Shown: positions 1-64,000 of the stretch, in pieces | Layout of the letters: each line of letters begins with the position of its first letter | Position numbering within the stretch: the stretch's first letter is position 1 | From: an uncultured Acidobacteriota bacterium | GTDB lineage: Bacteria > Acidobacteriota > Thermoanaerobaculia > UBA5066 > Gp7-AA6 | Direction of reading: 5' to 3' | Length of the DNA: 64,000 bases | Assembly: GCA_963723535.1 (NCBI GenBank) | Contig: CAVRRE010000015.1 | Coordinates: forward strand, 105,445-169,444 | Program-made: the position numbers and the translations under genes | The notes under the pieces: model-generated | What the model was told of the DNA's origin: nothing | Seen by the model: the letters and a program-made list of their open reading frames with translations, nothing else | Database searches by the model: none

Positions 1-2666
1 AGGCCCCCGCCGCGATGAGCGCGTCGAGGGTGCGCTTGTTCACGAGCCGCGAATCCAGGCGCTCGGTGAAATCGGAGAACGAGGCGAACGGGCTCTTTCC
101 CCGCTCCTCGAGGATGGCCCGGGCCGCCGCCTCCCCTACGCCCTTGATGGCGGCGAGGCCGAAGCGGATGGCCGGGCCGGCAGCCGAGAAGCTCTCTCCG
201 GACTCGTTGATGTCGGGAGGCAGGACCGCGATCCCGGACTCCTGGCAGTCGCCGAGGACCTTGACGATGCCGTCGGTCGATCCGATCTCGGCCGAGAGGT
301 TGGCCGCGAAGAAGTCGATCGGATAGTGCGCCTTCAGGTATGCCGTCTTGTAGGCCACGAGGGCGTACGCGACCGCGTGGGACTTGTTGAATCCGTAGCG
401 GGCGAACGGCTCGATCAGCGACCACAGCTCCTGCGCCTTCTTCTTCGGCGTGCCGTGCTCCACCGACTTGCGGATGAACTTCTCCGCTTCGGCCTGCATG
501 ATCTCGCGCTTCTTCTTGCCGATGGCCTTGCGCAGGAGGTCCGCCTCGGCGAGCGAATAGCCGGCGACGACCTGGGCGATCCGCATGACCTGCTCCTGGT
601 ACACCAGGATGCCGAGGGTCTCGGTGAGGATCGGCTCGAGCTCGGGAAGCGGGTACGTCACGCGGGTGCCGCCCCGCCGCCGCACGTAGTCCTCGACGGT
701 GCCCGCGTCGAGCGCGCCCGGGCGGTAGAGGGCGTTCAGGGCGGCAAGGTCGAGGAAGACGCGCGGCTTCGCCCGGCGGAGGAGATCGCGCATGCCGCTC
801 GAGTCGAACTGGAAGACGCAGGCGGTCTTTCCGGAACGGAAGAGCTCGTAGGTCGGCTCGTCGTCGAGAGGCAGGTGGTCGAGGTCGATCGTCACTCCGA
901 GGCGCTCCCGTACGGCGGCCGACGGTCGCCTCGAGCACGTCGAGCGTGATGAGGCCGAGGAAATCGATCTTCAGCAGCCCCATCTTCTCGACGGCGTTCA
1001 TGTCGAACTGCGTCGTGATTTCGTCCTTGTTCGTCCGGTAGAGCGGAAGGAAGTCGGTGATGGGCCGGGGGGCGATCACCACCCCGGCGGCATGCATCCC
1101 GGCGTGCCGGGAGAGACCCTCGAGCCGCTCGGCGATACGGACCACCTTCGCGATCGACTCGTCGGCGGCCATGGCCTCCTTCAGCCCCGGCGAATCCCGG
1201 AAGGCCCGCTCGAAGTTCACGTCCGGCCCGTCGGGCACGAGCTTCGCGATCCGGTCGCCGAGCGCCACGGGAAGCGACAGCACGCGCGCGACGTCCCGGA
1301 CGGCGAGCTTGGGCTTCAGCTGCGAAAAGGTCACGATCTGGGCGACGTTCTCCCGGCCGTAGCGCTTGGTGACGTACTCGATGACCTCGCCTCTTCGCGC
1401 CTGGCAGAAGTCGATGTCGATGTCCGGCATCGAGATGCGCTCGGGGTTGAGAAAGCGCTCGAAGAGCAGGTCGTAGCGAAGGGGATCGATGTCCGTGATG
1501 CGGAGGGCCCAGGAGACGATCGAGCCCGCGGCGCTTCCCCGGCCCGGGCCGACGGCGATGCCTTTCTCCCGCGCGTGCCGGATGAAGTCCGAGACGATCA
1601 GAAAGTACGAGGGGAACCCCATCTTCTCGATGACGCCCATCTCGTATTCGAGCCGTTCGCGGTACTTCTCGGGAGCGCTCCGCTCGGTTTCGGGCATCTG
1701 CGCGACGTCCTCGGCCAGGCGGCGGTCGAGGCCGGCGCGGGCGAGGTCGCGGAAGTAGTCCACGGGCGGCCGCCCATCGGGAGCGGTGAACGTCGGCAGA
1801 TGCAGCCCGTCGGTATCGAACGAGACCGCGCAGCGCTCGGCGATCGCCACGGTGTTGGTGACCGCCTCGGCGCTCCAGGAGCGGAAGCGCGCCTTCATCT
1901 CATCCGGATCCTTGACGTAGAACTCGTCGTTGTAGAAGCGCATCCGCCGCTCGTCCTCGAGCGTCTTGCCCATGCCGATGCAGAGCAGCACCTCGTGCGG
2001 GAACGCGTCGTCCCGCCGCAGGTAGTGGCTGTCGTTCGTCGCCACGGCCGGCGCTCCCGTTTCCGTGGCGAGACGGAGGAGGTCGGGAACGATGGCCGTC
2101 TGCTGAGGAAGGCCGTGATCCATGATCTCGACGTAGAAGTTGCCCTTGCCGAAAATCTCCTCGTACTCGAGAAAGGCCTTCTTGGCCGCGGCGAAATTGC
2201 CCCGGGACAGCGAGCCCGCCACCTCGCCCTTGAGGCAGCCGGAGAGGCCGATGAGCCCCTCGGCATGCTCCCGCAGCAGCTCCTTGTCCATCCGCGGCCG
2301 GTGATAGAAGCCCGACAGGTAGGCCTCGGAGACGAGACGAACCAGGTTGCGGTAGCCCTTCTGCGTCGCCGCGAGAATGGTCAGGTGGTAGGCGTAGCCC
2401 TCGCCCGATTCGCTCGCGGCCTTCTCCTCGCGGTCCCTCCGGTTTCCGGGCGCGATGTAGGCCTCGACGCCGATGATCGGCCGCACGCCGTTCTGAAGAG
2501 CCTCGTGGAAGAAGTGGAACGCCCCGAACATGTTGCCGTGATCGGTGACCGCCACCGCCGGCATGCCGAGCTCGGCGACCCGTTTGCAGAGCTCGGGCAG
2601 TCGGTTGGCGCCGTCGAGGAGGGAGTACTGACTGTGGAGATGGAGGTGGACGAAGTCGCCGGGCAT
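1..2666 (-). CDS. dnaE: DNA polymerase III alpha subunit (partial; N-terminal PHP domain through the polymerase core, runs off the window edge)
   Basis: Reverse-complement translation from complement(2664..2666) gives MPGDFVHLHLHSQYSLLDGANRLPEL..., the PHP-domain N-terminus of DnaE. Downstream motifs ITDFLPLYRTNKDEITTQFDMNAVEKMGLLKIDFLGL and GVTIDLDHLPLDDEPTYELF were read. At least one +1 indel near 930 breaks the frame (LEATV|GRR versus expected AVRERLGVT). Confidence 0.85.
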   Translation of the reverse strand, partial: MPGDFVHLHLHSQYSLLDGANRLPELCKRVAELGMPAVAVTDHGNMFGAFHFFHEALQNGVRPIIGVEAYIAPGNRRDREEKAASESGEGYAYHLTILAATQKGYRNLVRLVSEAYLSGFYHRPRMDKELLREHAEGLIGLSGCLKGEVAGSLSRGNFAAAKKAFLEYEEIFGKGNFYVEIMDHGLPQQTAIVPDLLRLATETGAPAVATNDSHYLRRDDAFPHEVLLCIGMGKTLEDERRMRFYNDEFYVKDPDEMKARFRSWSAEAVTNTVAIAERCAVSFDTDGLHLPTFTAPDGRPPVDYFRDLARAGLDRRLAEDVAQMPETERSAPEKYRERLEYEMGVIEKMGFPSYFLIVSDFIRHAREKGIAVGPGRGSAAGSIVSWALRITDIDPLRYDLLFERFLNPERISMPDIDIDFCQARRGEVIEYVTKRYGRENVAQIVTFSQLKPKLAVRDVARVLSLPVALGDRIAKLVPDGPDVNFERAFRDSPGLKEAMAADESIAKVVRIAERLEGLSRHAGMHAAGVVIAPRPITDFLPLYRTNKDEITTQFDMNAVEKMGLLKIDFLGLITLDVLEATVGRRTGAPRSDDRPRPPASRRRADLRALPFRKDRLRLPVRLERHARSPPPGEAARLPRPCRPERPLPPGRARRGHRRGLRAAAGRHPRDVPASRARADPHRDPRHPGVPGAGHADRPGRRRLFARRGGPPAQGHRQEEARDHAGRSGEVHPQVGGARHAEEEGAGAVVADRAVRPLRIQQVPRGRVRPRGLQDGIPEGALSDRLLRGQPLGRDRIDRRHRQGPRRLPGVRDRGPASRHQRVRRELLGCRPGHPLRPRRHQGRRGGGGPGHPRGAGKEPVRLVLRFHRAPGFAAREQAHPRRAHRGGG

Positions 2667-2770
2667 CGAGCTTCGATCATACGCGATCGGAGAAAACATC
2701 CGACGGCGCGATATCTTCTGCGCGGAACTCCGGAGGAAACGATGATCTCGCGGAACTCGTAGGCGGCGCC

Positions 2771-4094
2771 GTGGCGTTTCGCCGGGCCCTCGGAACCTTC
2801 GACGCGACGATGCTCGTCGTCGGAGGGATCATCGGCGCGGGCATCTTCGTCAACGCGTACCTGGTCGCCCAGCGGCTCCCCTCCGACGGCCCCATCCTCG
2901 GGATCTGGATCGTGGGCGGAATCATCGCGCTGGCCGGTGCCCTGGCCTTCGCCGAGCTCGCGGCGCTCTACCCGCGCGCCGGGGGCGAGTACGTGTACCT
3001 GCGGGAGGCCTACCACCCGCTCGTGGCGTTTCTCTTCGGCTGGGCCTCGCTTCTCATGATCCAGGGAGGAGGCATCGCCGCGGTCTCGATCGCCTTCTCG
3101 GAGCACGCCCTGCGCTTCGCCGGAGCTCCGCAAGCCAACCCGACTCCGCTGGCGATCGCCGCGATCACGGTCACCGCTCTCGTCAACGTCGTCGGCGTGA
3201 AACCCGGAAGCCGGCTGCTCAACGGGCTCGTTCTCGTCAAGATCCTCTCACTCGCCGCCCTGATCGTCGGCGGCCTCTGGCTCGCCCCGCGACTCCCGGC
3301 GCCTCCCGTTCTCGCGCCCGTGGAGCGCCCTGCCGCCACCGTCCTCGCCTTCGCCGCCGCGCTCGTCCCCATCCTCTTCACCTACGGAGGCTGGCAGAGC
3401 GCGAACACCGTGGCGGAAGAGATGCGATCCCGGAGCGCGCCCTGCCTCGCGCGCTCGTCGCGGGCACCCTCCTCGTCATCGTCATCTACGTGGCGGTGAA
3501 CGTCGTCTACCTTTTGACGCTGACACGCGACGGCGTGGCAGCGACGGTCACGCCCGCGGCCGCCACCGTCCGCCGCCTGTTCGGCCCCCAGGGGGACGCC
3601 TGGATCACCGCCGCGATCGCGGTCTCGGCCTTCGGATTTCTCGATCTGTCCTTTCTGGGTCCCACGCGCATCTCCTACGCGATGGCCCGGGACGGCGTGT
3701 TCTTCCGAAGCCTCGGCGAGCTCCACCCCCGCTTCGGCACGCCGCACCGGGCGATCCTGCTCCAGGCGCTCTGGTCGATCGTTCTCGTCCTCACCGGAAC
3801 CTACGGCGGCCTGGTCGACTCGGTGGTCTTCGCGGACTGGATCTTCTTCGGCCTGACGGTCGTCGCGGTGATCCCGCTCCGGCGCCGCATCCTCCGGCGG
3901 CGCGCCCGCCGGGCTCCTTCCTCTCGCCGGGCGCTCCCTGGATCCCGATTCTCTTCGCCGGCGCCGCCGTGTTCGCCGTCATCGGCGCCGCGCGTTCCAA
4001 CCCGATCCGCTCGGGGATCGGTCTTCTCATGATGCTGGCGGGCGTCCCGATCTACTACGCGTGGCTCGGCGCCGCGAAACGGAGGGCGACATGA
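2771..4094 (+). CDS. APC-family amino acid permease, with two apparent frameshifts
   Basis: 12-TM-like hydrophobic protein MAFRRALGTFDATMLVVGGIIGAGIFVN...FTYGGWQSANTVAEEM, continuing after a shift near 3428 as PERALPRALVAGTLLVIVIYVAVNVVYLL. A second shift near 3900 gives the true C-terminus ...WIPILFAGAAVFAVIGAARSNPIRSGIGLLMMLAGVPIYYAWLGAAKRRAT*. The stop overlaps the next gene's start (ATGA). Confidence 0.75.
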
Positions 4095-5181
4095 GCGGAT
4101 CCCGCGCTCCCTACATGGAGTGGGCCAAGACGCGGCCCAAGGCCGAGATCGATCTGGCCGGCTCGAACCTCCTCCCCTGCACGCTCGAGGATCTGCCGGG
4201 CGCGCGGGAGGCCGTCGACATCGCAGGCGAGAGCCCGGACGGCTACTGGCCGCTCGTCGAAGCGATCGCCCGGCACCACGGCGTCTCGGCCGACCGGGTC
4301 GCGACCGCCGGCGGCTGCTCCGGCGCGAGCTTCCTCACGTGCGCCGCGATTCTTTCGCCGGGCGACCACGTCCTCGTCGAGGTGCCGGGATACGACCCGC
4401 TGCCGGCCGCCGCCGCGCTCCTCGGCGCGCGGGTGAGCCTTTTCGAGAGACGCTTCGAGGACGGCTACGCCCTCGACCCGGACGCCATCGCCGCCGCGCT
4501 CACGCCGGCCACGCGGCTGGTCATGCTTTCGAACCCTCACAATCCCAGCGGAGCCGTCGCATCGCCCGAGAGCCTCGCCCGCCTCGCCAATCTCGCCGAG
4601 GCCCTCGGCTTCCACGTCCTCGTGGACGAGGTGTACCGGGACACGGTGCTCGAGGACCGGCCGGAGCCGGCGGCGCTTCGCTCCGACCATCTCATCTCGA
4701 CGTCCAGCCTCACGAAAGCCTACGGACTCGCGTCGCTCCGGTGCGGCTGGGCGATCGCGAGCCCGGAGCTCGCCAACGCGATCCGTCGCGCCCGGGACGT
4801 CGTCGACGTCTGGAGCCCGATGCCCGCGGACCGCATCTCGGTCGTCGCCTTCCGGCACATCGAGCAGCTTGCCGCGCGGGCGCGAACCGTCATCGAGGCG
4901 AACCGCGCGGCCGTCGCCCGGTTCCTCGAGGGACAGCCCGCGCTGCGCGCGGTGCCGTCTCGTTCGACTCTCGTCTTCCCCGGCTCCAAGGGACCGACGA
5001 CGCCGGGCCCTTCGTCGAGAGGCTCTTCCGCGACACCGGGACGGCCGTGGCGCCGGGCCGCTTCTTCGGGGCTCCGGCGCACTTCCGCGTTGCCTTCGGC
5101 GGCGACCCGGCGGCTCTCCGCCGCGGTCTCGCGTCGATCGAGCGCTTCCTGGCCGCCCTCGGAGCCCCCGGCTCCCCTTGA
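4091..5181 (+). CDS. PLP-dependent aminotransferase (class I/II fold), frameshifted near 4975
   Basis: MSGSRAPYMEWAKTRPKAEIDLAGSNLLP...LSNPHNPSGAVASPESL...STSSLTKAYGLASLRCGWAI are typical aminotransferase motifs. The C-terminal tail ...RLQGTDDAGPFVERLFRDTGTAVAPGRFFGAPAHFRVAFGGDPAALRRGLASIERFL lies in another frame. Confidence 0.7.
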
Positions 5182-5257
5182 CAAAGGGTTTCGGCGGGCC
5201 ATACGTTTCCGAGCCTCAGTCCGTTCCTCCGAACGGCTGACCGCAAAGGAGGGCCCC

Positions 5258-5467
5258 ATGCCCGACACCCCCAAGGTCCCGCAGGGAGGGACGCCGACGC
5301 CGGACTACACGCAGTGGCACGAGGTCAAGAAGGGCGAGACGCTATCCAAGATCGCCCGGCACTACTACGGAGACGCGAGCCTCTACCCCAAGATTTTCGA
5401 GGCGAACCAGGACGTCCTCAAGGACCCGGACAAGATTCAGATCGGTCAGAGGCTGCGGATCCCGTAG
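5258..5467 (+). CDS. LysM domain protein (small, peptidoglycan-binding)
   Basis: AAGGAGG RBS 8 nt upstream of the ATG. MPDTPKVPQGGTPTPDYTQWHEVKKGETLSKIARHYYGDASLYPKIFEANQDVLKDPDKIQIGQRLRIP is a canonical LysM motif. Confidence 0.75.
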   Translation: MPDTPKVPQGGTPTPDYTQWHEVKKGETLSKIARHYYGDASLYPKIFEANQDVLKDPDKIQIGQRLRIP

Positions 5468-5470
5468 ACC

Positions 5471-5695
5471 GTGCCGGGCGCCCTCACGAACGTCTTTCAG
5501 CGCCTCGGACTGCGGTTCCCGACGCTCTTTGTCATTCTGCTGACGGTCACCCTGGCGGATCTCGCGGTCCCGGATATCATCCCCTTCGTCGACGAGATCG
5601 TCCTCGCCGCGCTGACCGCAATTTTCGGGCTCTGGCGGGAGCGACGCGCGCCGCCCGGACCCGTTCGAGATTCGGACCCAACGCGCGCCGCATGA
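5471..5695 (+). CDS. small hypothetical membrane protein
   Basis: GTG start directly after the LysM stop. Hydrophobic core LRFPTLFVILLTVTLADLAVPDIIPFVDEIVLAALTAIFGLW. Confidence 0.35.
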   Translation: MPGALTNVFQRLGLRFPTLFVILLTVTLADLAVPDIIPFVDEIVLAALTAIFGLWRERRAPPGPVRDSDPTRAA

Positions 5696-5739
5696 AGAGG
5701 CGAGAGCAAGAGAGCAACGAGAGGAATAGAGGAGGAGAC

Positions 5740-6440
5740 ATGCTGAAACAGTCCTGGAAATACTTCGCGGCGGTGGCCTGCGCCCTGGCGATCGGCTGCA
5801 GCAGCGGGAAGGCGCCGGCCGAGGCCGCGCTGAAGCTCGCCGAGGAAGCCGTCAACAGCGCCCGCACCGAGGCGGAAAACCTGGTTCCGGACGACTTCCG
5901 GTCCCTCTCCGACGATCTGGCCGCCGCCAAGGACGCCTTCGCCAAGGGCGACTACAAGGGGGCGCTCGCCTCCGCGCAGTCGATCCAGCAGAAGGCCAAC
6001 GACGTGACGGCCAAGGCGAAGGCCAAGAAGGACGAGTACACGGCCGCTGGAGTGCGCTCGAAGCCGACGTGCCCAAGGCCGTGGAGGCCGTCAAGAGCCG
6101 CGTCGATATCCTTTCCCAATCGAAGCGGCTTCCCAAGGGAATGGATGCCGCGAAGCTCGACGCTGCCAAGAACGATCTGGCAACCGCCACGTCCAGCTGG
6201 GCGGAGGCGCAGGCCGCCAAGGCCGCGGGAAAGTGGAACGAAGCGATCGACAAGGCCAACAGGCGAAAGACAAGGCGATGGCGGCGATGGGAAGCCTCGG
6301 CATGCAGGCCGGCGCGCTCGGACTTCGCCAGCCGAGTCGGATTCGAGGGCCCGCGAAAGCGGGCCCTTTCCTTGTTGCGATCAGTCCAGAAGCCGTTCGA
6401 AAAGTTAAAGCGGCTCAGGATGACAATTCGCAGGCCTTAC
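5740..6440 (+). CDS. lipoprotein (Ala/Lys-rich, coiled-coil-like), two apparent frameshifts; 3' end uncertain
   Basis: MLKQSWKYFAAVACALAIGCSSGK has a lipobox (AIGC). The sequence continues through shifts near 6050 and 6260: ...KAKAKKDEYTAA|..PKAVEAVKSRVDILSQSKRLPKGMDAAKLDAAKNDLATATSSWAEAQAAKAAGKWNEAIDKAN|QAKDKAMAAMGSLGMQAGA. Convergent with guaA. Confidence 0.45.
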
Positions 6441-6451
6441 GGCTTCTCGCG

Positions 6452-7993
6452 TCACTCCCACTCGATCGTCGCCGGCGGCTTCGACGTGATGTCGTAGACG
6501 ACCCGGTTGACGCCCCGGACGCTCCCGACCACGCGGCTGGCGATGGCGTCGAGCACCTCGTGGGGCATCCGGAACCAGTCGGCGGTCATGAAGTCCGTGG
6601 TCTGCACGGCCCGGACCGCGAGCACCGCCTCGTGCGTGCGGCCGTCGCCCATGACGCCGACCGACTTGACCGGCAGGAGCACCGCGAACGCCTGCGAGAT
6701 CGCGTCGTAGAGGCCGGCGCGGCGGATCTCCTCGAGAACGATCTCGTCGGCCTTCTGCAGGATCGCGACCTTCTCCCGCGTGACCTCGCCGGGGATCCGG
6801 ACGGCCAGGCCCGGGCCCGGGAACGGATGCCGCGCGAGGAACTCCCGCGGCAGCCCGAGCTCCGCGCCGAGCAGGCGGACTTCGTCCTTGAAGAGCTCGC
6901 GTACGGGCTCGATGAGCTCGAATCCCAGCCGCTCCGGCAGCCCCCCGACGTTGTGGTGCGTCTTGATCACCGCCGAGGGCCCCTTGATCGAGACCGACTC
7001 GATGACGTCCGGGTAGAGCGTGCCCTGCGCGAGGTATCGGGCGTCCGGGATCGCTGCGGGCCTCCTGTCTCGAAGACCTCGATGAAGGTCCGGCCGATGA
7101 TCTTGCGCTTCTCCTCCGGATCGGTGACGCCCGCGAGCCGCGACAGGAAGAGATCGCCGGCGTCGACGGCGTGCACCTGGATTCCCAGGTGGCGCGAAGG
7201 CCTCGACGACCTGGTGCCGCTCGTGGGCGCGCATCAGCCCGTGATCCACGAGGATCGGATGGACGCGCTCCCCGAGCGCCTCGCGCAGGAGGATCGCCGT
7301 GACCGAGGAATCCACGCCTCCCGACAGCGCGCAGATGACCGAGCCGGAGGGCGCCTGCCGGCGGATCGCGGCGACTTTCTCCTGGCGGAATCCGGCCATC
7401 GTCCAATCCGGCTGGACCCTGCAGATGCGGAAGAGGAAGTTCTGGAGGATCTCCGTGCCATGGACCGTGTGGCGCACCTCGGGGTGAAACTGGATGGCCC
7501 AGACCCGGCGCTCGGTGTTCTCGAAGCCGGCGAGAGGCGTCGTCGGCGTCGACGCGATGACGCGGAAGCCCGCGGGAGGCGCGACGACCGAGTCCCCGTG
7601 GTTCATCCAGACCGTCTGCTCCGGCTCGAGGCCGGCGAAGAGATCCGAGTCCGCGGCGAGGCGGGCGACGGCGCGGCCGTACTCCCGGCCCTCGTTGGCC
7701 ACCTCTCCCCCGGCCGCCTGCGCGAGCCACTGCATGCCGTAGCAGAGCCCGAGCACGGGGACGCCGAAGCTGGTCGGATCGACGGACGGGCGGGGCGAGC
7801 CGGCCTCGTAGACGCTTTGTGGTCCACCCGAGAGGATCACCCCGGCCGGGTTCCACCGGCGGATCTCCTCGGCCGGCGCCCCCGGAGGCAGGACGACGGA
7901 GAAGACGCGCGCATCGCGGATCCGCCGTGCGATGAGCTGCGTGTACTGGCCGCCGAAATCCAGGATGACGATCGCGCGCTGCGGGCTGCTCAT
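6452..7993 (-). CDS. guaA: GMP synthase (glutamine-hydrolysing), intact
   Basis: [44 protein letters not shown]...[12 protein letters not shown]...TIEWE*. GATase domain followed by the ATP-PPase SGGVDS motif. Single continuous frame of 514 aa. Confidence 0.93.
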
Positions 7994-8499
7994 GCCGCCC
8001 CGACCTTCTGGATCAGGGCACGGGCCCGGCCAGGGCCGCCGCCGGAAGGGCCGCGAGCGGCCGCGCCCACAAACGGCGCCAGGGCCGCCGACAGCGGGGC
8101 CACGAGAGCGCCGGGGGCCTGGCGAAGCGCGACTCTCTCGCCGACCCACATCGCGACAACGCTGCAGAGCAGGAACAGGACCGGGTAGGTGCTGGCGAAG
8201 GCGCGGCCGTAGCTTCCCGGCCGGCGAGCCTTTCGCGGCCCGAAGAGCGCGCGCTCGCCGAGGGCGATCGCCAGCAGAAACAGGAGCGTCACGAGGTAGG
8301 CCGGGAGGAAGAAAACGAGCGCCTGGCCGAGGAACCGGGCCTCGGGCGAGGTGGCGAAGGCGCCATCGCCGGCCCACTCCTGGAAGAACGGATAGGCCGC
8401 ATAGCCCGGGTCGCGGCGCCCGTGGGTCAGCAGGAAGAGCAGGACGCCGAGGAGAAACGCGGATGGCAAGAGCAGAGCCGCCTGGCGCAGAAACCTCAC
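7990..8499 (-). CDS. hypothetical integral membrane protein
   Basis: GTG-start ORF VRFLRQAALLLPSAFLLGVLLFLLTHGRRDPGYAAYPFFQEW...LLFLLAIALGERALF...VLFLLCSVVAMWVGE. Its stop overlaps the guaA start. Confidence 0.4.
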   Translation of the reverse strand: MRFLRQAALLLPSAFLLGVLLFLLTHGRRDPGYAAYPFFQEWAGDGAFATSPEARFLGQALVFFLPAYLVTLLFLLAIALGERALFGPRKARRPGSYGRAFASTYPVLFLLCSVVAMWVGERVALRQAPGALVAPLSAALAPFVGAAARGPSGGGPGRARALIQKVGAA

Positions 8500-8545
8500 G
8501 TCCCGTCCGATTGTAGTCGATCTCGTTCGAAGGCCCCTCGGTAGA

Positions 8546-10451
8546 ATGCGCGGCACGGTGCGTCTCCGAAAATCCACGCGCATCTGGATCGCGGTCTTCC
8601 TCGTCGCGGCGGCCGGCGGCGCCCTCATCGATCGACTCTCGTCCGAGGCGCGGCTGCGTCGTCTCGATTCTGCTGTGCATCGCCCTGGTGGCGCTCCTGG
8701 TGCTCCTCGTCCGGGGTACGGCGGCGCTCTTCCGACTGATCGTCCGCCGCACCGCCCTGCGGCTCGCGTTCTCGTACTTCCTGATCGGTGTCGTGCCCAT
8801 TCCGCTGGTCGCGGCGCTCCTCTTTCTCGCGTCCTACATCGTCGCCCACCAGTACATGGCCAACCGCATCCGCCGCGAGGTCACGGCCGTCGGCGAGGCC
8901 GCGGTGTCGAGCCGCTCGGATCTTCCCCGGGCCTCGGCGCAGGGCGGCCGCGTGGAGGCCTCGACTGTGGCCTGGCTGAAGCCCGGCGCTTCCGCGCCCT
9001 GGATCGAGGCCCTCTCGCGGCCCGGGTTCCTCGTGGCCGACGAGAGGCTCTGGCTCGTCGCTCCCGACCGGCGCACCGGAGCTCCTCCGGGGAGCGGCGC
9101 CGTGCGGTTTCTCGACCTCTCCGATCCCGCCTCCCCCTGGCTCCAGCAGGTCGCGGACCGTACGGGCTACGTCATCGGCGCCGAGGCGAGCGAGGCCTCC
9201 GAGGAGACTCGCGGGGTCACGATCAGCTCGGAAACCCCCGAGAAGCCGGGCCCGAAGATCCTCGAACCGCCCGAGCGGCGGCCCGCCGCAGCGCCGGCAC
9301 CCGGGACCGGGCTGATGCAGAGCGAGTGGATCCACGCCTTCTATCTCGAGACGGTGCTCGACGCCCCGGCCGGGCCGAAATCCGACGTCGCGGTGCTGAC
9401 CGGGACGGCCTCGCCGCGCCTGCTCGTCGACCAGCTCTTCGCGCAGGGCGTCAAGGAGGTCGGCCGAATTTTCTGGATCGCCTTCGTGTCGGTCGCGGGC
9501 GTGCTCCTGATCGTCTACTTCGCGGCCCTCGTGATCGCGTTCGTTCTCGTCGGGTCGCTCGTGCGCAACGTCAACCGGCTGACCCGGGCCACGCAGGCCG
9601 TCGCTCGCGGCGACTTCTCGGTGCGCATCCAGTCCCGCTCCCGCGACCAGGTCGGCGACCTCACGCGTTCCTTCGACGGGATGGCCGAGTCCATCCAGAA
9701 GCTCCTGGTCGAGACCGCCGAGAAGCAGCGGATCCAGAGCGAGCTCCAAATCGCCCGCACGATCCAGCACAAGCTGCTGCCGCCCGCGGAAGCGTCGCGG
9801 CCCGGGTTCTCCGTGCTCGCGCACTTCGAGCCCGTCGCCGAGATCGGGGGCGACTACTACGACTACATCGAGATGCCGGACGGCCGGACGGCCATCGCTC
9901 TCGGCGACGTCTCCGGGCACGGGCTGCCCACCGGTCTCCTTGTGGCCATGGCGAAGGCCGCGCTCGCGACCCTGCTCGAGGCCGGCCATTCCGGCGCCGA
10001 GCTCTTCGGCCGGCTCAACGACCTCATTCACCGCTCGACCGAGACGCGCCACTACATGACCCTGGTCCTGCTCGCCTACGACCCCCGGACCCGGCGCGGC
10101 CTGCTGACGAACGCCGGCCAGCTCGCGCCTTACCGGATCTCGGGAGGCCGCGTCGAGGCCCTCTCGCTTCCGGGCCTGCCCCTCGGCCTCTTCCCCGACC
10201 GCTCCTTTCCGGAGGAGGAGTACACGTTCGGCTCCGGCGACATGGTCGTCTTTCTGACCGACGGCTTCGTCGAGGCGGTCGACGCCAACGATGAGGCGTT
10301 CGGTTTCGAGCGGCTCGAATCTCTGCTCGCGGCGCATGCGGCAGGCGGCGCGCCGGAGGTCCGCGACGCGCTCCTTGCGGCCGTCAACGCCCACACCGGA
10401 GGTCGCGCGGCGGACGACGACCGCACCCTCCTCATCCTGACGCTCGGGTAG
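8546..10451 (+). CDS. HAMP-domain membrane sensor fused to a PP2C-type (SpoIIE/RsbU-like) serine phosphatase; one frameshift near 8650
   Basis: N-terminal TM segments MRGTVRLRKSTRIWIAVFLVAAAGG..|..LLCIALVALLVLL, a second TM, then HAMP (NVNRLTRATQAVARGDFSVRIQSRSRDQVGDLTRSFDGMAESIQKL). PP2C motifs follow: EIGGDYYDYIEMPDGRTAIALGDVSGHGLPTGLLVAMAK ... VVFLTDGFVEA. Confidence 0.8.
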
Positions 10452-10524
10452 TCCGGCCCGGGAAAGCACCGACTCGTCCCCAACCCGAGCCGGGACGGCG
10501 TGCCTCGTCCACAATCCACGCGCC

Positions 10525-11592
10525 ATGAAACAACTCGTCCTGGCCCTGCTCCTCTCGCTCCCCGCGGCGACACCGCTCCTCGCCGATTCGACGGCCACGA
10601 AGACGCGCACCGTCACCCGCCTGGCCGACGGCGTCTGGACGATCCGCCACCCCGATGCGCCCGACACGTTTCCGCAGAGCAACACGCTGGTGATCGTCGG
10701 CGATCACGGTGTGCTCGTCGTGGATTCGTGCCTTCTCCCGTCTTCAGCCCGGGAAGACATCGCCCAGATCCGGCAGTGGACAAGCAAACCGGTGACCTAC
10801 CTCGTCAACACGCACTGGCATTTCGACCATACGCTCGGCAACGCCGCGTATCTCGAGGCGTATCCGGCGATCCAGATCGTCGCCACGCGGCACACGCAGA
10901 AGACGATCGCCGACTGGAACCCCGGCGCCGTCGCCCGGTATCCCGCTCGCGGCGACCGCTTCCGCAAGATTCTCGAGTCCGGCAAAAATCCCGACGGGCG
11001 TCCTCTGACCGAGGGCGAGCGGAAGGACTACGAACGCTCCATCGCCGGCCTGGCTCCGGTCGTCGCCGAGATGAAGAACGTGGTCCAGGTCGTGCCCAAC
11101 GTGGCCTTCGATCGCGAGCTCCGGGTGGACCTGGGCGGACGGGCGGTCGAGATCCGCTTCCTCGGCCGCGGCAACACCGGCGGCGACACCATCGTGTACC
11201 TCCCGAAGGAGAAGATCCTCGCGACGGGCGACCTGCTGGTGCATCCCGTGCCTTATCTCTTCGGGGGCTTCCCCCTCGACCATCCCCGCACCCTCCGCGC
11301 GATGGCCGAGCTCGACGCGACGACGATCGTGCCCGGCCACGGCGAGATCCTGCGGGACAAGAGCTACATCGTCCAGGTGGCCGAGTTCCTCGAAGCGTCG
11401 AATGCGGCGATGGAGGCCGAGGTGAACTCGGGGAAGACCCTCGAGGAGGTGCAGGCGTCGTTTCCCAAGACATTCGATGTCGCGACGTGGCGCACGAAGT
11501 TCGCCGGGACCAGCCTCGAGGACGCCGAGTTCTTCGACGGCACGTTCGACGGTCTCATCAAGGCCTCCTACAACCAGATCAAGGCCCGATAG
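10525..11592 (+). CDS. MBL-fold metallo-hydrolase with signal peptide, intact
   Basis: MKQLVLALLLSLPAATPLLA signal peptide. Metal-binding motifs HWHFDHTLGN and D...H (ATGDLLVHPVP...GHGE) are typical of the metallo-beta-lactamase superfamily. Confidence 0.8.
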   Translation: MKQLVLALLLSLPAATPLLADSTATKTRTVTRLADGVWTIRHPDAPDTFPQSNTLVIVGDHGVLVVDSCLLPSSAREDIAQIRQWTSKPVTYLVNTHWHFDHTLGNAAYLEAYPAIQIVATRHTQKTIADWNPGAVARYPARGDRFRKILESGKNPDGRPLTEGERKDYERSIAGLAPVVAEMKNVVQVVPNVAFDRELRVDLGGRAVEIRFLGRGNTGGDTIVYLPKEKILATGDLLVHPVPYLFGGFPLDHPRTLRAMAELDATTIVPGHGEILRDKSYIVQVAEFLEASNAAMEAEVNSGKTLEEVQASFPKTFDVATWRTKFAGTSLEDAEFFDGTFDGLIKASYNQIKAR

Positions 11593-11646
11593 CCCGCCCG
11601 GCCGGCGGCTGCGGTAGAGTTCGCGCCCAGACAAACGGAGCGAACA

Positions 11647-13860
11647 ATGCGAAAGATCGTCCTGTGCGCACTGGCCGGGCTCCTGCCCGGCTTCGTCCTG
11701 GGCCAGACCTCGCCGTTTCTGGACCCGAAGGTCGAGCGCGCGCTTCTCAACGAGATCTCGGGCGACCTCGCCTTCGAGACCCTCCGCATCACGACCCAGT
11801 GGCACAAGCCCTCGGGCTCCGAGGGCTTCTTCGCCGTCGCCCGCGAGGTCGAAGCGCGGGCGAAGGCCGCCGGGCTCGCGGACGTCCGCTGGATCGACCA
11901 GGCCGCCGAACACATCAACTGGACCTGCCGCCGGGGCGAGGCCTGGCTGCTCGAGGGCCCGGGCGCCGGCGCCGCCGAGACCAAGATCGCCTCGTACGCC
12001 GACGTCGCCGTGTCGGTCGCGGACAACTCGCGGCCGGCGAGCGTCACGGCCGAGCTGGTCGACGTGGGCTCCGGGGAGACCGCCGCCGCCTATGCCGGCA
12101 AGGACGTGCGCGGAAAGATCGTCCTCGCCTACGGCAGTCCGGCGCTGGTCATGGAGCAGGCGGTCTGGAAGCGGGGCGCGCTCGGCATCCTTTCCTGGAC
12201 CTCCTCCCGACTCAATCACCTCGCGGACTCCGCCGACCAGGTGGGCTGGACGTCCGTTCCCGAGGAGGACGGGCCGAAAGGCGAGAAGACGACGTTCGCG
12301 ATCGTCGTCTCCGCGCGCGAGGGCAAGGCTCTGGTCGAACGCATGAGCGGCGAGGGTTCTCGGCGCTGGGGAGCCGCGGCCGGCGGAGACAAGGCGGCCG
12401 GACCTCTGCGCCTGCGCGTGGAAATCGATTCGGTCGTCCTTCCGGAGAAGAAGACGGCCATGGTCGAAGCCCGGATCCACGGAACCGACCCGTCGCTGCC
12501 CGAAGTCGTTCTGACCTCCCACCTCCAGGAGGAGAAGTTCTCGGCCAACGACGATCAGTCCGGCGTCGCCAGCATGCTGGAGATCGGACGGGCGCTTACG
12601 CGCCTCATCGCCGAGGGAAGACTCCCCCGCCCCCGCCGCAGCATCCGCTTCTGGTGGGCCGACGAGATCTATTCCGAGTACCGCTACTTCGCCGACCATC
12701 CCGGCGAGGAGAAGAAGTTTCTCGCGAACCTGAACCAGGACATGGTCGGCGCGAAGCAGTCCGCGGGACATCGCACCCAGTTCATGGCGCGGACTCCGTG
12801 GGCGGTGCCGTCGTATCTTTCCGACGTGCAGCAGAGCATCCTCGATGCCGTCGTCCGGGGCAACAACGCCTACCTCGCCGCCTGGCAGGCGCAGTCACCG
12901 GCGCCCGGCCAGGCTTTCACGAAACCGATCTTCGCCCGCCTCGGGACGCGCGAGCCTTACCGCGCGCAGGCGGTTCCCTATTTCGACTCGACGGACCACC
13001 TCGTCTTCAACGATCCCTGGGTGCGGGTGCCCGGAACGTCGCTCACCAACTGGCCGGACGAGTACATTCACTCTTCGGTCGACGATCTCTGGCAGATCGA
13101 CCCGACCCAGCTCAAACGCAACGCTTTCGTGGTCGCGGCGACGGCCTGGTGGCTCGCCAACGCCGAGGCGAAGGACGTGCCCTTCCTGGCCGCCTTCGTC
13201 GCGGCGCGCGGAGCCGAGCGGATGGCCCGGGACCTCGCGACGGCCGACGCCTGGGTCCGCGAGGGAACCGGCACCGAGGAGGAGCGTCGGCGAGCGGCCG
13301 CGGATCTTCTGGCCGTGTCGCAGAGCGTGGAAGAGTCGGCGGTCGCGTCGGCCCGAGCGGTCGGGCCGGCTCCCGAGACCGCCGTCGCGGACGGAGTCGC
13401 CGGGGTCCGTTCGGCTGGAGCCGCGCTTGCGGCGCGACTGTCTCCCCGCCCTACCGGCGAAGACCCGGCGCTCGCCCGGCTCGCCACGAGGACGCCGCGC
13501 TTCGCGGTCGACTCCCTCGACGCCTGGATGGCCCTCGAGGCGCGCGTGAAGGACAAGCGCGAAGCCGATGGCCGGGCCGCGCGCGAGAAGAAGGAGAAGG
13601 AAGAGGCGGCGAAGCCGTCCGCGAAGGCCGGTGCCCGGGCCCCGGCTGCGCCCCCCGACGACACCGCGCCGAAGCTCTCGCCCCTCATGAGCTCGGCGGC
13701 CATGACGTGGATCGACGGCAAGACCAACGCGGCCGAGATCGCGCGCCGCGTCTGCGCGGAAGCGCTGTCGGCCGGCTGGTGGTACTACGGGCCGACGACT
13801 CCGGCCCTCGTGGAGAAGTTCCTCGAAACGCAGGCGAAGGACGGCCTCATCGCCTGGTGA
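11647..13860 (+). CDS. M28-family metallopeptidase (PA-domain-containing aminopeptidase-like), intact, secreted
   Basis: 737 aa in a single frame with an N-terminal signal peptide MRKIVLCALAGLLPGFVLG. PA-domain-like region (GKDVRGKIVLAYG). M28 motifs include LTSHLQEEKFSANDDQSGVASMLEI and NLNQDMVG. Confidence 0.75.
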   Translation: MRKIVLCALAGLLPGFVLGQTSPFLDPKVERALLNEISGDLAFETLRITTQWHKPSGSEGFFAVAREVEARAKAAGLADVRWIDQAAEHINWTCRRGEAWLLEGPGAGAAETKIASYADVAVSVADNSRPASVTAELVDVGSGETAAAYAGKDVRGKIVLAYGSPALVMEQAVWKRGALGILSWTSSRLNHLADSADQVGWTSVPEEDGPKGEKTTFAIVVSAREGKALVERMSGEGSRRWGAAAGGDKAAGPLRLRVEIDSVVLPEKKTAMVEARIHGTDPSLPEVVLTSHLQEEKFSANDDQSGVASMLEIGRALTRLIAEGRLPRPRRSIRFWWADEIYSEYRYFADHPGEEKKFLANLNQDMVGAKQSAGHRTQFMARTPWAVPSYLSDVQQSILDAVVRGNNAYLAAWQAQSPAPGQAFTKPIFARLGTREPYRAQAVPYFDSTDHLVFNDPWVRVPGTSLTNWPDEYIHSSVDDLWQIDPTQLKRNAFVVAATAWWLANAEAKDVPFLAAFVAARGAERMARDLATADAWVREGTGTEEERRRAAADLLAVSQSVEESAVASARAVGPAPETAVADGVAGVRSAGAALAARLSPRPTGEDPALARLATRTPRFAVDSLDAWMALEARVKDKREADGRAAREKKEKEEAAKPSAKAGARAPAAPPDDTAPKLSPLMSSAAMTWIDGKTNAAEIARRVCAEALSAGWWYYGPTTPALVEKFLETQAKDGLIAW

Positions 13861-13910
13861 GACGCTCACGCCCCTCGACGCGAGCGCTCTCCCGTGAAAG
13901 CATCGGCCGC

Positions 13911-14861
13911 ATGGCGGTGAAGAAAGCGGTCAAGCGCCGCAAGAAGGCCGAGGCGAAGTCCCGAGGCATCGAAGCGAGCGAGGCCGCGGAGGGAACGCCG
14001 TCCCCGGCCGCCACGGCCCTCGCCGAAGCCGTCCGCGAGGATGGCGGAACGGTGCTCGCGGTCTACCGCGATCCCCTCGGCGGACACTGGCAGCTCCTGG
14101 CCGCGCTGCCCATCGAACGGGTCGAGCCGACGCCCTTCCAGCGGGACCTCTCCGAGACCCACGTCAAACGGCTGACCGGCGTCATCGACGCCCTCGGCCG
14201 CTTCCTCGACCCGATCATCGCCGTCCGCGGCCCCGACGGGAAGTACCTCACCCCCAACGGCCACCACCGCCTGGCCTCGCTTCGCAACCTCGGCGCGCGC
14301 TCCGTGACGGCGCTCGTGCTTCCCGAGCCCGAAATCGCCTACAAGATCCTGGCCCTCAACACCGAGAAGGCGCACAACCTCCGCGAGAAGTCGCTCGAGG
14401 TCATCCGCATGGCGCGGGACCTCGCCGAGCGCGACCGCCTTGCCGAGACCGACTACGCGCTCGAGTTCGAAGAGCCCGCGTTCCTGACGCTCGGCGTCTG
14501 CTACGAGAAGAACGGCCGGTTCGCCGGCGGCGCGTACCACCCGATCCTCAAGCGGATCGACGCGTTTCTCGATCAGCCTCTCGCGAAGTCTCTCGAGGTC
14601 CGCGCCGCCCGCTCGGAGAAGCTCGGCGAGCTCGAGGAGGCCGTGTCCGCCGCCATGAAGGCCCTCAAGGACAAGGGCTTCGACAGTCCCTACCTGAGAA
14701 CCTTCGTCATCGCCCGCATCAATCCCCTCCGGTTCCAGCGGGGGGCAAAGGCCGACTTCGACGAGACGATCGAAAAGATGCTGGCGTCCGCCCGGAAGTT
14801 CAAGGCCGACTCCGTCAAGCCCGAGCAGCTCGCCCGGGCGGGCGGTTCCGCCGAGGAGTAG
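13911..14861 (+). CDS. ParB/sulfiredoxin-fold (ParB N-terminal-like) domain protein with a Lys/Arg-rich N-terminal tail
   Basis: MAVKKAVKRRKKAEAKSRG..., then IERVEPTPFQRDLSETHVKRLTGVIDALGRFLDPIIAV...LTPNGHHRLASLRNLG (ParB/Srx-like arginine/histidine patch), then a helical C-terminal domain. No adjacent parA. Confidence 0.6.
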   Translation: MAVKKAVKRRKKAEAKSRGIEASEAAEGTPSPAATALAEAVREDGGTVLAVYRDPLGGHWQLLAALPIERVEPTPFQRDLSETHVKRLTGVIDALGRFLDPIIAVRGPDGKYLTPNGHHRLASLRNLGARSVTALVLPEPEIAYKILALNTEKAHNLREKSLEVIRMARDLAERDRLAETDYALEFEEPAFLTLGVCYEKNGRFAGGAYHPILKRIDAFLDQPLAKSLEVRAARSEKLGELEEAVSAAMKALKDKGFDSPYLRTFVIARINPLRFQRGAKADFDETIEKMLASARKFKADSVKPEQLARAGGSAEE

Positions 14862-14865
14862 CCGA

Positions 14866-15670
14866 GTGAGCCCTTCCCGCCTTCCCCTCCGCTTCGCCGC
14901 ACTGGGGCTCCTCGCCGCCCTGCCCGGGCTCGCCCAGCCGGCCGCCCCGGACCTGCGGACCGCGAAGCTCGTGGATCTCACCCATGCCTTCGACCGCGAC
15001 ACGATCTACTGGCCGACGTCGCCGTCCGCGTTCGAGCTCAAGACGCTGGCCGACGGCCAGACGCCCGGAGGCTGGTTCTACCGGTCGAATGCGCTCTGCA
15101 CTCCCGAGCATGGCGGCACGCACCTCGATGCGCCGAGCCACTTCGCGAAGGGCGGGCTCTCCGCCGACCAGATCCCCCTGCGCCGGCTCATCGCGCCGGC
15201 CGCGGTCCTCGACGTGCGTGCCGCGGCGGCGAAGGACCCCGACTATCGCCTGACGCTCGACGACGTGAAAGCGTGGGAGAAGGCGCACGGCGCCATCCCC
15301 GCCGGAACGATCGTGCTCCTGCGGACGGGCTGGAGCCTCCGCTGGCCGAACCGCAAGGCGTACCTCGGCGACGACACGCCGGGGGACGCCTCGAAGCTCC
15401 ACTTCCCCTCGTACGGAGAGGACGCGGCGAAGCACCTGGTCTCGGTCCGGAAAGTCGGCGCGCTCGGGGTGGACACGGCGTCCATCGACTATGGCGCGTC
15501 GAAAGACTTCGTGGTGCACGTCGATCGCCAACGGAGCCGATGTGTTCGGCCTCGAGAACCTCGCCCGCCTCGACGAGCTGCCGGAGTGGGGCGCCTGGGT
15601 CGTCGCGCTGCCGATGAAGATCGCCGGCGGATCGGGCGGGCCTCTCCGGATCGTCGCGCTCGTCCCGTGA
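14866..15670 (+). CDS. putative cyclase-family (kynurenine formamidase-like) hydrolase, secreted; frameshift near 15520
   Basis: Signal peptide MSPSRLPLRFAALGLLAALPGLA. Cyclase-family motifs LVDLTHAFD...HGGTHLDAPSHF...GVDTASID. The C-terminus GADVFGLENLARLDELPEWGAWVVALPMKIAGGSGGPLRIVALVP* lies in a shifted frame. Its stop overlaps the kdd GTG start. Confidence 0.7.
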
Positions 15671-16714
15671 CGGCGCCGCATCCCTTCGGACTCCACCGCT
15701 CGCTCGATCCGCCCGGCGTCCTGCCGCAGGTGGCCCGCCGGCTCGATGCGACCCCGCGCGCGCTCGAGAACGAGATCGCCGTCTCGGTGCGCGCCCTCTC
15801 GATCGACTCGGCGTCCTTCCGCCAGCTTCGCGAGACCGAAGCGGCGACGAAGGAAAGCATCCGCGACCAGGTCGCCCGGATCGTGCGCGAGCGCGGCAAG
15901 ATGCAGAATCCGGTCACGGGCTCGGGCGGAATGCTTCTCGGCGAAGTCGCCGCGGTCGGGACCGCCCATCCTGCCGCCGGGACGCTCGCGCCCGGAACAC
16001 CCATCGCGACGCTCGTCTCGCTGACGCTCACGCCGCTGCATCTCGACTCGATCGGCGCCGTCCATGCGGCGACCGAGCGCGTCGAGGTTTCGGGCACCGC
16101 GATCCTTTTCGCCCGGACGCTCTTCGCCCGGCTGCCCGAAGACTTTCCCGAAGAAGTCGCCCTCGCCGCCTTCGACGTCGCCGGCGCGCCGGCCGGGGTT
16201 CTGCGCGATGCCCGGGCCGGCGACACCGTCCTCGTGATCGGCACCGGCAAGGCCGGCCTGCTGTGCCTGGCGGCCGCGCGGGAGAGAAGTCGGCGCGGCG
16301 GGCCGCGTTCTCGCCGTCGAGCCCGGCCCCGCGGCCGCCGAGCGGGCCCGGGCGCTCGGCTTCGCGGACGCGGTCTTCCAGCTCGACGCGCGGGATCCCG
16401 TGGCGATGCTCGACGCGATCGGGGCGGCCACGAACGGCCGCCTCGCCGACCTCGTCGTCAACGTCGCCAACGCGTCCGGTACCGAGTCCGCGACCGTCCT
16501 CTGCGCCCGCGACGAAGGCGCCGTGATCTTCTTCGGGATGGCGACCTCTTTTTCCGCCGCGGCGCTCGGCGCGGAGGGCCTCGCGAAACCGACGCGGCTC
16601 TCGATCGGCAACGGGTTCGTGCCCGGCCACGACCGGACCGCCCTCGACCTGCTCCGGCGCCACCCGGCGCTCGCCCGGGCTTTCGCGTCGCTCTCGGGCG
16701 GCCCTCCCGCGTGA
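15667..16714 (+). CDS. kdd: L-erythro-3,5-diaminohexanoate dehydrogenase; two frameshifts (~16270, ~16380)
   Basis: VTAPHPFGLHRSLDPPGVLPQVARRLDATPRALENEIAVSVRALSIDSASFRQLRE...MQNPVTGSGGMLLGEV...GDTVLVIGTGKAGLLCLAAAR, with C-terminus MLDAIGAATNGRLADLVVNVANASGTESATVLCARDEGAVIFFGMATSF...GFVPGHDRTALDLLRRHP. Matches the Kdd family of the lysine fermentation pathway, and kamDE/kal/kce follow directly. Confidence 0.75.
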
Positions 16715-17340
16715 CGCACGCGGCGGCCGAGCTCGCCGAGACTCTCCGCGCTTCGGGCGCCCGCCGCGTCGCGTTCCTCGGCCTCGCGAAGAACGCCGGC
16801 AAGACGACGGCGCTGACGGCCGTGCTCGCCGAGCTCCACCGCTCGGGTGTCGTCGCCGGGACGACCTCGGCCGGCCGCGACGGCGAGGAATTCGACGCCA
16901 TCACGGGCGAGCCGAAGCCGAGATTTCGCCTCTACCCCGGCCAGCTCGTCGCCTCCGCGGAGACGACCTTCGCGGCGGCGACGTTTCCGGTCTCGGAGCT
17001 CGCGACGCTCCCCTTCTCGACCCGGTTCGGTCCCGTCCAGCTCCGACGGGCCGAGGGCGAGGGCGAGATCGAAGTCATCGGGCCGTCGACGGCCTCGCAG
17101 CTGGCGCGCACCGCCGCGGCGCTCGAAGCGGCCGGCGCGGAGCTCGTGCTGCTCGACGGTGCGGTCGGGCGGCGCGCCTTCGCGGCCGGACGGGTGTCCG
17201 ACGGGATCGTCCTCTCCGTCGGAATGTCGGCCGGCGAGACCCTCCCCGCCGTCCTCGCCGCGGCGGCCTCGGCCGTCGAGCTCATCCAGCTGCGGCGGCC
17301 CGAGGACGACGCGCCCCGGAGGGATTCGAGGGTGCCGTGA
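16711..17340 (+). CDS. P-loop NTPase-like protein of unknown function embedded in the lysine operon
   Basis: GTG start overlapping the kdd stop. Walker-A-like FLGLAKNAGKTTALTAVLAELHRSG. 209 aa, translationally coupled on both sides. Confidence 0.5.
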   Translation: MTHAAAELAETLRASGARRVAFLGLAKNAGKTTALTAVLAELHRSGVVAGTTSAGRDGEEFDAITGEPKPRFRLYPGQLVASAETTFAAATFPVSELATLPFSTRFGPVQLRRAEGEGEIEVIGPSTASQLARTAAALEAAGAELVLLDGAVGRRAFAAGRVSDGIVLSVGMSAGETLPAVLAAAASAVELIQLRRPEDDAPRRDSRVP

Positions 17341-17615
17341 CGGGCGCCGCCCTGCGCGCGGACTTCCCGTCGCCGGGCGAGGCGCTCGTCGCCGAAGACT
17401 TCACGGCGATCTTCCTCTCGCCAGCCGACCGCCGCGAGCTCGCCGAGCGCGGCGTGCGCCTCGCCGTCCGCAAGCCCGCGCGCCTTCTCGCCGTGACCGC
17501 GAATCCCACCGCGCCGGCTCGCCCGCCGCTTCCGGCCGCGCGCTTCCTGGAAGCCGTCGCGCGAGAGATGCCGGGCGTGACGATCTTCGACCTGGTGGCT
17601 GACCTGCGGTCATAG
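17337..17615 (+). CDS. small hypothetical protein (92 aa) in the lysine operon; may be the C-terminal part of the preceding P-loop protein if an indel is present
   Basis: GTGA overlap with the upstream stop. MTGAALRADFPSPGEALVAEDFTAIFLSPADRRELAERGVRLAVRKPARLL... Confidence 0.35.
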   Translation: MTGAALRADFPSPGEALVAEDFTAIFLSPADRRELAERGVRLAVRKPARLLAVTANPTAPARPPLPAARFLEAVAREMPGVTIFDLVADLRS

Positions 17616-17644
17616 CAGGCCCGCGGCTATACTTTTCGCCGCCG

Positions 17645-19204
17645 ATGGCCTCCAAACTGGGCCTCTCTCCGGAGACGATCGCGGGCTGCCGCCGGCTCGC
17701 CCGCCAGGTCGCCGACGGCGTCCGCGCCGAGACGGAGAAATTCACGACGGTCTCGACGGAACGCACCGTTCTCCGCCTCCTCGGGGTGGACGGCGTCGAC
17801 GCCGACGAGGTCCCGCTCCCCAACCGGATCGTCGAGTCCCTTCAGGCGTGCGGGAAGCTCGGCCGGGGCTCCGCCGTCTGGATGGGCAGCGCCCTGGCCA
17901 CGGGCGCTCCGACCGTGGCGGAAGCGGCTCTCCGGCTCTCGGATCCCGGGCGGGCCGCCGCGCAGGCCGAACATCCCCGGTGGCGCGAAACCGTCGCGCC
18001 CCACGTCGAGGCCACGGTCGCGCGGATCCGGGGAATCGCGCGGAGCGCGAGCGGCGCATGGCCGGGCACCCCCCGGAGGAGAAGCCGCTGCTCTACGCGA
18101 TCGTCGCGACCGGCAACATCCACGAGGACATCGTCCAGGCGGACGCCGCCGCGCGGGCCGGCGCGCAGTGCATCGCGGTCATCCGCTCGACCGCCCAGTC
18201 CCTTCTCGACCACGTCCCCTACGGCGCCACGACTTCGGGGTTCGGAGGCACCTACGCCACCCAGGAGAACTTCCGGCTCATGCGGGCCGCTCTCGACGCG
18301 ATCGAGCCGGAGATCGGCCGCTACGTGCGCCTCGTGAACTACTGCTCCGGGCTCTGCATGCCCGAGATCGCGGCGATGGGGGCCCTCGAGCGGCTGGACA
18401 TGATGCTCAACGACGCGCTCTACGGCATCATCTTCCGCGACATCAACCCGTTGCGCACCCTCATCGACCAGAACTTTTCCCGCCGGATCAACGCCGTCGC
18501 CGGAGTCGTCATCAATACGGGAGAGGACAACTACCTGACGACCGCCGATGCGGTCGAGCAGGCCCCGGCCGTCCTCGCCTCGCAGTTCATCAACGAGCGG
18601 CTCGCGAAGGACGCCGGCCTCGAGGACTGGCAGATCGGGCTCGGGCACGCCTTCGAGATCGACCCGACCCTCGAGGACGGCCTGCTCTACGAGATCGCCC
18701 AGGCCGAAGCGGCGCGCGAGATCTTTCCCGACGCTCCGCTGAAGTACATGCCGCCGACGAAGCACATGACCGGCAACGTCTTCCGCGGCTACCAGCAGAA
18801 CACGCTCTTCGCGCTGACCTCGGTCGCGACCCGGCAGTCGATCCACCTCCTCGGCATGCTGACCGAGGCCCTCCACACGCCGTTTCTCCACGACCGGTGG
18901 CTCGCCATCGACCAGATGAAGACCCTCCGGTCGAACGCCCGGCACCTCGCGGACGAGATCCGATTCGCCCCCGATGGCCGGATCGTCCGCCGGGCGCGCG
19001 AGGTGCTCGCCGGCGCCGAGACGATCCTCGCCCGCGTCGCGAGCCACGGCCTCTTCGCGGCGCTCTCCGAAGGTGTCTTCGCGGACACGCGCGCGCCGCA
19101 AGGACGGCGGCCGCGGTTACGACGGCGTCCTGCCCAAGGACGCGGCGTACGCCAACCCGTTTCTGGAAGCCTGGACGCACGAGCTCGCGGGAGCGCGGGC
19201 GTGA
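17645..19204 (+). CDS. kamD: lysine 5,6-aminomutase alpha subunit (adenosylcobalamin/PLP-dependent); frameshifts near 18050 and 19090
   Basis: Strong similarity to Clostridium/Fusobacterium KamD: [22 protein letters not shown]...PLPN; [19 protein letters not shown]...[37 protein letters not shown]...[38 protein letters not shown]...[14 protein letters not shown]...[13 protein letters not shown]...[12 protein letters not shown]. The C-terminus ...[24 protein letters not shown] lies in a shifted frame. Confidence 0.85.
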
Positions 19205-19959
19205 GCACCCCGCGGCCGATCCGCCCCTACGGGGACAAGAAGAACGACGGCGCGGTCCAGGTCTCCTTCACGCTTCCCCTCGCCCGCTCGGCGGTCGCGA
19301 CGGAGGCCGCCAAGCGCTACGCCGCCAAGATGGGACTGCGGGAGCCCTACGTGACCCTCGCCGAGGCGATCGCCCCCGAATTCACGTTCTTCGTCGTCTA
19401 CGGGCGCGCCACCCACGACATCGACGTCGCCGCCATCACGGCCGAGGAAGCCCCGGAGGGCGCGCTCTCGCGCGAGCAGATCGACGAGGAGATCGCCCGG
19501 CGCTTCGGCCGGCGCCTGGTCGTGCTCGGCTGCGCCCTCGAATCCGACGCCCACACGGTCGGCCTCGACGCCATCTTCAACATGAAGGGCTTCGCGGGCG
19601 ACTACGGGCTCGAGCGCTACCACGGGTTCGACGCCCGCAACCTCGGCGCCCAGGTCCCGGTCGCGGAGCTCGCCCGCCTCGTCCGCGAAACCAGGGCGGA
19701 CGCGGTGCTGGTGTCCGCGACGGTGACCCAGAACGACATCCACGTCCGCCACATGACCGATCTCGTCGACATGCTCGAGGCCGAACGGCTCCGCGACCGG
19801 GTCGTCCTCATCGCCGGCGGAGCCCGTGTCGATCACGCCCTGGCCAAGGAGCTCGGCTACGACGCGGGCTTCGGCCCCGGCACGACGGCTTCGCGCGTCG
19901 CCGGGTTCCTCCTCGAGGAGCTCTCGCGGCGGCACGGCCTCCTCGGAAGCGAGCGATGA
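19201..19959 (+). CDS. kamE: lysine 5,6-aminomutase beta subunit (B12-binding), intact
   Basis: [21 protein letters not shown]...EFTFFVVYG...[34 protein letters not shown]...[62 protein letters not shown]. Contains the DxHxxG B12-binding motif and aligns along its length to KamE. GTGA overlap with kamD. Confidence 0.88.
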
Positions 19960-20339
19960 CCGAGCGGGTGCAGCTTCGCCTCCGCGTCGGAGCCGAGCAG
20001 GCGCACTACGGCGGCGGTCTCGTGGACGGCGCGTTCGTTCTGAAGCTCTTCGGCGACGCCGCCACCGAGCTCCTCATCCGCCACGACGGCGACGAGGGGC
20101 TCTTCCGCGCCTACTCCGCGGTCGACTTTCTCGCGCCCGTCCACGGAGGCGACTATCTCGAGGTCGAGGCCGAGCTCACGCGCGTCGGCAACACCTCGCG
20201 CGAAATCCGATTCGAGGCGCGCAAGGTCATCGCGCCGGGCGACGGATCCGCCGCGAGGCTTCTCGATCCGCCCCTGGTCGTCGCCCGCGCCACGGGCACC
20301 TGCGTCGTCCCGCTCGAGAAGCAGAAAGGCCGAAAGTGA
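19956..20339 (+). CDS. kal: 3-aminobutyryl-CoA ammonia-lyase (hotdog fold), intact
   Basis: [92 protein letters not shown]...[11 protein letters not shown] matches Kal of the lysine fermentation pathway. ATGA overlap with kamE. Confidence 0.8.
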
Positions 20340-21166
20340 GCGATGCGCTGCTCATCACCGTCGCGGGCGTGGGCGCCGAGGTGATGCGGTCGCAGCAGCC
20401 GGCGCTGCCTCTCCTGCCCGAGGAGGTCGGCGCGGAGTATGCGCGGGCTTACGACGCGGGCGCGACGATCGGGCACGTCCATGGCCGGAAACCCGACGGG
20501 ACGCCCACCCAGGACCTCGAGACGTTCCGGGCGTATTCCGAGGCGATCCGCGAGCGCTGCCCGATCATCCAGCAGTTCTCGACGGGAGGCGCCGTCGGCA
20601 TGGGGGTCGAGGAGCGGATCGCCGCCCTGGAGCTTCGCCCGGACATGGCGACGCTCACGCTCGGCACCTGCAACTTCGGCGACGACATCTTCGAGAATTC
20701 CCTCCCCACCATCCGGACGATCCTGGCGCGCATCCGCCAGCACGGGATCGTTCCCGAGCTCGAGATCTTCGACGTCGGAATGCTCGCGACCGCGGACGTC
20801 CTCTTCGCGAAGGGCCTCCTGACTCCCCCGGCCCACTTCGATTTCGTGCTCGGCGTGCCCGGCGCGGCCGCGGCCACCGCCGAGAACCTGACGCACTTCG
20901 CCCGCTCGATTCCGGCGGGCTGCACCTGGACGGTCGCCGGAATCGGACGCCGTCAGACGGCGATGGCCGCCATGGCCATCGCGATGGGAGGCCACGTGCG
21001 CGTCGGGTTCGAGGACAACATCTACTACCGCAAGGGCGAGCTCGCCGACTCGAACGCCCGTTTCGTCGAGCGCGTCGTCCGCATCGCCCGCGAGCTCGGG
21101 CGGGAGCCCGCCTCGATCCAGGAAGCGCGCCAGATCCTGCGCATGCCGTCGGCGTCCGCCGCTTGA
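20336..21166 (+). CDS. kce: 3-keto-5-aminohexanoate cleavage enzyme (BKACE / DUF849 family), intact
   Basis: GTGA overlap with kal. ...[10 protein letters not shown]...[56 protein letters not shown]...[18 protein letters not shown]...[37 protein letters not shown] is typical of the BKACE family. Confidence 0.8.
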
Positions 21167-22563
21167 GCGCCGCGGGCGCGCCGCAGGAAGGCCCGAAGGC
21201 CGGAGCGCCGGAGCTCGCCCGGGGCCTCGGCCTCTGGGACACGAGCCTCATGGTCCTCGGGCTCGTCATCGGCGGCGGCATCTTCCTCACTCCGCGAGCA
21301 TCGCGAAGGCGATTCCGAACGAGGGCTGGATCCTCGGCCTCTGGATCGTCGGGAGGCCTCCTCGCGATCGTCGGCGGACTCGTCTACGCCGAGATGGGCG
21401 CGATGATGCCGAAGGCCGGCGGGATGTACGTCTTCTTCCGGGAGGCGTTCGGGGAGCTGCCGGCCTTCCTCTACGCCTGGGTGGCCTTCTGGGTCATCCT
21501 CATCGGCTCCGACGCCGCCGTGGCGGTCGGCTTCGCACAGTACTTTTCGGTCTTTTTCCCATCGCTCTCGAACGCGAACGTCGTCCTGACCGCTCGGCCC
21601 GATCGCGATCACCGCGGCGCAGCTCGTCGCGGTCGCCCTCGTCGTCGTGCTCTCGGCCTCCCACTACGTGGGGGTCCGCGAGGGCGCCCGCATCCAGGGC
21701 CTCTTCACGTCGATGATCGTCCTCGCGCTGCTCTGGATCGCGGTTGGCGGAGCGTTCGCTTCGAGCGGCCGGCCGGAAGCCGCGAGCCGCGCTGACGCCC
21801 GCGGCGGCGATCTCCTTCGCCGGCGTCGGCACGGCGCTGGTGGCGATCTTCTGGACCTACTACGGCTGGAACGAGATCGTCGCCGTCGCCGGCGAGGTCG
21901 CGAACCCGAAGCGCAACCTGCCGCTCGCGCTCATCGCCGGGACGGGCCTCGTGACCCTGCTCTACGTCGCGGTCAACGCCGTCTTCCTCAAGGCGATCCC
22001 GGCCGCCGAGATGGCCGGCGTCGGCGAGCCGGCCGCGGTCGCCGCGACCCGCCTCTTCGGCAGCGGCGCCGCGTTCCTCATCGCGCTCGGCCATCACCGC
22101 CGCGGCCGCCGGCTGCACCTCGGCCGGGATCGCTCCCGGGCCGCGCATCGTCTACGCCCTCGCCAAGGACGGGCTCTTCCCGGCGGCGTTCGGGAGGGTC
22201 CATCCTCGCTTCCAGACGCCCTCGTTCGCGATCGTCGTGCAGGCGGTCTGGATGTCGCTGTTGTGCCTGTCCGGCCGTTACGACCAGCTCTACACCTACG
22301 CCACGTTCTTCGTCATCCTGGCCTACGCGGCGACCGGCCTCTCGCTCTTCGTGATGCGGCGGCGGCGCCCGGACCTCCGCCGCCCGTACCGCTGCTGGGG
22401 CTATCCCGTCGTTCCGTTTGTCTTCGTCTGCGTTCAGTCTCCTGCTCGCCGCCAACACCCTGCGCGAGCAACCCAGGGAGACGCTCGCCGGGATCGGGAT
22501 CCTGCTGCTCGGCCTGCCGGTCTACTTCAGCATGCGCCGGCGCCGCCGCAAGGCGGCTTCGTG
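21163..22563 (+). CDS. APC-family amino acid permease (candidate lysine or beta-lysine importer), multiple frameshifts
   Basis: TTG start overlapping the kce stop. GLWDTSLMVLGLVIGGGIFLTP...LAIVGGLVYAEMGAMMPKAGGMYVFFREAFGELPAFLYAWVAFWVILIGSDAAVAVGFAQYFSVFFP...LTPAAAISFAGVGTALVAIFWTYYGWNEIVAVAGEVANPKRNLPLALIAGTGLVTLLYVAVNAVFL...VHPRFQTPSFAIVVQAVWMSLL...LPVYFSMRRRRRKAAS*. At least five frame changes. Confidence 0.7.
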
Positions 22564-24703
22564 AGAGCCGTCGGCGGAGCGGCCGCCGCGTGTTTGCTCG
22601 CCGCGCTCGCGATTTCGGCCGGGCCAGCTTCGCCTCCGCCCCTGACCGGCTTCACGCCGGAGCGGAGCGCGTGGCAGCGGGAGTACGAGAAGCGCCTGCT
22701 CGCCCTCCCGCAACCCGCGGAGTGCGAAGCGATCCATCGCGAGCTCACGCGCGCGCCGCATATCGCCGGCACCGAGGGCAACGCGCGCGTCGCCGAGTAC
22801 CTCGCCGCCGAGTACCGCAAGGCCGGGTTCGAAGTGGAGATGCCGGCCTACGAGGTTCTCCTCTCGTATCCGAAGAGCGCGACGCTCGAGATCGTCGGCG
22901 ATCCGCCGATCGCTCTGGCCCGCGGGGAGCTGCCGATCCCTGAGGATCCGGACACCGCCGTGCCCGAGGCCGCCATCCCCTGGAACGCCTACTCCCCCTC
23001 GGCCGAGGTCACCGGAGAGGTGGTCTACGTCAACTTCGGGAGCGCCGAGGACTACGAACGCCTCCGCGCCCTGGGCCTCGAGGTCCGCGGCAAGATCGTC
23101 CTCGCGCGCTACTCCCACGGCTATCGCGGCGGCAAGGCGCTCGAGGCCGAGAAGCGCGGGGCGCTCGCAATCCTGGTCTACTCGGATCCGATCGAAGACG
23201 GCTGGTTTCGGGGCCCCGTCTATCCGTCAGGGCCCGTGGGGACCGGCCTCCCACTTCCAGCGCGGGTCGAACGTCTACGACTTCCTCGTGCCCGGAGACC
23301 CGTTGACGCCGGGCTGGGCCTCCACGCCCGACGCGAAGCGCATCCCGATGGCGGAGGCCGAGAGCCTGCCGAAGATCCCGATGATGCCCCTCTCCCCGCG
23401 GGACGCGGCCGAGATCCTCGCCCGGCTCGGCGGTCGCACGGTCCCGGACGCTTCCTGGCAGGGCCTCGCCGTGGCCGACACGTTCCGCATCGGGCCCGGG
23501 CCCGTCCGCGTGCACCTGAAGATCGAGAACACGCGCGAGAAGCGCACCATCAAGAACGTCATCGCCACGCTCCGGGGGTCGGAGATGCCGGAAAAGAAGG
23601 TCCTCCTCTCGAACCACTTCGACGCCTGGATCTACGGCGCCGTCGACCCCTCGTCGGGGACCGCGTCGATGCTGGCGCTCGCGCGCGCTCTCGGCCGGCT
23701 GGCGGCGGATGGCTATCGCCCCCGCCGCACGATCGTCATCGGCGAGTGGGACGCCGAGGAGTACACGCTGACCGGGTCCACGGAGTGGGGCGAGCAGTAC
23801 GAAAAAGATCTTCGGCAGAGCGCGGTCGTCTGCATCAACGTGGACGCCTCCGCCCTGGGACGGGAGTTCGCGGCCTCGGCGTCGCCCCTGCTCGTCTCGG
23901 CGATCCGCGACGCGGCCCGGGACTTCCCGGATCCCTCGACGCCCGGCAAGAGCCTCGCGGACTCCTGGCGCGCGACGGCGGCGGCCGCCGGAGCGGACGG
24001 CGGGGAGCTGCCGGTGGCGATCCTCGGGAGCGGCTCGGACTACACGGTGTTCTTCAACCATCTGGGCATCGCCTCGGTCGACCTCGTCTTCGACGGCCCC
24101 TACGGCGTGTACCACTCCGTCTACGACACGCACCGATGGATGGCCACGCAGGGCGACCCCGGGTTCGTCTACCACGCGGCCATGGCGAAGTACGCCGGAA
24201 TGCTCGCCCTCCGCTACGCCAACGCCGACGTTCTTCCCTTCGACGCCGCGGCCTACGGCCGGGAGATCGCGAAATACGCGGAAGGCCTCGAGGCTCTTCC
24301 CGGTGCGGAGTCCCTCCGGCCGGGGCTGCGGGAGCTCGTCTCCCGGGCCCGCGCCTGGAGCGAAGCCTCGGCCAGCGCGCAGAAGCAGATTGCCGCGCGC
24401 GTCGCCGCCGGTGAGAGCGGCGCCCTGAGCCTCGGCGATGCCAACGCCTGGCTGCTCTCCCTCGAACGCTCTCTCATCGACGCACCGGGGATTCCGGGCC
24501 GGCCGTGGTTCCGGCATCTCGTCTACGCTCCCCTGCCGTCGTACGAAGCCGAGACTCTCCCCGCGATCCGCGAGGCCATCGTGGAGGGTCGGACCGAGTC
24601 GGCGGGTCTCCAGATCCAGCGGCTCTCCGACAAGCTGTCGACGGCCGCCGCCTCGGCCCGCAAGGCCGAGTCGCTTTTCCGGCCGAAGCCGAAGTCCCGA
24701 TGA
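22560..24703 (+). CDS. M28-family peptidase related to glutamate carboxypeptidase II / N-acetylated-alpha-linked acidic dipeptidase (PSMA-like), frameshift near 23240
   Basis: GTGA overlap with the permease stop. N-terminal hydrophobic anchor followed by PA/M28/dimerisation architecture: ...GKIVLARYSHGYRGGKALEAEKRGALAILVYSDPIEDGWF...|...GDPLTPGWASTPDAKRIPMAEAESLPKIPMMPLSPRDAAEIL...KVLLSNHFDAWIYGAVDPSSGTASMLALARAL...IVIGEWDAEEYTLTGSTEWGEQ...GSGSDYTVFFNHLGIASVDL...GVYHSVYDTHRWM. Confidence 0.75.
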
Positions 24704-24741
24704 CCCGGCCGCGGGCGGCGCTCGCTCTCGCGGCGGAGGCT

Positions 24742-25477
24742 CTAGCGCGCGGCCGACGCGGGAGGCGCGCTGGCGGCGGCCGGGAGAGGGCTCGGTACCC
24801 CGGCCTTCCACCACGTCATGATGCGGTCGACGTAGGCCACGGTCTCCCGGTACGGCGGGACGCCGCCGTACGTCTCGACCGCGCCCTCACCCGCGTTGTA
24901 GGCCGCCAGCACGAGCTCGGGCCGGTGACCGAAGCGGTCCACGAGCTCCCGGAGGTATTTCACTCCTCCCCGCACGTTCGCGGCCGGGTCGAACGACTGA
25001 GCGCACCGAGAGCCTCTTCGCGGTCGCGGGCATGAGCTGCATGAGGCCGCGGGCGCCCTTGCGCGAGACGGCGCGCGGCTGATAGTTCGACTCGGCGCGG
25101 ATCAGGGCCGACACGAGCGAGGCGTCGATGTCGTACTCCTTCGCCGCCTTCTCGATGATGGCGTCGTACTCGGTTCCGAAGAGCGCCCGGCGCTCCGCCG
25201 AGTACGAGAGGTCGAACGGCCCGCCGGCGTCGAGCAGGTCGGGCTCCACGAGGACGGTGTCGACCACGACCTCGTCGTCCACGATCCGTTCCACGCGCCC
25301 GAGCTCGACGCGATAGCTCCCCCCGCCGGGCAGCGAGATCTCGACCTCTTCGGCATGCAGCCGGTAGGACGCCGCCTTCACGACGCGCCCGTCCTCGAAG
25401 ACGATCAGCTCCGCCACGGCCGGAGAAGCCGACAGCGCCAGGCCCAGGAGGGCCGTCACCCGTGCGAAGCGGAGCAT
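24742..25477 (-). CDS. lytic transglycosylase (SLT-domain) with signal peptide, frameshift near 24990
   Basis: MLRFARVTALLGLALSASPAVA, then ...ASLVSALIRAESNYQPRAVSRKGARGLMQLMPATA (SLT catalytic region) | ...KYLRELVDRFGHRPELVLAAYNAGEGAV. Confidence 0.7.
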
Positions 25478-25530
25478 TCCGGACGCAAAACGTCCGCTCC
25501 CGGCCGGGCATTCCGGGCATTTCGGCGGCC

Positions 25531-26505
25531 TCATCGGCCCATTTTCGCACGCCCGGTCTTCCTCGCCCGGGGGTGAAACTCGTCGTAGACCCGCCGGAGC
25601 CTCCCGCGCGACACGCTCGTGTAGATCTGGGTCGTGGCGATGTCGGCGTGTCCCAGCATCATCTGGAGGGCCCGCAGGTCCGCGCCGTGCTCCAGCAGGT
25701 GCGTCGCGAAGGCATGCCGGACGACGTGGGGCGTGAGGCGAGAGCGGATCCCGGCCTTGCGGCCGTAGGCCGTGATCAGCTGCCAGAAGCGCTGGCGTGT
25801 CATCGCCGCGCCGCGCGCCGAGAGAAAGAGGTGGGGCGAGCGGCGGCGGTCGAGCGGAGGCCGGCCGACCTCGAGGTAGCGCGCGAGCCAGCGGGCCGCC
25901 GATTTGCCGAACGGGACGAGTCGTTCCTTGCCGCCCTTGCCCGTGATCCGCAGGATGCCGTTCGCCATGTCCACGCCGTCGCGGGGCAGGCGCACGATCT
26001 CGGAAACGCGAAGCCCCGAGGCGTACAGAAGCTCGAGCATCGCCCGGTCGCGCAGGCCCAGGGGATTCTTCGGGTCGGGCGCCTCGAGAAGCGCCTCGAC
26101 CTCGTCCTCCCCGAGGCTCTTGGGCAGCGCGAGACCGACGCGCGGGTTCTGGAGGTCCACCGTCGGATCCTCCGCGAAGCCCAGGTGCACGGCCGCGAAC
26201 GCGTAGAAACCGCGAACGGCCGAGAGGGCTCGCGAGGCCGAGCGCGAGGACAACCCGCGCGTCGAAAGCGACCGCAGGTACCGGGCCAGGTCCGAGCGGG
26301 ACGCCCGCGAAGCCTCGAGCCGCCGTTCCGCCAGGAATCCGCCGAAGGCCGTGAGGTCGCTCCGGTAGGCTGCCACGCTGGCGCTCGAGAGGCCCCGCTC
26401 GACGGACAGGTGGTCGAGGTAGGTCGGCAGGTCGCGCTCGAGGAACCGGCTGGATGGAGCCACGGCGGGTCGCGACGGTCCGGATCGGGGCGAGCCGCGC
26501 TTCAT
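25531..26505 (-). CDS. xerD: tyrosine site-specific recombinase XerD/XerC family, intact
   Basis: LDHLSVERGLSSASVAAYRSDLTAFGGFL...; catalytic region ...RLTPHVVRHAFATHLLEHGADLRALQMMLGHADIATTQIYTSV (R...HxxR...Y). Confidence 0.85.
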   Translation of the reverse strand: MKRGSPRSGPSRPAVAPSSRFLERDLPTYLDHLSVERGLSSASVAAYRSDLTAFGGFLAERRLEASRASRSDLARYLRSLSTRGLSSRSASRALSAVRGFYAFAAVHLGFAEDPTVDLQNPRVGLALPKSLGEDEVEALLEAPDPKNPLGLRDRAMLELLYASGLRVSEIVRLPRDGVDMANGILRITGKGGKERLVPFGKSAARWLARYLEVGRPPLDRRRSPHLFLSARGAAMTRQRFWQLITAYGRKAGIRSRLTPHVVRHAFATHLLEHGADLRALQMMLGHADIATTQIYTSVSRGRLRRVYDEFHPRARKTGRAKMGR

Positions 26506-26545
26506 CGCTCGCCGTGCTTCAGAGGTTCGGGCCTCGGGCCGCGGA

Positions 26546-27829
26546 TCAGACGCGGCCCGCGGTCTCGGGCGTCAGCCGCTGCACGACCTCGAGGATCTCG
26601 CCGTCATCGAGAACGTGGTCGCTCTCCTTGGCGGCCCGGAAGATCGCGTCGACGAGCTCCGCCCGCGGCTCCAAGCCGTGGCTCTCGAGCCAGCACTGGA
26701 CGTTCGAGAGCCCGCTCATGGGCCCGACCTCGATCACCTGATGGCGCCCGACCATGGAGGCCGGCACACCCGAGTACACCCGGTCCGAGAGCCACTCGTC
26801 GCCCTTCTTGCGGGCCTTGATGATGGCGGCCGCGTGCACGCCGGTTCCGGTGCGAAACGCGTCGCGTCCGACGATCGGGTAGTTGTCGGGGATGCGGACG
26901 CCGGTCGCCTCCGAGACGGCCGCGCAGTAGTCGTTCAGGCGCGTCAGGTCCCGGTCGATCCAGCCGAGGAGCTGGAGGTTGACGAGCAGCTGATCCATGG
27001 GCGTGTTGCCGACGCGCTCGCCGATGCCGAGCCCGCAGGCGTGGACCCGATGCGCTCCGGCCTCGAGGGCCCAGAGCGCGTTCGTGACGCCGAGCCCGCG
27101 GTCCTGGTGGCCGTGCCAGTCGACCTTGACCTCCGGGTTGACCTCGTCGACCACACCCGAGACGAAGGCCACGAGGTTGCGCACGCCGTTGGGAGTGGCA
27201 TGGCCGACCGTGTCGCAGACGCAGACGCGGCCCGCGCCGGCGCGGATCGCCGTCGCGTACATCCGGCGGACGTGATCCGGGTGCGCCCGGGTCGTGTCCT
27301 CCGTGACGTACATGACCGGAAGCCCCGCGCGCACCGCCAGGGACACGGCGTCTTCCGAGAGTCGGAGCATCTTGTCGAAATCCCAATCCTCGGTGTACTG
27401 GCGGATCGGAGAGGACCCGATGAAGCAGGACACCTCGATCGGGATCCCGACCTTCTGCGAGATCTCGATGATCGGCACGATGTCGGCCGCGACGGTGCGC
27501 GCGGCGCAGTTCGGCCGGATCTTGAGCTTGCCGCGGACGATCTCCTGCGCCAGCCGCGTCACGGTCTCGACGACGTGCGGGCCGGCCCCCGGAAGCCCGA
27601 TGTCGGCCGAGTCGACGCCGAGGGCCTCCATCAGGTGGAGGATGCGGATCTTCTGCTCGATCGAGGGGCTCTTGACGGAGGGCGACTGCAGGCCGTCGCG
27701 CAGCGTCTCGTCGTCGAGCTCCACGCGCCCGCGCTTCGGGAAGACCGCGCCCCCGGCGCGGTTCCAGTCGTAAATCAGGTCGGAGTCCGGCGGGTGCAAG
27801 AGAGTGTTCTCCCGGAGAAAGTCTAGCAC
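26546..27829 (-). CDS. 2-isopropylmalate/homocitrate/citramalate synthase-family (DRE-TIM metallolyase) protein lacking the C-terminal regulatory domain, intact
   Basis: 427 aa: ...LDDETLRDGLQSP...HGHQDRGLGVTNALWALEAGAHRVHACGLGIGERVGNTPMDQLLVNL (HxH...GERxGN metal and substrate motifs). Confidence 0.7.
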   Translation of the reverse strand: MLDFLRENTLLHPPDSDLIYDWNRAGGAVFPKRGRVELDDETLRDGLQSPSVKSPSIEQKIRILHLMEALGVDSADIGLPGAGPHVVETVTRLAQEIVRGKLKIRPNCAARTVAADIVPIIEISQKVGIPIEVSCFIGSSPIRQYTEDWDFDKMLRLSEDAVSLAVRAGLPVMYVTEDTTRAHPDHVRRMYATAIRAGAGRVCVCDTVGHATPNGVRNLVAFVSGVVDEVNPEVKVDWHGHQDRGLGVTNALWALEAGAHRVHACGLGIGERVGNTPMDQLLVNLQLLGWIDRDLTRLNDYCAAVSEATGVRIPDNYPIVGRDAFRTGTGVHAAAIIKARKKGDEWLSDRVYSGVPASMVGRHQVIEVGPMSGLSNVQCWLESHGLEPRAELVDAIFRAAKESDHVLDDGEILEVVQRLTPETAGRV

Positions 27830-27866
27830 CCCGCGCGGCGGCGCGGCGGGGCCGGCGGACGGGCGT

Positions 27867-29045
27867 TCAAGGCTGCGGGGCCCCGATCGAGAAATCGGCC
27901 CCGATGAAGAAGGTGAATTCCGGCGATCCGAGGGGGTCGGAGAGGCTGCCGCCGAAGATGCCGCGGCGGAGCACGTCGAGCGTCTGCGTCGGAAGGACGC
28001 CGGCCGAGTCGGTGAGCGTCACCGTTTCGTCTCCCCAGGCGAGGCGCGCGCCGACGCGCGCGCGGATGGCCGGACTGAATGCGTAGCGATAGGTCATGTC
28101 GACGAAGAGCTCCTCGTTGTCGGAAAACGGATCGAAGCCCTGGTCGAACATTTCGACTTCCCGGCCGAGAACGGCGAGCGAGACGAACGGCAGCTCCTGG
28201 CGGTCATAGGTCGTCGAGAGCATGACCTCGGACTGCGACCAGCAGTACGCGGCCGAGAGCCGGTAGGCCTGGAGCGTCGCCCTCTCGTCCGTGTCCCGGT
28301 CCTGGAAATTGGGAAAGCTCTCCCGATGCACGTCCAGGTCTCCGCTCGCGTATTCCCCGTGGAGAACGAACGTCCAGGGCGGCGCGGGCCGGAAGCGGAC
28401 CTCGGCCTCCCCGCCGAAGATGTTGCCGGAGGCATCGTAGAAGGATCGGGCGGTCGCGTTGTAGCCCGTCAGCTTCGTCCAGTGGAAGGCGGCCGCGGCC
28501 TCGAGGCCCCGCCACCGGTGGCGCCAGCCCGCCGCCGCATCGATGCGCTGGGAGGAGAGGTCCCTGGCCTCCGAGAGCTCCTGGTTCGTTCCTCCGAAGT
28601 TGATGACGTCGGTCGAGCGGTTGTTCCGGCTTTCGCCCGCCAGCTCGATGGAGTCCGCCGGCGTCACGGGAAGGCGCGCGAGGAGCGCGAAGTTCTCGGC
28701 GCGGCCCGTTCCGTTGGAGAGGACGATCGGCAGGCCCAGCTCCGGCTGGTCGCGTGGGCGTGCCTGCTCGTCGTGAGATGTCCCGAACGCGGCGCGAGCC
28801 CGCCACTCGAACGCGGGAGTGCCGGCGCCGAGCCCCGCCGGGGCGTACCGCGCGTATCCCATCCCGACGAGCACGAACTTGGGCGTCACGTCCGAAGTGT
28901 CCACCGTGATTCCGACCTCCCACCGGCGCGCGAGAGTGGCGTAGGAGAAGCCGAGGTCGCCACCCAGCCCGGGCCGCGGGGAGAGCCCGGTGCCGAGCAG
29001 CAGGCTCGCGCAGAACACACAGGCGCTGACGAGATCGATGCCCAT
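27867..29045 (-). CDS. hypothetical outer-membrane beta-barrel protein with signal peptide, intact
   Basis: N-terminal signal peptide. Alternating amphipathic beta-strand pattern with Gly/aromatic girdles across 392 aa. No recognisable enzymatic motif. Confidence 0.45.
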   Translation of the reverse strand: MGIDLVSACVFCASLLLGTGLSPRPGLGGDLGFSYATLARRWEVGITVDTSDVTPKFVLVGMGYARYAPAGLGAGTPAFEWRARAAFGTSHDEQARPRDQPELGLPIVLSNGTGRAENFALLARLPVTPADSIELAGESRNNRSTDVINFGGTNQELSEARDLSSQRIDAAAGWRHRWRGLEAAAAFHWTKLTGYNATARSFYDASGNIFGGEAEVRFRPAPPWTFVLHGEYASGDLDVHRESFPNFQDRDTDERATLQAYRLSAAYCWSQSEVMLSTTYDRQELPFVSLAVLGREVEMFDQGFDPFSDNEELFVDMTYRYAFSPAIRARVGARLAWGDETVTLTDSAGVLPTQTLDVLRRGIFGGSLSDPLGSPEFTFFIGADFSIGAPQP

Positions 29046-29057
29046 CGTCGTCCCTGG

Positions 29058-30695
29058 TCAGCGTCCCGCGAAACGCGCCGGGCGCTTTTCGAGGAAGGCC
29101 GTCATGCCTTCCTTCATGTCCGAGGTCGCGGCGCAGAGCCCGAAGAGGGTGGCCTCGAGCAGCAGTCCCTCCGCGAGGGGCATCTCGAGGCCCCGGTGGA
29201 TGGCGTCGAGGACGTATCGGCAGGCGATCGGACCGTTCGCGAGGATCGCTTTCGCCATCTCGCGCGCCGCGCCCGCCGCCTGGCCGACGGGCACGACCTT
29301 GTTGACGAGGCCGATCCGCCACGCTTCCTGGGCGTCGATCTGCTCGGCGGTCAGGCACAGCTGCATCGCCCGTCCTTCGCCCACGAGACGCGCCAGCCTC
29401 TGCGACCCGCCGTAACCGGGGAGGATCCCGAGCTTGACCTCCGGCTGTCCGAAGCGGGCATTCTCGGACGCGATCCGGATCGTGCACGCGAGGGCGAGCT
29501 CGCACCCGCCGCCGAGGGCATAGCCGTTGATGGCGGCGATCACGGGCTTCCCCAGGTTCTCGAGCCGGGCGACGATGGCCTGGCCCCGGAGGGCGTGCTC
29601 GCGGCCGTCGACGGGCGTGAGCTTCGCGAGCTCGCCGATGTCGGCTCCCGCGATGAAGGCCTTTTCGCCGGCGCCGGTGATGATGACGACGCCGACGGCC
29701 GCGTCGTGCTTCGCGGCGTCGAGCTCCCGCTCGAGGTCCGCCATCACTCCGGAATTCAGCGCGTTCAGCTTCTCGGGCCGGTTGACCGTCAACGTGCGGA
29801 CACCGTCGGCGGTTTCGACGAGAACGAGTTCGCTCAGCTTCTCCCCTCCGTACTCATAGAAGCCCCGGCCCGATTTCCGTCCGTAGCGGCCGGCCAGAAC
29901 CATGCGCTTCAACAGCGGCGGAGGCGCGAAGCGCTTCTCGCGGTATTCGTCGAACATGATCTCGGCGATGGCGTAGGTCGTGTCGAGGCCCACGAAGTCG
30001 AGGAGCTTCAGCGGGCCCATGGGATGGCCGCAGCCGAGCTCCATGCCCTTGTCGATGTCCTCGCGGGTGCCCACGCCGTCTTCGAGCGCCCGGACCGCGT
30101 CGAGCAGGTACGGGACGAGGAGCCGGTTGACGATGAAGCCCGAATTGTCGTGCGTGCGGATCGGCTCCTTGCCGAGCGACCGGGCGAACTCGAACACGGC
30201 GGCCGCCGTCGCCTCCGACGTCGCGATCGTGCGGACCACCTCGACGAGCTTCATGACGGGAACGGGATTGAAGAAGTGCAGCCCGGCGAAGCGGTCCGGA
30301 CGCTTCGTCGCCGCCGACATCTCGGTGATCGTGAGCGAGGAGGTGTTCGAGCAGAAAATCGTCTCCGGCTTGCAGACCGCGTCGAGGGTCCGGTAGGTCT
30401 CCTTCTTCAGCTCGAGGTTCTCGACGATCGCCTCGATGATGAGGTCGCAATCCGCCAGATCCTCGAGGCGCGTCGTCGAAGCGATCCGCTTCCACGCCGC
30501 GTCCCGGTCCGCCGCCGCGAGCTTGCCCTTTTCGACGGCCTTCCCGAGCGACCCCTCGATGCGGCCGAGGCCCTTCTTCGCCAGGTCGTCGCTGACTTCG
30601 CGGACAACCGTGTCGTATCCCGCCTTCGCGCACACTTCGGCGATCCCCGAGCCCATGAGGCCGGCGCCGAGGACTCCCACCTTACGAATCGGCAT
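29058..30695 (-). CDS. bifunctional 3-hydroxyacyl-CoA (3-hydroxybutyryl-CoA) dehydrogenase / enoyl-CoA hydratase (crotonase) fusion, intact
   Basis: N-terminus VGVLGAGLMGSGIAEVCA (NAD Rossmann) ...HFFNPVPVMKLVEVV...SPGFIVNRLL (Hbd family). C-terminus ...ITGAGEKAFIAGADI...GYALGGGCELALACTIRIASENARFGQPEVKLGILPGYGGSQRL (crotonase fold). Confidence 0.88.
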   Translation of the reverse strand: MPIRKVGVLGAGLMGSGIAEVCAKAGYDTVVREVSDDLAKKGLGRIEGSLGKAVEKGKLAAADRDAAWKRIASTTRLEDLADCDLIIEAIVENLELKKETYRTLDAVCKPETIFCSNTSSLTITEMSAATKRPDRFAGLHFFNPVPVMKLVEVVRTIATSEATAAAVFEFARSLGKEPIRTHDNSGFIVNRLLVPYLLDAVRALEDGVGTREDIDKGMELGCGHPMGPLKLLDFVGLDTTYAIAEIMFDEYREKRFAPPPLLKRMVLAGRYGRKSGRGFYEYGGEKLSELVLVETADGVRTLTVNRPEKLNALNSGVMADLERELDAAKHDAAVGVVIITGAGEKAFIAGADIGELAKLTPVDGREHALRGQAIVARLENLGKPVIAAINGYALGGGCELALACTIRIASENARFGQPEVKLGILPGYGGSQRLARLVGEGRAMQLCLTAEQIDAQEAWRIGLVNKVVPVGQAAGAAREMAKAILANGPIACRYVLDAIHRGLEMPLAEGLLLEATLFGLCAATSDMKEGMTAFLEKRPARFAGR

Positions 30696-31017
30696 GCTCT
30701 CCCTCGCTCGCCGCCTCTGCGGCGGCGGCGTCCACAGCTTCCAGAACCTCGACCTCCCCGCAGAAGTCCGAGAGGGTCATCTCGCGGTCGAACGACGGGC
30801 CCGCCAGGGCGAGGAGCGGCGTGTTGGGCGCCACCACGATCCAGCCGCTCTCGGTCCAGTGCCGGAGCGCCTCCGCGCAGAGGCCGCCTTCGTTGAGGGT
30901 CGTCATCACGGCGTTCAGATCTCCCGTGCCGCGGGCGCGCAGATCGCAGAGAAAGTCGGCGACCGCCGCGGCCCGCACGGGAAAGTCCAGGATTCGTCGC
31001 GTCCAGGTCAGGTTCAT
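30682..31017 (-). CDS. hypothetical protein (111 aa), translationally coupled to the upstream secreted protein
   Basis: ATGA overlap with the stop of the 31014..32285 gene. MNLTWTRRILDFPVRAAAVADFLCDLRARGTGDLNAVMTTLNEGGLCAEALRHWTESGWIVVAPNTPLLALAGPSFDREMTLSDFCGEVEVLEAV... Confidence 0.4.
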   Translation of the reverse strand: MNLTWTRRILDFPVRAAAVADFLCDLRARGTGDLNAVMTTLNEGGLCAEALRHWTESGWIVVAPNTPLLALAGPSFDREMTLSDFCGEVEVLEAVDAAAAEAASEGEHADS

Positions 31018-32285
31018 GCGATGGCGAAAAGATACGGCATGAACTGGGCGCTCGGGTCGTTCGTCGTGTTGTCGATCGTGGCTCCGTAGATGATCAGACC
31101 GCCTCCGGAGAACGTGATCTCCAGCCACTGGCCGTCGGCGATCGCGAAGCCGTCGAGGAAATCGGTGACCGTCGACTGGATGAAGTAGTCCGCGGGGTAG
31201 TCGTGCGCGACGCTGTGGATCTCGACTCCGGCCGAATCGCGCAGGCGCACGTTGACGTGCACCGGCGCGCCGACCGTCCGAAGTCCCACGTTATAGCGGA
31301 AACGGTCGACGAGAATGGGACAGACGAGAGCTCCGGTGATGCTCGCGTTGGAGCCGGGAGCCTCCACGTCGTCGACCGCCACCAGCGACTCCGTGAAGCC
31401 GGTCGTTCCCGCCGTTCCGGCGTCATTGAAGATGCGGGCCAGCACGAGCGGCGCGTTGCCGCCCGCGGCATAGACGTCGAAGCTGCCGAGCCCGGACAGG
31501 CCCATGGCCGCGACCACGTCGTACCACGCGAAGGCCTGGCCGCCCGCGAGCGCGAAGCCCATCGTCGGATCGGACGGCGAGGCCGGCGCGCCCATGGGGT
31601 GGAACACGAAGTGGCCCGAGATCAGGCTGGCGCCCGGGTTCACGAGCTGCACGGACGTCCGGAAGAACGAGCCGAAGTTGCCGGGTGTCGATCCGACGAC
31701 GGTGACGTAGCCGACGAGCTCTTCGGTCGGCGCGGAGGCCAGGCCGAAGACGAGGTTGTCGACGTTCGCGGAAAGCGTGCCGCCGGCTTCGATCTTGCCG
31801 ATCTCGACCTGCACGAGCGCCGAGATCGCCCCGGCCGGTGCCGTGACGGTGTCGCTGACATGGATCCAGATCCCCCGCGCCGTGCTTGCGGTGAGGAGAC
31901 TGCTTTCGCCGATGGAGCCCTGGCAGGCCGCGCCGGGAGCCCATTCGATGGCCGTCCCCGCCGAGCCGGTCGACGCTTCGCCTTCGGTGAATCGCACGTC
32001 GAACGATACCGAGTAGTCCTGCCCGGCCGCGACCGGAACGCACGTCGTCAAAAGGGTCACGGGCGCTTCCCCGGTGGCGTTCGTGCTGGTCAGCAGCGCT
32101 GAGCCCGAAGAGGGCGAGCCGCCGGCGTCGAGCGACGACCATGCCGAGGTGCCGTCGGGGTTGGGGTCGTGGTGGAAGGCCTCCAGGTTTGCGTCGAACG
32201 TCCCCCCGGCGACCAGGTTCTGTCCCAGTCCGGCCGATGCCGCAAAGACGAACAGGGCCGCGAGACCGAAGATGCGACGACCCAT
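31014..32285 (-). CDS. hypothetical secreted protein (~423 aa, beta-rich, Gly/Ser/Thr/Ala-rich), intact
   Basis: Signal peptide MGRRIFGLAALFVFAASAGLG, then a long low-hydrophobicity beta-sandwich-like sequence (...FDVRFTEGEASTGSAGTAIEWAPGAACQG...VFGLASAPTEELVGYVTVVGSTPGNFGSFFRTSVQLVNPGA...FMPYLFAIA). No known motif recognised. Confidence 0.5.
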   Translation of the reverse strand: MGRRIFGLAALFVFAASAGLGQNLVAGGTFDANLEAFHHDPNPDGTSAWSSLDAGGSPSSGSALLTSTNATGEAPVTLLTTCVPVAAGQDYSVSFDVRFTEGEASTGSAGTAIEWAPGAACQGSIGESSLLTASTARGIWIHVSDTVTAPAGAISALVQVEIGKIEAGGTLSANVDNLVFGLASAPTEELVGYVTVVGSTPGNFGSFFRTSVQLVNPGASLISGHFVFHPMGAPASPSDPTMGFALAGGQAFAWYDVVAAMGLSGLGSFDVYAAGGNAPLVLARIFNDAGTAGTTGFTESLVAVDDVEAPGSNASITGALVCPILVDRFRYNVGLRTVGAPVHVNVRLRDSAGVEIHSVAHDYPADYFIQSTVTDFLDGFAIADGQWLEITFSGGGLIIYGATIDNTTNDPSAQFMPYLFAIA

Positions 32286-32326
32286 GACGGTCCTCCTCGA
32301 CGGGAATTGCCGCGCGCGAGGCCGGA

Positions 32327-33520
32327 TCAGGCGGCCGACTCCAGAACGACGGCGATGCCCTGACCGCCGCCGATGCATGCGCCCGCGAGGCCGTAGCGCA
32401 CGCCGCGCCGACGCATCTCCTTCAGGAGCGTCAGGGTCAGCCGGGTGCCGCTCGCGGCCAGAGGATGCCCGAGGGCGATGGCGCCCCCGTTGACGTTCAG
32501 CTTTTCGACGTCCAGGCCCAGCTCCCGGACGACTCCCAGGATCTGGCCGGCGAAGGCCTCGTTGATCTCCCAGAGGCCGATGTCGTTCTGTGAGAGTCCC
32601 GCCTTCGCGAGCGCTTCGCGCGCGGCCGGCGCGGGTCCCAGGCCCATGAGCTCCGGCTCGACGCCGACGACTCCCCAGGAGACGATCCGGCCGAGCGGCT
32701 TCTTCCCGCGCGCCGCGTCGGGCGAAGCAACGACCACCGAAGCCGCGCCGTCGACGATCCCCGAGGCGTTGCCGGCCGTGACGGAGCCGTCCTTGCCGAA
32801 GGAGGGCGGCAAAGCCGCGAGCCCTTCAAGCGTCGAGTCGGGACGCATGTGGTCGTCTTTCTCGACGCGCACGCTCTTCCGGCCCTGCTTGACCTCGACC
32901 GGGACGACCTCCTCCGAGAGGCGGCAGGCCGCCCAGGCCGCCGCCGTCCGCTGCTGGGAGCGGAGAGCGTAAGCGTCCTGTTCCGCGCGCGTGATGCCGT
33001 ATTTCGCGGCGACGCGGTCCGAAGTCTGCGCCATGTAGAGCCCGCAGTAGGAGTCCAGCAGCGCGACCATCAGAGTGTCCTCCAGCTGGCCCTGGCCCAG
33101 CCGGAATCCCTTGCGCGCGCCCCGGATCACGTGGGGCGCCTGGGACATGTTCTCCATCCCGCCGGCCAGGACCGTGTCCGCCTCGCCGAGGAGAATCCGC
33201 TGGGCCCCCTGGACGATGGACTCGAAGCCCGAGCCGCACAGACGGTTCACCGTCAGGGCCGGAACCTCTTTGGGAACGCCGGCCTTGAGCCCGACGTGGC
33301 GCGCGCCGTAGATCGCGTCGCCGGAGGTCTGGAGCACGTTGCCGAAGATGACGTGGTCGACTTGTCCCGGCTCGACCCCGCTCCGTTTGAGAGCCTCGGT
33401 CGCCGCGTGGACACCGAGATCGATAGCCGTGGTGTCGGCGAACGCGCCGTTGTAGTCGGCCATCGGGGTGCGGGCGCCGTCGAGAATGAAGACGTCGGTG
33501 GAAGGAGCCGTGGAAGCCAT
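32327..33520 (-). CDS. acetyl-CoA C-acetyltransferase (thiolase II), intact
   Basis: ...NRLCGSGFESIVQGAQRILLGEAD (Cys nucleophile) ...GNASGIVDGAASVVV...NGGAIALGHPLAASGTRL...GACIGGGQGIAVVLE (His/Cys C-terminal motifs). Confidence 0.9.
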   Translation of the reverse strand: MASTAPSTDVFILDGARTPMADYNGAFADTTAIDLGVHAATEALKRSGVEPGQVDHVIFGNVLQTSGDAIYGARHVGLKAGVPKEVPALTVNRLCGSGFESIVQGAQRILLGEADTVLAGGMENMSQAPHVIRGARKGFRLGQGQLEDTLMVALLDSYCGLYMAQTSDRVAAKYGITRAEQDAYALRSQQRTAAAWAACRLSEEVVPVEVKQGRKSVRVEKDDHMRPDSTLEGLAALPPSFGKDGSVTAGNASGIVDGAASVVVASPDAARGKKPLGRIVSWGVVGVEPELMGLGPAPAAREALAKAGLSQNDIGLWEINEAFAGQILGVVRELGLDVEKLNVNGGAIALGHPLAASGTRLTLTLLKEMRRRGVRYGLAGACIGGGQGIAVVLESAA

Positions 33521-33538
33521 AGAGGCCGGGAGTTTACC

Positions 33539-34582
33539 TCAGGGAAACGCCTCGATTGCGGCTTGGTGAAAGCGCTGGCGCACCTCGTTGAACGGGATCT
33601 CGCGCACCTCCGGGTGGATGCGGTTGGTCAAGAGGACCAGGACCCGGTCGCGCTCCGGGTCGACCCAGACGGATGTCCCGGTGAAGCCCGTGTGACCGAA
33701 ACTGGACTCGGACATCTCGGGGACGGCGGAGCCGGCGCCGCGGCGGCCCTGCCACCCGAGGCCTCGCGCCTCGGCGTGCTCGGCCGTCCGATCCCGCGTC
33801 CAGGCCCGCCGCGCAGGATCGAGCCACACCCGCGCCAGCGCCCAGACGTCGCGCGCCGTGCCGAAGAGGCCCGCGTGCCCCGAAACCCCTCCGCGGCGAA
33901 ACGCGTTCCCGTCGTGCACTTCTCCCCTCACCACGCCGTCGCGGAAACGACCGTAGGAGAGACCGCGCACCTCGACCATGGCCCGCTCAAAGCGATCGTC
34001 CCGTTCGGTGGCCGCCGTGGGGAGCGATCGCGTCGGGAGGAACTGCGCCGACGATCCCGCCGGCGCCGCGACCGACTCGGCGAAGACGCGCTCGAGGGGC
34101 GCCGTGAAGACCGACTCCAGGATCTCGGTCACGAGGAGGAAGTTCAGGTCGCTGTAAATCACCCGCTCGCCCGGAGCGGCGATCGGCTCGATCTCTCCCA
34201 GCGTGCGGCGATAGGCGGCCGCTCCCTCTCCCCGGACGTACATGGGAAACCAGGACTCGAGGCCCGACGTGTGCGTGAGCAGCCGCTCCAGGGTGATCCC
34301 CTCGAAGCGTGTCTTCTTCCACTCCGGCACGAACCTTCCCGGAAGCGTGTCGAGCGGAAGACCGGCGCCAGCCGCGAGGAGCGCGCCGGCGCACAAGGGC
34401 TTCGTCAGGCTCGCGAGGTCGAAGAGCGTCTCCGGCGCGACGTCGCTCGGCTCCGGTTCCACGGAGGAGCGGCCGGCCACCGCCGCCTCGAGGACGCCCT
34501 CGGAGCTGCCGACGAGCGCGGAGGCGCCCGGGAACGAGCCGGCGTCGATCTCCGCGACAAGAAAATCGGAGAGCGCCGTCAC
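33539..34582 (-). CDS. serine hydrolase of the beta-lactamase/PBP-like (S12) family
   Basis: GTG start overlapping the upstream stop (GTGA). ...ETLFDLASLTKPLCAGALLAA (S-x-x-K) ...YSDLNFLL...HTGFTGTSVWVDPERDRVLVLLTNRIHP. Confidence 0.7.
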   Translation of the reverse strand: MTALSDFLVAEIDAGSFPGASALVGSSEGVLEAAVAGRSSVEPEPSDVAPETLFDLASLTKPLCAGALLAAGAGLPLDTLPGRFVPEWKKTRFEGITLERLLTHTSGLESWFPMYVRGEGAAAYRRTLGEIEPIAAPGERVIYSDLNFLLVTEILESVFTAPLERVFAESVAAPAGSSAQFLPTRSLPTAATERDDRFERAMVEVRGLSYGRFRDGVVRGEVHDGNAFRRGGVSGHAGLFGTARDVWALARVWLDPARRAWTRDRTAEHAEARGLGWQGRRGAGSAVPEMSESSFGHTGFTGTSVWVDPERDRVLVLLTNRIHPEVREIPFNEVRQRFHQAAIEAFP

Positions 34583-35152
34583 GGACCGGCCGCTTCGATC
34601 TCGGAGCGGCGCCGCTCGACCCGCGCGGCGTTGGCCGCGACCACCGAGACGAGGGGATCGGGCCTTCGGAGCGCCGCCCGCTCCCGCTCGAGAGCGGCGA
34701 TTTCGCCCTCCATCCGTCGGGCCGCGGCCGGCGTCCACCGCCCCGCGGCGAGCCTCGCGAAGGGTGGCGATCGCCCGGCCGTAGCTCTCGAGGACGGTCG
34801 ATGTCGCCCGCCGGGAATCCAGGACGAGCAGGGCCTCGACGATGCGCGCCCGCACCCAGTCGAACTCGGCGGGCGACGCCCCGACTGCCCTCGCGGCGGC
34901 CGCCTCCGACACCGACGTGGGCGAGGCCCGGAGGACTTGCAGGTACATTTCGATCTGCGCGTCGCTCAGCCGGCCGTCGGAGGGCGGCTCAAAACGGGTC
35001 TCGAGGCGGCTGCGCACCGCCCGGACGGCGTCGGCCGAGGCCCGTTCGGTTCGGCCGCAGGCGGCGGCGAGACAGAGCGAAAGGATCCAGGCGAGGGAGA
35101 GGACCGCAGGAGGCCGGCGCCGCACGCCCACAGTGTACCGTCTCGTGGCCAC
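34579..35152 (-). CDS. hypothetical lipoprotein, frameshift near 34690; fused to the downstream hydrolase by the ORF caller
   Basis: MATRRYTVGVRRRPPAVLSLAWILSLCLAAACGRTE (lipobox LAAAC) ...RLSDAQIEMYLQVLRASP...TVLESYGRAIATLREARR | WTPAAARRMEGEIAALERERAALRRPDPLVSVVAANAARVERRRSEIEAAGP* (read manually in the -1 frame). Confidence 0.5.
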
Positions 35153-35223
35153 AAACTTCGGCGAGCGAATGGTTTCCGGCCGCCCGGCCTTCGTTTACAC
35201 TTACAGGGTTTCACGGCTGACGG

Positions 35224-37110
35224 ATGCTCGAAAAAATCGGCAAATACGAAGTTTCGGAGCAGATCGGCGTCGGAGGTTTTGGCGCGGTCTACCGGGGGCG
35301 GGATCCGTTCATCAAGCGGACCGTCGCCATCAAGACCTGCCAGGTCAACGACGAGGAGATCAAGCACCGCTTCTTCCGCGAGGCCGAGCTCGCGGGGAAT
35401 CTCCACCACCGCCACATCACGACGATCTACGACTTCGGCGTCGAGAACGGCATCCCGTACATCGTCCAGGAGTTTCTGACCGGCGAGGATCTCGACAAGA
35501 AGATCAAGCGCGGCGAGCCGATTCCGATCGCCCGCAAGATCGAGATCCTGATGTCGATCGCCGACGGCCTCGGGTACGCGCACACCGCGTCGATCATCCA
35601 CCGCGACGTCAAGCCGGCGAACGTCCGGATCCTCGAGGACGGCACCGTCAAGGTCATGGACTTCGGCATCGCGAAATCGCTGCAGAGCGACTCCAACCTG
35701 ACGCAGACCGGCATTACGCTCGGCACCTCGGCCTACCTCGCCCCCGAGCAGATTCGCGGCGAGCCCATCGACCGGCGGACGGACATCTTCGCGCTCGGCG
35801 TCGTCGCGTACGAGCTGCTGACCTACCGGAAGCCTTTCCGCGGGGAGCACCTCTCGACGGTCCTTTACAAGATCCTCAACGACACGCCCGAGCCGATCGG
35901 CTCACTCGTCCAGGACGCGCCGCCCGCTCTCATCGCGGCGGTCGGGCGCGCGATGTCCAAGGTTCCCGACGACCGCTACCCGACCATGGAGGCCTTGCGC
36001 AAGGACCTGCAGGCGATCTCACCGCGAGATTTCGGGCTTCTCGGGCATGTACCCGACACTCGGGGGCGACACGGTGCGGACGCTGCGGCCCGAGGAGGAC
36101 CTCGAGACGACCCTCGCCACGCCGTCGAGCGGCGTCGCGCCCATCCACGCGGGCATCACGCCGCCCTCGGGGGCTCTGGCCCGCGTGCCCGCGCCCTCGG
36201 ATGCGACCCCGACCTCCCAGGCGATCTCCGGCGCCCGCCCGCCACTCGAGCTCGTGAACTTCCGCGACCCGAGGCTCGGACCCGGCCAACGAGGACACGG
36301 TCCGCAGGATCCAGCGGCGCCGTCAGACCGGCGAAGGCGGAGCCTGCGGCCGCGCGGTCGAAAAGCATGACCTTCGTGGCGATCGCGGCCGTCCTCGCCG
36401 CGGGCATCGCAGCCTACTTCGCGGTCGTCCGCCGACCCGGCATGCCCGCCCCGGCGCCGATGGCGACGCCCGCACCGGCGCCGGCCGTACCGACGCCCGC
36501 CATCGAATTCCCCGAGCCCGAGCTCGGCGCCGGAGAGGCGCCGGCCGACGTCCACAGGCGCGGCGGCCGCGCCCGCCCCCGCGCCCCGGCCGCCGCAGCG
36601 CCCGTTCTCCCACGGCGCTCCCCGCACCCGCCGCGGAAGCGAAGCCCGCGGCTCCGGCGCCGCCGGCCACGTTCAAGGTGCAGTTCTCGTCGGTTCCCGT
36701 GGCGACGCTGTCCGTGGACGGCAAGAAGATCGGCCCGTCGATTCCCGCCCGCACCCTCTCGCTCGAAGAGGGAGAGCACACCGTTCGACTCGAGGCGCCC
36801 GGATTTTCCGCCGTACGAAAAGAAGTTCCGCGTCGGCCCGAAGTCGGAGAACCGGGTCCACTACCAGTTCCCCATTTCGATGCTCGTCATTCAGGCGCCC
36901 GGATGGGCGGGGGCCCGCGTTCTCGTGGACGGGAAGTATCGCGGTTCGCTGCCCGATGCCTCGCGACTCCGGCTTCCTCCCGGCTCCTACAGCGTCACCC
37001 TCTCGCGCGAGGGCTCGAGCCCCGTGACCGAGAAGGTCGACGTGCCCGAAGGCTCACCGAAAACCTGGAACGCGCCGCCGCCCTCGCCCGCGGCCGCCGG
37101 AGGTCCATGA
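35224..37110 (+). CDS. Hanks-type Ser/Thr protein kinase with TM segment and C-terminal PEGA domain; several frameshifts (~36020-36800)
   Basis: YEVSEQIGVGGFGAVYRG...VAIK...IIHRDVKPANV...DFGIAK...GTSAYLAPE kinase motifs. TM segment MTFVAIAAVLAAGIAAYFAVV. PEGA-like C-terminus ...FKVQFSSVPVATLSVDGKKIGPSIPARTLSLEEGEHTVRLEAPGF | YEKKFRVGPKSENRVHYQFPISMLVIQAPGWAGARVLVDGKYRGSLPDASRLRLPPGSYSVTLSREG. Confidence 0.8.
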   Translation: MLEKIGKYEVSEQIGVGGFGAVYRGRDPFIKRTVAIKTCQVNDEEIKHRFFREAELAGNLHHRHITTIYDFGVENGIPYIVQEFLTGEDLDKKIKRGEPIPIARKIEILMSIADGLGYAHTASIIHRDVKPANVRILEDGTVKVMDFGIAKSLQSDSNLTQTGITLGTSAYLAPEQIRGEPIDRRTDIFALGVVAYELLTYRKPFRGEHLSTVLYKILNDTPEPIGSLVQDAPPALIAAVGRAMSKVPDDRYPTMEALRKDLQAISPRDFGLLGHVPDTRGRHGADAAARGGPRDDPRHAVERRRAHPRGHHAALGGSGPRARALGCDPDLPGDLRRPPATRARELPRPEARTRPTRTRSAGSSGAVRPAKAEPAAARSKSMTFVAIAAVLAAGIAAYFAVVRRPGMPAPAPMATPAPAPAVPTPAIEFPEPELGAGEAPADVHRRGGRARPRAPAAAAPVLPRRSPHPPRKRSPRLRRRRPRSRCSSRRFPWRRCPWTARRSARRFPPAPSRSKRESTPFDSRRPDFPPYEKKFRVGPKSENRVHYQFPISMLVIQAPGWAGARVLVDGKYRGSLPDASRLRLPPGSYSVTLSREGSSPVTEKVDVPEGSPKTWNAPPPSPAAAGGP

Positions 37111-38741
37111 AACGCATCGCCGCGCTCGCCCTGTTTCTCGCCGTCCTCGGAGTTCCGGCCGTCCCGCTCGCCGCGCAGGAAGACCTCAAACTCGAAGCCG
37201 ACGCCAAGAAGGCATTCGACTCGGGCCGTTTCAAGGAAGCCGCCGACAAGTACGCGAAGGCCGCCGGGGTCGCCGGCGTGCCGGTGGAACGGCAGGCGGA
37301 TCTTCACCTGCAGAGCGCCTGGGCGTACTACATCGCGGGCAACTCCAAGCGGGCGCGCGAAGAGCTCAAATCGGCGGTCACGGCGCGGCCGGACCTCCAG
37401 GTGATCCCCGACTTCTACAGTCCCGACTTCGCCAATCTCGCCGGAGTCGTCCGCGCGGAGGTCGCCGGATCCAACGTTCCGGCGTACGACGTCGAAGAGC
37501 TCAAGCGCTCGGCCCGGGCGAAGCTCGCCGACGGCAAGGCCGAGGAGGCGCTCCAGGATCTCAAGCGCGCCTCGACCTCGCGCGACCCCGAGGTCTTCCG
37601 GATCCAGGCCGAAGCCTCCGAGCGGCTGGGCCGGACTGCGGACGCGGAGGCGGCGCGCCAGCGCGCCGCGGAGCTCGAGAAGGGTTCGGTGAGCTCGGCT
37701 CCCATCGGGGCTCCGCTCGATCCCGGCGCGCCCCTCGAAGCTCCCCCCGTCGTCTCGATCGTCCCGCTGCTCGAGAACGCCGAAAAGGCCCTCGTCGGCG
37801 GAGACTACCGTGCCGCCGCCTCGTACGCCCGCCAGGCCTCCGAGGCGGACCCGAAGAGCGCCGAGGCGCACCGGCTCCTCGGCGACGCCGCGCTTCTGGG
37901 AGGCCAGGGAGCGGAGGCCGATCGCGAGTTCACGGCCGCCATCGTTCTCGAGCCCGGCAACACGAAGGCGGTCTTCGGCCTGGCGACGATCGCCGAACAG
38001 CAGAAGAAGTGGAACACGGCCGCGAGCCTCTACCGCCGGGTTCTCGACCTCGATCCCACGAACGTGGCCGCCGCGCGGGGGCTCGGCCGGTCGATGACGG
38101 AGCTCGGCGACAAGAGCGCCGCCCGCATGGCCTTCGGGCGCGCGATCGAGAACGATCCGGCGGCGGCCGAGTCTCGCAACGACTTCGGAGTCTTCCTGTT
38201 TCGCTCGGATGAGCTCGACCGCTCGATCGAGGAACTGATCGAAGCCGTACGGCTCGATGGCTCCAGGTCCGTCTACCACGAGAACCTAGGGAGGGCCTAC
38301 CGGAAGAAGGGACTGTCCAGGGAGGCCGAGCGGGAGCTTGCCGAGGCCGCGCGGCTCGCGCCGAACGACGCCGCCGTCTGGACCGCCCTCGGCCACGTAC
38401 GCGCGGACCAGAAGAAGGTGGACGACGCGGCGGCGGCATTTTCGACGGCCCTGTCGCTCGACCCCGCCAGCGAGGACGCGGCGACCGCTCTCGGCTCCGT
38501 GCTCGCCGACGCGGGCAAGCTGGCGGAGGCCGATGCCGCGCTCGTGAAGGCGATCGAGGCGAACGCGAAGTCGTCGGTCCTCTGGAACAACCTGGGCGCC
38601 ACGCGGGTTCGGCGCGGCAACACGGCGGGAGCCATCGAGGCGTTTCAGAAGGCGCTGAGCATGGACCCGGGCTTCGACGCCGCCCGAGCGAACCTCGCCC
38701 GCGCGACCGAACTCGCCGTTCTCGAGAAGGCCACCTCCTAG
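37107..38741 (+). CDS. TPR-repeat protein with signal peptide, intact
   Basis: ATGA overlap with the kinase stop. MKRIAALALFLAVLGVPAVPLAAQ, then many TPR-like repeats (AEAHRLLGDAALLGGQGAEADREFTAAIVLEPGNTKAVFGLA...). Confidence 0.75.
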   Translation: MKRIAALALFLAVLGVPAVPLAAQEDLKLEADAKKAFDSGRFKEAADKYAKAAGVAGVPVERQADLHLQSAWAYYIAGNSKRAREELKSAVTARPDLQVIPDFYSPDFANLAGVVRAEVAGSNVPAYDVEELKRSARAKLADGKAEEALQDLKRASTSRDPEVFRIQAEASERLGRTADAEAARQRAAELEKGSVSSAPIGAPLDPGAPLEAPPVVSIVPLLENAEKALVGGDYRAAASYARQASEADPKSAEAHRLLGDAALLGGQGAEADREFTAAIVLEPGNTKAVFGLATIAEQQKKWNTAASLYRRVLDLDPTNVAAARGLGRSMTELGDKSAARMAFGRAIENDPAAAESRNDFGVFLFRSDELDRSIEELIEAVRLDGSRSVYHENLGRAYRKKGLSREAERELAEAARLAPNDAAVWTALGHVRADQKKVDDAAAAFSTALSLDPASEDAATALGSVLADAGKLAEADAALVKAIEANAKSSVLWNNLGATRVRRGNTAGAIEAFQKALSMDPGFDAARANLARATELAVLEKATS

Positions 38742-38742
38742 G

Positions 38743-39642
38743 GTGGGATCCGCGCTCGCCGCCTGGATCTGGCCCCTCGTGGCAGCCGCAACCCTGCACC
38801 CGCCTCCGACCCCGCCGACCGACGCCGCCTACCGGGCCGAGATCGAGGCCTGGCGAACGCGCCGGCTCGCGCGGCTGACCGCCGAGGACGGCTGGCCGTC
38901 GGTCGTCGGGCTCTTCTGGCTCGAGGACGGCGACAACAAGGTCGGCAGCGCGAAGGACAATGCGATCGTCCTCCCTCCCTCGGCTCCCGCGCGGATGGGC
39001 TCGATCGTGCTCGAGAAGGGCCGGGCGACGCTGCGGGTTCTCCCCGGGGTCGAGCTCACGGCGGACGGCGAAAGGGTCACGGCTCCGCGCGTCCTCGCGT
39101 CCGACGCCTCCGAATCGGCGACCCTCCTCCGCAGCGGAACCCTGCTCTTCTATCTCATCGAGCGCGCCGGGAAGCTCGGCGTTCGGGTCAAGGACAGCCA
39201 GAGTCCGGCGCGGCGCGAGTTCCACGGACTCGAATACTTCCCGATCGACCCGTCCTGGCGGTTGACGGCCCGCTTCGAGCCGTACGATCCGCCGCGGTCG
39301 ATCTCGGTCCCGAACGTGCTCGGCCACGACGACTCCGAGAAATCTCCCGGGGCGCTGGTCTTCGAGAGGGCCGGCCAGACCTACCGCCTCGACCCGGTGC
39401 TCGAGCGCGGCGAGACGGAGTACTTCGTCATCTTCGCCGACTTGACCAACGGGAAGGAGACGTACGGCGCCGGGCGATTCCTCTACGTCCAGCCGCCGGT
39501 GAACGGCACGACGATCATCGACTTCAACAAGTCCTACAACCCGCCGTGCGTCTTCACCGATTACGCCACCTGCCCGCTCCCGCCGTCCGCAGAATCGGCT
39601 GCAAGTGAGAGTCGAGGCGGGCGAGAAGGAGTACGGCCACTA
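38743..39642 (+). CDS. DUF1684-domain protein, frameshift near 39590
   Basis: GTG two bases after the TPR stop. ...EYFPIDPSWRLTARFEPY...YRLDPVLERGETEYFVIFADLTNGKETYGAGRFLYV...CVFTDYATCPLPP | QNRLQVRVEAGEKEYGH* is typical of the DUF1684 family. Confidence 0.65.
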
Positions 39643-39699
39643 GGAGTTGAGGGTTGAAAGTTCAGCGTTGGCGTCTGGCCGACAGCCACTCCGACGCTC

Positions 39700-40255
39700 A
39701 ACGTCTCAACTCTCAGCGCATCCAGCAGCTCCTTCAACATCCTCGCCGTCGCTCCCCAGATCACCGTGTCGCCGTAGTGGTAGAAGAGGACGAGCTCCTC
39801 GCGCCCGGGAAACGGCTTCGTCTCGAGCGCCGCGGGGTCCAGAAGAGCCGCCACGGGCACCTCGACGAGGCCGGCGATCTCCGATTCCTGAAGGCGAAAC
39901 ACGTACGGGTACGGGATCGCGCCCACGTAGGGCTCGACGTAGTAGTCGGTGACCGTCGTCAGCGGCGAGAGCGCTCCGAGGTAGCGCACGTCGGCGGGCG
40001 AAACGCCGATTTCCTCCTCGGTCTCCCGCAGCGCCGTCTGGTAGAGGGAGGCGTCCGTCCTCCTCCTGCCCGCCGCCCGGGAACGCGATCTGGCCGCGAT
40101 GCCGCTCGACGCTCTCGGTTCTCTTCGTCAGCAGCACCCAGAGCGCGCCGTCCCGCACGAAGAGCGGCGCCAGGACTCCGGCCCGTCGCCGCCCCGGCGT
40201 CCGGCGGGGCCTCGCCGCGCTCGCGATCCGCGAGCCGCTCGCGCACCTCGTCCAT
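39700..40255 (-). CDS. NUDIX hydrolase, CoA pyrophosphatase (NudL-like); frameshifted near 40050; boundaries uncertain
   Basis: ...[26 protein letters not shown] | ...[46 protein letters not shown]...[14 protein letters not shown]...[21 protein letters not shown] box and CoAse motif. Confidence 0.55.
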
Positions 40256-40277
40256 CCAGGTGCGCTGCCGGCGCCGG

Positions 40278-41405
40278 TTCAGGAGGAGGCACGCGTGCGG
40301 CTGCCGTCGGCCGCGGATCTCAGGTAGGCCTCGACGAACGGCGTCGAGCCCGCCGTCGAGGACCTTGTCCGTGTCGCCCGTCTCGTGGCCCGTCCGGTGG
40401 TCCTTGACCATGCGATAGGGGTGCAGGACGTAGGAGCGGATCTGGCTGCCCCACTCGATCGACTTCTTCTCGCCGACCCGCTTCTCCTCCTCGGCGCGCC
40501 GCTCGTCGAGGGCCCGCTGGTAGAGACGCGCCTTGAGGACCCGCATCGCCATCTCCCGGTTGCGGCCCTGGCTGCGCTCGTTCTGGCAGCGTCACGACGA
40601 TCCCGGTCGGCAGGTGCGTGATCCGGACGGCCGAGTCGGTGACGTTGACGTGCTGGCCGCCGGCGCCGCTCGAGCGGTACGTGTCGACACGAATGTCCTT
40701 GTCGGCGACCTCGATCGCGATGTCCTCGTCGACTTCCGGCGCGACGAAGACGGAGGCGAACGAGGTGTGGCGCCGCTGGGCCGCGTCGAACGGCGAGATC
40801 CGGACGAGGCGGTGGACGCCCATCTCGCTCTTCAGGTAGCCGTAGGCGTGGTCGCCGTGACGTGGAGCGTGGCGCTCTTCAGGCCCGCCTCTTCGCCGTC
40901 CTGGCGCTCGATCAGCTCGGCCTTCCAGCCCCGGCGCCTCGGCGAAGCGCATGTACATCCGCAGGAGCATCTCGGCCCAGTCCTGCGACTCGGTCCCGCC
41001 CGCGCCGGCGTGGATCGAGAGCCAGGCATTCTTCGCGTCCTCCGGGGCGCCCATCTTGACCGAGAGCTCGAGCTCGTCGGCGAAGGCGCCCGGCCGAGGC
41101 GAGCGACTCGCGCGCCTCCTTCTCCGCGGGCTCGCCCTTCCCGCAGGAGCTCGGAGAGGGCCTCGAGCTCTCCGCGGAGGTCGTCCAGCGTCCGGACCGC
41201 CTCGATCTTCTTCTCGACCCGCGGGTCTGGCGCAGGACGTCCTGCGCTTCCTCGGGCCTGGACCAGAAGTCGGGTGCGGCGGCCTTCTCCCTCAGCTCCG
41301 CCAGCGCGCTCCGCGCCGCGTCCTGATCAAAGATAGCCCCGAAGCGCGGCGAGGCGCTCCGAGGCGGCCGTCGAGGGCAGAGACGAGATCGTCGCGTTCG
41401 GTCAT
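40278..41405 (-). CDS. prfB: peptide chain release factor 2, containing the conserved programmed +1 frameshift site plus several additional (probably artefactual) frameshifts
   Basis: N-terminus [25 protein letters not shown] (in-frame TGA at complement 41317..41319), then +1 frame [22 protein letters not shown]... Later segments in various frames: [106 protein letters not shown]...[74 protein letters not shown]. Confidence 0.85.
41317..41323 (-). other. prfB: prfB programmed +1 ribosomal frameshift site (CUU UGA U, preceded by a G-rich SD-like element GGGG)
   Basis: The minus-strand sequence ...CGC GCU UCG GGG CUA UCU UUG AUC AGG... reads ALRGYL-stop in the zero frame and continues in +1 as DQDAARS... 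This is the canonical RF2 autoregulatory site. Confidence 0.75.
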
Positions 41406-41449
41406 CTGGAGGAGGCTCTCGGCGGTCCTGCGCGGCATGCGTCGGCGCG

Positions 41450-42990
41450 CTCCGCGCACGAGGCGCGCGAGGCCGAAGAGTAGCACGGCGACGTCCGGCG
41501 AGCGTCGTCGAGCCGCGGGATCCAGTAGCCCCAGCGGGTCCAGGCCGTCGGCTCGGCGACGAGGCGGACGACTCCCGTGACGCGTCGTCCTTCTCGTTCG
41601 GGCCGCGATTCCGCGAGGATGCCGCCCGCGCGCATCCGACGATCCCCGAGATGCCGGTGATCGCGGCGCGCATCAGGTACCGGCCGTTCTCGACCGTGCG
41701 CAGCACCGCGCCGGCGAAGTGCTGCTCCTGGGCGCCGGCCCGGCCGTACCAGGAGTCGTTCGTGAGCGTGGCAGGAGGTTGGCGCCGTCGGCCACCTCCC
41801 GGCGCGCGAGCCCGGGTACACGATCTCGTAGCAGACGCCGACGCCGAGCGCGAGGCGCCCCGCGCGCAGCGACCGCCGGCTCCGGCGCGCGGCGTGAACT
41901 CGCCGATCGCCGCCGAGACCCGGCGCACGAAGAAGAAGACCCGCGGCAGCGGCACGTACTCCCCGAAGGGCACGAGGTGGACCTTCCGGTAGGGCGGCTC
42001 CGCCTGAGCCCTCCGCGGGTCAGGAGCCGGGCGGCGTTGTAGTAGCGGCCGTCGGCCTCCTCGTCGAGGTCGCTGAAGAGAATCGCGGTGCCGCGCCCGG
42101 GCGATCGCGGCAGGTCGCGACGGATCCGCTCGCTCCGCTGCCAGCTGGACCGGGAGCGTCGACTCCGGGATCACGATGAGGTCGGGCCGGGCTTCCGCCG
42201 CCGCGCGGGCCTGGGCGAGCAGGGCCTCGTAGGATTCGACGCGCCCTGCGCCGTCGAGCGCATCTCCTCGGTCACGTTCGGCTGCAGGAGCGCGACGGAG
42301 AGCTCTCGCCTGCCCTGCGGCCGCCCGCGGGCCGCGAGAGCCGGAGCGCGCCGAAGAGGCCGAGGGCGGCGACGAGAAGGGCGGCCAGCGCCGCGCGGGC
42401 GCACGCCGGCGAGTCGCGATCGCCCGGGCGAGGAGAGCCGGCCGACGGCCGCGACGGCTCAACCAAGCCGTAGACGCCCCAGAGCGAGGCCGACTGCAGC
42501 CAGAGGGGCTGGCGGAACAGCGCATGGCCCGTGAGGTTCCAGGGGAAGCCCTTGTAGACGAACGACCGCGCGTGCTCCGGGCGGCCCAGAGGAGCGGGAA
42601 AGACGGCGAGCCGCGCCGCGCTGACCCGGCGGCGCCCAGCGCGACCGTGCCCCACGCCGCGAGGGCCGGCCACTCGGCGAGGATGCGGCGCAGGATCAGC
42701 CAGGCAGACGACGCCCATGACGCCCGCTCTGGCCTCCGTACTGCGTGACGACGTAGATGATCCAGCGGATCGACACGCACCAGTAGACCAGGCCGAAGAC
42801 GCGCGCCGGAGAGGAGCGCCCGCGCCGTGCGGCTCTTCTCGCGCGCGAGCGCGAGCGAGCCAGGGCACCAGCGCGAGGGGCAGGACAGACGGACCGCCGA
42901 AGGGCGGAAACGCCAGAGCGAAGAGCAGGCCCGAGAGCGCCCCCGCGGCGGGCGCGTCAGCGCGCCGTCCCCGCTTCGCGCCGTGCGCCG
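41450..42990 (-). CDS. lnt: apolipoprotein N-acyltransferase, multiple frameshifts; boundaries approximate
   Basis: Fragments in several frames: [173 protein letters not shown] (CN-hydrolase domain of Lnt). Confidence 0.6.
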
Positions 42991-43010
42991 GCCGTCTCCG
43001 GCCGGTCGTC

Positions 43011-43895
43011 TCAGCGCGCCGCCTGCGGCGAGAGCGCTTCCTCCGCGCGATACGAGGACCGGACGAAGGGCCCCGCGAAGACGTGCCGGAATCCCAGCGC
43101 CTCGCCCTGCCTCGCGGTAGCCGCTCGAAGACCTCGGGCCGAACGTACTCGACGACCGGGAGGTTCTCGCGCGAAGGCCGGAGGTACTGGCCGATCGTGA
43201 CGATGTCGACGCGGGCCTCGCGCAGGCGCTCGAGGAGGTCCCGGACCTCCGCTCGGCGCTCGCCGAGGCCCAGCATGAAACCCGACTTCGTCGTCAGCGC
43301 CGGGGCGAGGCCTTCGCGGTCGCGCAGCAGCGCCGAGGGAACGGTCGAGGCGCGCGCCGCGGCGCACCTCGCGGTACAGCCGCGGAACGGTCTCGACGTT
43401 GTGGTTGAAGACATCGGGCTTCGCCGCCACGACCGCCGCGATCGACTCGACGCTCCCGCGGAAGTCGGGCGTCAGGACCTCGATGCCGGGCGAGGGCTCG
43501 AGGGACCGCACCGCCGCGGATCGTCTCCGCGAAGTGCGCGGCGCCGCCGTCGGGGAGGTCGTCGCGGTCGACCGAGGTCAGGACCACGAACTGGAGGGCC
43601 ATCTGCTGCGACAGCCGCGCGGACGCGCCACGGCTCCATCGCGATCGACCGGCAGCGGTCTTCCGTTGGCGATGTCGCAGAAGCCGCAGGCCCGCGTGCA
43701 GACGTCGCCGAGCAGGAGGAAGGTCGCCGTGCCGCGCGCGAAGCACTCGCCGCGGTTCGGGCAGCGGGCCTCCTCGCAGACGGTGTGCAGGCCGTGCGCG
43801 CGCATCACGGACTTGACCTCATGGAGATCCGCGAGGCGCAGCTTGCGCTCCCGGATCCACTCGGGAGCGCGGCCGGAGGCGGGCGTCGCGCGTCA
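43011..43895 (-). CDS. lipA: lipoyl synthase (radical SAM), frameshifted; start uncertain
   Basis: Fragments: [70 protein letters not shown] (CxxxCxxC and N-terminal Cys cluster); [29 protein letters not shown]; [52 protein letters not shown]; [43 protein letters not shown]; [25 protein letters not shown]. Confidence 0.8.
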
Positions 43896-44618
43896 CATGC
43901 CGTCCGGGACGACCCAGGGCGACTTGACGTTCTCCTGCCGGGCGAGCTTCGTCGGCGGCCCGCTCGGCGTCGTCCTCGGAGCGCGTAGGGCCCGACCCGA
44001 ACGCGGTAGACCTTGCCCTTGCCCTTCGGGCCGGCCGCGGTCAGGACCTGCGAGCGGAAACCCGCGCCGGGTCAGCCGCTGGACAGCGTGCCGGCCTCCT
44101 CCCGCGAGGAGAGCGAAGCGACCTGCACCCAGAACTTGCCTCCGGCGCGTCGCGGATCCGGCCGGCGGCTTCGCGCGACGGGCGCCGACCCGCCCGACGC
44201 CTCGGCGAGCGGCGAGCGTCTCGGCATCGTCGGCCGAGCCGTCCTGGAAAGTCTGGAGCGTCGCGGGAGGCGTGGGCTCGGCCGGCAGCGGCGTCGGCCG
44301 CCGTGCGCTCCGCCGGCGAGCAGCGTCCGGGAGCCGAGAGGCCCCGAGGGGAGCCGCTCGCCGTCGGCACGGCGGTCTCGATCGGGGGCAGGCTTCGCCG
44401 GCGTCGTCGCTGGGGTTGGCCGCGGCGATCTTCTCGGCTCGGCCTCGGAGCTCCCGCGCGCCGAACCCATCCGCCTCCGGCCCGGCCGGGCGGCCGGAGA
44501 AACCCGCCATCAGCCCGAAGAAGTACGCCACGCCGAGGGAGACGAGCAGACCGAGGAACACGCCGACGGCCTGCCGGGCGGTGAAGGAGATCTGGTAATG
44601 CGTGCGGGGCTCGTCCAC
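43893..44618 (-). CDS. SPOR-domain (septal peptidoglycan-binding) membrane protein, frameshifted
   Basis: VDEPRTHYQISFTARQAVGVFLGLLVSLGVAYFFGLMAG (N-terminal TM) ... low-complexity linker ... GKFWVQVASLSSREEAGTLSSRL...GKGKVYRVRVGPYA..EDDAERAADEARRQENVKSPWVVPDGM* (SPOR motif FxVQVGS). Confidence 0.65.
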   Translation of the reverse strand: MDEPRTHYQISFTARQAVGVFLGLLVSLGVAYFFGLMAGFSGRPAGPEADGFGARELRGRAEKIAAANPSDDAGEACPRSRPPCRRRAAPLGASRLPDAARRRSARRPTPLPAEPTPPATLQTFQDGSADDAETLAARRGVGRVGARRAKPPAGSATRRRQVLGAGRFALLAGGGRHAVQRLTRRGFPLAGPDRGRPEGQGQGLPRSGRALRAPRTTPSGPPTKLARQENVKSPWVVPDGM

Positions 44619-44628
44619 GGCGCGCAGT

Positions 44629-45437
44629 TTAGCGGCCCGGAGCGGCGCGTCGAGCGTTCGCCGGCTTCATTTCCCGGTTCAGGAACATCTTGATCAGGTC
44701 GATCGGCAGCGGAAAGACGATCGTCGAGTTCTTCTCGTTGGCGATCTCGGTCAGCGTCTGGAGGTAGCGCAGCTGGAGCGTCGCCGGCTGGCGGTCGATG
44801 ATCTCGGCCGCCGCCGAGAGCTGCGGTCGCCGCCTGCGAACTCGCCCTGCGCGTGGATGATCTTCGCCCGCTTCTCGCGCTCCGCTTCGGCCTGCTTGGC
44901 CATCGCGCGCTGCATCTCGGGCGGCAGGTCGACCTGCTTGACCTCGACGATGGAGACCTTGATGCCCCACGGGCTGGGTGTGCTCGTCGATCACCTTCTG
45001 CAGGTCGAGGTTCAGCTTCTCGCGCTCGGAGAGCAGCTCGTCGAGGAGCGCCTGTCCGAGAACGCTCCGGAGCGTGGTCTGGGCGAGCTGCGAGGTGGCG
45101 TAGAGGTAGTTCTCGACCTGGACGACCGCCTTCTCGGGCTCGACGACGCGGAAGTAGACGACCGCGTTGACCTTCACCGAGACGTTGTCCTTCGTGATGA
45201 TGTCCTGCGGCGGCACGTCGTGGACGACCGTGCGCAGCGACATGCGGACCATCCGCTCGAACGGCCAGAAGATGAGCACCAGACCCGGGCCCCTTGGGCT
45301 GCTTGCCGAGGCGGCCCGAGCCAGAACGTCACGGCCCGCTCGTACTCGTTGAGGACGTTGATCCACTTGAAGAGGAAGATCAGGCCGATGAATCCCGCGA
45401 CCAGCAAGCCCCGGGAGCGACAACGACGCTCCGTCAT
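44629..45437 (-). CDS. SPFH/band-7 (stomatin-like) membrane protein, frameshifted
   Basis: [38 protein letters not shown]...|[105 protein letters not shown]...|[41 protein letters not shown]. Confidence 0.8.
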
Positions 45438-45439
45438 CC

Positions 45440-46779
45440 GTTCCTCCTTTCCACGAAGAGCCGCGAACCCTCGATCCGCGTGACGCGCACGGCTCGCCCG
45501 GCGACAGGCCCGGCGGGCCCGCCGCCTCCCAGTACTCGCCCGCGACGTGGATCGCGGCCGGAGGTGCCGCCGGGGCCGAAGCCATCCACCACGCGTCCGC
45601 CTCTGCCCACCATCGCCTCGAGGCCCGTGCGCGGCGGCGACAGGCGCAGCTGCAGCGTCTTCCACGTCAGGAGGCCCACGATCCCGAGCGCGAGCGCGAG
45701 CCCGGGAACGATGATGCCGAGGTCGACCCGGTAGCCCGGCCGCGTCGCCCTTCCCGGAGAAGAGCAGCAGGGACCCGGCCACGAGGGCGATCGCTCCGCC
45801 CAGCGAGAGCAGGCCGTGGCTGACGACCTTGATCTCGGCGACGAAGAGGAGGATGCGCGAAGAGGATCAGGCCCAGGCCCGCGAGGTTCACCGGCAGGAC
45901 CGAGAAGGCGTAGAGGGCCAGCAGGAGCGAGATCCCGCCGACCACGCCGGGCAGGATCGCGCCGGGAGTCGAGAGCTCGAAGTAGAGACCCACGAGCCCC
46001 AGCAGGAACAGGATGTACGCGACGTTGGGGTGCGAGACGACGCCGAGGAGCTTCTCGATCGGACTCATCGGCGCGCTCCTCGAGGCGGTAGCCGGCGAGC
46101 GCGAGAGTCGGGCTTCCCCGCCGCCGACCCGCCGGAGCTTCCGGCCGTCGAGCTGCGCCAGCAGATCCGTCATGTCCCTGGCGATCGACCTCGATGAGCC
46201 CCGCCTCCTTCGCCTCCGGTCTCGGTGTACGAGATGCTGTCCTCGACCGCGGCCTCCGCCTTGGCCACGTTGCGGCCGCGCTCGCGGGCGAGCGTCCGGA
46301 CGAAGGCGCGGGCGTCCTGCTCGGCCTTCTCGCTCAGCCGTCGTGGGAAGGTCCTGCCCTTCGCCGCCGACCGGATGCGCCGCGCCCGTGTTCGTCCCGG
46401 GCGCCATCGCGGCGACGTCGCCGGCGAGCAGCAGGAAGAAGCCGGCGGACGCGGCCTGACGCGCCGGCCGGAGCGCACGTAGCGTCGCGACCGGCGCCTT
46501 CGAGGCGAGAATCGCCGAGGTCATCTCCCGCGTCGACGCGAGGAGGCCGCCCGGGGGTGGACAGCGTCACGACGACGAGGGCGGCGCCGTCGGCGTTCGC
46601 GTCGTCCAGGAGCTTTCTTCAGGTAACCCGCGGCGGCGGGATGGATCCGGCGTCTCGATGCGTCCGGCGACGACGAGCGGCGCCGCCTCCGCGGCAGACG
46701 CGAGGCGCCGCAGCCCCGACCCGCGATGAACCGCCGCCGCCAGGAACGCCGCGGCCGCAAGCCAGACGCGCGCTCGCAT
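45440..46779 (-). CDS. NfeD-family membrane-bound serine protease (ClpP-class) paired with the SPFH protein; many frameshifts
   Basis: Signal peptide MRARVWLAAAAFLAAAV...; GFFLLLAGDVAAMAPGTNTGAAHPV; EKAEQDARAFVRTLARERGRNVAKAEAAVEDSISYTE; DLLAQLDGRKLRRVGGGEARL; MSPIEKLLGVVSHPNVAYILFLLGLVGLYFELSTPGAILPGVVGGISLLLALYAFSVLPVNLAGLGLILF. Confidence 0.65.
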
Positions 46780-46827
46780 CGCGCCTTCGAGTCTACCGCA
46801 GCCCCTCCCGGTCGGTTATAAAGGCGC

Positions 46828-47737
46828 GTGCGCATGCGTCCGACGGAAGCCATCCATTTCGCCGCGCTCTTCCTGCTCGCGGTCCTCACGCTCATTTTCC
46901 GCAAGAACCTCGAGGACCCGGCGGAATGCTGCTCGCCTACGCGGTCCTGGCCCTCGCGCTCCTGCCCATGGTCTATCTCTCGCGCCGGCAGGACCGGCTG
47001 CCCGCGCCCGTCTCCCTCTTTCTCGACTTCTATCCGGCAGCTTTCATCCCCATCGTCTTCAACACGCTCGTCGCCGCTCATCACGGCGACGCGCGGCGGC
47101 GCCCGCGACGAGCTCCTCATCGCGGCCGATCGGGCCATCTTCGGCGTCGACGTGACCGTCTGGATGGAGCAGTTCACGCGGCCCCGCCTGAACGACGCGC
47201 TCTACGTCTTCTACGCGACCTACTACTTCATCGCCCTGATCCCGGGGATCATCCTCTGGTTTCGGGATCAGGCGGCCGCGCGACGCTACGTCTTCACCCT
47301 CATGCTCGTGTACTACGTCTCCTACGCCGGCTACTTCACCATCCCGGCGCTCGGGCCCCGCTTCGCCCAGGCGGACCTCTACACGAAGTCGCTGACCGAG
47401 ACTCCGATCTCCCGGGTCATCAACGACACGCATCAACCAGCCTCGAGAAGACGAAGCTCGACGTCTTCCCGTCCGGCCACACGATGATCTCCGTGGCGGT
47501 GCTGATCGTGATGTGGAAGCGGGCCCGCGACGTCTTCTGGTGGCTCCTGCCGATCGCGTCGGTGCTGATCCTCTCGACCGTGTACTGCCGTTTCCACTAC
47601 GTGGTGGACCTGATCGCCGGAGCGGCGCTGGCGTTCGTCTTCGTGCCGCTCGGCGACCGGCTCTACGACCGCCTGATGCGCGAGTCGTCTCCGCTGCTGC
47701 GGAGGAAACCGGGCGGCCCTACAGCGCCTTCTCGTAG
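46828..47737 (+). CDS. PAP2-superfamily (type 2 phosphatidic-acid-phosphatase-like) membrane protein, frameshifted
   Basis: TM-rich; the C-terminal half carries PAP2 motifs ...LEKTKLDVFPSGHTMISVAVLIVMW...LSTVYCRFHYVVDLIAGAALAFVFV (PSGH and SRxxxxxHxxxD-like). Confidence 0.65.
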
Positions 47738-48867
47738 ATCCGGTAGGTCTTGTAGAGCCGGCCGCCCCAGAGGCGGACGGCGGCGATGACGAGCTCGTTG
47801 TCCTCGAGCATCCAGGACACCTCGGCCCCCGTGTAGCCCTTCTTGAGCAGGAAGCGCAGGGAGTCGGCCATCATGATCGACTGGATGCCCGACTGCCGCC
47901 ACGGACCCTTGACCCCGAGCGTCACGACGCGGACCGTCCGGATCCGGCGCCTCGCGAGGAGGAAGCGGAGCCACCCGAAGGGCAGGAGGCGTCCCGCGCG
48001 TCGGCGCGATCGCGACGTTGTAGTCGGGAAGCATGAGCATGAAGGCGATCGGTTCCAGGGTGCCGTCCGGCCTCGGCGCCTCGCCGATCCAGAGGAGCTC
48101 CGGCACCAGGAGGGGCTTCAGGCGCGCCGCCATGAAGTCCATCTCCTCGCTGGTCATCGGCACGAAGCCCCAGTTCTTCTCCCAGGCCTCGTTGTAGACC
48201 TCGCGGATCTTCCCGAGATCGCGCGCGAGGCTGCTCCGGCGGACGTTGCGGACGCGGATCTCGGGGTAGCGCTTCCGGAAACGCTCGCCGACGCGCGTCA
48301 GACGCTCGAGCGGTTTCTCCTCGAGCGGAAACCAGAAGGCCAGCAGGTCCTTGGCCTTCCGGAAGCCCTGCTCCCTCGATCAGGGCGGCATAGTGCGGAG
48401 GGTTGTACGTCATCATCACGACGGGCGGCGAATCGAACCCGTCGACGAGCAGCCCGGCCTCGTCGTTCAGGGTCGGATTGGTCGGCCCGCGCAGAATGGC
48501 CATCTTGCGCTCGCGCCCCCAGACCGCGGCGGCCTCGAGCAGCTTCCCGGCCACGGCGGGGTCGTCCTCCGACTCGAAGAAGCCGAAGAACGCCGCCTTC
48601 TCGCCGTGGAACTCGTTGTGGTTGCGGTCGAGAACCGCCGCGATGCGGCCGACGTCCTGTTCCGCCCCGGTGCGCGACGAAGAGCTGCATCTCGCCGTGG
48701 CGGAAGAAGGGATTGTCGTCCTGGAAGACCTTCGCGAGGTCCGAGCGGATCGGCGCGACGAACGACGGATCGGCGGCGTACAGCGCGTCCGCAACGTCGA
48801 AGAAGCGGGAGAGCTCGGATGGCGAGCGGCGGATCCGCTCGATGGCGACGGGAGCCGGGGCGCTCAA
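47719..48867 (-). CDS. GNAT-fold N-acyltransferase resembling bacterial ceramide synthase (bCerS-like); multiple frameshifts
   Basis: LSAPAPVAIERIRRSPSELSRFFDVADALYAADPSFVAPIRSDLAKVFQDDNPFFRHGEMQLFVA; GRIAAVLDRNHNEFHGEKAAFFGFFESEDDPAVAGKLLEAAAVWGRERKMAILRGPTNPTLNDEAGLLVDGFDSPPVVMMTYNPPHYAALIEGAGL; MTSEEMDFMAARLKPLLVPELLWIGEAPRPDGTLEPIAFMLMLPDYNVAIAP; TLGVKGPWRQSGIQSIMMADSLRFLLKKGYTGAEVSWMLEDNELVIAAVRLWGGRLYKTYRIYEKAL*. Adjacent to and co-directional with spt. Confidence 0.55.
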
Positions 48868-48886
48868 CGTCTCGCTTCGGCGGCGG

Positions 48887-50129
48887 TTAGGCGCGGACGG
48901 TCTTGACCAGCCCGACCTCGCGGCCGACCTTCTCGAACGCGTCGAGAGCCCGCGAGAGCTGCGCGCGCGAATGCGTCGCCATGAGCGAGGTCCGGATCAG
49001 GGCCCGGCCCGGCGGGGTCGCCGGCGAGAGCACGCAGTTCACGAACACGCCCTCTTCCTGAAGGCGGTGGACCATGCGGAGGGCCGTCAGGTCCTCGCCG
49101 ACCACGATCGGGACGACCGGAGTCCGCGATTCGCCGGTGTCGAGGCCCAGCGACTTGAGCCCCTCCGCGAAGAACCCGGTGTTCTCCCAGAGACGGTCGC
49201 GGCGCTCGGGCTCCTTGTCCATGATCTCGACCGTCGCGAGCGCGGCGGCGGCGGACGCGGGCGGCGGCGCCGCCGAAAAGATCAGCGTGCGCGCGCGGTG
49301 CTTGACGTAATCGATGACGGTCGCGTCGCCGGCAATGAAGCCGCCGACGGAGGCCATCGACTTCGAGAAGGTGCCCATGATGAGGTCGACGTCGTGCTCG
49401 AGGCCGAAGTGCTCGGCCGTGCCGCGGCCCGTCCGGCCGAGGACGCCGATGCCGTGGGCGTCGTCGACCATCACGCCCGCCGCGAACTCCCGGGCCACGG
49501 TCACGATCTCGGGGAGCGGCGCGATGTCGCCTTCCATCGAGAACACGCCGTCGATCGACGACGAGCCGTCCCTTGGCTTCGCTGTCGTTGCGCATCTGGC
49601 GGCGCAGGTCCGCCGGATCGTTGTGCTTGAACTTCTTGACGTCGCCGAAGGAGAGGCGAGCCCCGTCGATGATGCAGGCGTGGTCCTGCTTGTCGAGGTA
49701 GACGGTGTCGCCCTTGGAGACGAGGCAGGCGATGGCGCCCAGGTTGACCTGGAAGCCCGTCGAAAACGTGACGGCCGCCTCCTGCCGCATGAACTCGGCG
49801 AGACGCTCTTCGAGGCGGACGTGGAGGTCGAGCGTGCCGTTCAAGAACCTGCTTCCGGCACAGCCCGATCCGTATTTCCGGATGGCCTCGATCGCGGCCT
49901 CCTTGACTCGAGGATCGTTGGTCAGTCCGAGGTAGTTGTTCGAGCCCATCATGATCAGGCGTCGTCCCTCGAGGACGACTTCCGGATCCTGGGCGGATTC
50001 GATGACACGGAAGAACGAGTAAAACCCGGTCTGGCGGACGCGCGTCGCGTCCTCGTACCGGTAGCACTTTTCGAAGAACGGGGAGATTCCCACCGTCTCC
50101 GGTCTGGCCGCGCGGGCGACCTTGCTCAT
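48887..50129 (-). CDS. spt: serine palmitoyltransferase / alpha-oxoamine synthase family (PLP-dependent); frame change near 49560
   Basis: MSKVARAARPETVGISPFFEKCYRYEDATRVRQTGFYSFFRVIES...LIMMGSNNYLGLTNDPRVKEAAIEAIRKYGSGCAGSRFLNGTLDLHVRLEERLAEF...[42 protein letters not shown]...DLIMGTFSKSMASVGGFIAGDATVIDYVKHRARTLIFSAAPPP (PLP-lysine motif GTFSKS). Confidence 0.75.
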
Positions 50130-50177
50130 GTCTCCCCCTGACTTTAAGCCGAATCGGCGGCCGGATCTTAGCAAATT

Positions 50178-51200
50178 TTACAAAGTCGTGCGCCCGGCCC
50201 CCCTGGCCGTCCCCCCGGGAAGCCACCCCGCCCCCCGGTACCAGGCCCAGGCGGCCCGGATCCCCTCGGACATCGGAACCGGCTCGGGGAGGCCCAGGGC
50301 CTGCGCCAGGGGGCTGCCGTCGCAGAGCCAGTCCCCGGCCAGGATCTCCCGGGCCTTATCGGCGTTGAAGGGCTGCGACCGCCGGGTGACGGTTTCGAGG
50401 GCCGTTTCCGCGGCTCCGAGGACGCGCACGAGGCCGTCCGGAACCCGTATGAGCCGTCCCCGCCGGCCCGAGTGCCCCGAGACCGTTTCGGCCAGCGTCC
50501 GCGAGCGTGACGGGCTCCGGATCCGACAGAAACCGGATCCTTCCGAAGAGCTCCTCGCGGCGGAGCGCCCGCACGACGGCGAGCGCCGCCCGTTCGGCTC
50601 CGATGAGCTGGATGCGGGTCGAGGCCGCCGGCACCGGGATCCAACCCGAGGCCGCCATCTTGAAGTACTGAAACAGACCCGGTGTCCCCGGGACCGTACA
50701 CCACGGCCGGCCGCAGCACCGTCCAGGGACCGGGCCAGCCGCGCTCGACGACCTCTTCGGCCTCGCGCTTGGAACGGCCGTACCAGGAGATGGGGCGCGC
50801 GGGATCCTCGTCGCGGACGGGACGGCCCTCGCGCGCCGGACCCGGCCGCGGCCTGGCTCGAGATGAGCACGAAGTGGGCGTCCGGAGCGACGCGGCGGCC
50901 GGCCGAGACGAGACGCTCGGTTCCGCGCGCGTTGACCTCGCGGTAGTCATCGAACGTCCGCGCCTTCGTCAGGCCGGCGACGTGAACGATCGCGTCGACG
51001 CCGGCGAGAGCGGCCGCCAGACTCGCCTCGTCTTCGAGTGTCCCCGTGACGATCTCCGCGGGCAGGCCTTCGAGCAGCGGGCCCGCGGCGCGGCGAGGAT
51101 CGCGCGCGAGCAGCCGCACCGTCCAGCCTTCGGCGGCGAGCGCGCGAGCGACGTGGCCGCCCACGAACCCGGTGCCTCCCGTCAGGAACGCGGTGCGCAT
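50178..51200 (-). CDS. NAD-dependent epimerase/dehydratase-family (SDR) protein, candidate ceramide/3-ketosphinganine reductase (CerR-like); at least three frameshifts
   Basis: MRTAFLTGGTGFVGGHVARALAAEGWTVRLLARDP (Rossmann TGGTGFVG) ...DAIVHVAGLTKARTFDDYREVNARGTERLV...FVLISSQAAAG | ...ISWYGRSKREAEEVVERGWPGPWTVLRPAVVYGPGDTG (YxxxK) | ...RLIRVPDGLVRVLGAAETALE...FNADKAREILAGDWLCDGSPLAQALGL. Confidence 0.6.
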   Translation of the reverse strand: MRTAFLTGGTGFVGGHVARALAAEGWTVRLLARDPRRAAGPLLEGLPAEIVTGTLEDEASLAAALAGVDAIVHVAGLTKARTFDDYREVNARGTERLVSAGRRVAPDAHFVLISSQAAAGSGARGPSRPRRGSRAPHLLVRPFQARGRRGRRARLARSLDGAAAGRGVRSRGHRVCFSTSRWRPRVGSRCRRPRPASSSSEPNGRRSPSCGRSAARSSSEGSGFCRIRSPSRSRTLAETVSGHSGRRGRLIRVPDGLVRVLGAAETALETVTRRSQPFNADKAREILAGDWLCDGSPLAQALGLPEPVPMSEGIRAAWAWYRGAGWLPGGTARGAGRTTL

Positions 51201-51256
51201 CGCCGGGAATTGTATTGACTCGCGAGGGCGGCCACGACAGCATTCGCGCCAATTGA

Positions 51257-53396
51257 TGGCGGAATCGCCGGAATCTTCGCCGCTCTTGTCCCGGCGGTCG
51301 CTCTCCGCCCTCGTTTCGGCGGCCGAGCCTTCAGGCCGCGACGCCCGTTTCGCCTCCGGTCGTCGAGTATCGGATCGAGGTCGCCCTCGACCCGGCAACG
51401 AAAATCCTGAAGGGCCGGGAGCGGCTGACTGGCGCAATCCGTCGTCCGACGCGGTCGAGCGAGCTGCGTTTCCACATGTACCTGAATGGCTTCAAGAGCG
51501 GGCGGACGACGTTCATGCGCGAGTCCGGAGGGCGGCTGCGCGGCGACAAGGCGCGGCCACGAGTCCGAAGACTGGGGCTGGATCGACGTCTCCTCCATGA
51601 AGACGGTCCGGCGGCGACGGAGCTTCGGCCCGGGGCCCGCTTCGTCCAGCCCGACGGCAACGATCCCGAGGACCAGACGGTCCTCGCCGTCCCGCTGTCC
51701 TCGCCCCGTGCCTCCCCGCGGCGAGATCACGCTCGACATCGTGTTCGAGGCGAAGCTGCCGAAGATCTTCGCCCGCACCGGATTCATCCGCGACTACTTC
51801 CTGGTCGGTCAGTGGTACCCGAAACTCGGGGTCTACGAGCCGGCCGGGATGCGGGGGCGCGCCGCCGGCGGCTGGAACTGCCACGCGTTCCACGGCCACT
51901 CCGAGTTCTACGCCGACTTCGGAAACTTCGACGTGTCGATGACCGTGCCGTCCCGTTTCGTCGTCGGCGCGACCGGGAAAGCGCGTCGGCGAAACGCAGA
52001 TCCGGCGACTCCACCACGTACCGTTACGTCCAGGAGAACGTCCACGACTTCGCCTGGACGGCGGATCCCGCGCTTCCGGATCGTCGACTTCACGTTCGAT
52101 CCCGCGCGCGACATCCCGGCCGGGCTGGGCCGCCCTGGCGTCCCGCGAGCTGGGCCGGCCCGAGAGCGACCTCGCGCTGAAGCCCGTGCGCGTCCGGTTG
52201 CTTCTTCAGCCGGATCACGGTGGAGCCCGCGAGCGCTACATCCGCTCCACGAAGGAGGCTCTCGTCGTACTACGGCCTCTGGTTCGGCGCCTACCCCTAC
52301 GAGACGCTGACGATCGTCGACCCGCCGGATGACGGCATGGGCTCGGGCGGGATGGAGTACCCGACCTTCGTAACGGGCGGCCTCGCGAACGCCTACCTGA
52401 CCCGCTGGCCGTTCACGAAGGTCCGCGGGATCGAGGTCGTGACGATCCACGAGGTCGGCCACCAGTGGTGGTACGGGATGGTCGGCTCGAACGAGTTCGA
52501 GGAGTCCTGGCTCGACGAGGGGCTCAACGACGACTCCGAGGCCCGGGCCATGACGCTGGCCTACGGCGGGCGCGACATCATCCAGCTCCCCGGCGGGATC
52601 GGGATCGACTCGATCTCCTACCGGAGGCTCTATTACACGCGCCTGCCGAACCTCGATCCGATTCGAAGGTGCGCCTGGTGCTACTCGTCGGGCTTTTCCT
52701 ACGGCGTCAACTCGTACATGAAGGTCGGTCTCTTCATGGCGCAGCTTCGCAACGACCTCGGCCCCACCGTTTTCGCGCGCGCCCAGCGGGCGTTCTTCGA
52801 CGAGTGGTCCTTCCGCCACCCCTCGACCGAGGACTTCTTCCGCACGTTCGAGCGCGTGGCCGGCCGCGACCTCTCGACGTATCGGCCGATCGTCGACGGA
52901 ACCGGCCAAGCTCGACTGGGAGACCGTGACGGCGAAGAGCCAGCGCATCCTCCCGGCGGAAGGCGTCTTCGACCGGCCGGAGGGGCGCGTCACGCTCGAA
53001 GACGGCCGGGTCGTGCTTCCCGCCAAGGACACGACGAAGAAGGAGGCCGAGCCCGAGGTCTATTCGAGCCTCGTACTCTTCGGCAACACCGGGGACTGGC
53101 TGCACGGCGCCAGCGCCCGGATCGCCTTCGAAGACGGAACGATCCTCGAGCGCGAGCTGCCGGCCGCGGCGAAGTGGGTCCGCTACGAGATCCGGTACAA
53201 GTCCCGTCTCGCCTGGGCGGTCGTCGATCCGGAGCGGAGGAACGTCTGGGACTGGAACCGCGTGAACGACTCGAAGGTGCTCCGCTCCGGAGAGGGCGCC
53301 GCAAAGGTGCTCTCGAAGCGCGCGCCGGCCAAGTACACGGGATTCGCCGCGTGGCTGTCGGGGCTCCTCAGCCAGCTGGCCTGGACGCTCGCATGA
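51257..53396 (+). CDS. M1-family zinc metallopeptidase (aminopeptidase-N-like gluzincin), multiple frameshifts; start approximate
   Basis: PVVEYRIEVALDPATKILKGRERLT...ELRFHMYLNGFKSGRTTFMRE...; ITLDIVFEAKLPKIFARTGFIRDYFLVGQWYPKLGVYEP...HAFHGHSEFYADFGNFDVSMTVPSRFVVGATGK; GMEYPTFVTGG...VVTIHEVGHQWWYGMVGSNEFEESWLDEGLN (HExxH-x18-E). C-terminal domain to ...WLSGLLSQLAWTLA*. Confidence 0.75.
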
Positions 53397-53397
53397 C

Positions 53398-54350
53398 GTG
53401 GGCCCGGGAATGAGGAGTCTCGCGGCCGGCTTTCGGGCGCTTTCGCACGGCAAGCTGATCCTGCTGCTGGCGCTCACGGCCGCGCTGATCGGCCTGAGCG
53501 CGGCGATGCCCCTCGGGCCCGCGTTGTCGGCCGACGTCGGCGACACCTTCGCCGGCGACCACTTCCTGCGCAACCACCCGACGTTCGCGCCCGAGCGACT
53601 TCGTCGACTTCGCCCGGGAGAACGCGGCCGCCCTCGCGGGAGTCGCGGCCGGCGCCCGATTCGGCGCCGTCCTGTCGGTGATCCTCCAGATGTTCTTCGC
53701 CGGCGGAATCGTCGTCGTGCTCGGCCGCGGCGACTTCACGTTCGGCCAGTTCTTCGAGCCGGCGCGCCGAAACTTCTGGCACAACGCAAAGTGCTTCTTC
53801 CTCTTCGCCGTCCTGCTCGGGGTCGTCTTCGGGGCGGTCCTGAGCGCCGCCTACGCCGTCGACAAGAAGCTCCTCGCCGAGGCCCCTCCGGACGCCGCCG
53901 CCGGCGCTCTCTTCGATTGGGGCGTCGCGGATCGTCGCCGTGCTCCTGTGGGGAGCGCTCTCGCTGCTCTACGACTTCGCCCGGGCGGCCCGCCGGTACG
54001 CTCCCTCGATCGGCGCCTGGCGGGCGTACGGCTTCGCCCGGCGGGCGCTGCGGGGCTCCTGGATCCGGGGCCTCATCCTCTACCTGTTCTGGCTCCTGCT
54101 CGGCGGAGCCGCGTGGCTCGGCCTCGATCGCCGCGGCCTGGTACGATGCCGGCGGCCTCCCCCGGCGCGATCGGCCTGCTCTTCCTGCTGCAGTTTCTTT
54201 CGCTCTACGTCCGCTCGGCGGTCCGCGTGGCGACCTGGGGCTCGTACCTCGAGTTCCTCGACCACCGCGCGCCGGGAGCGCTGGCGCGGGCCGGGAAATC
54301 GGGCTCCGGCGGCCGGTGCGCGTTTCGAGCCGGTGCGACTGGCCGGCTAG
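53398..54350 (+). CDS. hypothetical polytopic membrane protein, frameshifted; boundaries uncertain
   Basis: GTG directly after the M1 peptidase stop. MRSLAAGFRALSHGKLILLLALTAALIGLSAAMPLGPAL...; ILQMFFAGGIVVVLGRGDFTFGQFFEPARRNFWHNAKCFFLFAVLLGVVFGAVLSAAYAV; LWGALSLLYDFARAARRYAPSIGAWRAYGFARRALRGSWIRGLILYLFWLLLGGAAWLGLD. Confidence 0.35.
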
Positions 54351-55540
54351 CGCCCCGCCCAGTCCGCGATTCGCCGGACGCCTTCGCGGATGCGGTCGGT
54401 GCGCGTGGCGAAGGAGAAGCGCACGCAGCGGTCCGCGCCGAAGGCGTCGCCCGGCACCGTGGCGACGTGGGCCTCGGCCAGCAGGCGGTCGCAGAAGCCG
54501 GCCGATCCCGCGACGCCCTTGGGGCCGTAGAGCGCCGAGACGTCGGCGAAGGCGTAGAAGGCGCCCTCGGGCATCGGACAGCGGACGCCCGGGATCGCAC
54601 GCGAGCCCCTCGACCATGGCCGTCCGGCGGGTCTCGTAGTGGGACAGCATCTCGGCCACCGACGCCGGACGAGTCCTCGAGGCCGGTCAGGGCCTCCAGC
54701 GCGGCCGCCTGGGAGATCGACGAGGCGTTCGACGTCGTGTGGCTCTGGTAGGACGTCATGGCGAGATGAGCTCCGGCGGGCCGATGGCCCAGCCCAGGCG
54801 CCAGCCCGGTCATCGCGAAGGTCTTCGAGGCCGCGCCGGTCACGACGATCCGCTCGTAGCGCGCCCGGAGGGCCGCCGCCGAGGCGTGGAGACGTCCGTC
54901 GTAGAGGAAGCGGTCGTAGGTCTCGTCGTAGATGAGCCAGGCGTTCCGCGCTCGGCGCACCAGTCGACGATCCGCGACAGCTCCTCGGCGTCCGTCACGG
55001 CGCCGGTCGGGTTGTTGGGCGAGTTGACGATGACGCCGCGCACGGCGCCGCCGCCCGCGGCCGACGAGGGCGCCGCGCCGTCGGATGCCAGCCGTCCTCG
55101 AGCCTCGTCTCGACGAACCGGGGCTTGGCTCCCGTCAGGCGGACCATCTCGGGAAAGGACACCCAGTAGGGCGAGAAGAGCGCGACGTCGTCGCCCTCGT
55201 CGAAGAGGGCCATGCAGACGTTGAAGACGGCCTGCTTGGCGCCGGCCGTCACGATCACGTTGTCCCGCCGGATTTCCGCGGACTGCTCCCGCGCGTACTT
55301 CGCCGCGATCGCGTCGCGCAGGGCCGCCTCGCCGGCCACGTCCGTGTACTTGGTCCGGCCGCCCTCGATCGCCCGCATGCCGGCGCGCCCGACGTGGTGG
55401 GGCGTCGCGAAGTCGGGCTCGCCGATCGAAAGGTCCACGACGTCGACGCCCGAGGCCGCGAGGGCCTTGGCTTTCTTGCCGGCGGCGGTCGTGGAGGACG
55501 GCGCGAGGGCCGCGATCCGGCGCGAGAGCCGGAGCTCCAT
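54347..55540 (-). CDS. aspartate/aromatic aminotransferase (class I, PLP), frameshifted
   Basis: MELRLSRRIAALAPSSTTAAGKKAKALAASGVDVVDLSIGEPDFATPHHV...NVIVTAGAKQAVFN...LFSPYWVSFPEMV | ...VIVNSPNNPTGAV... | AWLIYDETYDRFLYDG...IVVTGAASKTFAMTG | ...MPEGAFYAFADVSALYGPKGV...ATVPGDAFGADRCVRFSFATRTDRIREGVRRI. Confidence 0.8.
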
Positions 55541-56744
55541 CAGCGCGTGCCCCTTCCAGGCCCTGCGCGAAGTCGCCGAAGGCGACGAGCTTCTTCTTGC
55601 CGATCACGACGAGCAGGACCTCGAGGGCGATCCAGGCGCCGTACACCCAGATCATCTCGTGGCGCAGGCTCGGGACGGCGAACTGGATCACCCAGAGCGC
55701 GAAGAGTCCCGCGGCCTCGTACCACTCGAGGCTCATCGAGGCGAGGAAGATCCAGCCCAGGAAGGCCTGGAGGATCGTCAGCAGGATCTCGAGCCGCTGG
55801 AACTCGTCGAAGGGCAAGCGGCGACGTGTCGCCGTGGCTCCAGCAGTAGACGACGGCCAGCAGGCCCGACAGCACGCCCCACTGGTTGATGTTGGACGAG
55901 ACCATGTTCATGAGGGCGACCGGCGCCCGCGTGATGCGCCGGGCCCAGACGAAGGCCGAGGTCTTCTCCGGGAACTCCGAGATGAAGGGCGCCACCCACT
56001 GGATGAACACGAACTGCGCTGATGCCGAGGCTGACCGCCACCGAGAGCATCGAGTTCAGGAACGGCTCGGCGACGATGAAGATGATCACGCCGCCCGCCG
56101 ACGAACAGGCCGAGGACGGCCGCCCAGCGCTTCCAGCCCGAGAAGGAGAGGGCCCAGCGCGAGACGGCCGGGATCTCCTCGTCCTCCTCGATCATCTCCT
56201 CCCGCGGCGGGAGCCGCAGGAGCACGATCAGGTAGACGACGTAGGTCGTCGTCAGGACGGCGGCGTCGATCGAGCGACGAGGTTCCCCTTGGCCCAGACG
56301 AGCACGAAGTACTCAGCGGCGGCAGCAGGCCGAGGACCTCGACGGCATGGTCGTCGGTGGAGGTGGATCGCGCCGAGCGGCTTGCCCCGGCGCTTGCGGG
56401 AGGACCACGCGGCGACGGCGTAGATCATGGGCCAGCCGAACCCCGTCAGCAGGCGCAGGCTGCCGGTGAAGTTGGCGATCGCGAGGTGGACCATGTCCGG
56501 GTCCTTGCCGGCCTTCCACGCGATCACGGCCTCGACCGCGAACTCCGGCATCGTCTGGATGAGCGCGAGGATCGCGAGGGCGAGGCCCTGGGAGATCAGG
56601 AACTCGGCGGCCTCGGCTCCCCAGGCCACGACGAAGGCCGCGCCGATCATCGACGGGAACGTCCAGAGCGCGGACCAGGCCGACGCCGGAGGCGCGTTCT
56701 CCGACACGATCGGCGAGCAGCTTCTCGCCGCGAAGCCACTTCAT
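55540..56744 (-). CDS. Ca2+:cation antiporter (CaCA / Na+-Ca2+ exchanger membrane-domain) family transporter, frameshifted
   Basis: MKWLRGEKLLADR..SENAPPASAWSALWTFPSMIGAAFVVAWGAEAAEFLISQGLALAILALIQTMPEFAVEAVIAWKAGKDPDMVHLAIANFTGSLRLLTGFGWPMIYAVAAW... ; second half ...MFIQWVAPFISEFPEKTSAFVWARRITRAPVALMNMVSSNINQWGVLSGLLAVVYCWSHGD | LPFDEFQRLEILLTILQAFLGWIFLASMSLEWYEAAGLFALWVIQFAVPSL (two alpha-repeat regions with G(S/T)xxPE-like motifs). Confidence 0.6.
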
Positions 56745-56760
56745 GGCGCGCGGTTATAGC

Positions 56761-57528
56761 ATGGCCGTCGTGCCGGCCATCGCGTCGCCCGCGAACCCGC
56801 TCGTCCGCGACATCGCGCGCCGCCTGGAGGAGCGCACCCACCTCCTGCTCGAGGGCGAGAAGGCGATCCTCGACGCGGTCGCCGCGGGCATCGCGCTCGA
56901 GCACGTCCTGCACGACGAGAGCGTTCGACCCGGCCGCCTCGCCGCGCTGACCGCCGCCCATCCGCGGCTCGTCTCGCGCGCGGTGCTCGAACGTCTGGCC
57001 GACTCGCGCACGCCCCAGCATCTGCTGGCGGTCGCGCGGCGGCGCGACGTGCCGGTCGCCGAGGTCCTGGCGCGTGAGGGGCCGATCGTCTTCGCCTTCG
57101 GCGTTCAGGATCCCGGCAACCTCGGAGCCATCGTCCGCGTCGTCGAGGCGGCGGGCGGCGCGGGAGTCATCGCCGCTCCGGGGACCGCCGACTTCTTCCA
57201 TCCGCGCGCGGTGCGAGGCAGCGCGGGCAGCGTGCTGCGACTGCCGGTCTCGGGCCGCGTGTCGTTCGAGCCGTTCGCCGCCGACGCGAAGGCGGCGGGG
57301 CGGCCGCTCTGCGGGGCGACCGCGGCGGGCGGAGAGAACGCGTTCGAGGCTCCGCTCGACCCGCGCTCCGTGCTCGTCATCGGGGCGGAGGGCACGGGCC
57401 TGCCCGCCGGCGCCTACCGCTATCTCGACCGCAGGCTCACGATCCCGATGCGGGACCCCGTGGATTCTTTGAACGCGGCGGTCGCCACGGCGCTCCTGCT
57501 CTACTCGCCGGCCCTCCGCCGCCCTTAG
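56761..57528 (+). CDS. TrmH/SpoU-family RNA 2'-O-methyltransferase, intact
   Basis: MAVVPAIASPANPLVRDIARRL...IVFAFGVQDPGNLGAIVRVVEAAGGAGVIAAPGTADFFHPRAVRGSAGSVLRLP...VLVIGAEGTGLP...LTIPMRDPVDSLNAAVATALLLY (SPOUT motifs). Confidence 0.8.
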   Translation: MAVVPAIASPANPLVRDIARRLEERTHLLLEGEKAILDAVAAGIALEHVLHDESVRPGRLAALTAAHPRLVSRAVLERLADSRTPQHLLAVARRRDVPVAEVLAREGPIVFAFGVQDPGNLGAIVRVVEAAGGAGVIAAPGTADFFHPRAVRGSAGSVLRLPVSGRVSFEPFAADAKAAGRPLCGATAAGGENAFEAPLDPRSVLVIGAEGTGLPAGAYRYLDRRLTIPMRDPVDSLNAAVATALLLYSPALRRP

Positions 57529-57596
57529 GCTTCGGCGGCGTCATCCGCCGCGCCGCGCGGGGCGACCACCTTCTTCTGCCGGTTTCCGATCCCCTT

Positions 57597-58160
57597 CATT
57601 CCGAGAACACCTCCGCGCGGAAGGCCCAGAGCTTCGCGCCCCGGCTCCCGCCAGGCGTCGGGCGGAAGGCCCGCCTTGCGCGCGACTTCCTCGACGAACC
57701 TTCCCGCGTCGAAGCCCCACTCGGTCGCGACCTGCGGCAGGAGAAGGCCCCGCCGGCCGCGGCTTTCCAGGATCAGGCCGTCGCGCCCGATCTCGATCTC
57801 TTCCGGCCCCGCGATCGGCTCCGGGCGGCGTCAAGCACCGAGATCTCGATCTCGCAGATCGACAGCTCGTCGGAGCACGAGGGGCGGAAACCGCGGGTCC
57901 TCCAGCGCGGCGCGCAGGGCGTACTCGGCGATTCCGCGCGTGAGATCGCCGTGGGGCGCGAGCGTGCCGATGCAGCCGCGCAGCTCGCCCTGCTTGCGCA
58001 GCGTCACGAAGAGGCCCCGCGCCTCCCCGAACGCCTCGGCCCGGTCGGAGGCGAGGCGCGGCGGCGGCTCCCCGCGAAAGTGCGCCTCGAGCGCTTCGCG
58101 CGCGAGCGCCAGGAGATCCTTGCGGCCCTGCTCCGAGAGAGCGCGCGGGAGCTCCCTCAT
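57597..58160 (-). CDS. AMMECR1-domain protein (AmmeMemoRadiSam system protein A-like), one frameshift near 57830
   Basis: MRELPRALSEQGRKDLLALAREALEAHFRGEPPP...RGLFVTLRKQGELRGCIGTLAPHGDLTRGIAEYALRAALEDPRFPPL | ...EIEISVLDAAPEPI...GRDGLILESRGRRGLLLPQVATEWGFDAGRFVEEVARKAGLPPDAWREPGAKLWAFRAEVFSE* (read manually). Confidence 0.7.
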
Positions 58161-58164
58161 GATG

Positions 58165-58805
58165 TCAGGCGGGCGCCTCGGACGCCGTGCGCGAGGCCGG
58201 GAGCGACGCGAGGAACTCGGCGATGGTCTCGCCGAGGATCTCCAGCTCGCCCTCGAAGAAGTGACCCGCGCCGGGGATCACGACCATGCGATGCTCGGGC
58301 GCGCCGGCCAGGAACCGTTCGAGCTCCGCGAGGCGGCCCGTAACGTGTCGTTCTCCCCCACGACGAAGAGCGAGCGCACGTCCGGACGCGGGACCAGGCG
58401 TCCCGACTCGGTCGCGAGCGGCAGTCCGAGCGCGATGAAGGTCTCGAGGCGCCGATCGCTGGGCGCAGGCCTTCAATCCCACCGCCGATCCGAACGAGAA
58501 ACCTCCCGCGACGATCGGAAGCCCCGCGGTCCGCTCGGCTTCGTCGAGGGCCGCGCGGAAATCCTCCACCTCTCCGCGGCCGCGTCGTAGCGGCCCTCCG
58601 ACAGACCCACGCCGCGGAAGTTGAACCGCAGCGTGTCGTATCCCGACCGGGTCAGGGCCTGCGCCGCACGGTAGACGACCTTGTTGTGCATCGTGCCGCC
58701 GTGAAGCGGGTGCGGGTGCGCGAAGACGGCGGTTCCCCGCCGGGGTGTCGCGTCCGACGCCTCCTTCCAGAGGCCCTCGAGGGACCCGACGGGCCCTCGG
58801 AACAT
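58165..58805 (-). CDS. alpha/beta-hydrolase (dienelactone-hydrolase-like), frameshifted
   Basis: MFRGPVGSLEGLWKEASDATPRRGTAVFAHPHPLHGGTMHNKVVYRAAQALTRSGYDTLRFNFRGVG... | ...VEDFRAALDEAERTAGLPIVAGGFSFGSAVGL (GxSxG) ...RMVVIPGAGHFFEGELEILGETIAEFL. Confidence 0.65.
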
Positions 58806-58926
58806 CACCGATCGAAGCCTGCCGGCCACGCGCGTCCTCCTCGCGGTTGGCGAATCGCCCGACTCATCGTATCCTTCCGGCCGTCCCGACGGCATCCGCA
58901 ACGCCCCGCGCTCACAGGAGAACGCG

Positions 58927-59990
58927 ATGAAGAAGATCGTCCACATCGTCGGTACCGGCACGATCGGGGAGCCCCTGATCGGGCTCTTCACGGACTTCGG
59001 CCGGCACCTCGGCATCGACGAGGTGACGTTCCACAAGCGCACGCCGATGATCACCGAGAAGGCCAAGGTGAACCACCTCCTCGAGCGCGGAGCCAGGATC
59101 GCCGTGGACTCCGACAAGATCGCCGACTTCGAGGCCCTCGGCCACCGGGTCGCGTACGAGGCGGGCGCCGCTCTCGAGCGGGCCACGGTCGTCATCGACT
59201 GCACGCCGGCGGGAAACGAGAACAAGAAGGTCTACGAGAAGGTCTCGGGGCCGAAGGGGTTCCTCGCCCAGGGGAGCGAGTTCGGGTTCGGAAAGATGTT
59301 CGCGATGGGCATCAACGACGAGGCCCTCGTGCCCGGCGAGGACCGCTTCCTCCAGATCGTCTCCTGCAACACGCACAACATCTCGTGCACTGATCAAGAC
59401 GCTCGGCTCCAACGACGCGGGCGCCCGGATCCTGACGCGCGGGCGGTTCGTGTGCATGCGCCGGGCGAACGACATTTCGCAGGACTCGGGGTTCGCGCCC
59501 GCGCCCTCGGTCGGCAAGCACGACGACCCCGATTTCGGGACCCACCATGCCCGCGACGCGTCGGCCCTGCTGTCGACGATCGGCTGGAATCCGCCGATCT
59601 TCTCCTCGGCGATGAAGATGAACACCCAGTACATGCACGCCGCTCTGGTTCGACATGGATGTTTCGGAGCCGACGACGAAGGAGAAGGTTCTGGCGCGCC
59701 TGCGGGCCAACCGCCGGATCGCGCTGACCGAGCGCCGGTCCGCGAATCAGATCTTCTCCTTCGGGCGCGACCACGGTTACTACGGCCGGATCCTGTCCCA
59801 GGCCGTGATCTCGACGCCGACGATCTCGGTCCGCGGCGGCAACGAGATTCTCGGGTTCTGCTTCACTCCGCAGGACGGCAACTCGCTGGCCTCTTCCATC
59901 CACGCGGCCCTCTGGCTCATGGATCCGGACCCGAAGGGGATCCACGAGCGCATGGCGGTGCTGGACCGATTCTTCTTCCGGGAAATCTGA
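58927..59990 (+). CDS. type II (archaeal-type) glyceraldehyde-3-phosphate dehydrogenase-like NAD(P)-dependent dehydrogenase, frameshifted
   Basis: MKKIVHIVGTGTIGEPLIGLF (Rossmann) ...VVIDCTPAGNENKKVYEKVSGPKGFLAQGSE...QIVSCNTHNISC (catalytic Cys in an SCNT context) | ...RFVCMRRANDISQDSGFAPAPSVGKHDDPDFGTHHARDASALLSTIGWNPPIFSSAMKMNTQYMHAALV | ...QIFSFGRDHGYYGRILSQAVISTPT. The overall order resembles archaeal-type GAPDH (gapII) rather than bacterial GapA. Confidence 0.5.
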
Positions 59991-60069
59991 AGCGGCGGAC
60001 GCGGCCGTCACTCGACCGGCTCCGTACTTCCGTCACATTGACTTCGGGCTGATCGGTTACCATGACGCC

Positions 60070-61003
60070 ATGGCCTGGGTGACGTGCCCGCACTGCGGGT
60101 TTACGCAGATCCCTGCCGCGCGGTGTCTGAAATGCAAGAAGGAGCTGGACCGGCTGCGCGACGGCGAACCGGCGGCTCCGGCCGGTGCGGCGACCGGCGC
60201 GAACCCCGCGGCGGCCGCGGGCTTGCCGGGCTCGCCAGCATCCCCCGCGTGTATCTGCTGGGATTCGCGGCTCTCGCCCTCGCCATCATCACCGGCGTTC
60301 TCGTCTGGGGCTCGCGCACCGTCGGTCACCACCGACCTCGGCCCGCCTCCCGCGTCCACGACCCCCGAGCCCTGGACCCTGGACCTGACCGGGCGCTGGC
60401 AGGGCAAGATCGCGACGACGATCGCCGGCACGCCGTCCCGCCCCGCGCTCCGCGAGATGTTCGTCGAGACCGACCGCTCGGGCAACGTCGTCGGCGCCGG
60501 AGTGACCCTGACCGATCCCGGCCGCGGCGGAGCGGGCGCCGGCTACCTGACGGTCCCCGACGGCGGCCGCCGCGTCCGCGAGCTGGCCTCGGCTCTCGTC
60601 GCGTCGCCGGCGGGCGCCTCGCTGACGCTCGACTTCATCCCCTATCGCGCCCTGGGTGCCCCGGCGCGACCGCAGCTGGCGCGCGGTCGAGGGGCTCCGC
60701 CGGACCCCCGACGAGACCGCGTATCTCCTGCTCGAGTCCCGGGAGCCGGACTACCTCATCCAGGCGGGCGTCAACGCCACCGGATTTCTGTCCTACCTCT
60801 ACCTCTCGCCGGCCTACGCCTCCGGGCGCGGCACCGACGCGCTCTCGAAGGTGATCCACCCGGGCCCCGACAGCTCCCTCCGCGGATTCCGCAACCTCGT
60901 CTGGGACCTCTCAGGCTCGGCCGACTTCGTGACCCTCCAGGTCGCGGCCACGATCTCGGGTCCCGCGGGCTCCGCCGACCGGATCACGCTCCGCCGCCAG
61001 TAG
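60070..61003 (+). CDS. hypothetical protein with N-terminal zinc-ribbon (CxxC-x10-CxxC), one TM helix and a C-terminal soluble domain; frameshifted
   Basis: MAWVTCPHCGFTQIPAARCLKCKKELDRL...; TM helix SIPRVYLLGFAALALAIITGVLVWG (alternative frame); soluble domain ...TPEPWTLDLTGRWQGKIATTIAGTPSRPALREMFVETDRSGNVVGAGVTLTDPG... | ...AYLLLESREPDYLIQAGVNATGFLSYLYLSPAYASGRGTDALSKVIHPGPD...FVTLQVAATISGPAGSADRITLRRQ*. Confidence 0.4.
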
Positions 61004-61013
61004 GCGCCGAGGA

Positions 61014-61823
61014 CTACACCGAGACGACGTACCCCCCGCTCTTCGCGTCCTTCTTCATCGAGAGGATGCCGTGGCGCTCGGCGTCCTCCAGGAGCTCCGA
61101 GAACGACTTGTAGCCGTAGTACGACTCGTTGAAGTACGGCTGCTTGCGCTGCATCGTCTGCTTGACCATGGAGCCCCAGATCACGTCGTAGTTCTCGCGG
61201 CGGAGCGCCTGGATCGAGTCGAGCACGAGGCGGAAGACTTCCTGCTTCTTCTTCGGAAGGTTGTCGATCGAGGGCAGCGCGCGCGTCTCGCGGACGAGGT
61301 CCTCGTAGAAGATGAACTCGTCGCAGTTGGAGATGAGCAGGTTCGAGGTCGAGTTCTTGACTCCCACCCCGATCACGCTCTTGTCGTTCTCCTTCAGCTT
61401 CGAGACGAGCGGCGAGAAGTCCGAGTCGCCCGAGCAGATCACGAAGGTCGTGATGTGGCCCTTCGAGGCGACGAGGTCCATCGCGTCGACGACCATCCGG
61501 ATGTCGGCCGAGTTCTTGGCCGAGTAGTTGCGCTGCGGGATGTCGATCAGCTCGATCGCGGCCTCGTGGAACTCGCGCTTGTACTCGGAGTAGCGCGTCC
61601 AGTCGGCGTAGGCCTTCTTGAACACGATCCGGCCCTTCTCGATGAGCCGCTGGAGCACGAGGTGGATGTCGAACTTCTTGTACTGCGCGTCGCGCACGCC
61701 GAGCGCGATGTTCTCGAAGTCGATGAAGAGCGAGAGCCGCTGGTCGACCGCGGTGCGCGTCGGCGGGCCGGAGGTGACGCTCAGCGGGGCGGCCGGGGCC
61801 GCCGTCGGCACCGGCATCGGCAT
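61014..61823 (-). CDS. NYN-domain (LabA-like) protein with C-terminal OST-HTH/LOTUS domain, intact; the start may lie further upstream near 61975
   Basis: ...QRLSLFIDFENIALGV...IVFKKAYADW...DIRMVVDAMDLVASKGHITTFVICSGDSDFSPLVSKLKENDKSVIGVG (NYN acidic residues), then ...KKKQEVFRLVLDSIQALRRENYDVIWGSMVKQTMQRKQPYFNESYYGYKSFSELLEDAERHGIL (LOTUS). Confidence 0.75.
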   Translation of the reverse strand: MPMPVPTAAPAAPLSVTSGPPTRTAVDQRLSLFIDFENIALGVRDAQYKKFDIHLVLQRLIEKGRIVFKKAYADWTRYSEYKREFHEAAIELIDIPQRNYSAKNSADIRMVVDAMDLVASKGHITTFVICSGDSDFSPLVSKLKENDKSVIGVGVKNSTSNLLISNCDEFIFYEDLVRETRALPSIDNLPKKKQEVFRLVLDSIQALRRENYDVIWGSMVKQTMQRKQPYFNESYYGYKSFSELLEDAERHGILSMKKDAKSGGYVVSV

Positions 61824-61970
61824 CGGCCGGCGGGCGCCGGGGCCTCCTCGCCGGCCGGGGCGGGGCTCGGCCGAAACTCTTGTGCCTCCGGGCGCCGCCT
61901 CGGCGGCGGCGGGAGGGCTTCCTTTCCGGTTCCCCGACCTCGGCCGCGGGGAACGGAACCGTGTCGTCCA

Positions 61971-62453
61971 TCATGATTTTTCTTGCTTCCTTTCCGGCGC
62001 GTATTCGAAGGAGGAGGTGGTCAGGAGGAAGGTCGCCAGGGCCCGGGCCACTTCCCGGCCGGCGCCGTCCACGATCTGCACTTCCCCCACGTTGACGCGC
62101 TGTCCTTTCTTGATGATGCGAGCCCGCGCCCGAACGTCCCCCCGCGCGCGGCGCAGGTAGTGGATCGTCATGTCGGCGGTCGCGAACCCCATCTTCCCGT
62201 CGAAGTTGGTGGCCAGGGCGAAGGCCACGGCCGTGTCCGCGAGCATCGCGAGCACCCCGCCGTGAATCGTGCCCGAGCCGTTGGTGATCTGTTCGCGGGC
62301 CGGCAGCCGCAGGACGCAATGGTCCAGCCCGAGCTCATCGAGGCTCGGGGACAGCCAACCCAGGGCGGGCGAGTCGGCGAGGCGTTTCCGCAGGCGCTGC
62401 AGGAGGTCGGGGGCGATCCCCGCCGGCTCCCGCGTGGCCGGTTGAAGGCTCAC
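61971..62453 (-). CDS. PaaI-family hotdog-fold thioesterase, intact
   Basis: ...LPAREQITNGSGTIHGGVLAMLADTAVAFALAT...GFATADMTIHYLRRARGDVRARARIIKKGQRVNVGEVQIVD (HGG...D motif). Confidence 0.8.
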   Translation of the reverse strand: MSLQPATREPAGIAPDLLQRLRKRLADSPALGWLSPSLDELGLDHCVLRLPAREQITNGSGTIHGGVLAMLADTAVAFALATNFDGKMGFATADMTIHYLRRARGDVRARARIIKKGQRVNVGEVQIVDGAGREVARALATFLLTTSSFEYAPERKQEKS

Positions 62454-62500
62454 GAAGTCCCCATTCTATGCGATTTCGGGTCGGGGCCCGGCGGAGGCGG

Positions 62501-62735
62501 TCAGTCCGCGGGCTCCTCCGGGGCCTCTTTTTCCTTCTCGTAGTAGGGCAGCTCCTCCGCCCGCCGGGTCGAGTTGTCGAGGTGCCGGGGAACCTCGACG
62601 ATCGTCCGCGTCACGTTGGGGTCGCAGATCTCGTTCTCGCACTCGTAGGTGTAGACGTTCTTCTCGGGTCCCTTGCGGAACTTGACGATCGTCTGGTAGC
62701 TGTCGCAGTTGCCGCACTTCACCGACATCATGAAG
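62501..62735 (-). CDS. small Cys-rich (zinc-ribbon-like) hypothetical protein
   Basis: MMSVKCGNCDSYQTIVKFRKGPEKNVYTYECENEICDPNVTRTIVEVPRHLDNSTRRAEELPYYEKEKEAPEEPAD*; CxxC...CxxxxC pattern. Confidence 0.4.
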
Positions 62736-62815
62736 ATGTCGATGACGTGGCAGGTCGGGGGCGTCTTCGGCGGCCATCGACACCCGATGATACGCTCGCG
62801 CGCCAGCGAGGTCGA

Positions 62816-63271
62816 CATGTTGCGACGCACGATGGCCGCCGCCGCTCTCCTCGGCGCCTCCATTCTTCTCGCCGAAGAGGGGGTCCTCGAGAAGACGATC
62901 CCGTTTCCCCGCGACCGCTACGGAGAGGTCAAGCTCGTCTACAAGAAGTGCACGATCCGAGACGCTCCAGGCCAACAACTACCCCGACGAGGAGGACATC
63001 GAAAAGGCCCGGGCCAACGACCCGAAGGACACCTCGTGGCTCTGGTGGCAGTTCGATCGTCGACAACCGCGGGCCGGAGAAATTCAAGATCAAGCTCGCC
63101 GTCGAGGTGCTCGACAAGGACGGGAAGATCATCAAGGCGACCGACCGCAGCGTGACGATCGACGGTTTCGACGACGAGTCGTACCGGCTCTCGATGCGGA
63201 TGCGTACGCTGGACGCCGCCGATGCGCCCAAGGTCCGGGTGCGTGCCCAGTTCGTCCACGACAAGAAGTAG
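62816..63271 (+). CDS. small secreted hypothetical protein (~150 aa), two frameshifts
   Basis: MLRRTMAAAALLGASILLA (signal peptide) EEGVLEKTIPFPRDRYGEVKLVYKKCTIRDA | QANNYPDEEDIEKARANDPKDTSWLWWQF | IVDNRGPEKFKIKLAVEVLDKDGKIIKATDRSVTIDGFDDESYRLSMRMRTLDAADAPKVRVRAQFVHDKK*. Confidence 0.45.
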   Translation, partial: HVATHDGRRRSPRRLHSSRRRGGPREDDPVSPRPLRRGQARLQEVHDPRRSRPTTTPTRRTSKRPGPTTRRTPRGSGGSSIVDNRGPEKFKIKLAVEVLDKDGKIIKATDRSVTIDGFDDESYRLSMRMRTLDAADAPKVRVRAQFVHDKK

Positions 63272-63299
63272 CGCCGGCGCGCCGCCTCCCGGGGACGAC

Positions 63300-64000
63300 G
63301 CCGCCGCGCGCGAGGGCCTCGCTCACCGCGAACGCCGCGGGGGTCGTCGCGGTCGAGGGCGAGGACCGCGCCGCCTTCCTCCAGGGCCAGCTCACCCAGG
63401 ACGTGCGCGGCCTCGCACCCGGGCAGTCCCGCCCGGCGGCGGGCCTGACGCCGAAGGGCAAGCTGCTCTACTTCGGCCGGCTCGTCGCGGAGGCCGATCG
63501 GCTGCTGCTCCTGGTTCCGGCCGAGGCCGCGCCCAGCCGTGACCGCGCACCTCGGGAAGTACGCGGCATTCCAGAAGGCCACGGTGCGCGATGCGACGGC
63601 CGACTACCTGCGCGTCGCCCTCTACGGCCCGCGGGCAGCAGGCCTTCACGACTCCCGCCGGCGCCACCCGGCTGCCGGCGCGAGTGGGAGCTCGCCGGCG
63701 AGATCCTGGCCCCCTCGGCGGCGCGGGAGGCGATCCTCGCGAGTCTCTCGGCGGCCGGCTCCGCCGCACTCTCGGAGCCCGCGGCCGAGGTCCTGCGTGT
63801 CGAGGCCGGACGCCCCCGCTTTCGACAGGACGCGACCGAGGCGAATCTGGCCGACGAGGTCGGGCTCGAGGCGGCGATCTCGACGCACAAAGGCTGCTAC
63901 GTGGGCCAGGAGATCGTCGCGCGGATGCGGACCTACGGGCGGGTCAACCGGCGCCTGGCCGGCTTCCGCTTTCCGGCGGGGCCGGTCGCGGCCGGCACGA
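63300..64000 (+). CDS. ygfZ: YgfZ/CAF17-family folate-binding protein (GcvT-like), partial at the window end, frameshifted
   Basis: ...GVVAVEGEDRAAFLQGQLTQDVRGLAPGQSRPAAGLTPKGKLLYFGRLVAEADRLLLLVPAEAAP | AVTAHLGKYAAFQKATVRDATADYLRVALYGP... and the family signature ...HKGCYVGQEIVARMRTYGRVNRRLAGFRF near 63880-63960. Confidence 0.65.

Follow-up and report, generated by a model that had tools for sequence, protein, structure and literature searches.

The window, by which we mean the whole 64 kb stretch of uncultured Acidobacteriota DNA that we analyzed, contains a string of co-directional plus-strand genes that runs from a GTG at 14866 to a TGA at 24703 in DNA of ~70% GC. Its products are a PF04199 cyclase-family protein, KDD, KamB, KamD, KamE, KAL, KCE, a permease of the APC superfamily and a peptidase that combines PA, M28 and TFR_dimer domains. 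These genes and their neighbours are given below; NCBIfam equivalog cut-offs were applied to frame-repaired (stitched) proteins.

11647..13860, plus strand: M28 peptidase, 737 aa, intact, a context gene (Pfam Peptidase_M28, E=7.7e-15)
13911..14861, plus strand: ParB N-terminal-domain protein, 316 aa, with a GHHR motif (tblastn, 84% identity to a 312-aa protein of relative L001)
14866..15670, plus strand: secreted cyclase-family (PF04199), isatin-hydrolase-like metal amidohydrolase (Pfam Cyclase, E=1.7e-41)
15667..16714, plus strand: kdd, L-erythro-3,5-diaminohexanoate dehydrogenase (stitched protein 226 bits on NF052381, cut-off 200)
16711..17615, plus strand: kamB, putative subunit of the lysine 5,6-aminomutase reactivase, carrying a P-loop GxxxxGKT (both halves match NF052386, in different frames)
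17645..19204, plus strand: kamD, lysine 5,6-aminomutase alpha (stitched protein 743.9 bits on NF052384, cut-off 600)
19201..19959, plus strand: kamE, lysine 5,6-aminomutase beta, intact (331.2 bits on NF052385, cut-off 280)
19956..20339, plus strand: kal, coding for 3-aminobutyryl-CoA ammonia lyase, intact (170.6 bits on NF052388, cut-off 160; Pfam 4HBT)
20336..21166, plus strand: kce, intact (384.8 bits on NF052387, cut-off 382)
21163..22564, plus strand: APC-superfamily amino-acid permease, ~460 aa in relatives (AA_permease_2 pieces in three frames)
22561..24703, plus strand: secreted glutamate-carboxypeptidase-II (GCPII, PSMA)-like peptidase (Pfam PA, M28 and TFR_dimer)
29061-29837, minus strand: crotonase (ECH; tblastn, 86% identity to L001)
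29838-30695, minus strand: 3-hydroxyacyl-CoA dehydrogenase (HCDH; tblastn, 91% identity to L001)
32330..33520, minus strand: acetyl-CoA acetyltransferase (thiolase), intact (Pfam Thiolase_N E=4.6e-84, Thiolase_C E=3.7e-48)

Seven 4-nt stop/start overlaps (15667, 16711, 19201, 19956, 20336, 21163 and ~22561) chain the genes of the string and are shared by the intact relative L001; instead of overlapping, kamB and kamD are separated by a 29-nt spacer (17616-17644). The string is a conserved, largely translationally coupled operon, in agreement with an earlier note on this DNA that had described a ~10 kb operon in a ~70% GC genome. The note's chain of overlaps is sound at these seven junctions, but the GTGA that it placed between genes at 17337 lies inside kamB, and its final junction, given as 22560, is the permease/peptidase GTGA at 22561.

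The gene string probably starts upstream of 14866, since the conserved gene with the ParB N-terminal domain (13911-14861) stops 4 nt earlier. Most relatives keep this gene upstream, and it probably either opens the unit or regulates it. Its homologues are named ParB family or ParB N-terminal domain-containing protein in the sources, some with PF02195, and the protein weakly matches SerK, a serine kinase with the ParB/Srx fold. Further upstream, the M28 peptidase that had been proposed as a flanking gene bears out that proposal through its Pfam match, and its gene is syntenic in most acidobacterial loci. The L001 orthologue of this peptidase is itself split by a frameshift.

The identities of the pathway enzymes are well supported, as kdd, kamD, kamE, kal and kce, all named in the earlier note, encode proteins that score above their NCBIfam equivalog cut-offs after frame repair. 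For KDD, the domain PF26370 (KDD_N) is recorded in intact orthologues. KamE carries OAM_dimer and B12-binding domains, and its best PDB matches are lysine 5,6-aminomutase beta chains (8t0v, 9q1a and 1xrs, E ~1e-80), with which it aligns at conserved DAHTVG (DxHxxG) and NMKG segments. KCE exceeds its cut-off by a marginal 3 bits, and the solved structure that it matches best is a characterized Kce, 2y7d (E=3.9e-71); the two align over the metal segments HxH and GFEDN. The two ORFs that had been left unassigned (16711-17340 and 17337-17615) turn out to be halves of kamB, a single gene that a 1-nt deletion near 17325 has divided; L001, L084 and L085 each carry an intact, undivided orthologue of 301-302 aa, and the stitched protein reaches 208.4 bits on NF052386, just under the cut-off of 210.

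An ornithine 4,5-aminomutase identity was considered for KamDE and rejected: the lysine 5,6-aminomutase models pass, whereas KamD reaches 128 of the 800 bits that the OraE model requires. The D-ornithine 4,5-aminomutase pathway (OraSE, Ord, OrtAB) employs an enzyme of the same B12- and PLP-dependent aminomutase superfamily, but the window has no Ord or OrtAB genes and its lysine models are far above their cut-offs.

The remaining assignments to a cyclase, an APC permease and a PSMA-like peptidase are likewise upheld by Pfam domains. Among solved chains, the cyclase-family protein is nearest to 8f9x and isatin hydrolase 5nmp, and an HxGTHxDxPxH motif and a signal-peptide-like N-terminus can be seen by eye. 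The intact L001 permease orthologue matches TIGR00909 and TIGR00911, at subfamily level only. A signal-like N-terminus is also visible in the GCPII-like peptidase, whose L001 orthologue matches human GCPII chains (E=5e-106).

The genes had been said to read clearly, but six of the nine (cyclase, kdd, kamB, kamD, permease and peptidase) change frame and are broken by at least 12 single-base indels, which that reading passed through; the uninterrupted ORFs are those of kamE, kal and kce alone. Besides the kamB deletion, we located 1-nt insertions in the cyclase gene (15523), in kdd (16286/16287, seen as a tblastn frame change) and in the peptidase gene (near 23226-23233, placing PA in one frame and M28 and TFR_dimer in another), and a 1-nt deletion (18030) and insertion (19092) in kamD, where Pfam Lys-AminoMut_A is spread over three frames. 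The permease gene is the most affected, with five tblastn segments and at least six single-base indels (21290, 21350, 21592, ~21760-21795, 22089 and 22428) that are unique to the window relative to nine relatives. In all, the alignment with nine relatives contains 11 window-unique 1-nt indels. The cyclase insertion is missing from L084 and from eight of the nine other aligned relatives; the ninth, the long-read MAG L004, has an extra base at the same spot.

Are these frameshifts real? An operon, and especially a permease gene, recently inactivated in this strain could account for the concentration of ~10-12 indels in the 9.8 kb operon as compared with 1-2 in 6.5-9 kb of flanking sequence, and for the position of most indels outside long homopolymers. 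The comparison with the independent metagenome contig L084, 95.5% identical over 12.5 kb, argues against such decay: its length differences from the window consist of 12 single-base indels only, three of them in guaA, its genes are intact, and all four operon indels within its coverage, including those in kdd and kamB, are missing there. The window moreover has no in-frame stop codons, and protein identity remains high past each shift. Its branch shows no excess divergence (window-L001 78.7% and window-L003 77.5%, compared with 76.3% for L001-L003). Among relatives, frameshifted loci are limited to Nanopore "MFD contig_N" sequences (16 of 24, versus none of 21 short-read-style loci), and there, too, they are patchy. 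Similarly patchy indel clusters occur in other long-read loci. The MFD MAGs are Nanopore-only assemblies that received one Medaka polishing round to reduce indel errors (PMC12313526). The intact frames of the 95.5%-identical L084 and of every short-read relative lead us to ascribe the broken ones to faulty assembly; the indels are almost certainly long-read errors, and a pseudogene cluster is very unlikely.

Downstream of the operon, the proposed thiolase, crotonase and dehydrogenase neighbours are present, but the fused dehydrogenase/crotonase enzyme that had been described is an artefact. An extra C at 29837, in a conserved GTGA junction, causes ECH and HCDH to read as one ORF (29058-30695); comparison of this junction with 14 relatives rules out a fusion, as the two are separate genes in all 14. 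Almost every acidobacterial locus that extends far enough has ECH and HCDH downstream, and in L001 a thiolase likewise follows the dehydrogenase. A reader of the raw sequence thus passed silently over more than 12 frameshifts and took an indel-made ORF fusion for a real enzyme, a warning that claims about gene structure drawn from low-coverage Nanopore MAG sequence should wait for a frame-aware comparison.

The locus is a real but ordinary copy of a known gene set for lysine/beta-lysine breakdown. Around 45 species of Acidobacteriota/Thermoanaerobaculia, represented by species-level genomes of related soil and sediment organisms, carry the same operon, commonly in the order ParB-like gene, secreted isatin-hydrolase-like protein, kdd, kamB, kamDE, kal, kce, permease and GCPII-like peptidase; ECH, HCDH and thiolase are also present downstream in acidobacterial relatives. 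Databases already name these operon proteins, and our literature search found no published description of the pathway, or experiment on it, in members of the Acidobacteriota. The surprise expressed at a high-GC host was overstated, given these species and the earlier finding by Vital et al. (2014; PMC3994512) that many phyla, Actinobacteria and Thermotogae among them, have the lysine pathway.

Comparison with known systems places the acidobacterial operon among several variants. The classical lysine fermentation cluster of Fusobacterium nucleatum, Clostridium sticklandii and Intestinimonas (PMC3149608, PMC4697335), represented here by Intestinimonas aquisgranensis (L072), encodes orthologous KamD, KamE, KamB, KDD, KCE and KAL (42-62% identity to Oscillospiraceae proteins) and performs the same chemistry, from beta-lysine to crotonyl-CoA and acetoacetate. 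Its order (kamB-kamC-kal-kce-kdd-kamA-kamD-kamE) differs from that of the window (kdd-kamB-kamD-kamE-kal-kce), as the earlier note had stated for Fusobacterium. Unlike the classical cluster, the window has no kamA or kamC in cis and adds the ParB-like gene, the secreted cyclase-family hydrolase, the APC permease and the GCPII-like peptidase. A Proteobacteria MAG (L064) and a Clostridia MAG (L070) share the window's order of kdd, kamB, kamD, kamE, kal and kce and also have KamB as the sole candidate reactivase subunit. These two clusters keep kamA between kdd and kamB, whereas the acidobacterial kdd and kamB overlap by 4 nt and so leave no room for it; secreted hydrolases and a permease were not found adjoining them. 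The variant of Candidatus Cloacimonas acidaminovorans (Perret et al., 2011; PMC3149608), the source of the 2y7d structure, shares kamDE, kdd and kce with the window but uses a 3-aminobutyryl-CoA aminotransferase (Kat), whereas the window has the canonical KAL.

The set described earlier as complete is so from beta-lysine onward, but kamA and kamC are not in cis. The 64 kb window is devoid of KamA-type CxxxCxxC radical-SAM motifs, its sole real CxxxCxxC match being LipA, and tblastn with three KamA queries found no kamA in the window or within ±10 kb in any acidobacterial locus. The MutS-like reactivase ATPase gene kamC is missing from the window and every acidobacterial locus, as well as from L059, L064 and L070, and is present in L072 (NF052383).

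KamA genes are often unlinked in other bacteria, which weakens any argument from their position. The consistent lack of kamA and kamC in cis across ~45 species, when Firmicutes, Thermotogota and Proteobacteria clusters keep kamA inside, nevertheless suggests another reading, in which hosts without any KamA import and degrade pre-formed beta-lysine, or a conjugate of beta-lysine or lysine cleaved outside the cell. Consistent with this, the acidobacterial order is that of L064 and L070 (kdd-kamA-kamB-kamD-kamE-kal-kce) minus kamA, the secreted amidohydrolase, permease and secreted peptidase are translationally coupled to the pathway, and animal relatives of the GCPII-like peptidase cleave unusual peptide bonds. 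The kamA search spans only ±10 kb (64 kb in the window), however, and L010, L020, L028 and L034 keep the pathway while missing the cyclase gene; we regard a supply of pre-formed substrate as unlikely. Its specific form, a kamA- and kamC-less beta-lysine module of Thermoanaerobaculia in which the putative secreted amidohydrolase and GCPII-like peptidase would free beta-lysine for import and oxidation to acetyl-CoA, is similarly doubtful. The released substrate in such a module could instead be an unusual lysine conjugate or lactam.

BKACE proteins form a functionally diverse family with varied substrates, and this, with the marginal KCE score and a KamB score under its cut-off, could be taken to mean that the enzymes act on another diamino or beta-keto acid (ornithine-type or another BKACE substrate) and have no part in lysine catabolism. 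Such a role is exceedingly unlikely: five independent equivalog models of one pathway are satisfied together, OraE scores fall far under the cut-off, KCE aligns with 2y7d at its substrate and metal segments, and kal, kce, kdd and kamDE co-occur as in characterized clusters.

We consider it likely that the locus is an Acidobacteriota, most likely Thermoanaerobaculia, version of the 3,5-diaminohexanoate lysine route whose frameshifts are long-read assembly errors. For its substrates, the direction of flux, the role of the secreted hydrolases and a kamA acting in trans, we infer the following scheme. An amino-acid substrate is probably released extracellularly by the secreted isatin-hydrolase-like amidohydrolase and the secreted peptidases (GCPII-like and M28), and the APC permease would bring it in as lysine or beta-lysine. 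Conversion of L-lysine to beta-lysine would depend on KamA, whose gene does not lie nearby and presumably resides in another part of the genome. KamDE, using adenosylcobalamin and PLP and presumably kept active by the P-loop protein KamB, would shift beta-lysine's terminal amino group and so form 3,5-diaminohexanoate, which KDD would oxidize to 3-keto-5-aminohexanoate. KCE would then combine this product with acetyl-CoA to yield 3-aminobutyryl-CoA and acetoacetate, and KAL would remove ammonia from 3-aminobutyryl-CoA to form crotonyl-CoA. The divergent, conserved crotonase, 3-hydroxyacyl-CoA dehydrogenase and thiolase may convert crotonyl-CoA to acetyl-CoA; these neighbours suggest an oxidative end by beta-oxidation, as opposed to the butyrate formation of the classical cluster. 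No butyryl-CoA dehydrogenase (Bcd)/Etf or acetoacetate:butyrate CoA-transferase was found among the larger ORFs scanned at 8.5-39 kb, and no acetoacetate-activating enzyme was identified near the operon.

These observations extend a well-characterized amino-acid degradation pathway to a large uncultured lineage of soil and sediment Acidobacteriota. They also provide candidate aminomutase systems with KamB alone, as well as high-GC variants of the enzymes for use in beta-amino-acid biocatalysis. A beta-lysine-specific module, if true, would constitute a scavenging route for a non-proteinogenic amino acid as opposed to lysine fermentation. The conserved operon architecture ties the pathway to secreted hydrolases and a permease and fits a lifestyle of protein or necromass scavenging.

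A single plus-strand coding string carrying the beta-lysine degradation genes runs from a GTG at 14866 to a TGA at 24703 of the window, in which GC content is uniform at ~70%. Pfam and NCBIfam models assign its genes as listed below, and tblastn with the proteins of L001, a relative's locus on a long contig, locates the positions at which the reading frame changes.

Genes of the operon (+ strand) and the downstream SLT gene, with assigning model and frame changes
Cyclase-family protein; PF04199; one frame change
kdd (dehydrogenase); NF052381; one frame change
kamB, aminomutase reactivase subunit; NF052386; one frame change
kamD (lysine 5,6-aminomutase alpha); NF052384; two frame changes
19201-19959, +, kamE (lysine 5,6-aminomutase beta); NF052385; continuous ORF
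19956-20339, +, kal (ammonia lyase); NF052388; continuous ORF
20336-21166, +, kce; NF052387; continuous ORF
APC permease; AA_permease_2; at least four frame changes (tblastn)
Peptidase; PA / M28 / TFR_dimer; one frame change
24805-25516, -, SLT-domain (lytic transglycosylase) gene; one frame change

Only kamE, kal and kce are continuous ORFs, and across the operon the domain matches are scattered over different reading frames. The Lys-AminoMut_A profile is matched from 1 to 129 in a first frame, from 130 to 485 in a second and from 482 to 507 back in the first, and the AA_permease_2 matches fall in three frames. Upstream of the operon are an M28 peptidase gene and a gene for a ParB N-terminal domain (13911-14861), which ends 4 nt before the string and is kept in most relatives. 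Between 11.3 and 25.6 kb, a promoter scan found no promoter-like sites, and terminator-like sites were no more frequent than in shuffled sequence.

Once frames are repaired across the single-base indels, the assignments made from sequence in the earlier note hold for KDD (226 bits against an NCBIfam cut-off of 200), KamD (743.9 against 600), KamE (331.2 against 280), KAL (170.6 against 160) and KCE (384.8 against 382). KamB, with its frames likewise repaired, reaches 208.4 bits against a cut-off of 210. The aminomutase is not of the ornithine type, the possibility that the earlier note had itself raised against its reading, since the ornithine aminomutase model, with a cut-off of 800 bits, yields only 128. 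KamE matches lysine 5,6-aminomutase beta subunits of solved structure from end to end and keeps the B12 DxHxxG and NMKG segments, and the best alignment of KCE is to Cloacimonas Kce (2y7d), a characterised enzyme. For the cyclase-family protein, in which the metal motif is present, the nearest matches are 8f9x and isatin hydrolases. The peptidase is clearly homologous to GCPII/PSMA (E=5e-106), and both of these proteins have a signal-like N-terminus.

Several gene boundaries also need correction. The two ORFs previously left unassigned are the two halves of one kamB, and the GTGA at 17337, taken to be a junction, lies inside that gene. A 29-nt gap separates kamB from kamD, which do not overlap. 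The seven other 4-nt stop/start overlaps are real and conserved, the last of them at 22561 rather than 22560. On the minus strand, the apparent fusion of 3-hydroxyacyl-CoA dehydrogenase and crotonase (29058-30695) dissolves into two genes, as found in 14 of 14 relatives: an extra C at 29837 breaks a conserved GTGA stop/start overlap and creates the fusion ORF.

The density of indels in the operon is above that in the compared flanks, which could mean that the operon is decaying into a pseudogene. Alignment with two and then nine relatives identified 11 single-base indels unique to the window in conserved coding context (8 insertions and 3 deletions), mostly outside long homopolymers. A further comparison is provided by L084, a JGI metagenome contig of the same species and 95.5% identical to window 6452-18933. 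Its length differs from the window by 12 single-base indels only, its genes are intact, and it lacks all four operon indels within its coverage (15523, 16287, 17325 and 18030). Other operon indels of the window lie at 19092 in kamD, at 21290, 21350, 21592, about 21760-21795, 22089 and 22428 in the permease gene, and at about 23230 in the peptidase gene. The same comparison reveals single-base insertions at 7055, 7066 and 7193 in the window's guaA (GMP synthase, minus strand) and further single-base indels at 8020, 8058, 8552 and 8651 within the stretch that holds guaA and its neighbours (6452-8700). Such damage to a housekeeping gene suggests that sequencing errors are spread over the window rather than confined to the operon.

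The distribution of frameshifts among ~45 related loci argues in the same direction. Operon genes are frameshifted in 16 of the 24 assemblies with "MFD ... contig_N" names, as against none of 21 short-read-style assemblies; MFD genomes are Flye assemblies from Nanopore reads only, polished by one round of Medaka (PMC12313526). Shift clusters are patchy among long-read loci: L014 has a single shift in its operon against 9 in its flanks, and L045 has 13 against 4. Protein identity remains high past each shift, and the window has not diverged further from L001 and L003 (both on long contigs) than these have from each other. Four lines of evidence (L084, platform, patchiness and the lack of added divergence) thus mark the operon indels as technical. 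Pseudogenisation was rejected as the main reading on the first three of these, and we treat the operon as almost certainly functional in the organism.

Several related observations concern frames outside the operon. The SLT-domain gene carries a 1-nt insertion at ~25000 relative to L001. L001 has a frameshift of its own that splits its M28 peptidase (1323-3529) into ORFs of 399 and 344 aa, where the window copy (11647-13860) is continuous. Between 40000 and 64000, crude GC3 plots show very short coding frames with frequent switching, yet lipA (43041-43871, minus strand) occupies one intact frame within this region, so the plot alone is no evidence for frameshifts there.

L001 and L003 match the window in gene content and gene order, with nearly all genes as single ORFs, and the nearest locus, L004, has 86% DNA identity. 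This order is common to ~45 species-level Acidobacteriota/Thermoanaerobaculia genomes: ParB-like gene, cyclase-family gene, kdd, kamB, kamD, kamE, kal, kce, permease and peptidase, followed downstream on the opposite strand by SLT, Xer-like integrase, HMGL-like enzyme, a 390-aa protein, crotonase, 3-hydroxyacyl-CoA dehydrogenase, a small protein and thiolase. As the earlier note proposed by comparison with Fusobacterium, the order kdd-kamB-kamD-kamE-kal-kce is unlike the classical one, represented here by Intestinimonas (L072; kamB-kamC-kal-kce-kdd-kamA-kamD-kamE). It corresponds to the arrangement in two other MAGs (L064 and L070; kdd-kamA-kamB-kamD-kamE-kal-kce, without kamC) minus kamA, preceded by the secreted hydrolase gene and followed by those for the permease and the peptidase.

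A search with KCE returned thousands of matches. The loci L049-L063 and L069 (Tumebacillus, Fermentithermobacillaceae, Bradymonadia, Myxococcales and Pseudothermotoga) mostly have adjacent kal and kce, without kamDE and usually without kdd within 10 kb; two have kce only, and L059 has kamDE and kdd. This suggests that the kal-kce couple serves in other contexts or on other substrates.

Neither kamA (lysine 2,3-aminomutase) nor kamC (MutS-like ATPase) was found in cis by motif search or by tblastn with KamA, KamB and KamC from Firmicutes, Thermotogota and Proteobacteria loci; both are missing from the 64 kb window and from ±10 kb of kce in all acidobacterial loci. Firmicutes and Thermotogota loci have KamA and KamC, and the Proteobacteria locus also has KamA. 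The set described as complete is therefore so from beta-lysine to crotonyl-CoA and acetoacetate, but not from L-lysine. Some Thermoanaerobaculia relatives have extra genes inside the operon (L027 and L040, also L028, L034, L037 and L043); those of L027 and L040 were considered as aminomutase substitutes and rejected. In L027, the cyclase gene and kdd are separated by genes for an ABC-transporter ATPase and a protein without a Pfam family (3657-5226); in several others, a gene for ~270-295 aa without a Pfam match (in L040, the ORF at 6115-7002) stands between kamB and kamD.

Other neighbouring genes were noted. A second APC-type permease (2783-3831, plus strand), ~36% identical to that of the operon, is also in two frames; in the L085 counterpart, the upstream genes are an AA_permease and then an Aminotran_1_2 aminotransferase, and this region may hold a further amino-acid utilisation pair. 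The HMGL-like enzyme (~417-427 aa, RDGLQS motif) and the 390-aa protein without a Pfam family (26558-29045, minus strand) are encoded between the operon and the crotonase/dehydrogenase pair and are kept in nearly all relatives; on visual inspection, the 390-aa protein resembles an outer-membrane barrel. A PEGA-domain Ser/Thr protein kinase and, after it, a large TPR/PEGA protein (35221-38741, plus strand) appear unrelated to the operon.

The pathway and all of its enzymes are already known, with curated equivalog models, and public annotation names these proteins in Thermoanaerobaculia MAGs. Vital et al. (2014, PMC3994512) reported the lysine pathway from numerous phyla, Actinobacteria and Thermotogae among them. 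Our literature search found no paper on it in Acidobacteriota and nothing useful on the KamB/KamC reactivase. What is new is the lineage and the operon architecture, which lacks kamA and kamC in cis and couples the pathway to secreted hydrolases and a permease.

We propose that secreted hydrolases would free the substrate outside the cell and that the permease would import it. KamDE with KamB, KDD, KCE and KAL would then yield crotonyl-CoA, acetoacetate and ammonia. It seems improbable that this is a scavenging module specific to beta-lysine in hosts without KamA. The neighbouring crotonase, dehydrogenase and thiolase would oxidise crotonyl-CoA to acetyl-CoA, which points to an oxidative end of the pathway rather than butyrate fermentation.

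Follow-up and report, generated by a model that had tools for sequence, protein, structure and literature searches.

Two open reading frames before kamD in an Acidobacteriota lysine-degradation operon form one gene, a putative kamB interrupted by a missing base

Background

What is encoded between kdd and kamD in the lysine-degradation operon of an uncultured Acidobacteriota bacterium of the class Thermoanaerobaculia? In the 64-kb stretch of contig CAVRRE010000015.1 which was analyzed, and which will be called the window, this interval holds two open reading frames: ORF1 (16711..17340, plus strand, frame 1), with a GTG start and a product of 209 amino acids, and ORF2 (17337..17615, plus strand, frame 3), with a GTG start, a TAG stop and a product of 92 amino acids. 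At the window's G+C content of 70% long open frames are frequent, so that the mere presence of an ORF says little. In the original prediction, made from the sequence by itself, the two were taken for separate, uncharacterized genes assignable to no family, and a single gene split by an indel was also considered. The roles proposed included an ATP-dependent reactivase or chaperone for the neighboring aminomutase and a regulatory kinase-like factor.

The genes kamB and kamC are named after their places in the operon order kamA-B-C-D-E, which was in use at the cloning of kamD and kamE, the genes for lysine 5,6-aminomutase (5,6-LAM). The native clostridial enzyme needs a second, ATP-dependent protein, "E2", for its reactivation (PMC9081730). 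The ATP allostery of native 5,6-LAM is lost in recombinant KamDE (PMC3958899).

Results and Discussion

One gene in two reading frames

Close relatives of the window locus, at 65–94% identity, each possess a single protein of ca. 301 amino acids at this place. When the two products were merged into one query it was fully covered by homologs of 300–319 amino acids (65–88% identity, among the at least 120 matches listed); the sole shorter homolog among these matches is P0055, which is the window's own ORF1. ORF2 alone clusters at no less than 90% identity with a 301-amino acid protein (P0122). A tblastn comparison with P0001, an intact ortholog of 301 residues, placed its residues 1–205 at 16711–17325 in frame 1 (91% identity) and its residues 208–301 at 17331–17612 in frame 3 (85% identity), the two matches being colinear across the frames.

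The position at which the frame is lost can be read from two metagenome contigs, L003 and L004, which share 95.5–96% DNA identity with the window. At this point the relatives have GGAGAGA[C]TTCGAGGG, against GGAGGGA-TTCGAGGG in the window, so that one C is missing at 17324/17325. Restoring it in the Asp205 codon gives a protein which continues as ...APRRDFEGAVTGAAL..., the same as in P0122. We conclude that 16711–17615 is one gene, and that its apparent division into ORF1 and ORF2 is caused by this single missing C. The dN/dS values against the related locus L001, calculated for each half in its own frame, are 0.12 and, for the C-terminal half, 0.21, which shows purifying selection on both. 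The corresponding comparison with L003 and L004 offers too few substitutions in the short C-terminal part to inform.

The coordinates of the two ORFs, and the Walker-A-like motif in the first of them (GLAKNAGKTTALTAV, ORF1 residues 24–38), were given correctly in the original prediction. Its suggestion of a single gene of ca. 300 amino acids split by an indel is right, and the idea of two separate genes is contradicted by the colinear tblastn matches and by the missing C relative to L003 and L004. The indel had been placed at 17330–17345; it exists, but the actual site lies just outside that interval. Of the two 4-nt overlaps reported, the GTGA in which ORF1 begins before kdd ends (16711–16714) recurs in intact relatives such as L001, where KDD occupies 8961–10004 and KamB 10001–10906, while the GTGA between ORF1 and ORF2 (17337–17340) is a by-product of the frameshift. 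A genuine two-gene arrangement was rejected as an explanation, since it is found in no relative.

As shown in Table 1, the gene is translationally coupled to kdd and is followed, 29 nt beyond its stop codon, by kamD and then by kamE, kal and kce. The kal and kce sequences of the window each match their L001 orthologs in a single frame (tblastn). No RNA families were detected in the window with Rfam.

Table 1. Features of the kamB locus (positions in the window)
Feature	Position	Strand	Evidence or remark
kdd (L-erythro-3,5-diaminohexanoate dehydrogenase)	15667..16714	+	broken by 1-nt insertion near 16287; L001 ortholog 226.7 bits to NF052381
kamB-like gene	16711..17615	+	301 codons after restoring one missing base; NF052386 209.8 bits, E 5e-62
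kamB N-terminal part, residues 1–205	16711..17324	+	frame 1; predicted SIMIBI-type P-loop NTPase domain
Walker A / P-loop GLAKNAGKTT, residues 24–33	16780..16809	+	G24, K27, N28, G30, K31 and T32 invariant in 36 members
Family signature TSAGRDGE, residues 52–59	16864..16887	+	S53, G55, D57, G58 and E59 invariant
Walker-B-like strand and loop LLDGAVGRRA, residues 146–155	17146..17175	+	D149, G150 and R154 invariant; after model strand E145–151
Single-base deletion site	17324..17325	+	C of GAC codon (Asp205) missing; alignment to L003 and L004; same site against L001
kamB C-terminal part, residues 206–301 and TAG stop	17325..17615	+	frame 3; C-terminal domain with conserved TxNP; NF052386 positions 256–325
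N265/P266 of the TxNP motif	17502–17507	+	near-invariant
kamD	17645..19204	+	broken by 1-nt indels near 18030 and 19092; L001 ortholog 747 bits to NF052384
kamE	19201..19959	+	L001 ortholog 327.8 bits to NF052385; window 93% identical, single frame
kal-kce	19956..21166	+	L001 orthologs: NF052388 168.5 bits (cut-off 160), NF052387 379 bits (cut-off 382)

Origin of the frameshift

The missing base in kamB is one of many. Over 12.2 kb the alignment with L003 contains 12 indels, and every one of them is a single base long. Among them are three insertions in guaA and single indels near the start of a SpoIIE phosphatase gene and in a cyclase gene, kdd, kamB and kamD; the second indel in kamD, near 19092, was seen in the alignment to L004. 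The sites, besides 17324/17325, are 7055, 7066, 7193, 8020, 8058, 8553, 8651, 13885, 15523, 16287, 18030 and 19092. A tblastn survey of the 17 kb which is syntenic with L001 revealed frame changes in 8 of 15 genes, 12 in all.

As a control for sequencing technology, frame breaks were counted in the seven-gene block from the cyclase gene to kce in related loci. There were none in 12 short-read contigs (ca. 66 kb) and 28 in 11 Nanopore MAG loci of the MFD collection, seven of which were affected, one of them by as many as 14 breaks; the window has five. The MFD MAGs were assembled with Flye from Nanopore reads only and polished with a single round of Medaka (PMC12313526). The window assembly behaves like such a Nanopore-only MAG, and it is this behavior which points to a Nanopore origin. 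Because of the pattern of the indels, their extent, the control for sequencing technology, the evidence of selection and the intact invariant residues described below, we infer that an error of assembly almost certainly produced the kamB frameshift; the origin of the deletion in a sequencing error is strongly supported.

It is quite improbable that the frameshift is real, with kamB either a recent pseudogene or expressed as a P-loop domain of 209 amino acids and, restarting at the GTG at 17337, a separate C-terminal domain of 92 amino acids. The break does coincide with a domain boundary, at which the longer members of the family carry an insert of 40–60 amino acids, and a GGAGG sits 14 nt upstream of that GTG; however, the relatives all have a single ORF, in which the GGAGG lies within codons for R-R-D. 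The operon is unbroken in short-read relatives and suffers many breaks in Nanopore MAGs. Moreover, the window carries 11 further single-base indels in 12 kb, with kdd and guaA (three indels) among the genes hit and kamD hit twice, and if all of these were genuine they would mean loss of the whole pathway together with guaA. The chance that programmed +1 ribosomal frameshifting joins the two frames during translation is practically negligible. The one observation in its favor is that the halves of a single conserved protein lie in two overlapping frames, but relatives at 95–96% identity have an uninterrupted ORF with the extra C at exactly this point, neither a slippery heptamer nor a shift-prone stop context is present around AGG GAT TCG AGG, similar breaks are spread across the neighboring genes, and the frameshift is absent from all 12 of the short-read loci examined.

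Assignment to the KamB family

An NCBIfam scan matched the two ORFs to opposite ends of one profile, NF052386, ORF1 to positions 1–182 (167 bits) and ORF2 to positions 256–325 (45.5 bits), so that the view that neither could be assigned to a family no longer holds. NF052386 is described as "lysine 5,6-aminomutase reactivase subunit KamB" and has a curated equivalog cut-off of 210 bits. The restored protein matches it in two stretches and falls 0.2 bits under the cut-off; the intact ortholog P0001 scores 202.8 bits, 7 bits under, and P0027 scores 185.1. The shortfall arises because a central insert, corresponding to profile positions ca. 190–255, is missing. No family other than NF052386 scores close for the restored protein.

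An exhaustive search for the family (E ≤0.001) yielded 1,621 clusters at 50% identity, which split into a short class of ca. 290–305 amino acids and a long class of ca. 335–360. When 36 diverse members were aligned, all 19 of the invariant columns proved to be present in the window protein, as were N265/P266; besides the residues in Table 1 the invariant positions include D62, K69, P70, G107 and G124. Judged by profile and motifs, the restored protein is of the KamB type, albeit 0.2 bits below the curated cut-off.

Other databases provided no competing assignment. Pfam searches with the separate ORFs gave chance matches only (MCR_C, E 0.047; YaiA, E 0.12). A MobB-like affiliation, which the original prediction had mentioned as an example of an unrelated family, is contradicted by a sub-threshold Pfam match to the P-loop region only (E 0.033; 14.5 bits, gathering score 26.6), and DUF1611 likewise matched the P-loop region only (E ca. 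0.09). A PDB profile search found no solved sequence relative, the best hit being ClpC (E 0.04), with MobB at E ≥0.6.

The AlphaFold2 model of P0001 is one compact protein (pLDDT 93, pTM 0.91). KamB is confidently predicted to consist of a SIMIBI-class P-loop NTPase domain and a C-terminal domain: the model has the P-loop NTPase fold, the Walker A motif and the acidic Walker B strand of this class, and in structure it lies closest to MinD, SRP, DTBS or G3E proteins. Its last ca. 95 residues form an extra domain without a match. The Foldseek comparison which the original prediction had called for, carried out with this model, gave no PDB match at E 1e-3 or better; the nearest solved fold is dethiobiotin synthetase, an enzyme rather than a chaperone.

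Gene context across genomes

The context of the family was counted in 80 loci from species-representative genomes, at a distance of 10 kb. The co-occurrence with kamDE, which the original prediction had suggested checking, is borne out, kamD lying within 10 kb in 65 of the loci; kamD or kamC is near in 77, and two of the three exceptions are cut by a contig end. P0137 (37% identity) has no mutase nearby, so that not every member of the wider family is a KamB.

All 20 Acidobacteriota loci show the arrangement kdd-kamB-kamD-kamE-kal-kce. Neither KamC (NF052383) nor kamA was found within 10 kb in any of these 20, nor in the 64-kb window; for KamC the 20 loci and the window were searched by tblastn. 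Among the other 60 loci KamC adjoins KamB in 35, and 22 have kamD without KamC, including those of Solirubrobacteraceae, Desulfobacterales, Rhodoferax and an Asgard archaeon. Cassettes of KamD-KamE-KamB which lack the rest of the pathway occur in Solirubrobacteraceae, and one lies within an NRPS/PKS cluster. Such stand-alone cassettes link KamB to the mutase itself and not to the remaining pathway.

The Bacillota arrangement is exemplified by Aminicella lysinilytica, in which the order is a gene for a sigma-54 regulator, kdd, kamA, KamB, KamC, KamD and KamE. Its KamB (339 amino acids; L082, 9980–10999) scores 394 bits, and its KamC (547 amino acids; 579 bits to NF052383, "reactivase ATPase KamC") contains MutS domain V (MutS_V). 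This KamB/KamC pair matches the genes drawn as "HP" beside "mutS" in the lysine cluster of Fusobacterium nucleatum since at least 2011 (PMC3149608). The novelty implied in the original prediction thus disappears: the family has been named, and the window gene is an ordinary, divergent short-form member of it. The occurrence of a short-form KamB with no KamC gene within 10 kb, as in several other lineages, is of mild interest only.

Comparison with known systems

The window protein shares with the KamB proteins of Bacillota, such as that of A. lysinilytica, the motifs GxxKNxGKT, SxGxDGE, DGAxxR and TxNP, the same two-domain layout and the same place beside kamD-kamE in a lysine-degradation operon, but identity amounts to only ca. 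28–40%. It differs from the Aminicella protein in length (301 against 339 amino acids), in profile score (209.8 against 394 bits) and in lacking the central insert, and from the Aminicella locus in having neither KamC nor kamA adjacent.

As proposed here, KamB would be functionally analogous to MeaB/MMAA, the G3E GTPase chaperone of methylmalonyl-CoA mutase, although this is a different protein family: the window protein has no match to the ArgK/MeaB (G3E) family in Pfam or NCBIfam, its structural similarity to MeaB is below that to dethiobiotin synthetase or to MinD-type proteins, and MeaB lacks the extra C-terminal domain. The same proposed function would be shared with reactivases of the DdrAB/GdrAB, EutA and GlmL(MutL) types, which serve B12 eliminases and glutamate mutase; DdrAB, acting on diol dehydratase, belongs to a different protein family from KamB. 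Such reactivases drive a nucleotide-dependent release of damaged cobalamin from the inactivated AdoCbl enzyme (Toraya and Mori 1999, cited in PMC9081730). BioD (dethiobiotin synthetase) is a single-domain biosynthetic enzyme without the C-terminal domain of KamB, with no sequence-family match to it and with an unrelated genomic context.

Proposed function

We consider it probable that the two ORFs represent one kamB-type gene disrupted by an indel error, that its product is an NTPase of the KamB family, and that this protein serves in the nucleotide-dependent reactivation of KamDE. A role as a nucleotide-dependent reactivating chaperone is the most likely one in view of the almost constant linkage of KamB with kamDE, its NCBI name as a reactivase subunit and its NTPase fold; it was inferred from the database name, the gene context and the old biochemistry of E2. 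The guess of an ATP-dependent reactivase or chaperone in the original prediction agrees with the name of NF052386 and with the linkage to kamDE in other genomes, and nothing was found to support a regulatory kinase-like factor.

By this mechanism KamB would bind and hydrolyze a nucleotide, probably ATP, and would use it to open the B12-binding domain in suicide-inactivated KamDE. The damaged cobalamin could then leave the enzyme and fresh adenosylcobalamin could bind. KamB would thereby fill the role which biochemical work has assigned to E2, the ATP-dependent component of the clostridial enzyme, and in this Acidobacteriota lineage it would do so without KamC, the MutS-like ATPase which accompanies it in Bacillota.

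It is rather unlikely that the gene is intact and KamB is something other than a reactivase, be it a MeaB-like NTPase for cofactor delivery or gating, an ATP-dependent enzyme resembling dethiobiotin synthetase with a diamino-acid intermediate as its substrate, or a regulator giving 5,6-LAM its ATP allostery. A function of the last kind would suit the allostery which native 5,6-LAM displays and recombinant KamDE has lost (PMC3958899), and a search of the accessible literature found no biochemical paper on the activity of KamB, nor one on KamB/KamC as the reactivase of 5,6-aminomutase. However, KamB accompanies KamDE also in loci that lack kdd, kce and kal, which argues against an action on downstream intermediates, and the NCBI curators call it a reactivase subunit, alongside the ATPase KamC. 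Delivery, gating and reactivation also overlap mechanistically, and the choice between them and the reactivating chaperone preferred here is partly a difference of emphasis.

Since KamC is encoded neither in the window nor in the 20 related loci, the two-subunit KamBC reactivase implied by the NCBI naming cannot be encoded locally. We tentatively raise the possibility, to which we give somewhat less than even weight, that KamB works without KamC in the Acidobacteriota (Thermoanaerobaculia), and maybe also in Solirubrobacteraceae, Desulfobacterales, Rhodoferax and the Asgard archaeon. With its Walker A and B motifs fully conserved, the short form might then suffice by itself, as a single-subunit NTPase serving as chaperone or reactivase, and represent the minimal ancestral core of E2, with KamC as a Bacillota add-on.

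Conclusions

With approximately one single-base indel per kilobase in this window, short "novel" ORFs and 4-nt overlaps will here often be fragments of ordinary genes. What the locus contributes to the lysine-degradation operon of soil Thermoanaerobaculia is a divergent KamB of the short form. Recombinant KamDE inactivates quickly, and KamB could therefore matter to those who use KamDE as a biocatalyst. As KamB is found nearly always with kamDE and KamC in part of the loci, KamB is the better candidate for a core factor keeping lysine 5,6-aminomutase active.

Sequence integrity of the window

Between positions 5740 and 23450 many genes are broken by single-base indels, which occur approximately once every 1–1.5 kb (Table). 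Each of the short or overlapping ORFs of this window is to be regarded as a possible gene fragment. Further downstream (40000–56000) the codon-position GC signal switches frame or strand every 300–400 nt, and none of the long ORFs of that region has a clean coding signature; together these properties suggest still denser frame errors, or unusual content.

Table. Location of the features discussed in the text
Feature	Location	Remarks
Example indel sites	window 7055, 7066, 7193, 8651, 15523, 16287, 18030, 19092 and 21300-22440	
guaA, SpoIIE phosphatase gene, cyclase gene and kdd, among others	window 5740-23450	broken by single-base indels
kamD	window 5740-23450	broken twice by single-base indels
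Amino-acid permease gene	window 5740-23450	broken about four times by single-base indels
M28 peptidase-like gene	window 5740-23450	broken by single-base indel(s)
Two conserved genes directly 5' of kdd	window 13950-15670; L001 (related locus, intact orthologues) 7212-8964	same orientation as kdd
KamD-KamE-KamB cassette	L006 (ENA metagenome contig) 5696-9002	
KamB-family member lacking nearby kamDE, with its neighbourhood	L007, 8001-8912 and 11776-13146	KamB-family member at 37% identity
Sigma-54 activator	L082 (Aminicella lysinilytica) 5075-7207	5' of the lysine operon

Surroundings of the operon and the source of beta-lysine

One of the two genes preceding kdd specifies a product of 316 amino acids, for which the sole matches, ParB/Noc-like and SerK-like, are weak; the product of the other belongs to the Cyclase family (PF04199, arylformamidase-like) and has a signal-peptide-like N-terminus. 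The gene for lysine 2,3-aminomutase (kamA) is absent throughout the 64-kb window (1–64000), and from within 10 kb of the kdd-kamB-kamDE-kal-kce operon in all 20 Acidobacteriota loci of the family (L010–L028 and L058). Since kamA is missing near the operon, either the source of beta-lysine is encoded elsewhere or the substrate differs, D-lysine being an example. In A. lysinilytica the N-terminal domain of the sigma-54 activator matches the KDD family (139.7 bits) and may be a sensor domain descended from the pathway enzyme.

KamB homologs in other settings

The L006 cassette is enclosed by an NRPS/PKS cluster, with MbtH and MatE genes nearby, and this location suggests that a 5,6-aminomutase product serves as a natural-product building block. 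The L007 gene is flanked by PhzF-like and D-Ala-D-Ala ligase-like genes, and a few kb away lies a gene of PF13941, to which the MutL-type reactivase of glutamate mutase belongs. The wider KamB family may have partners other than KamDE.
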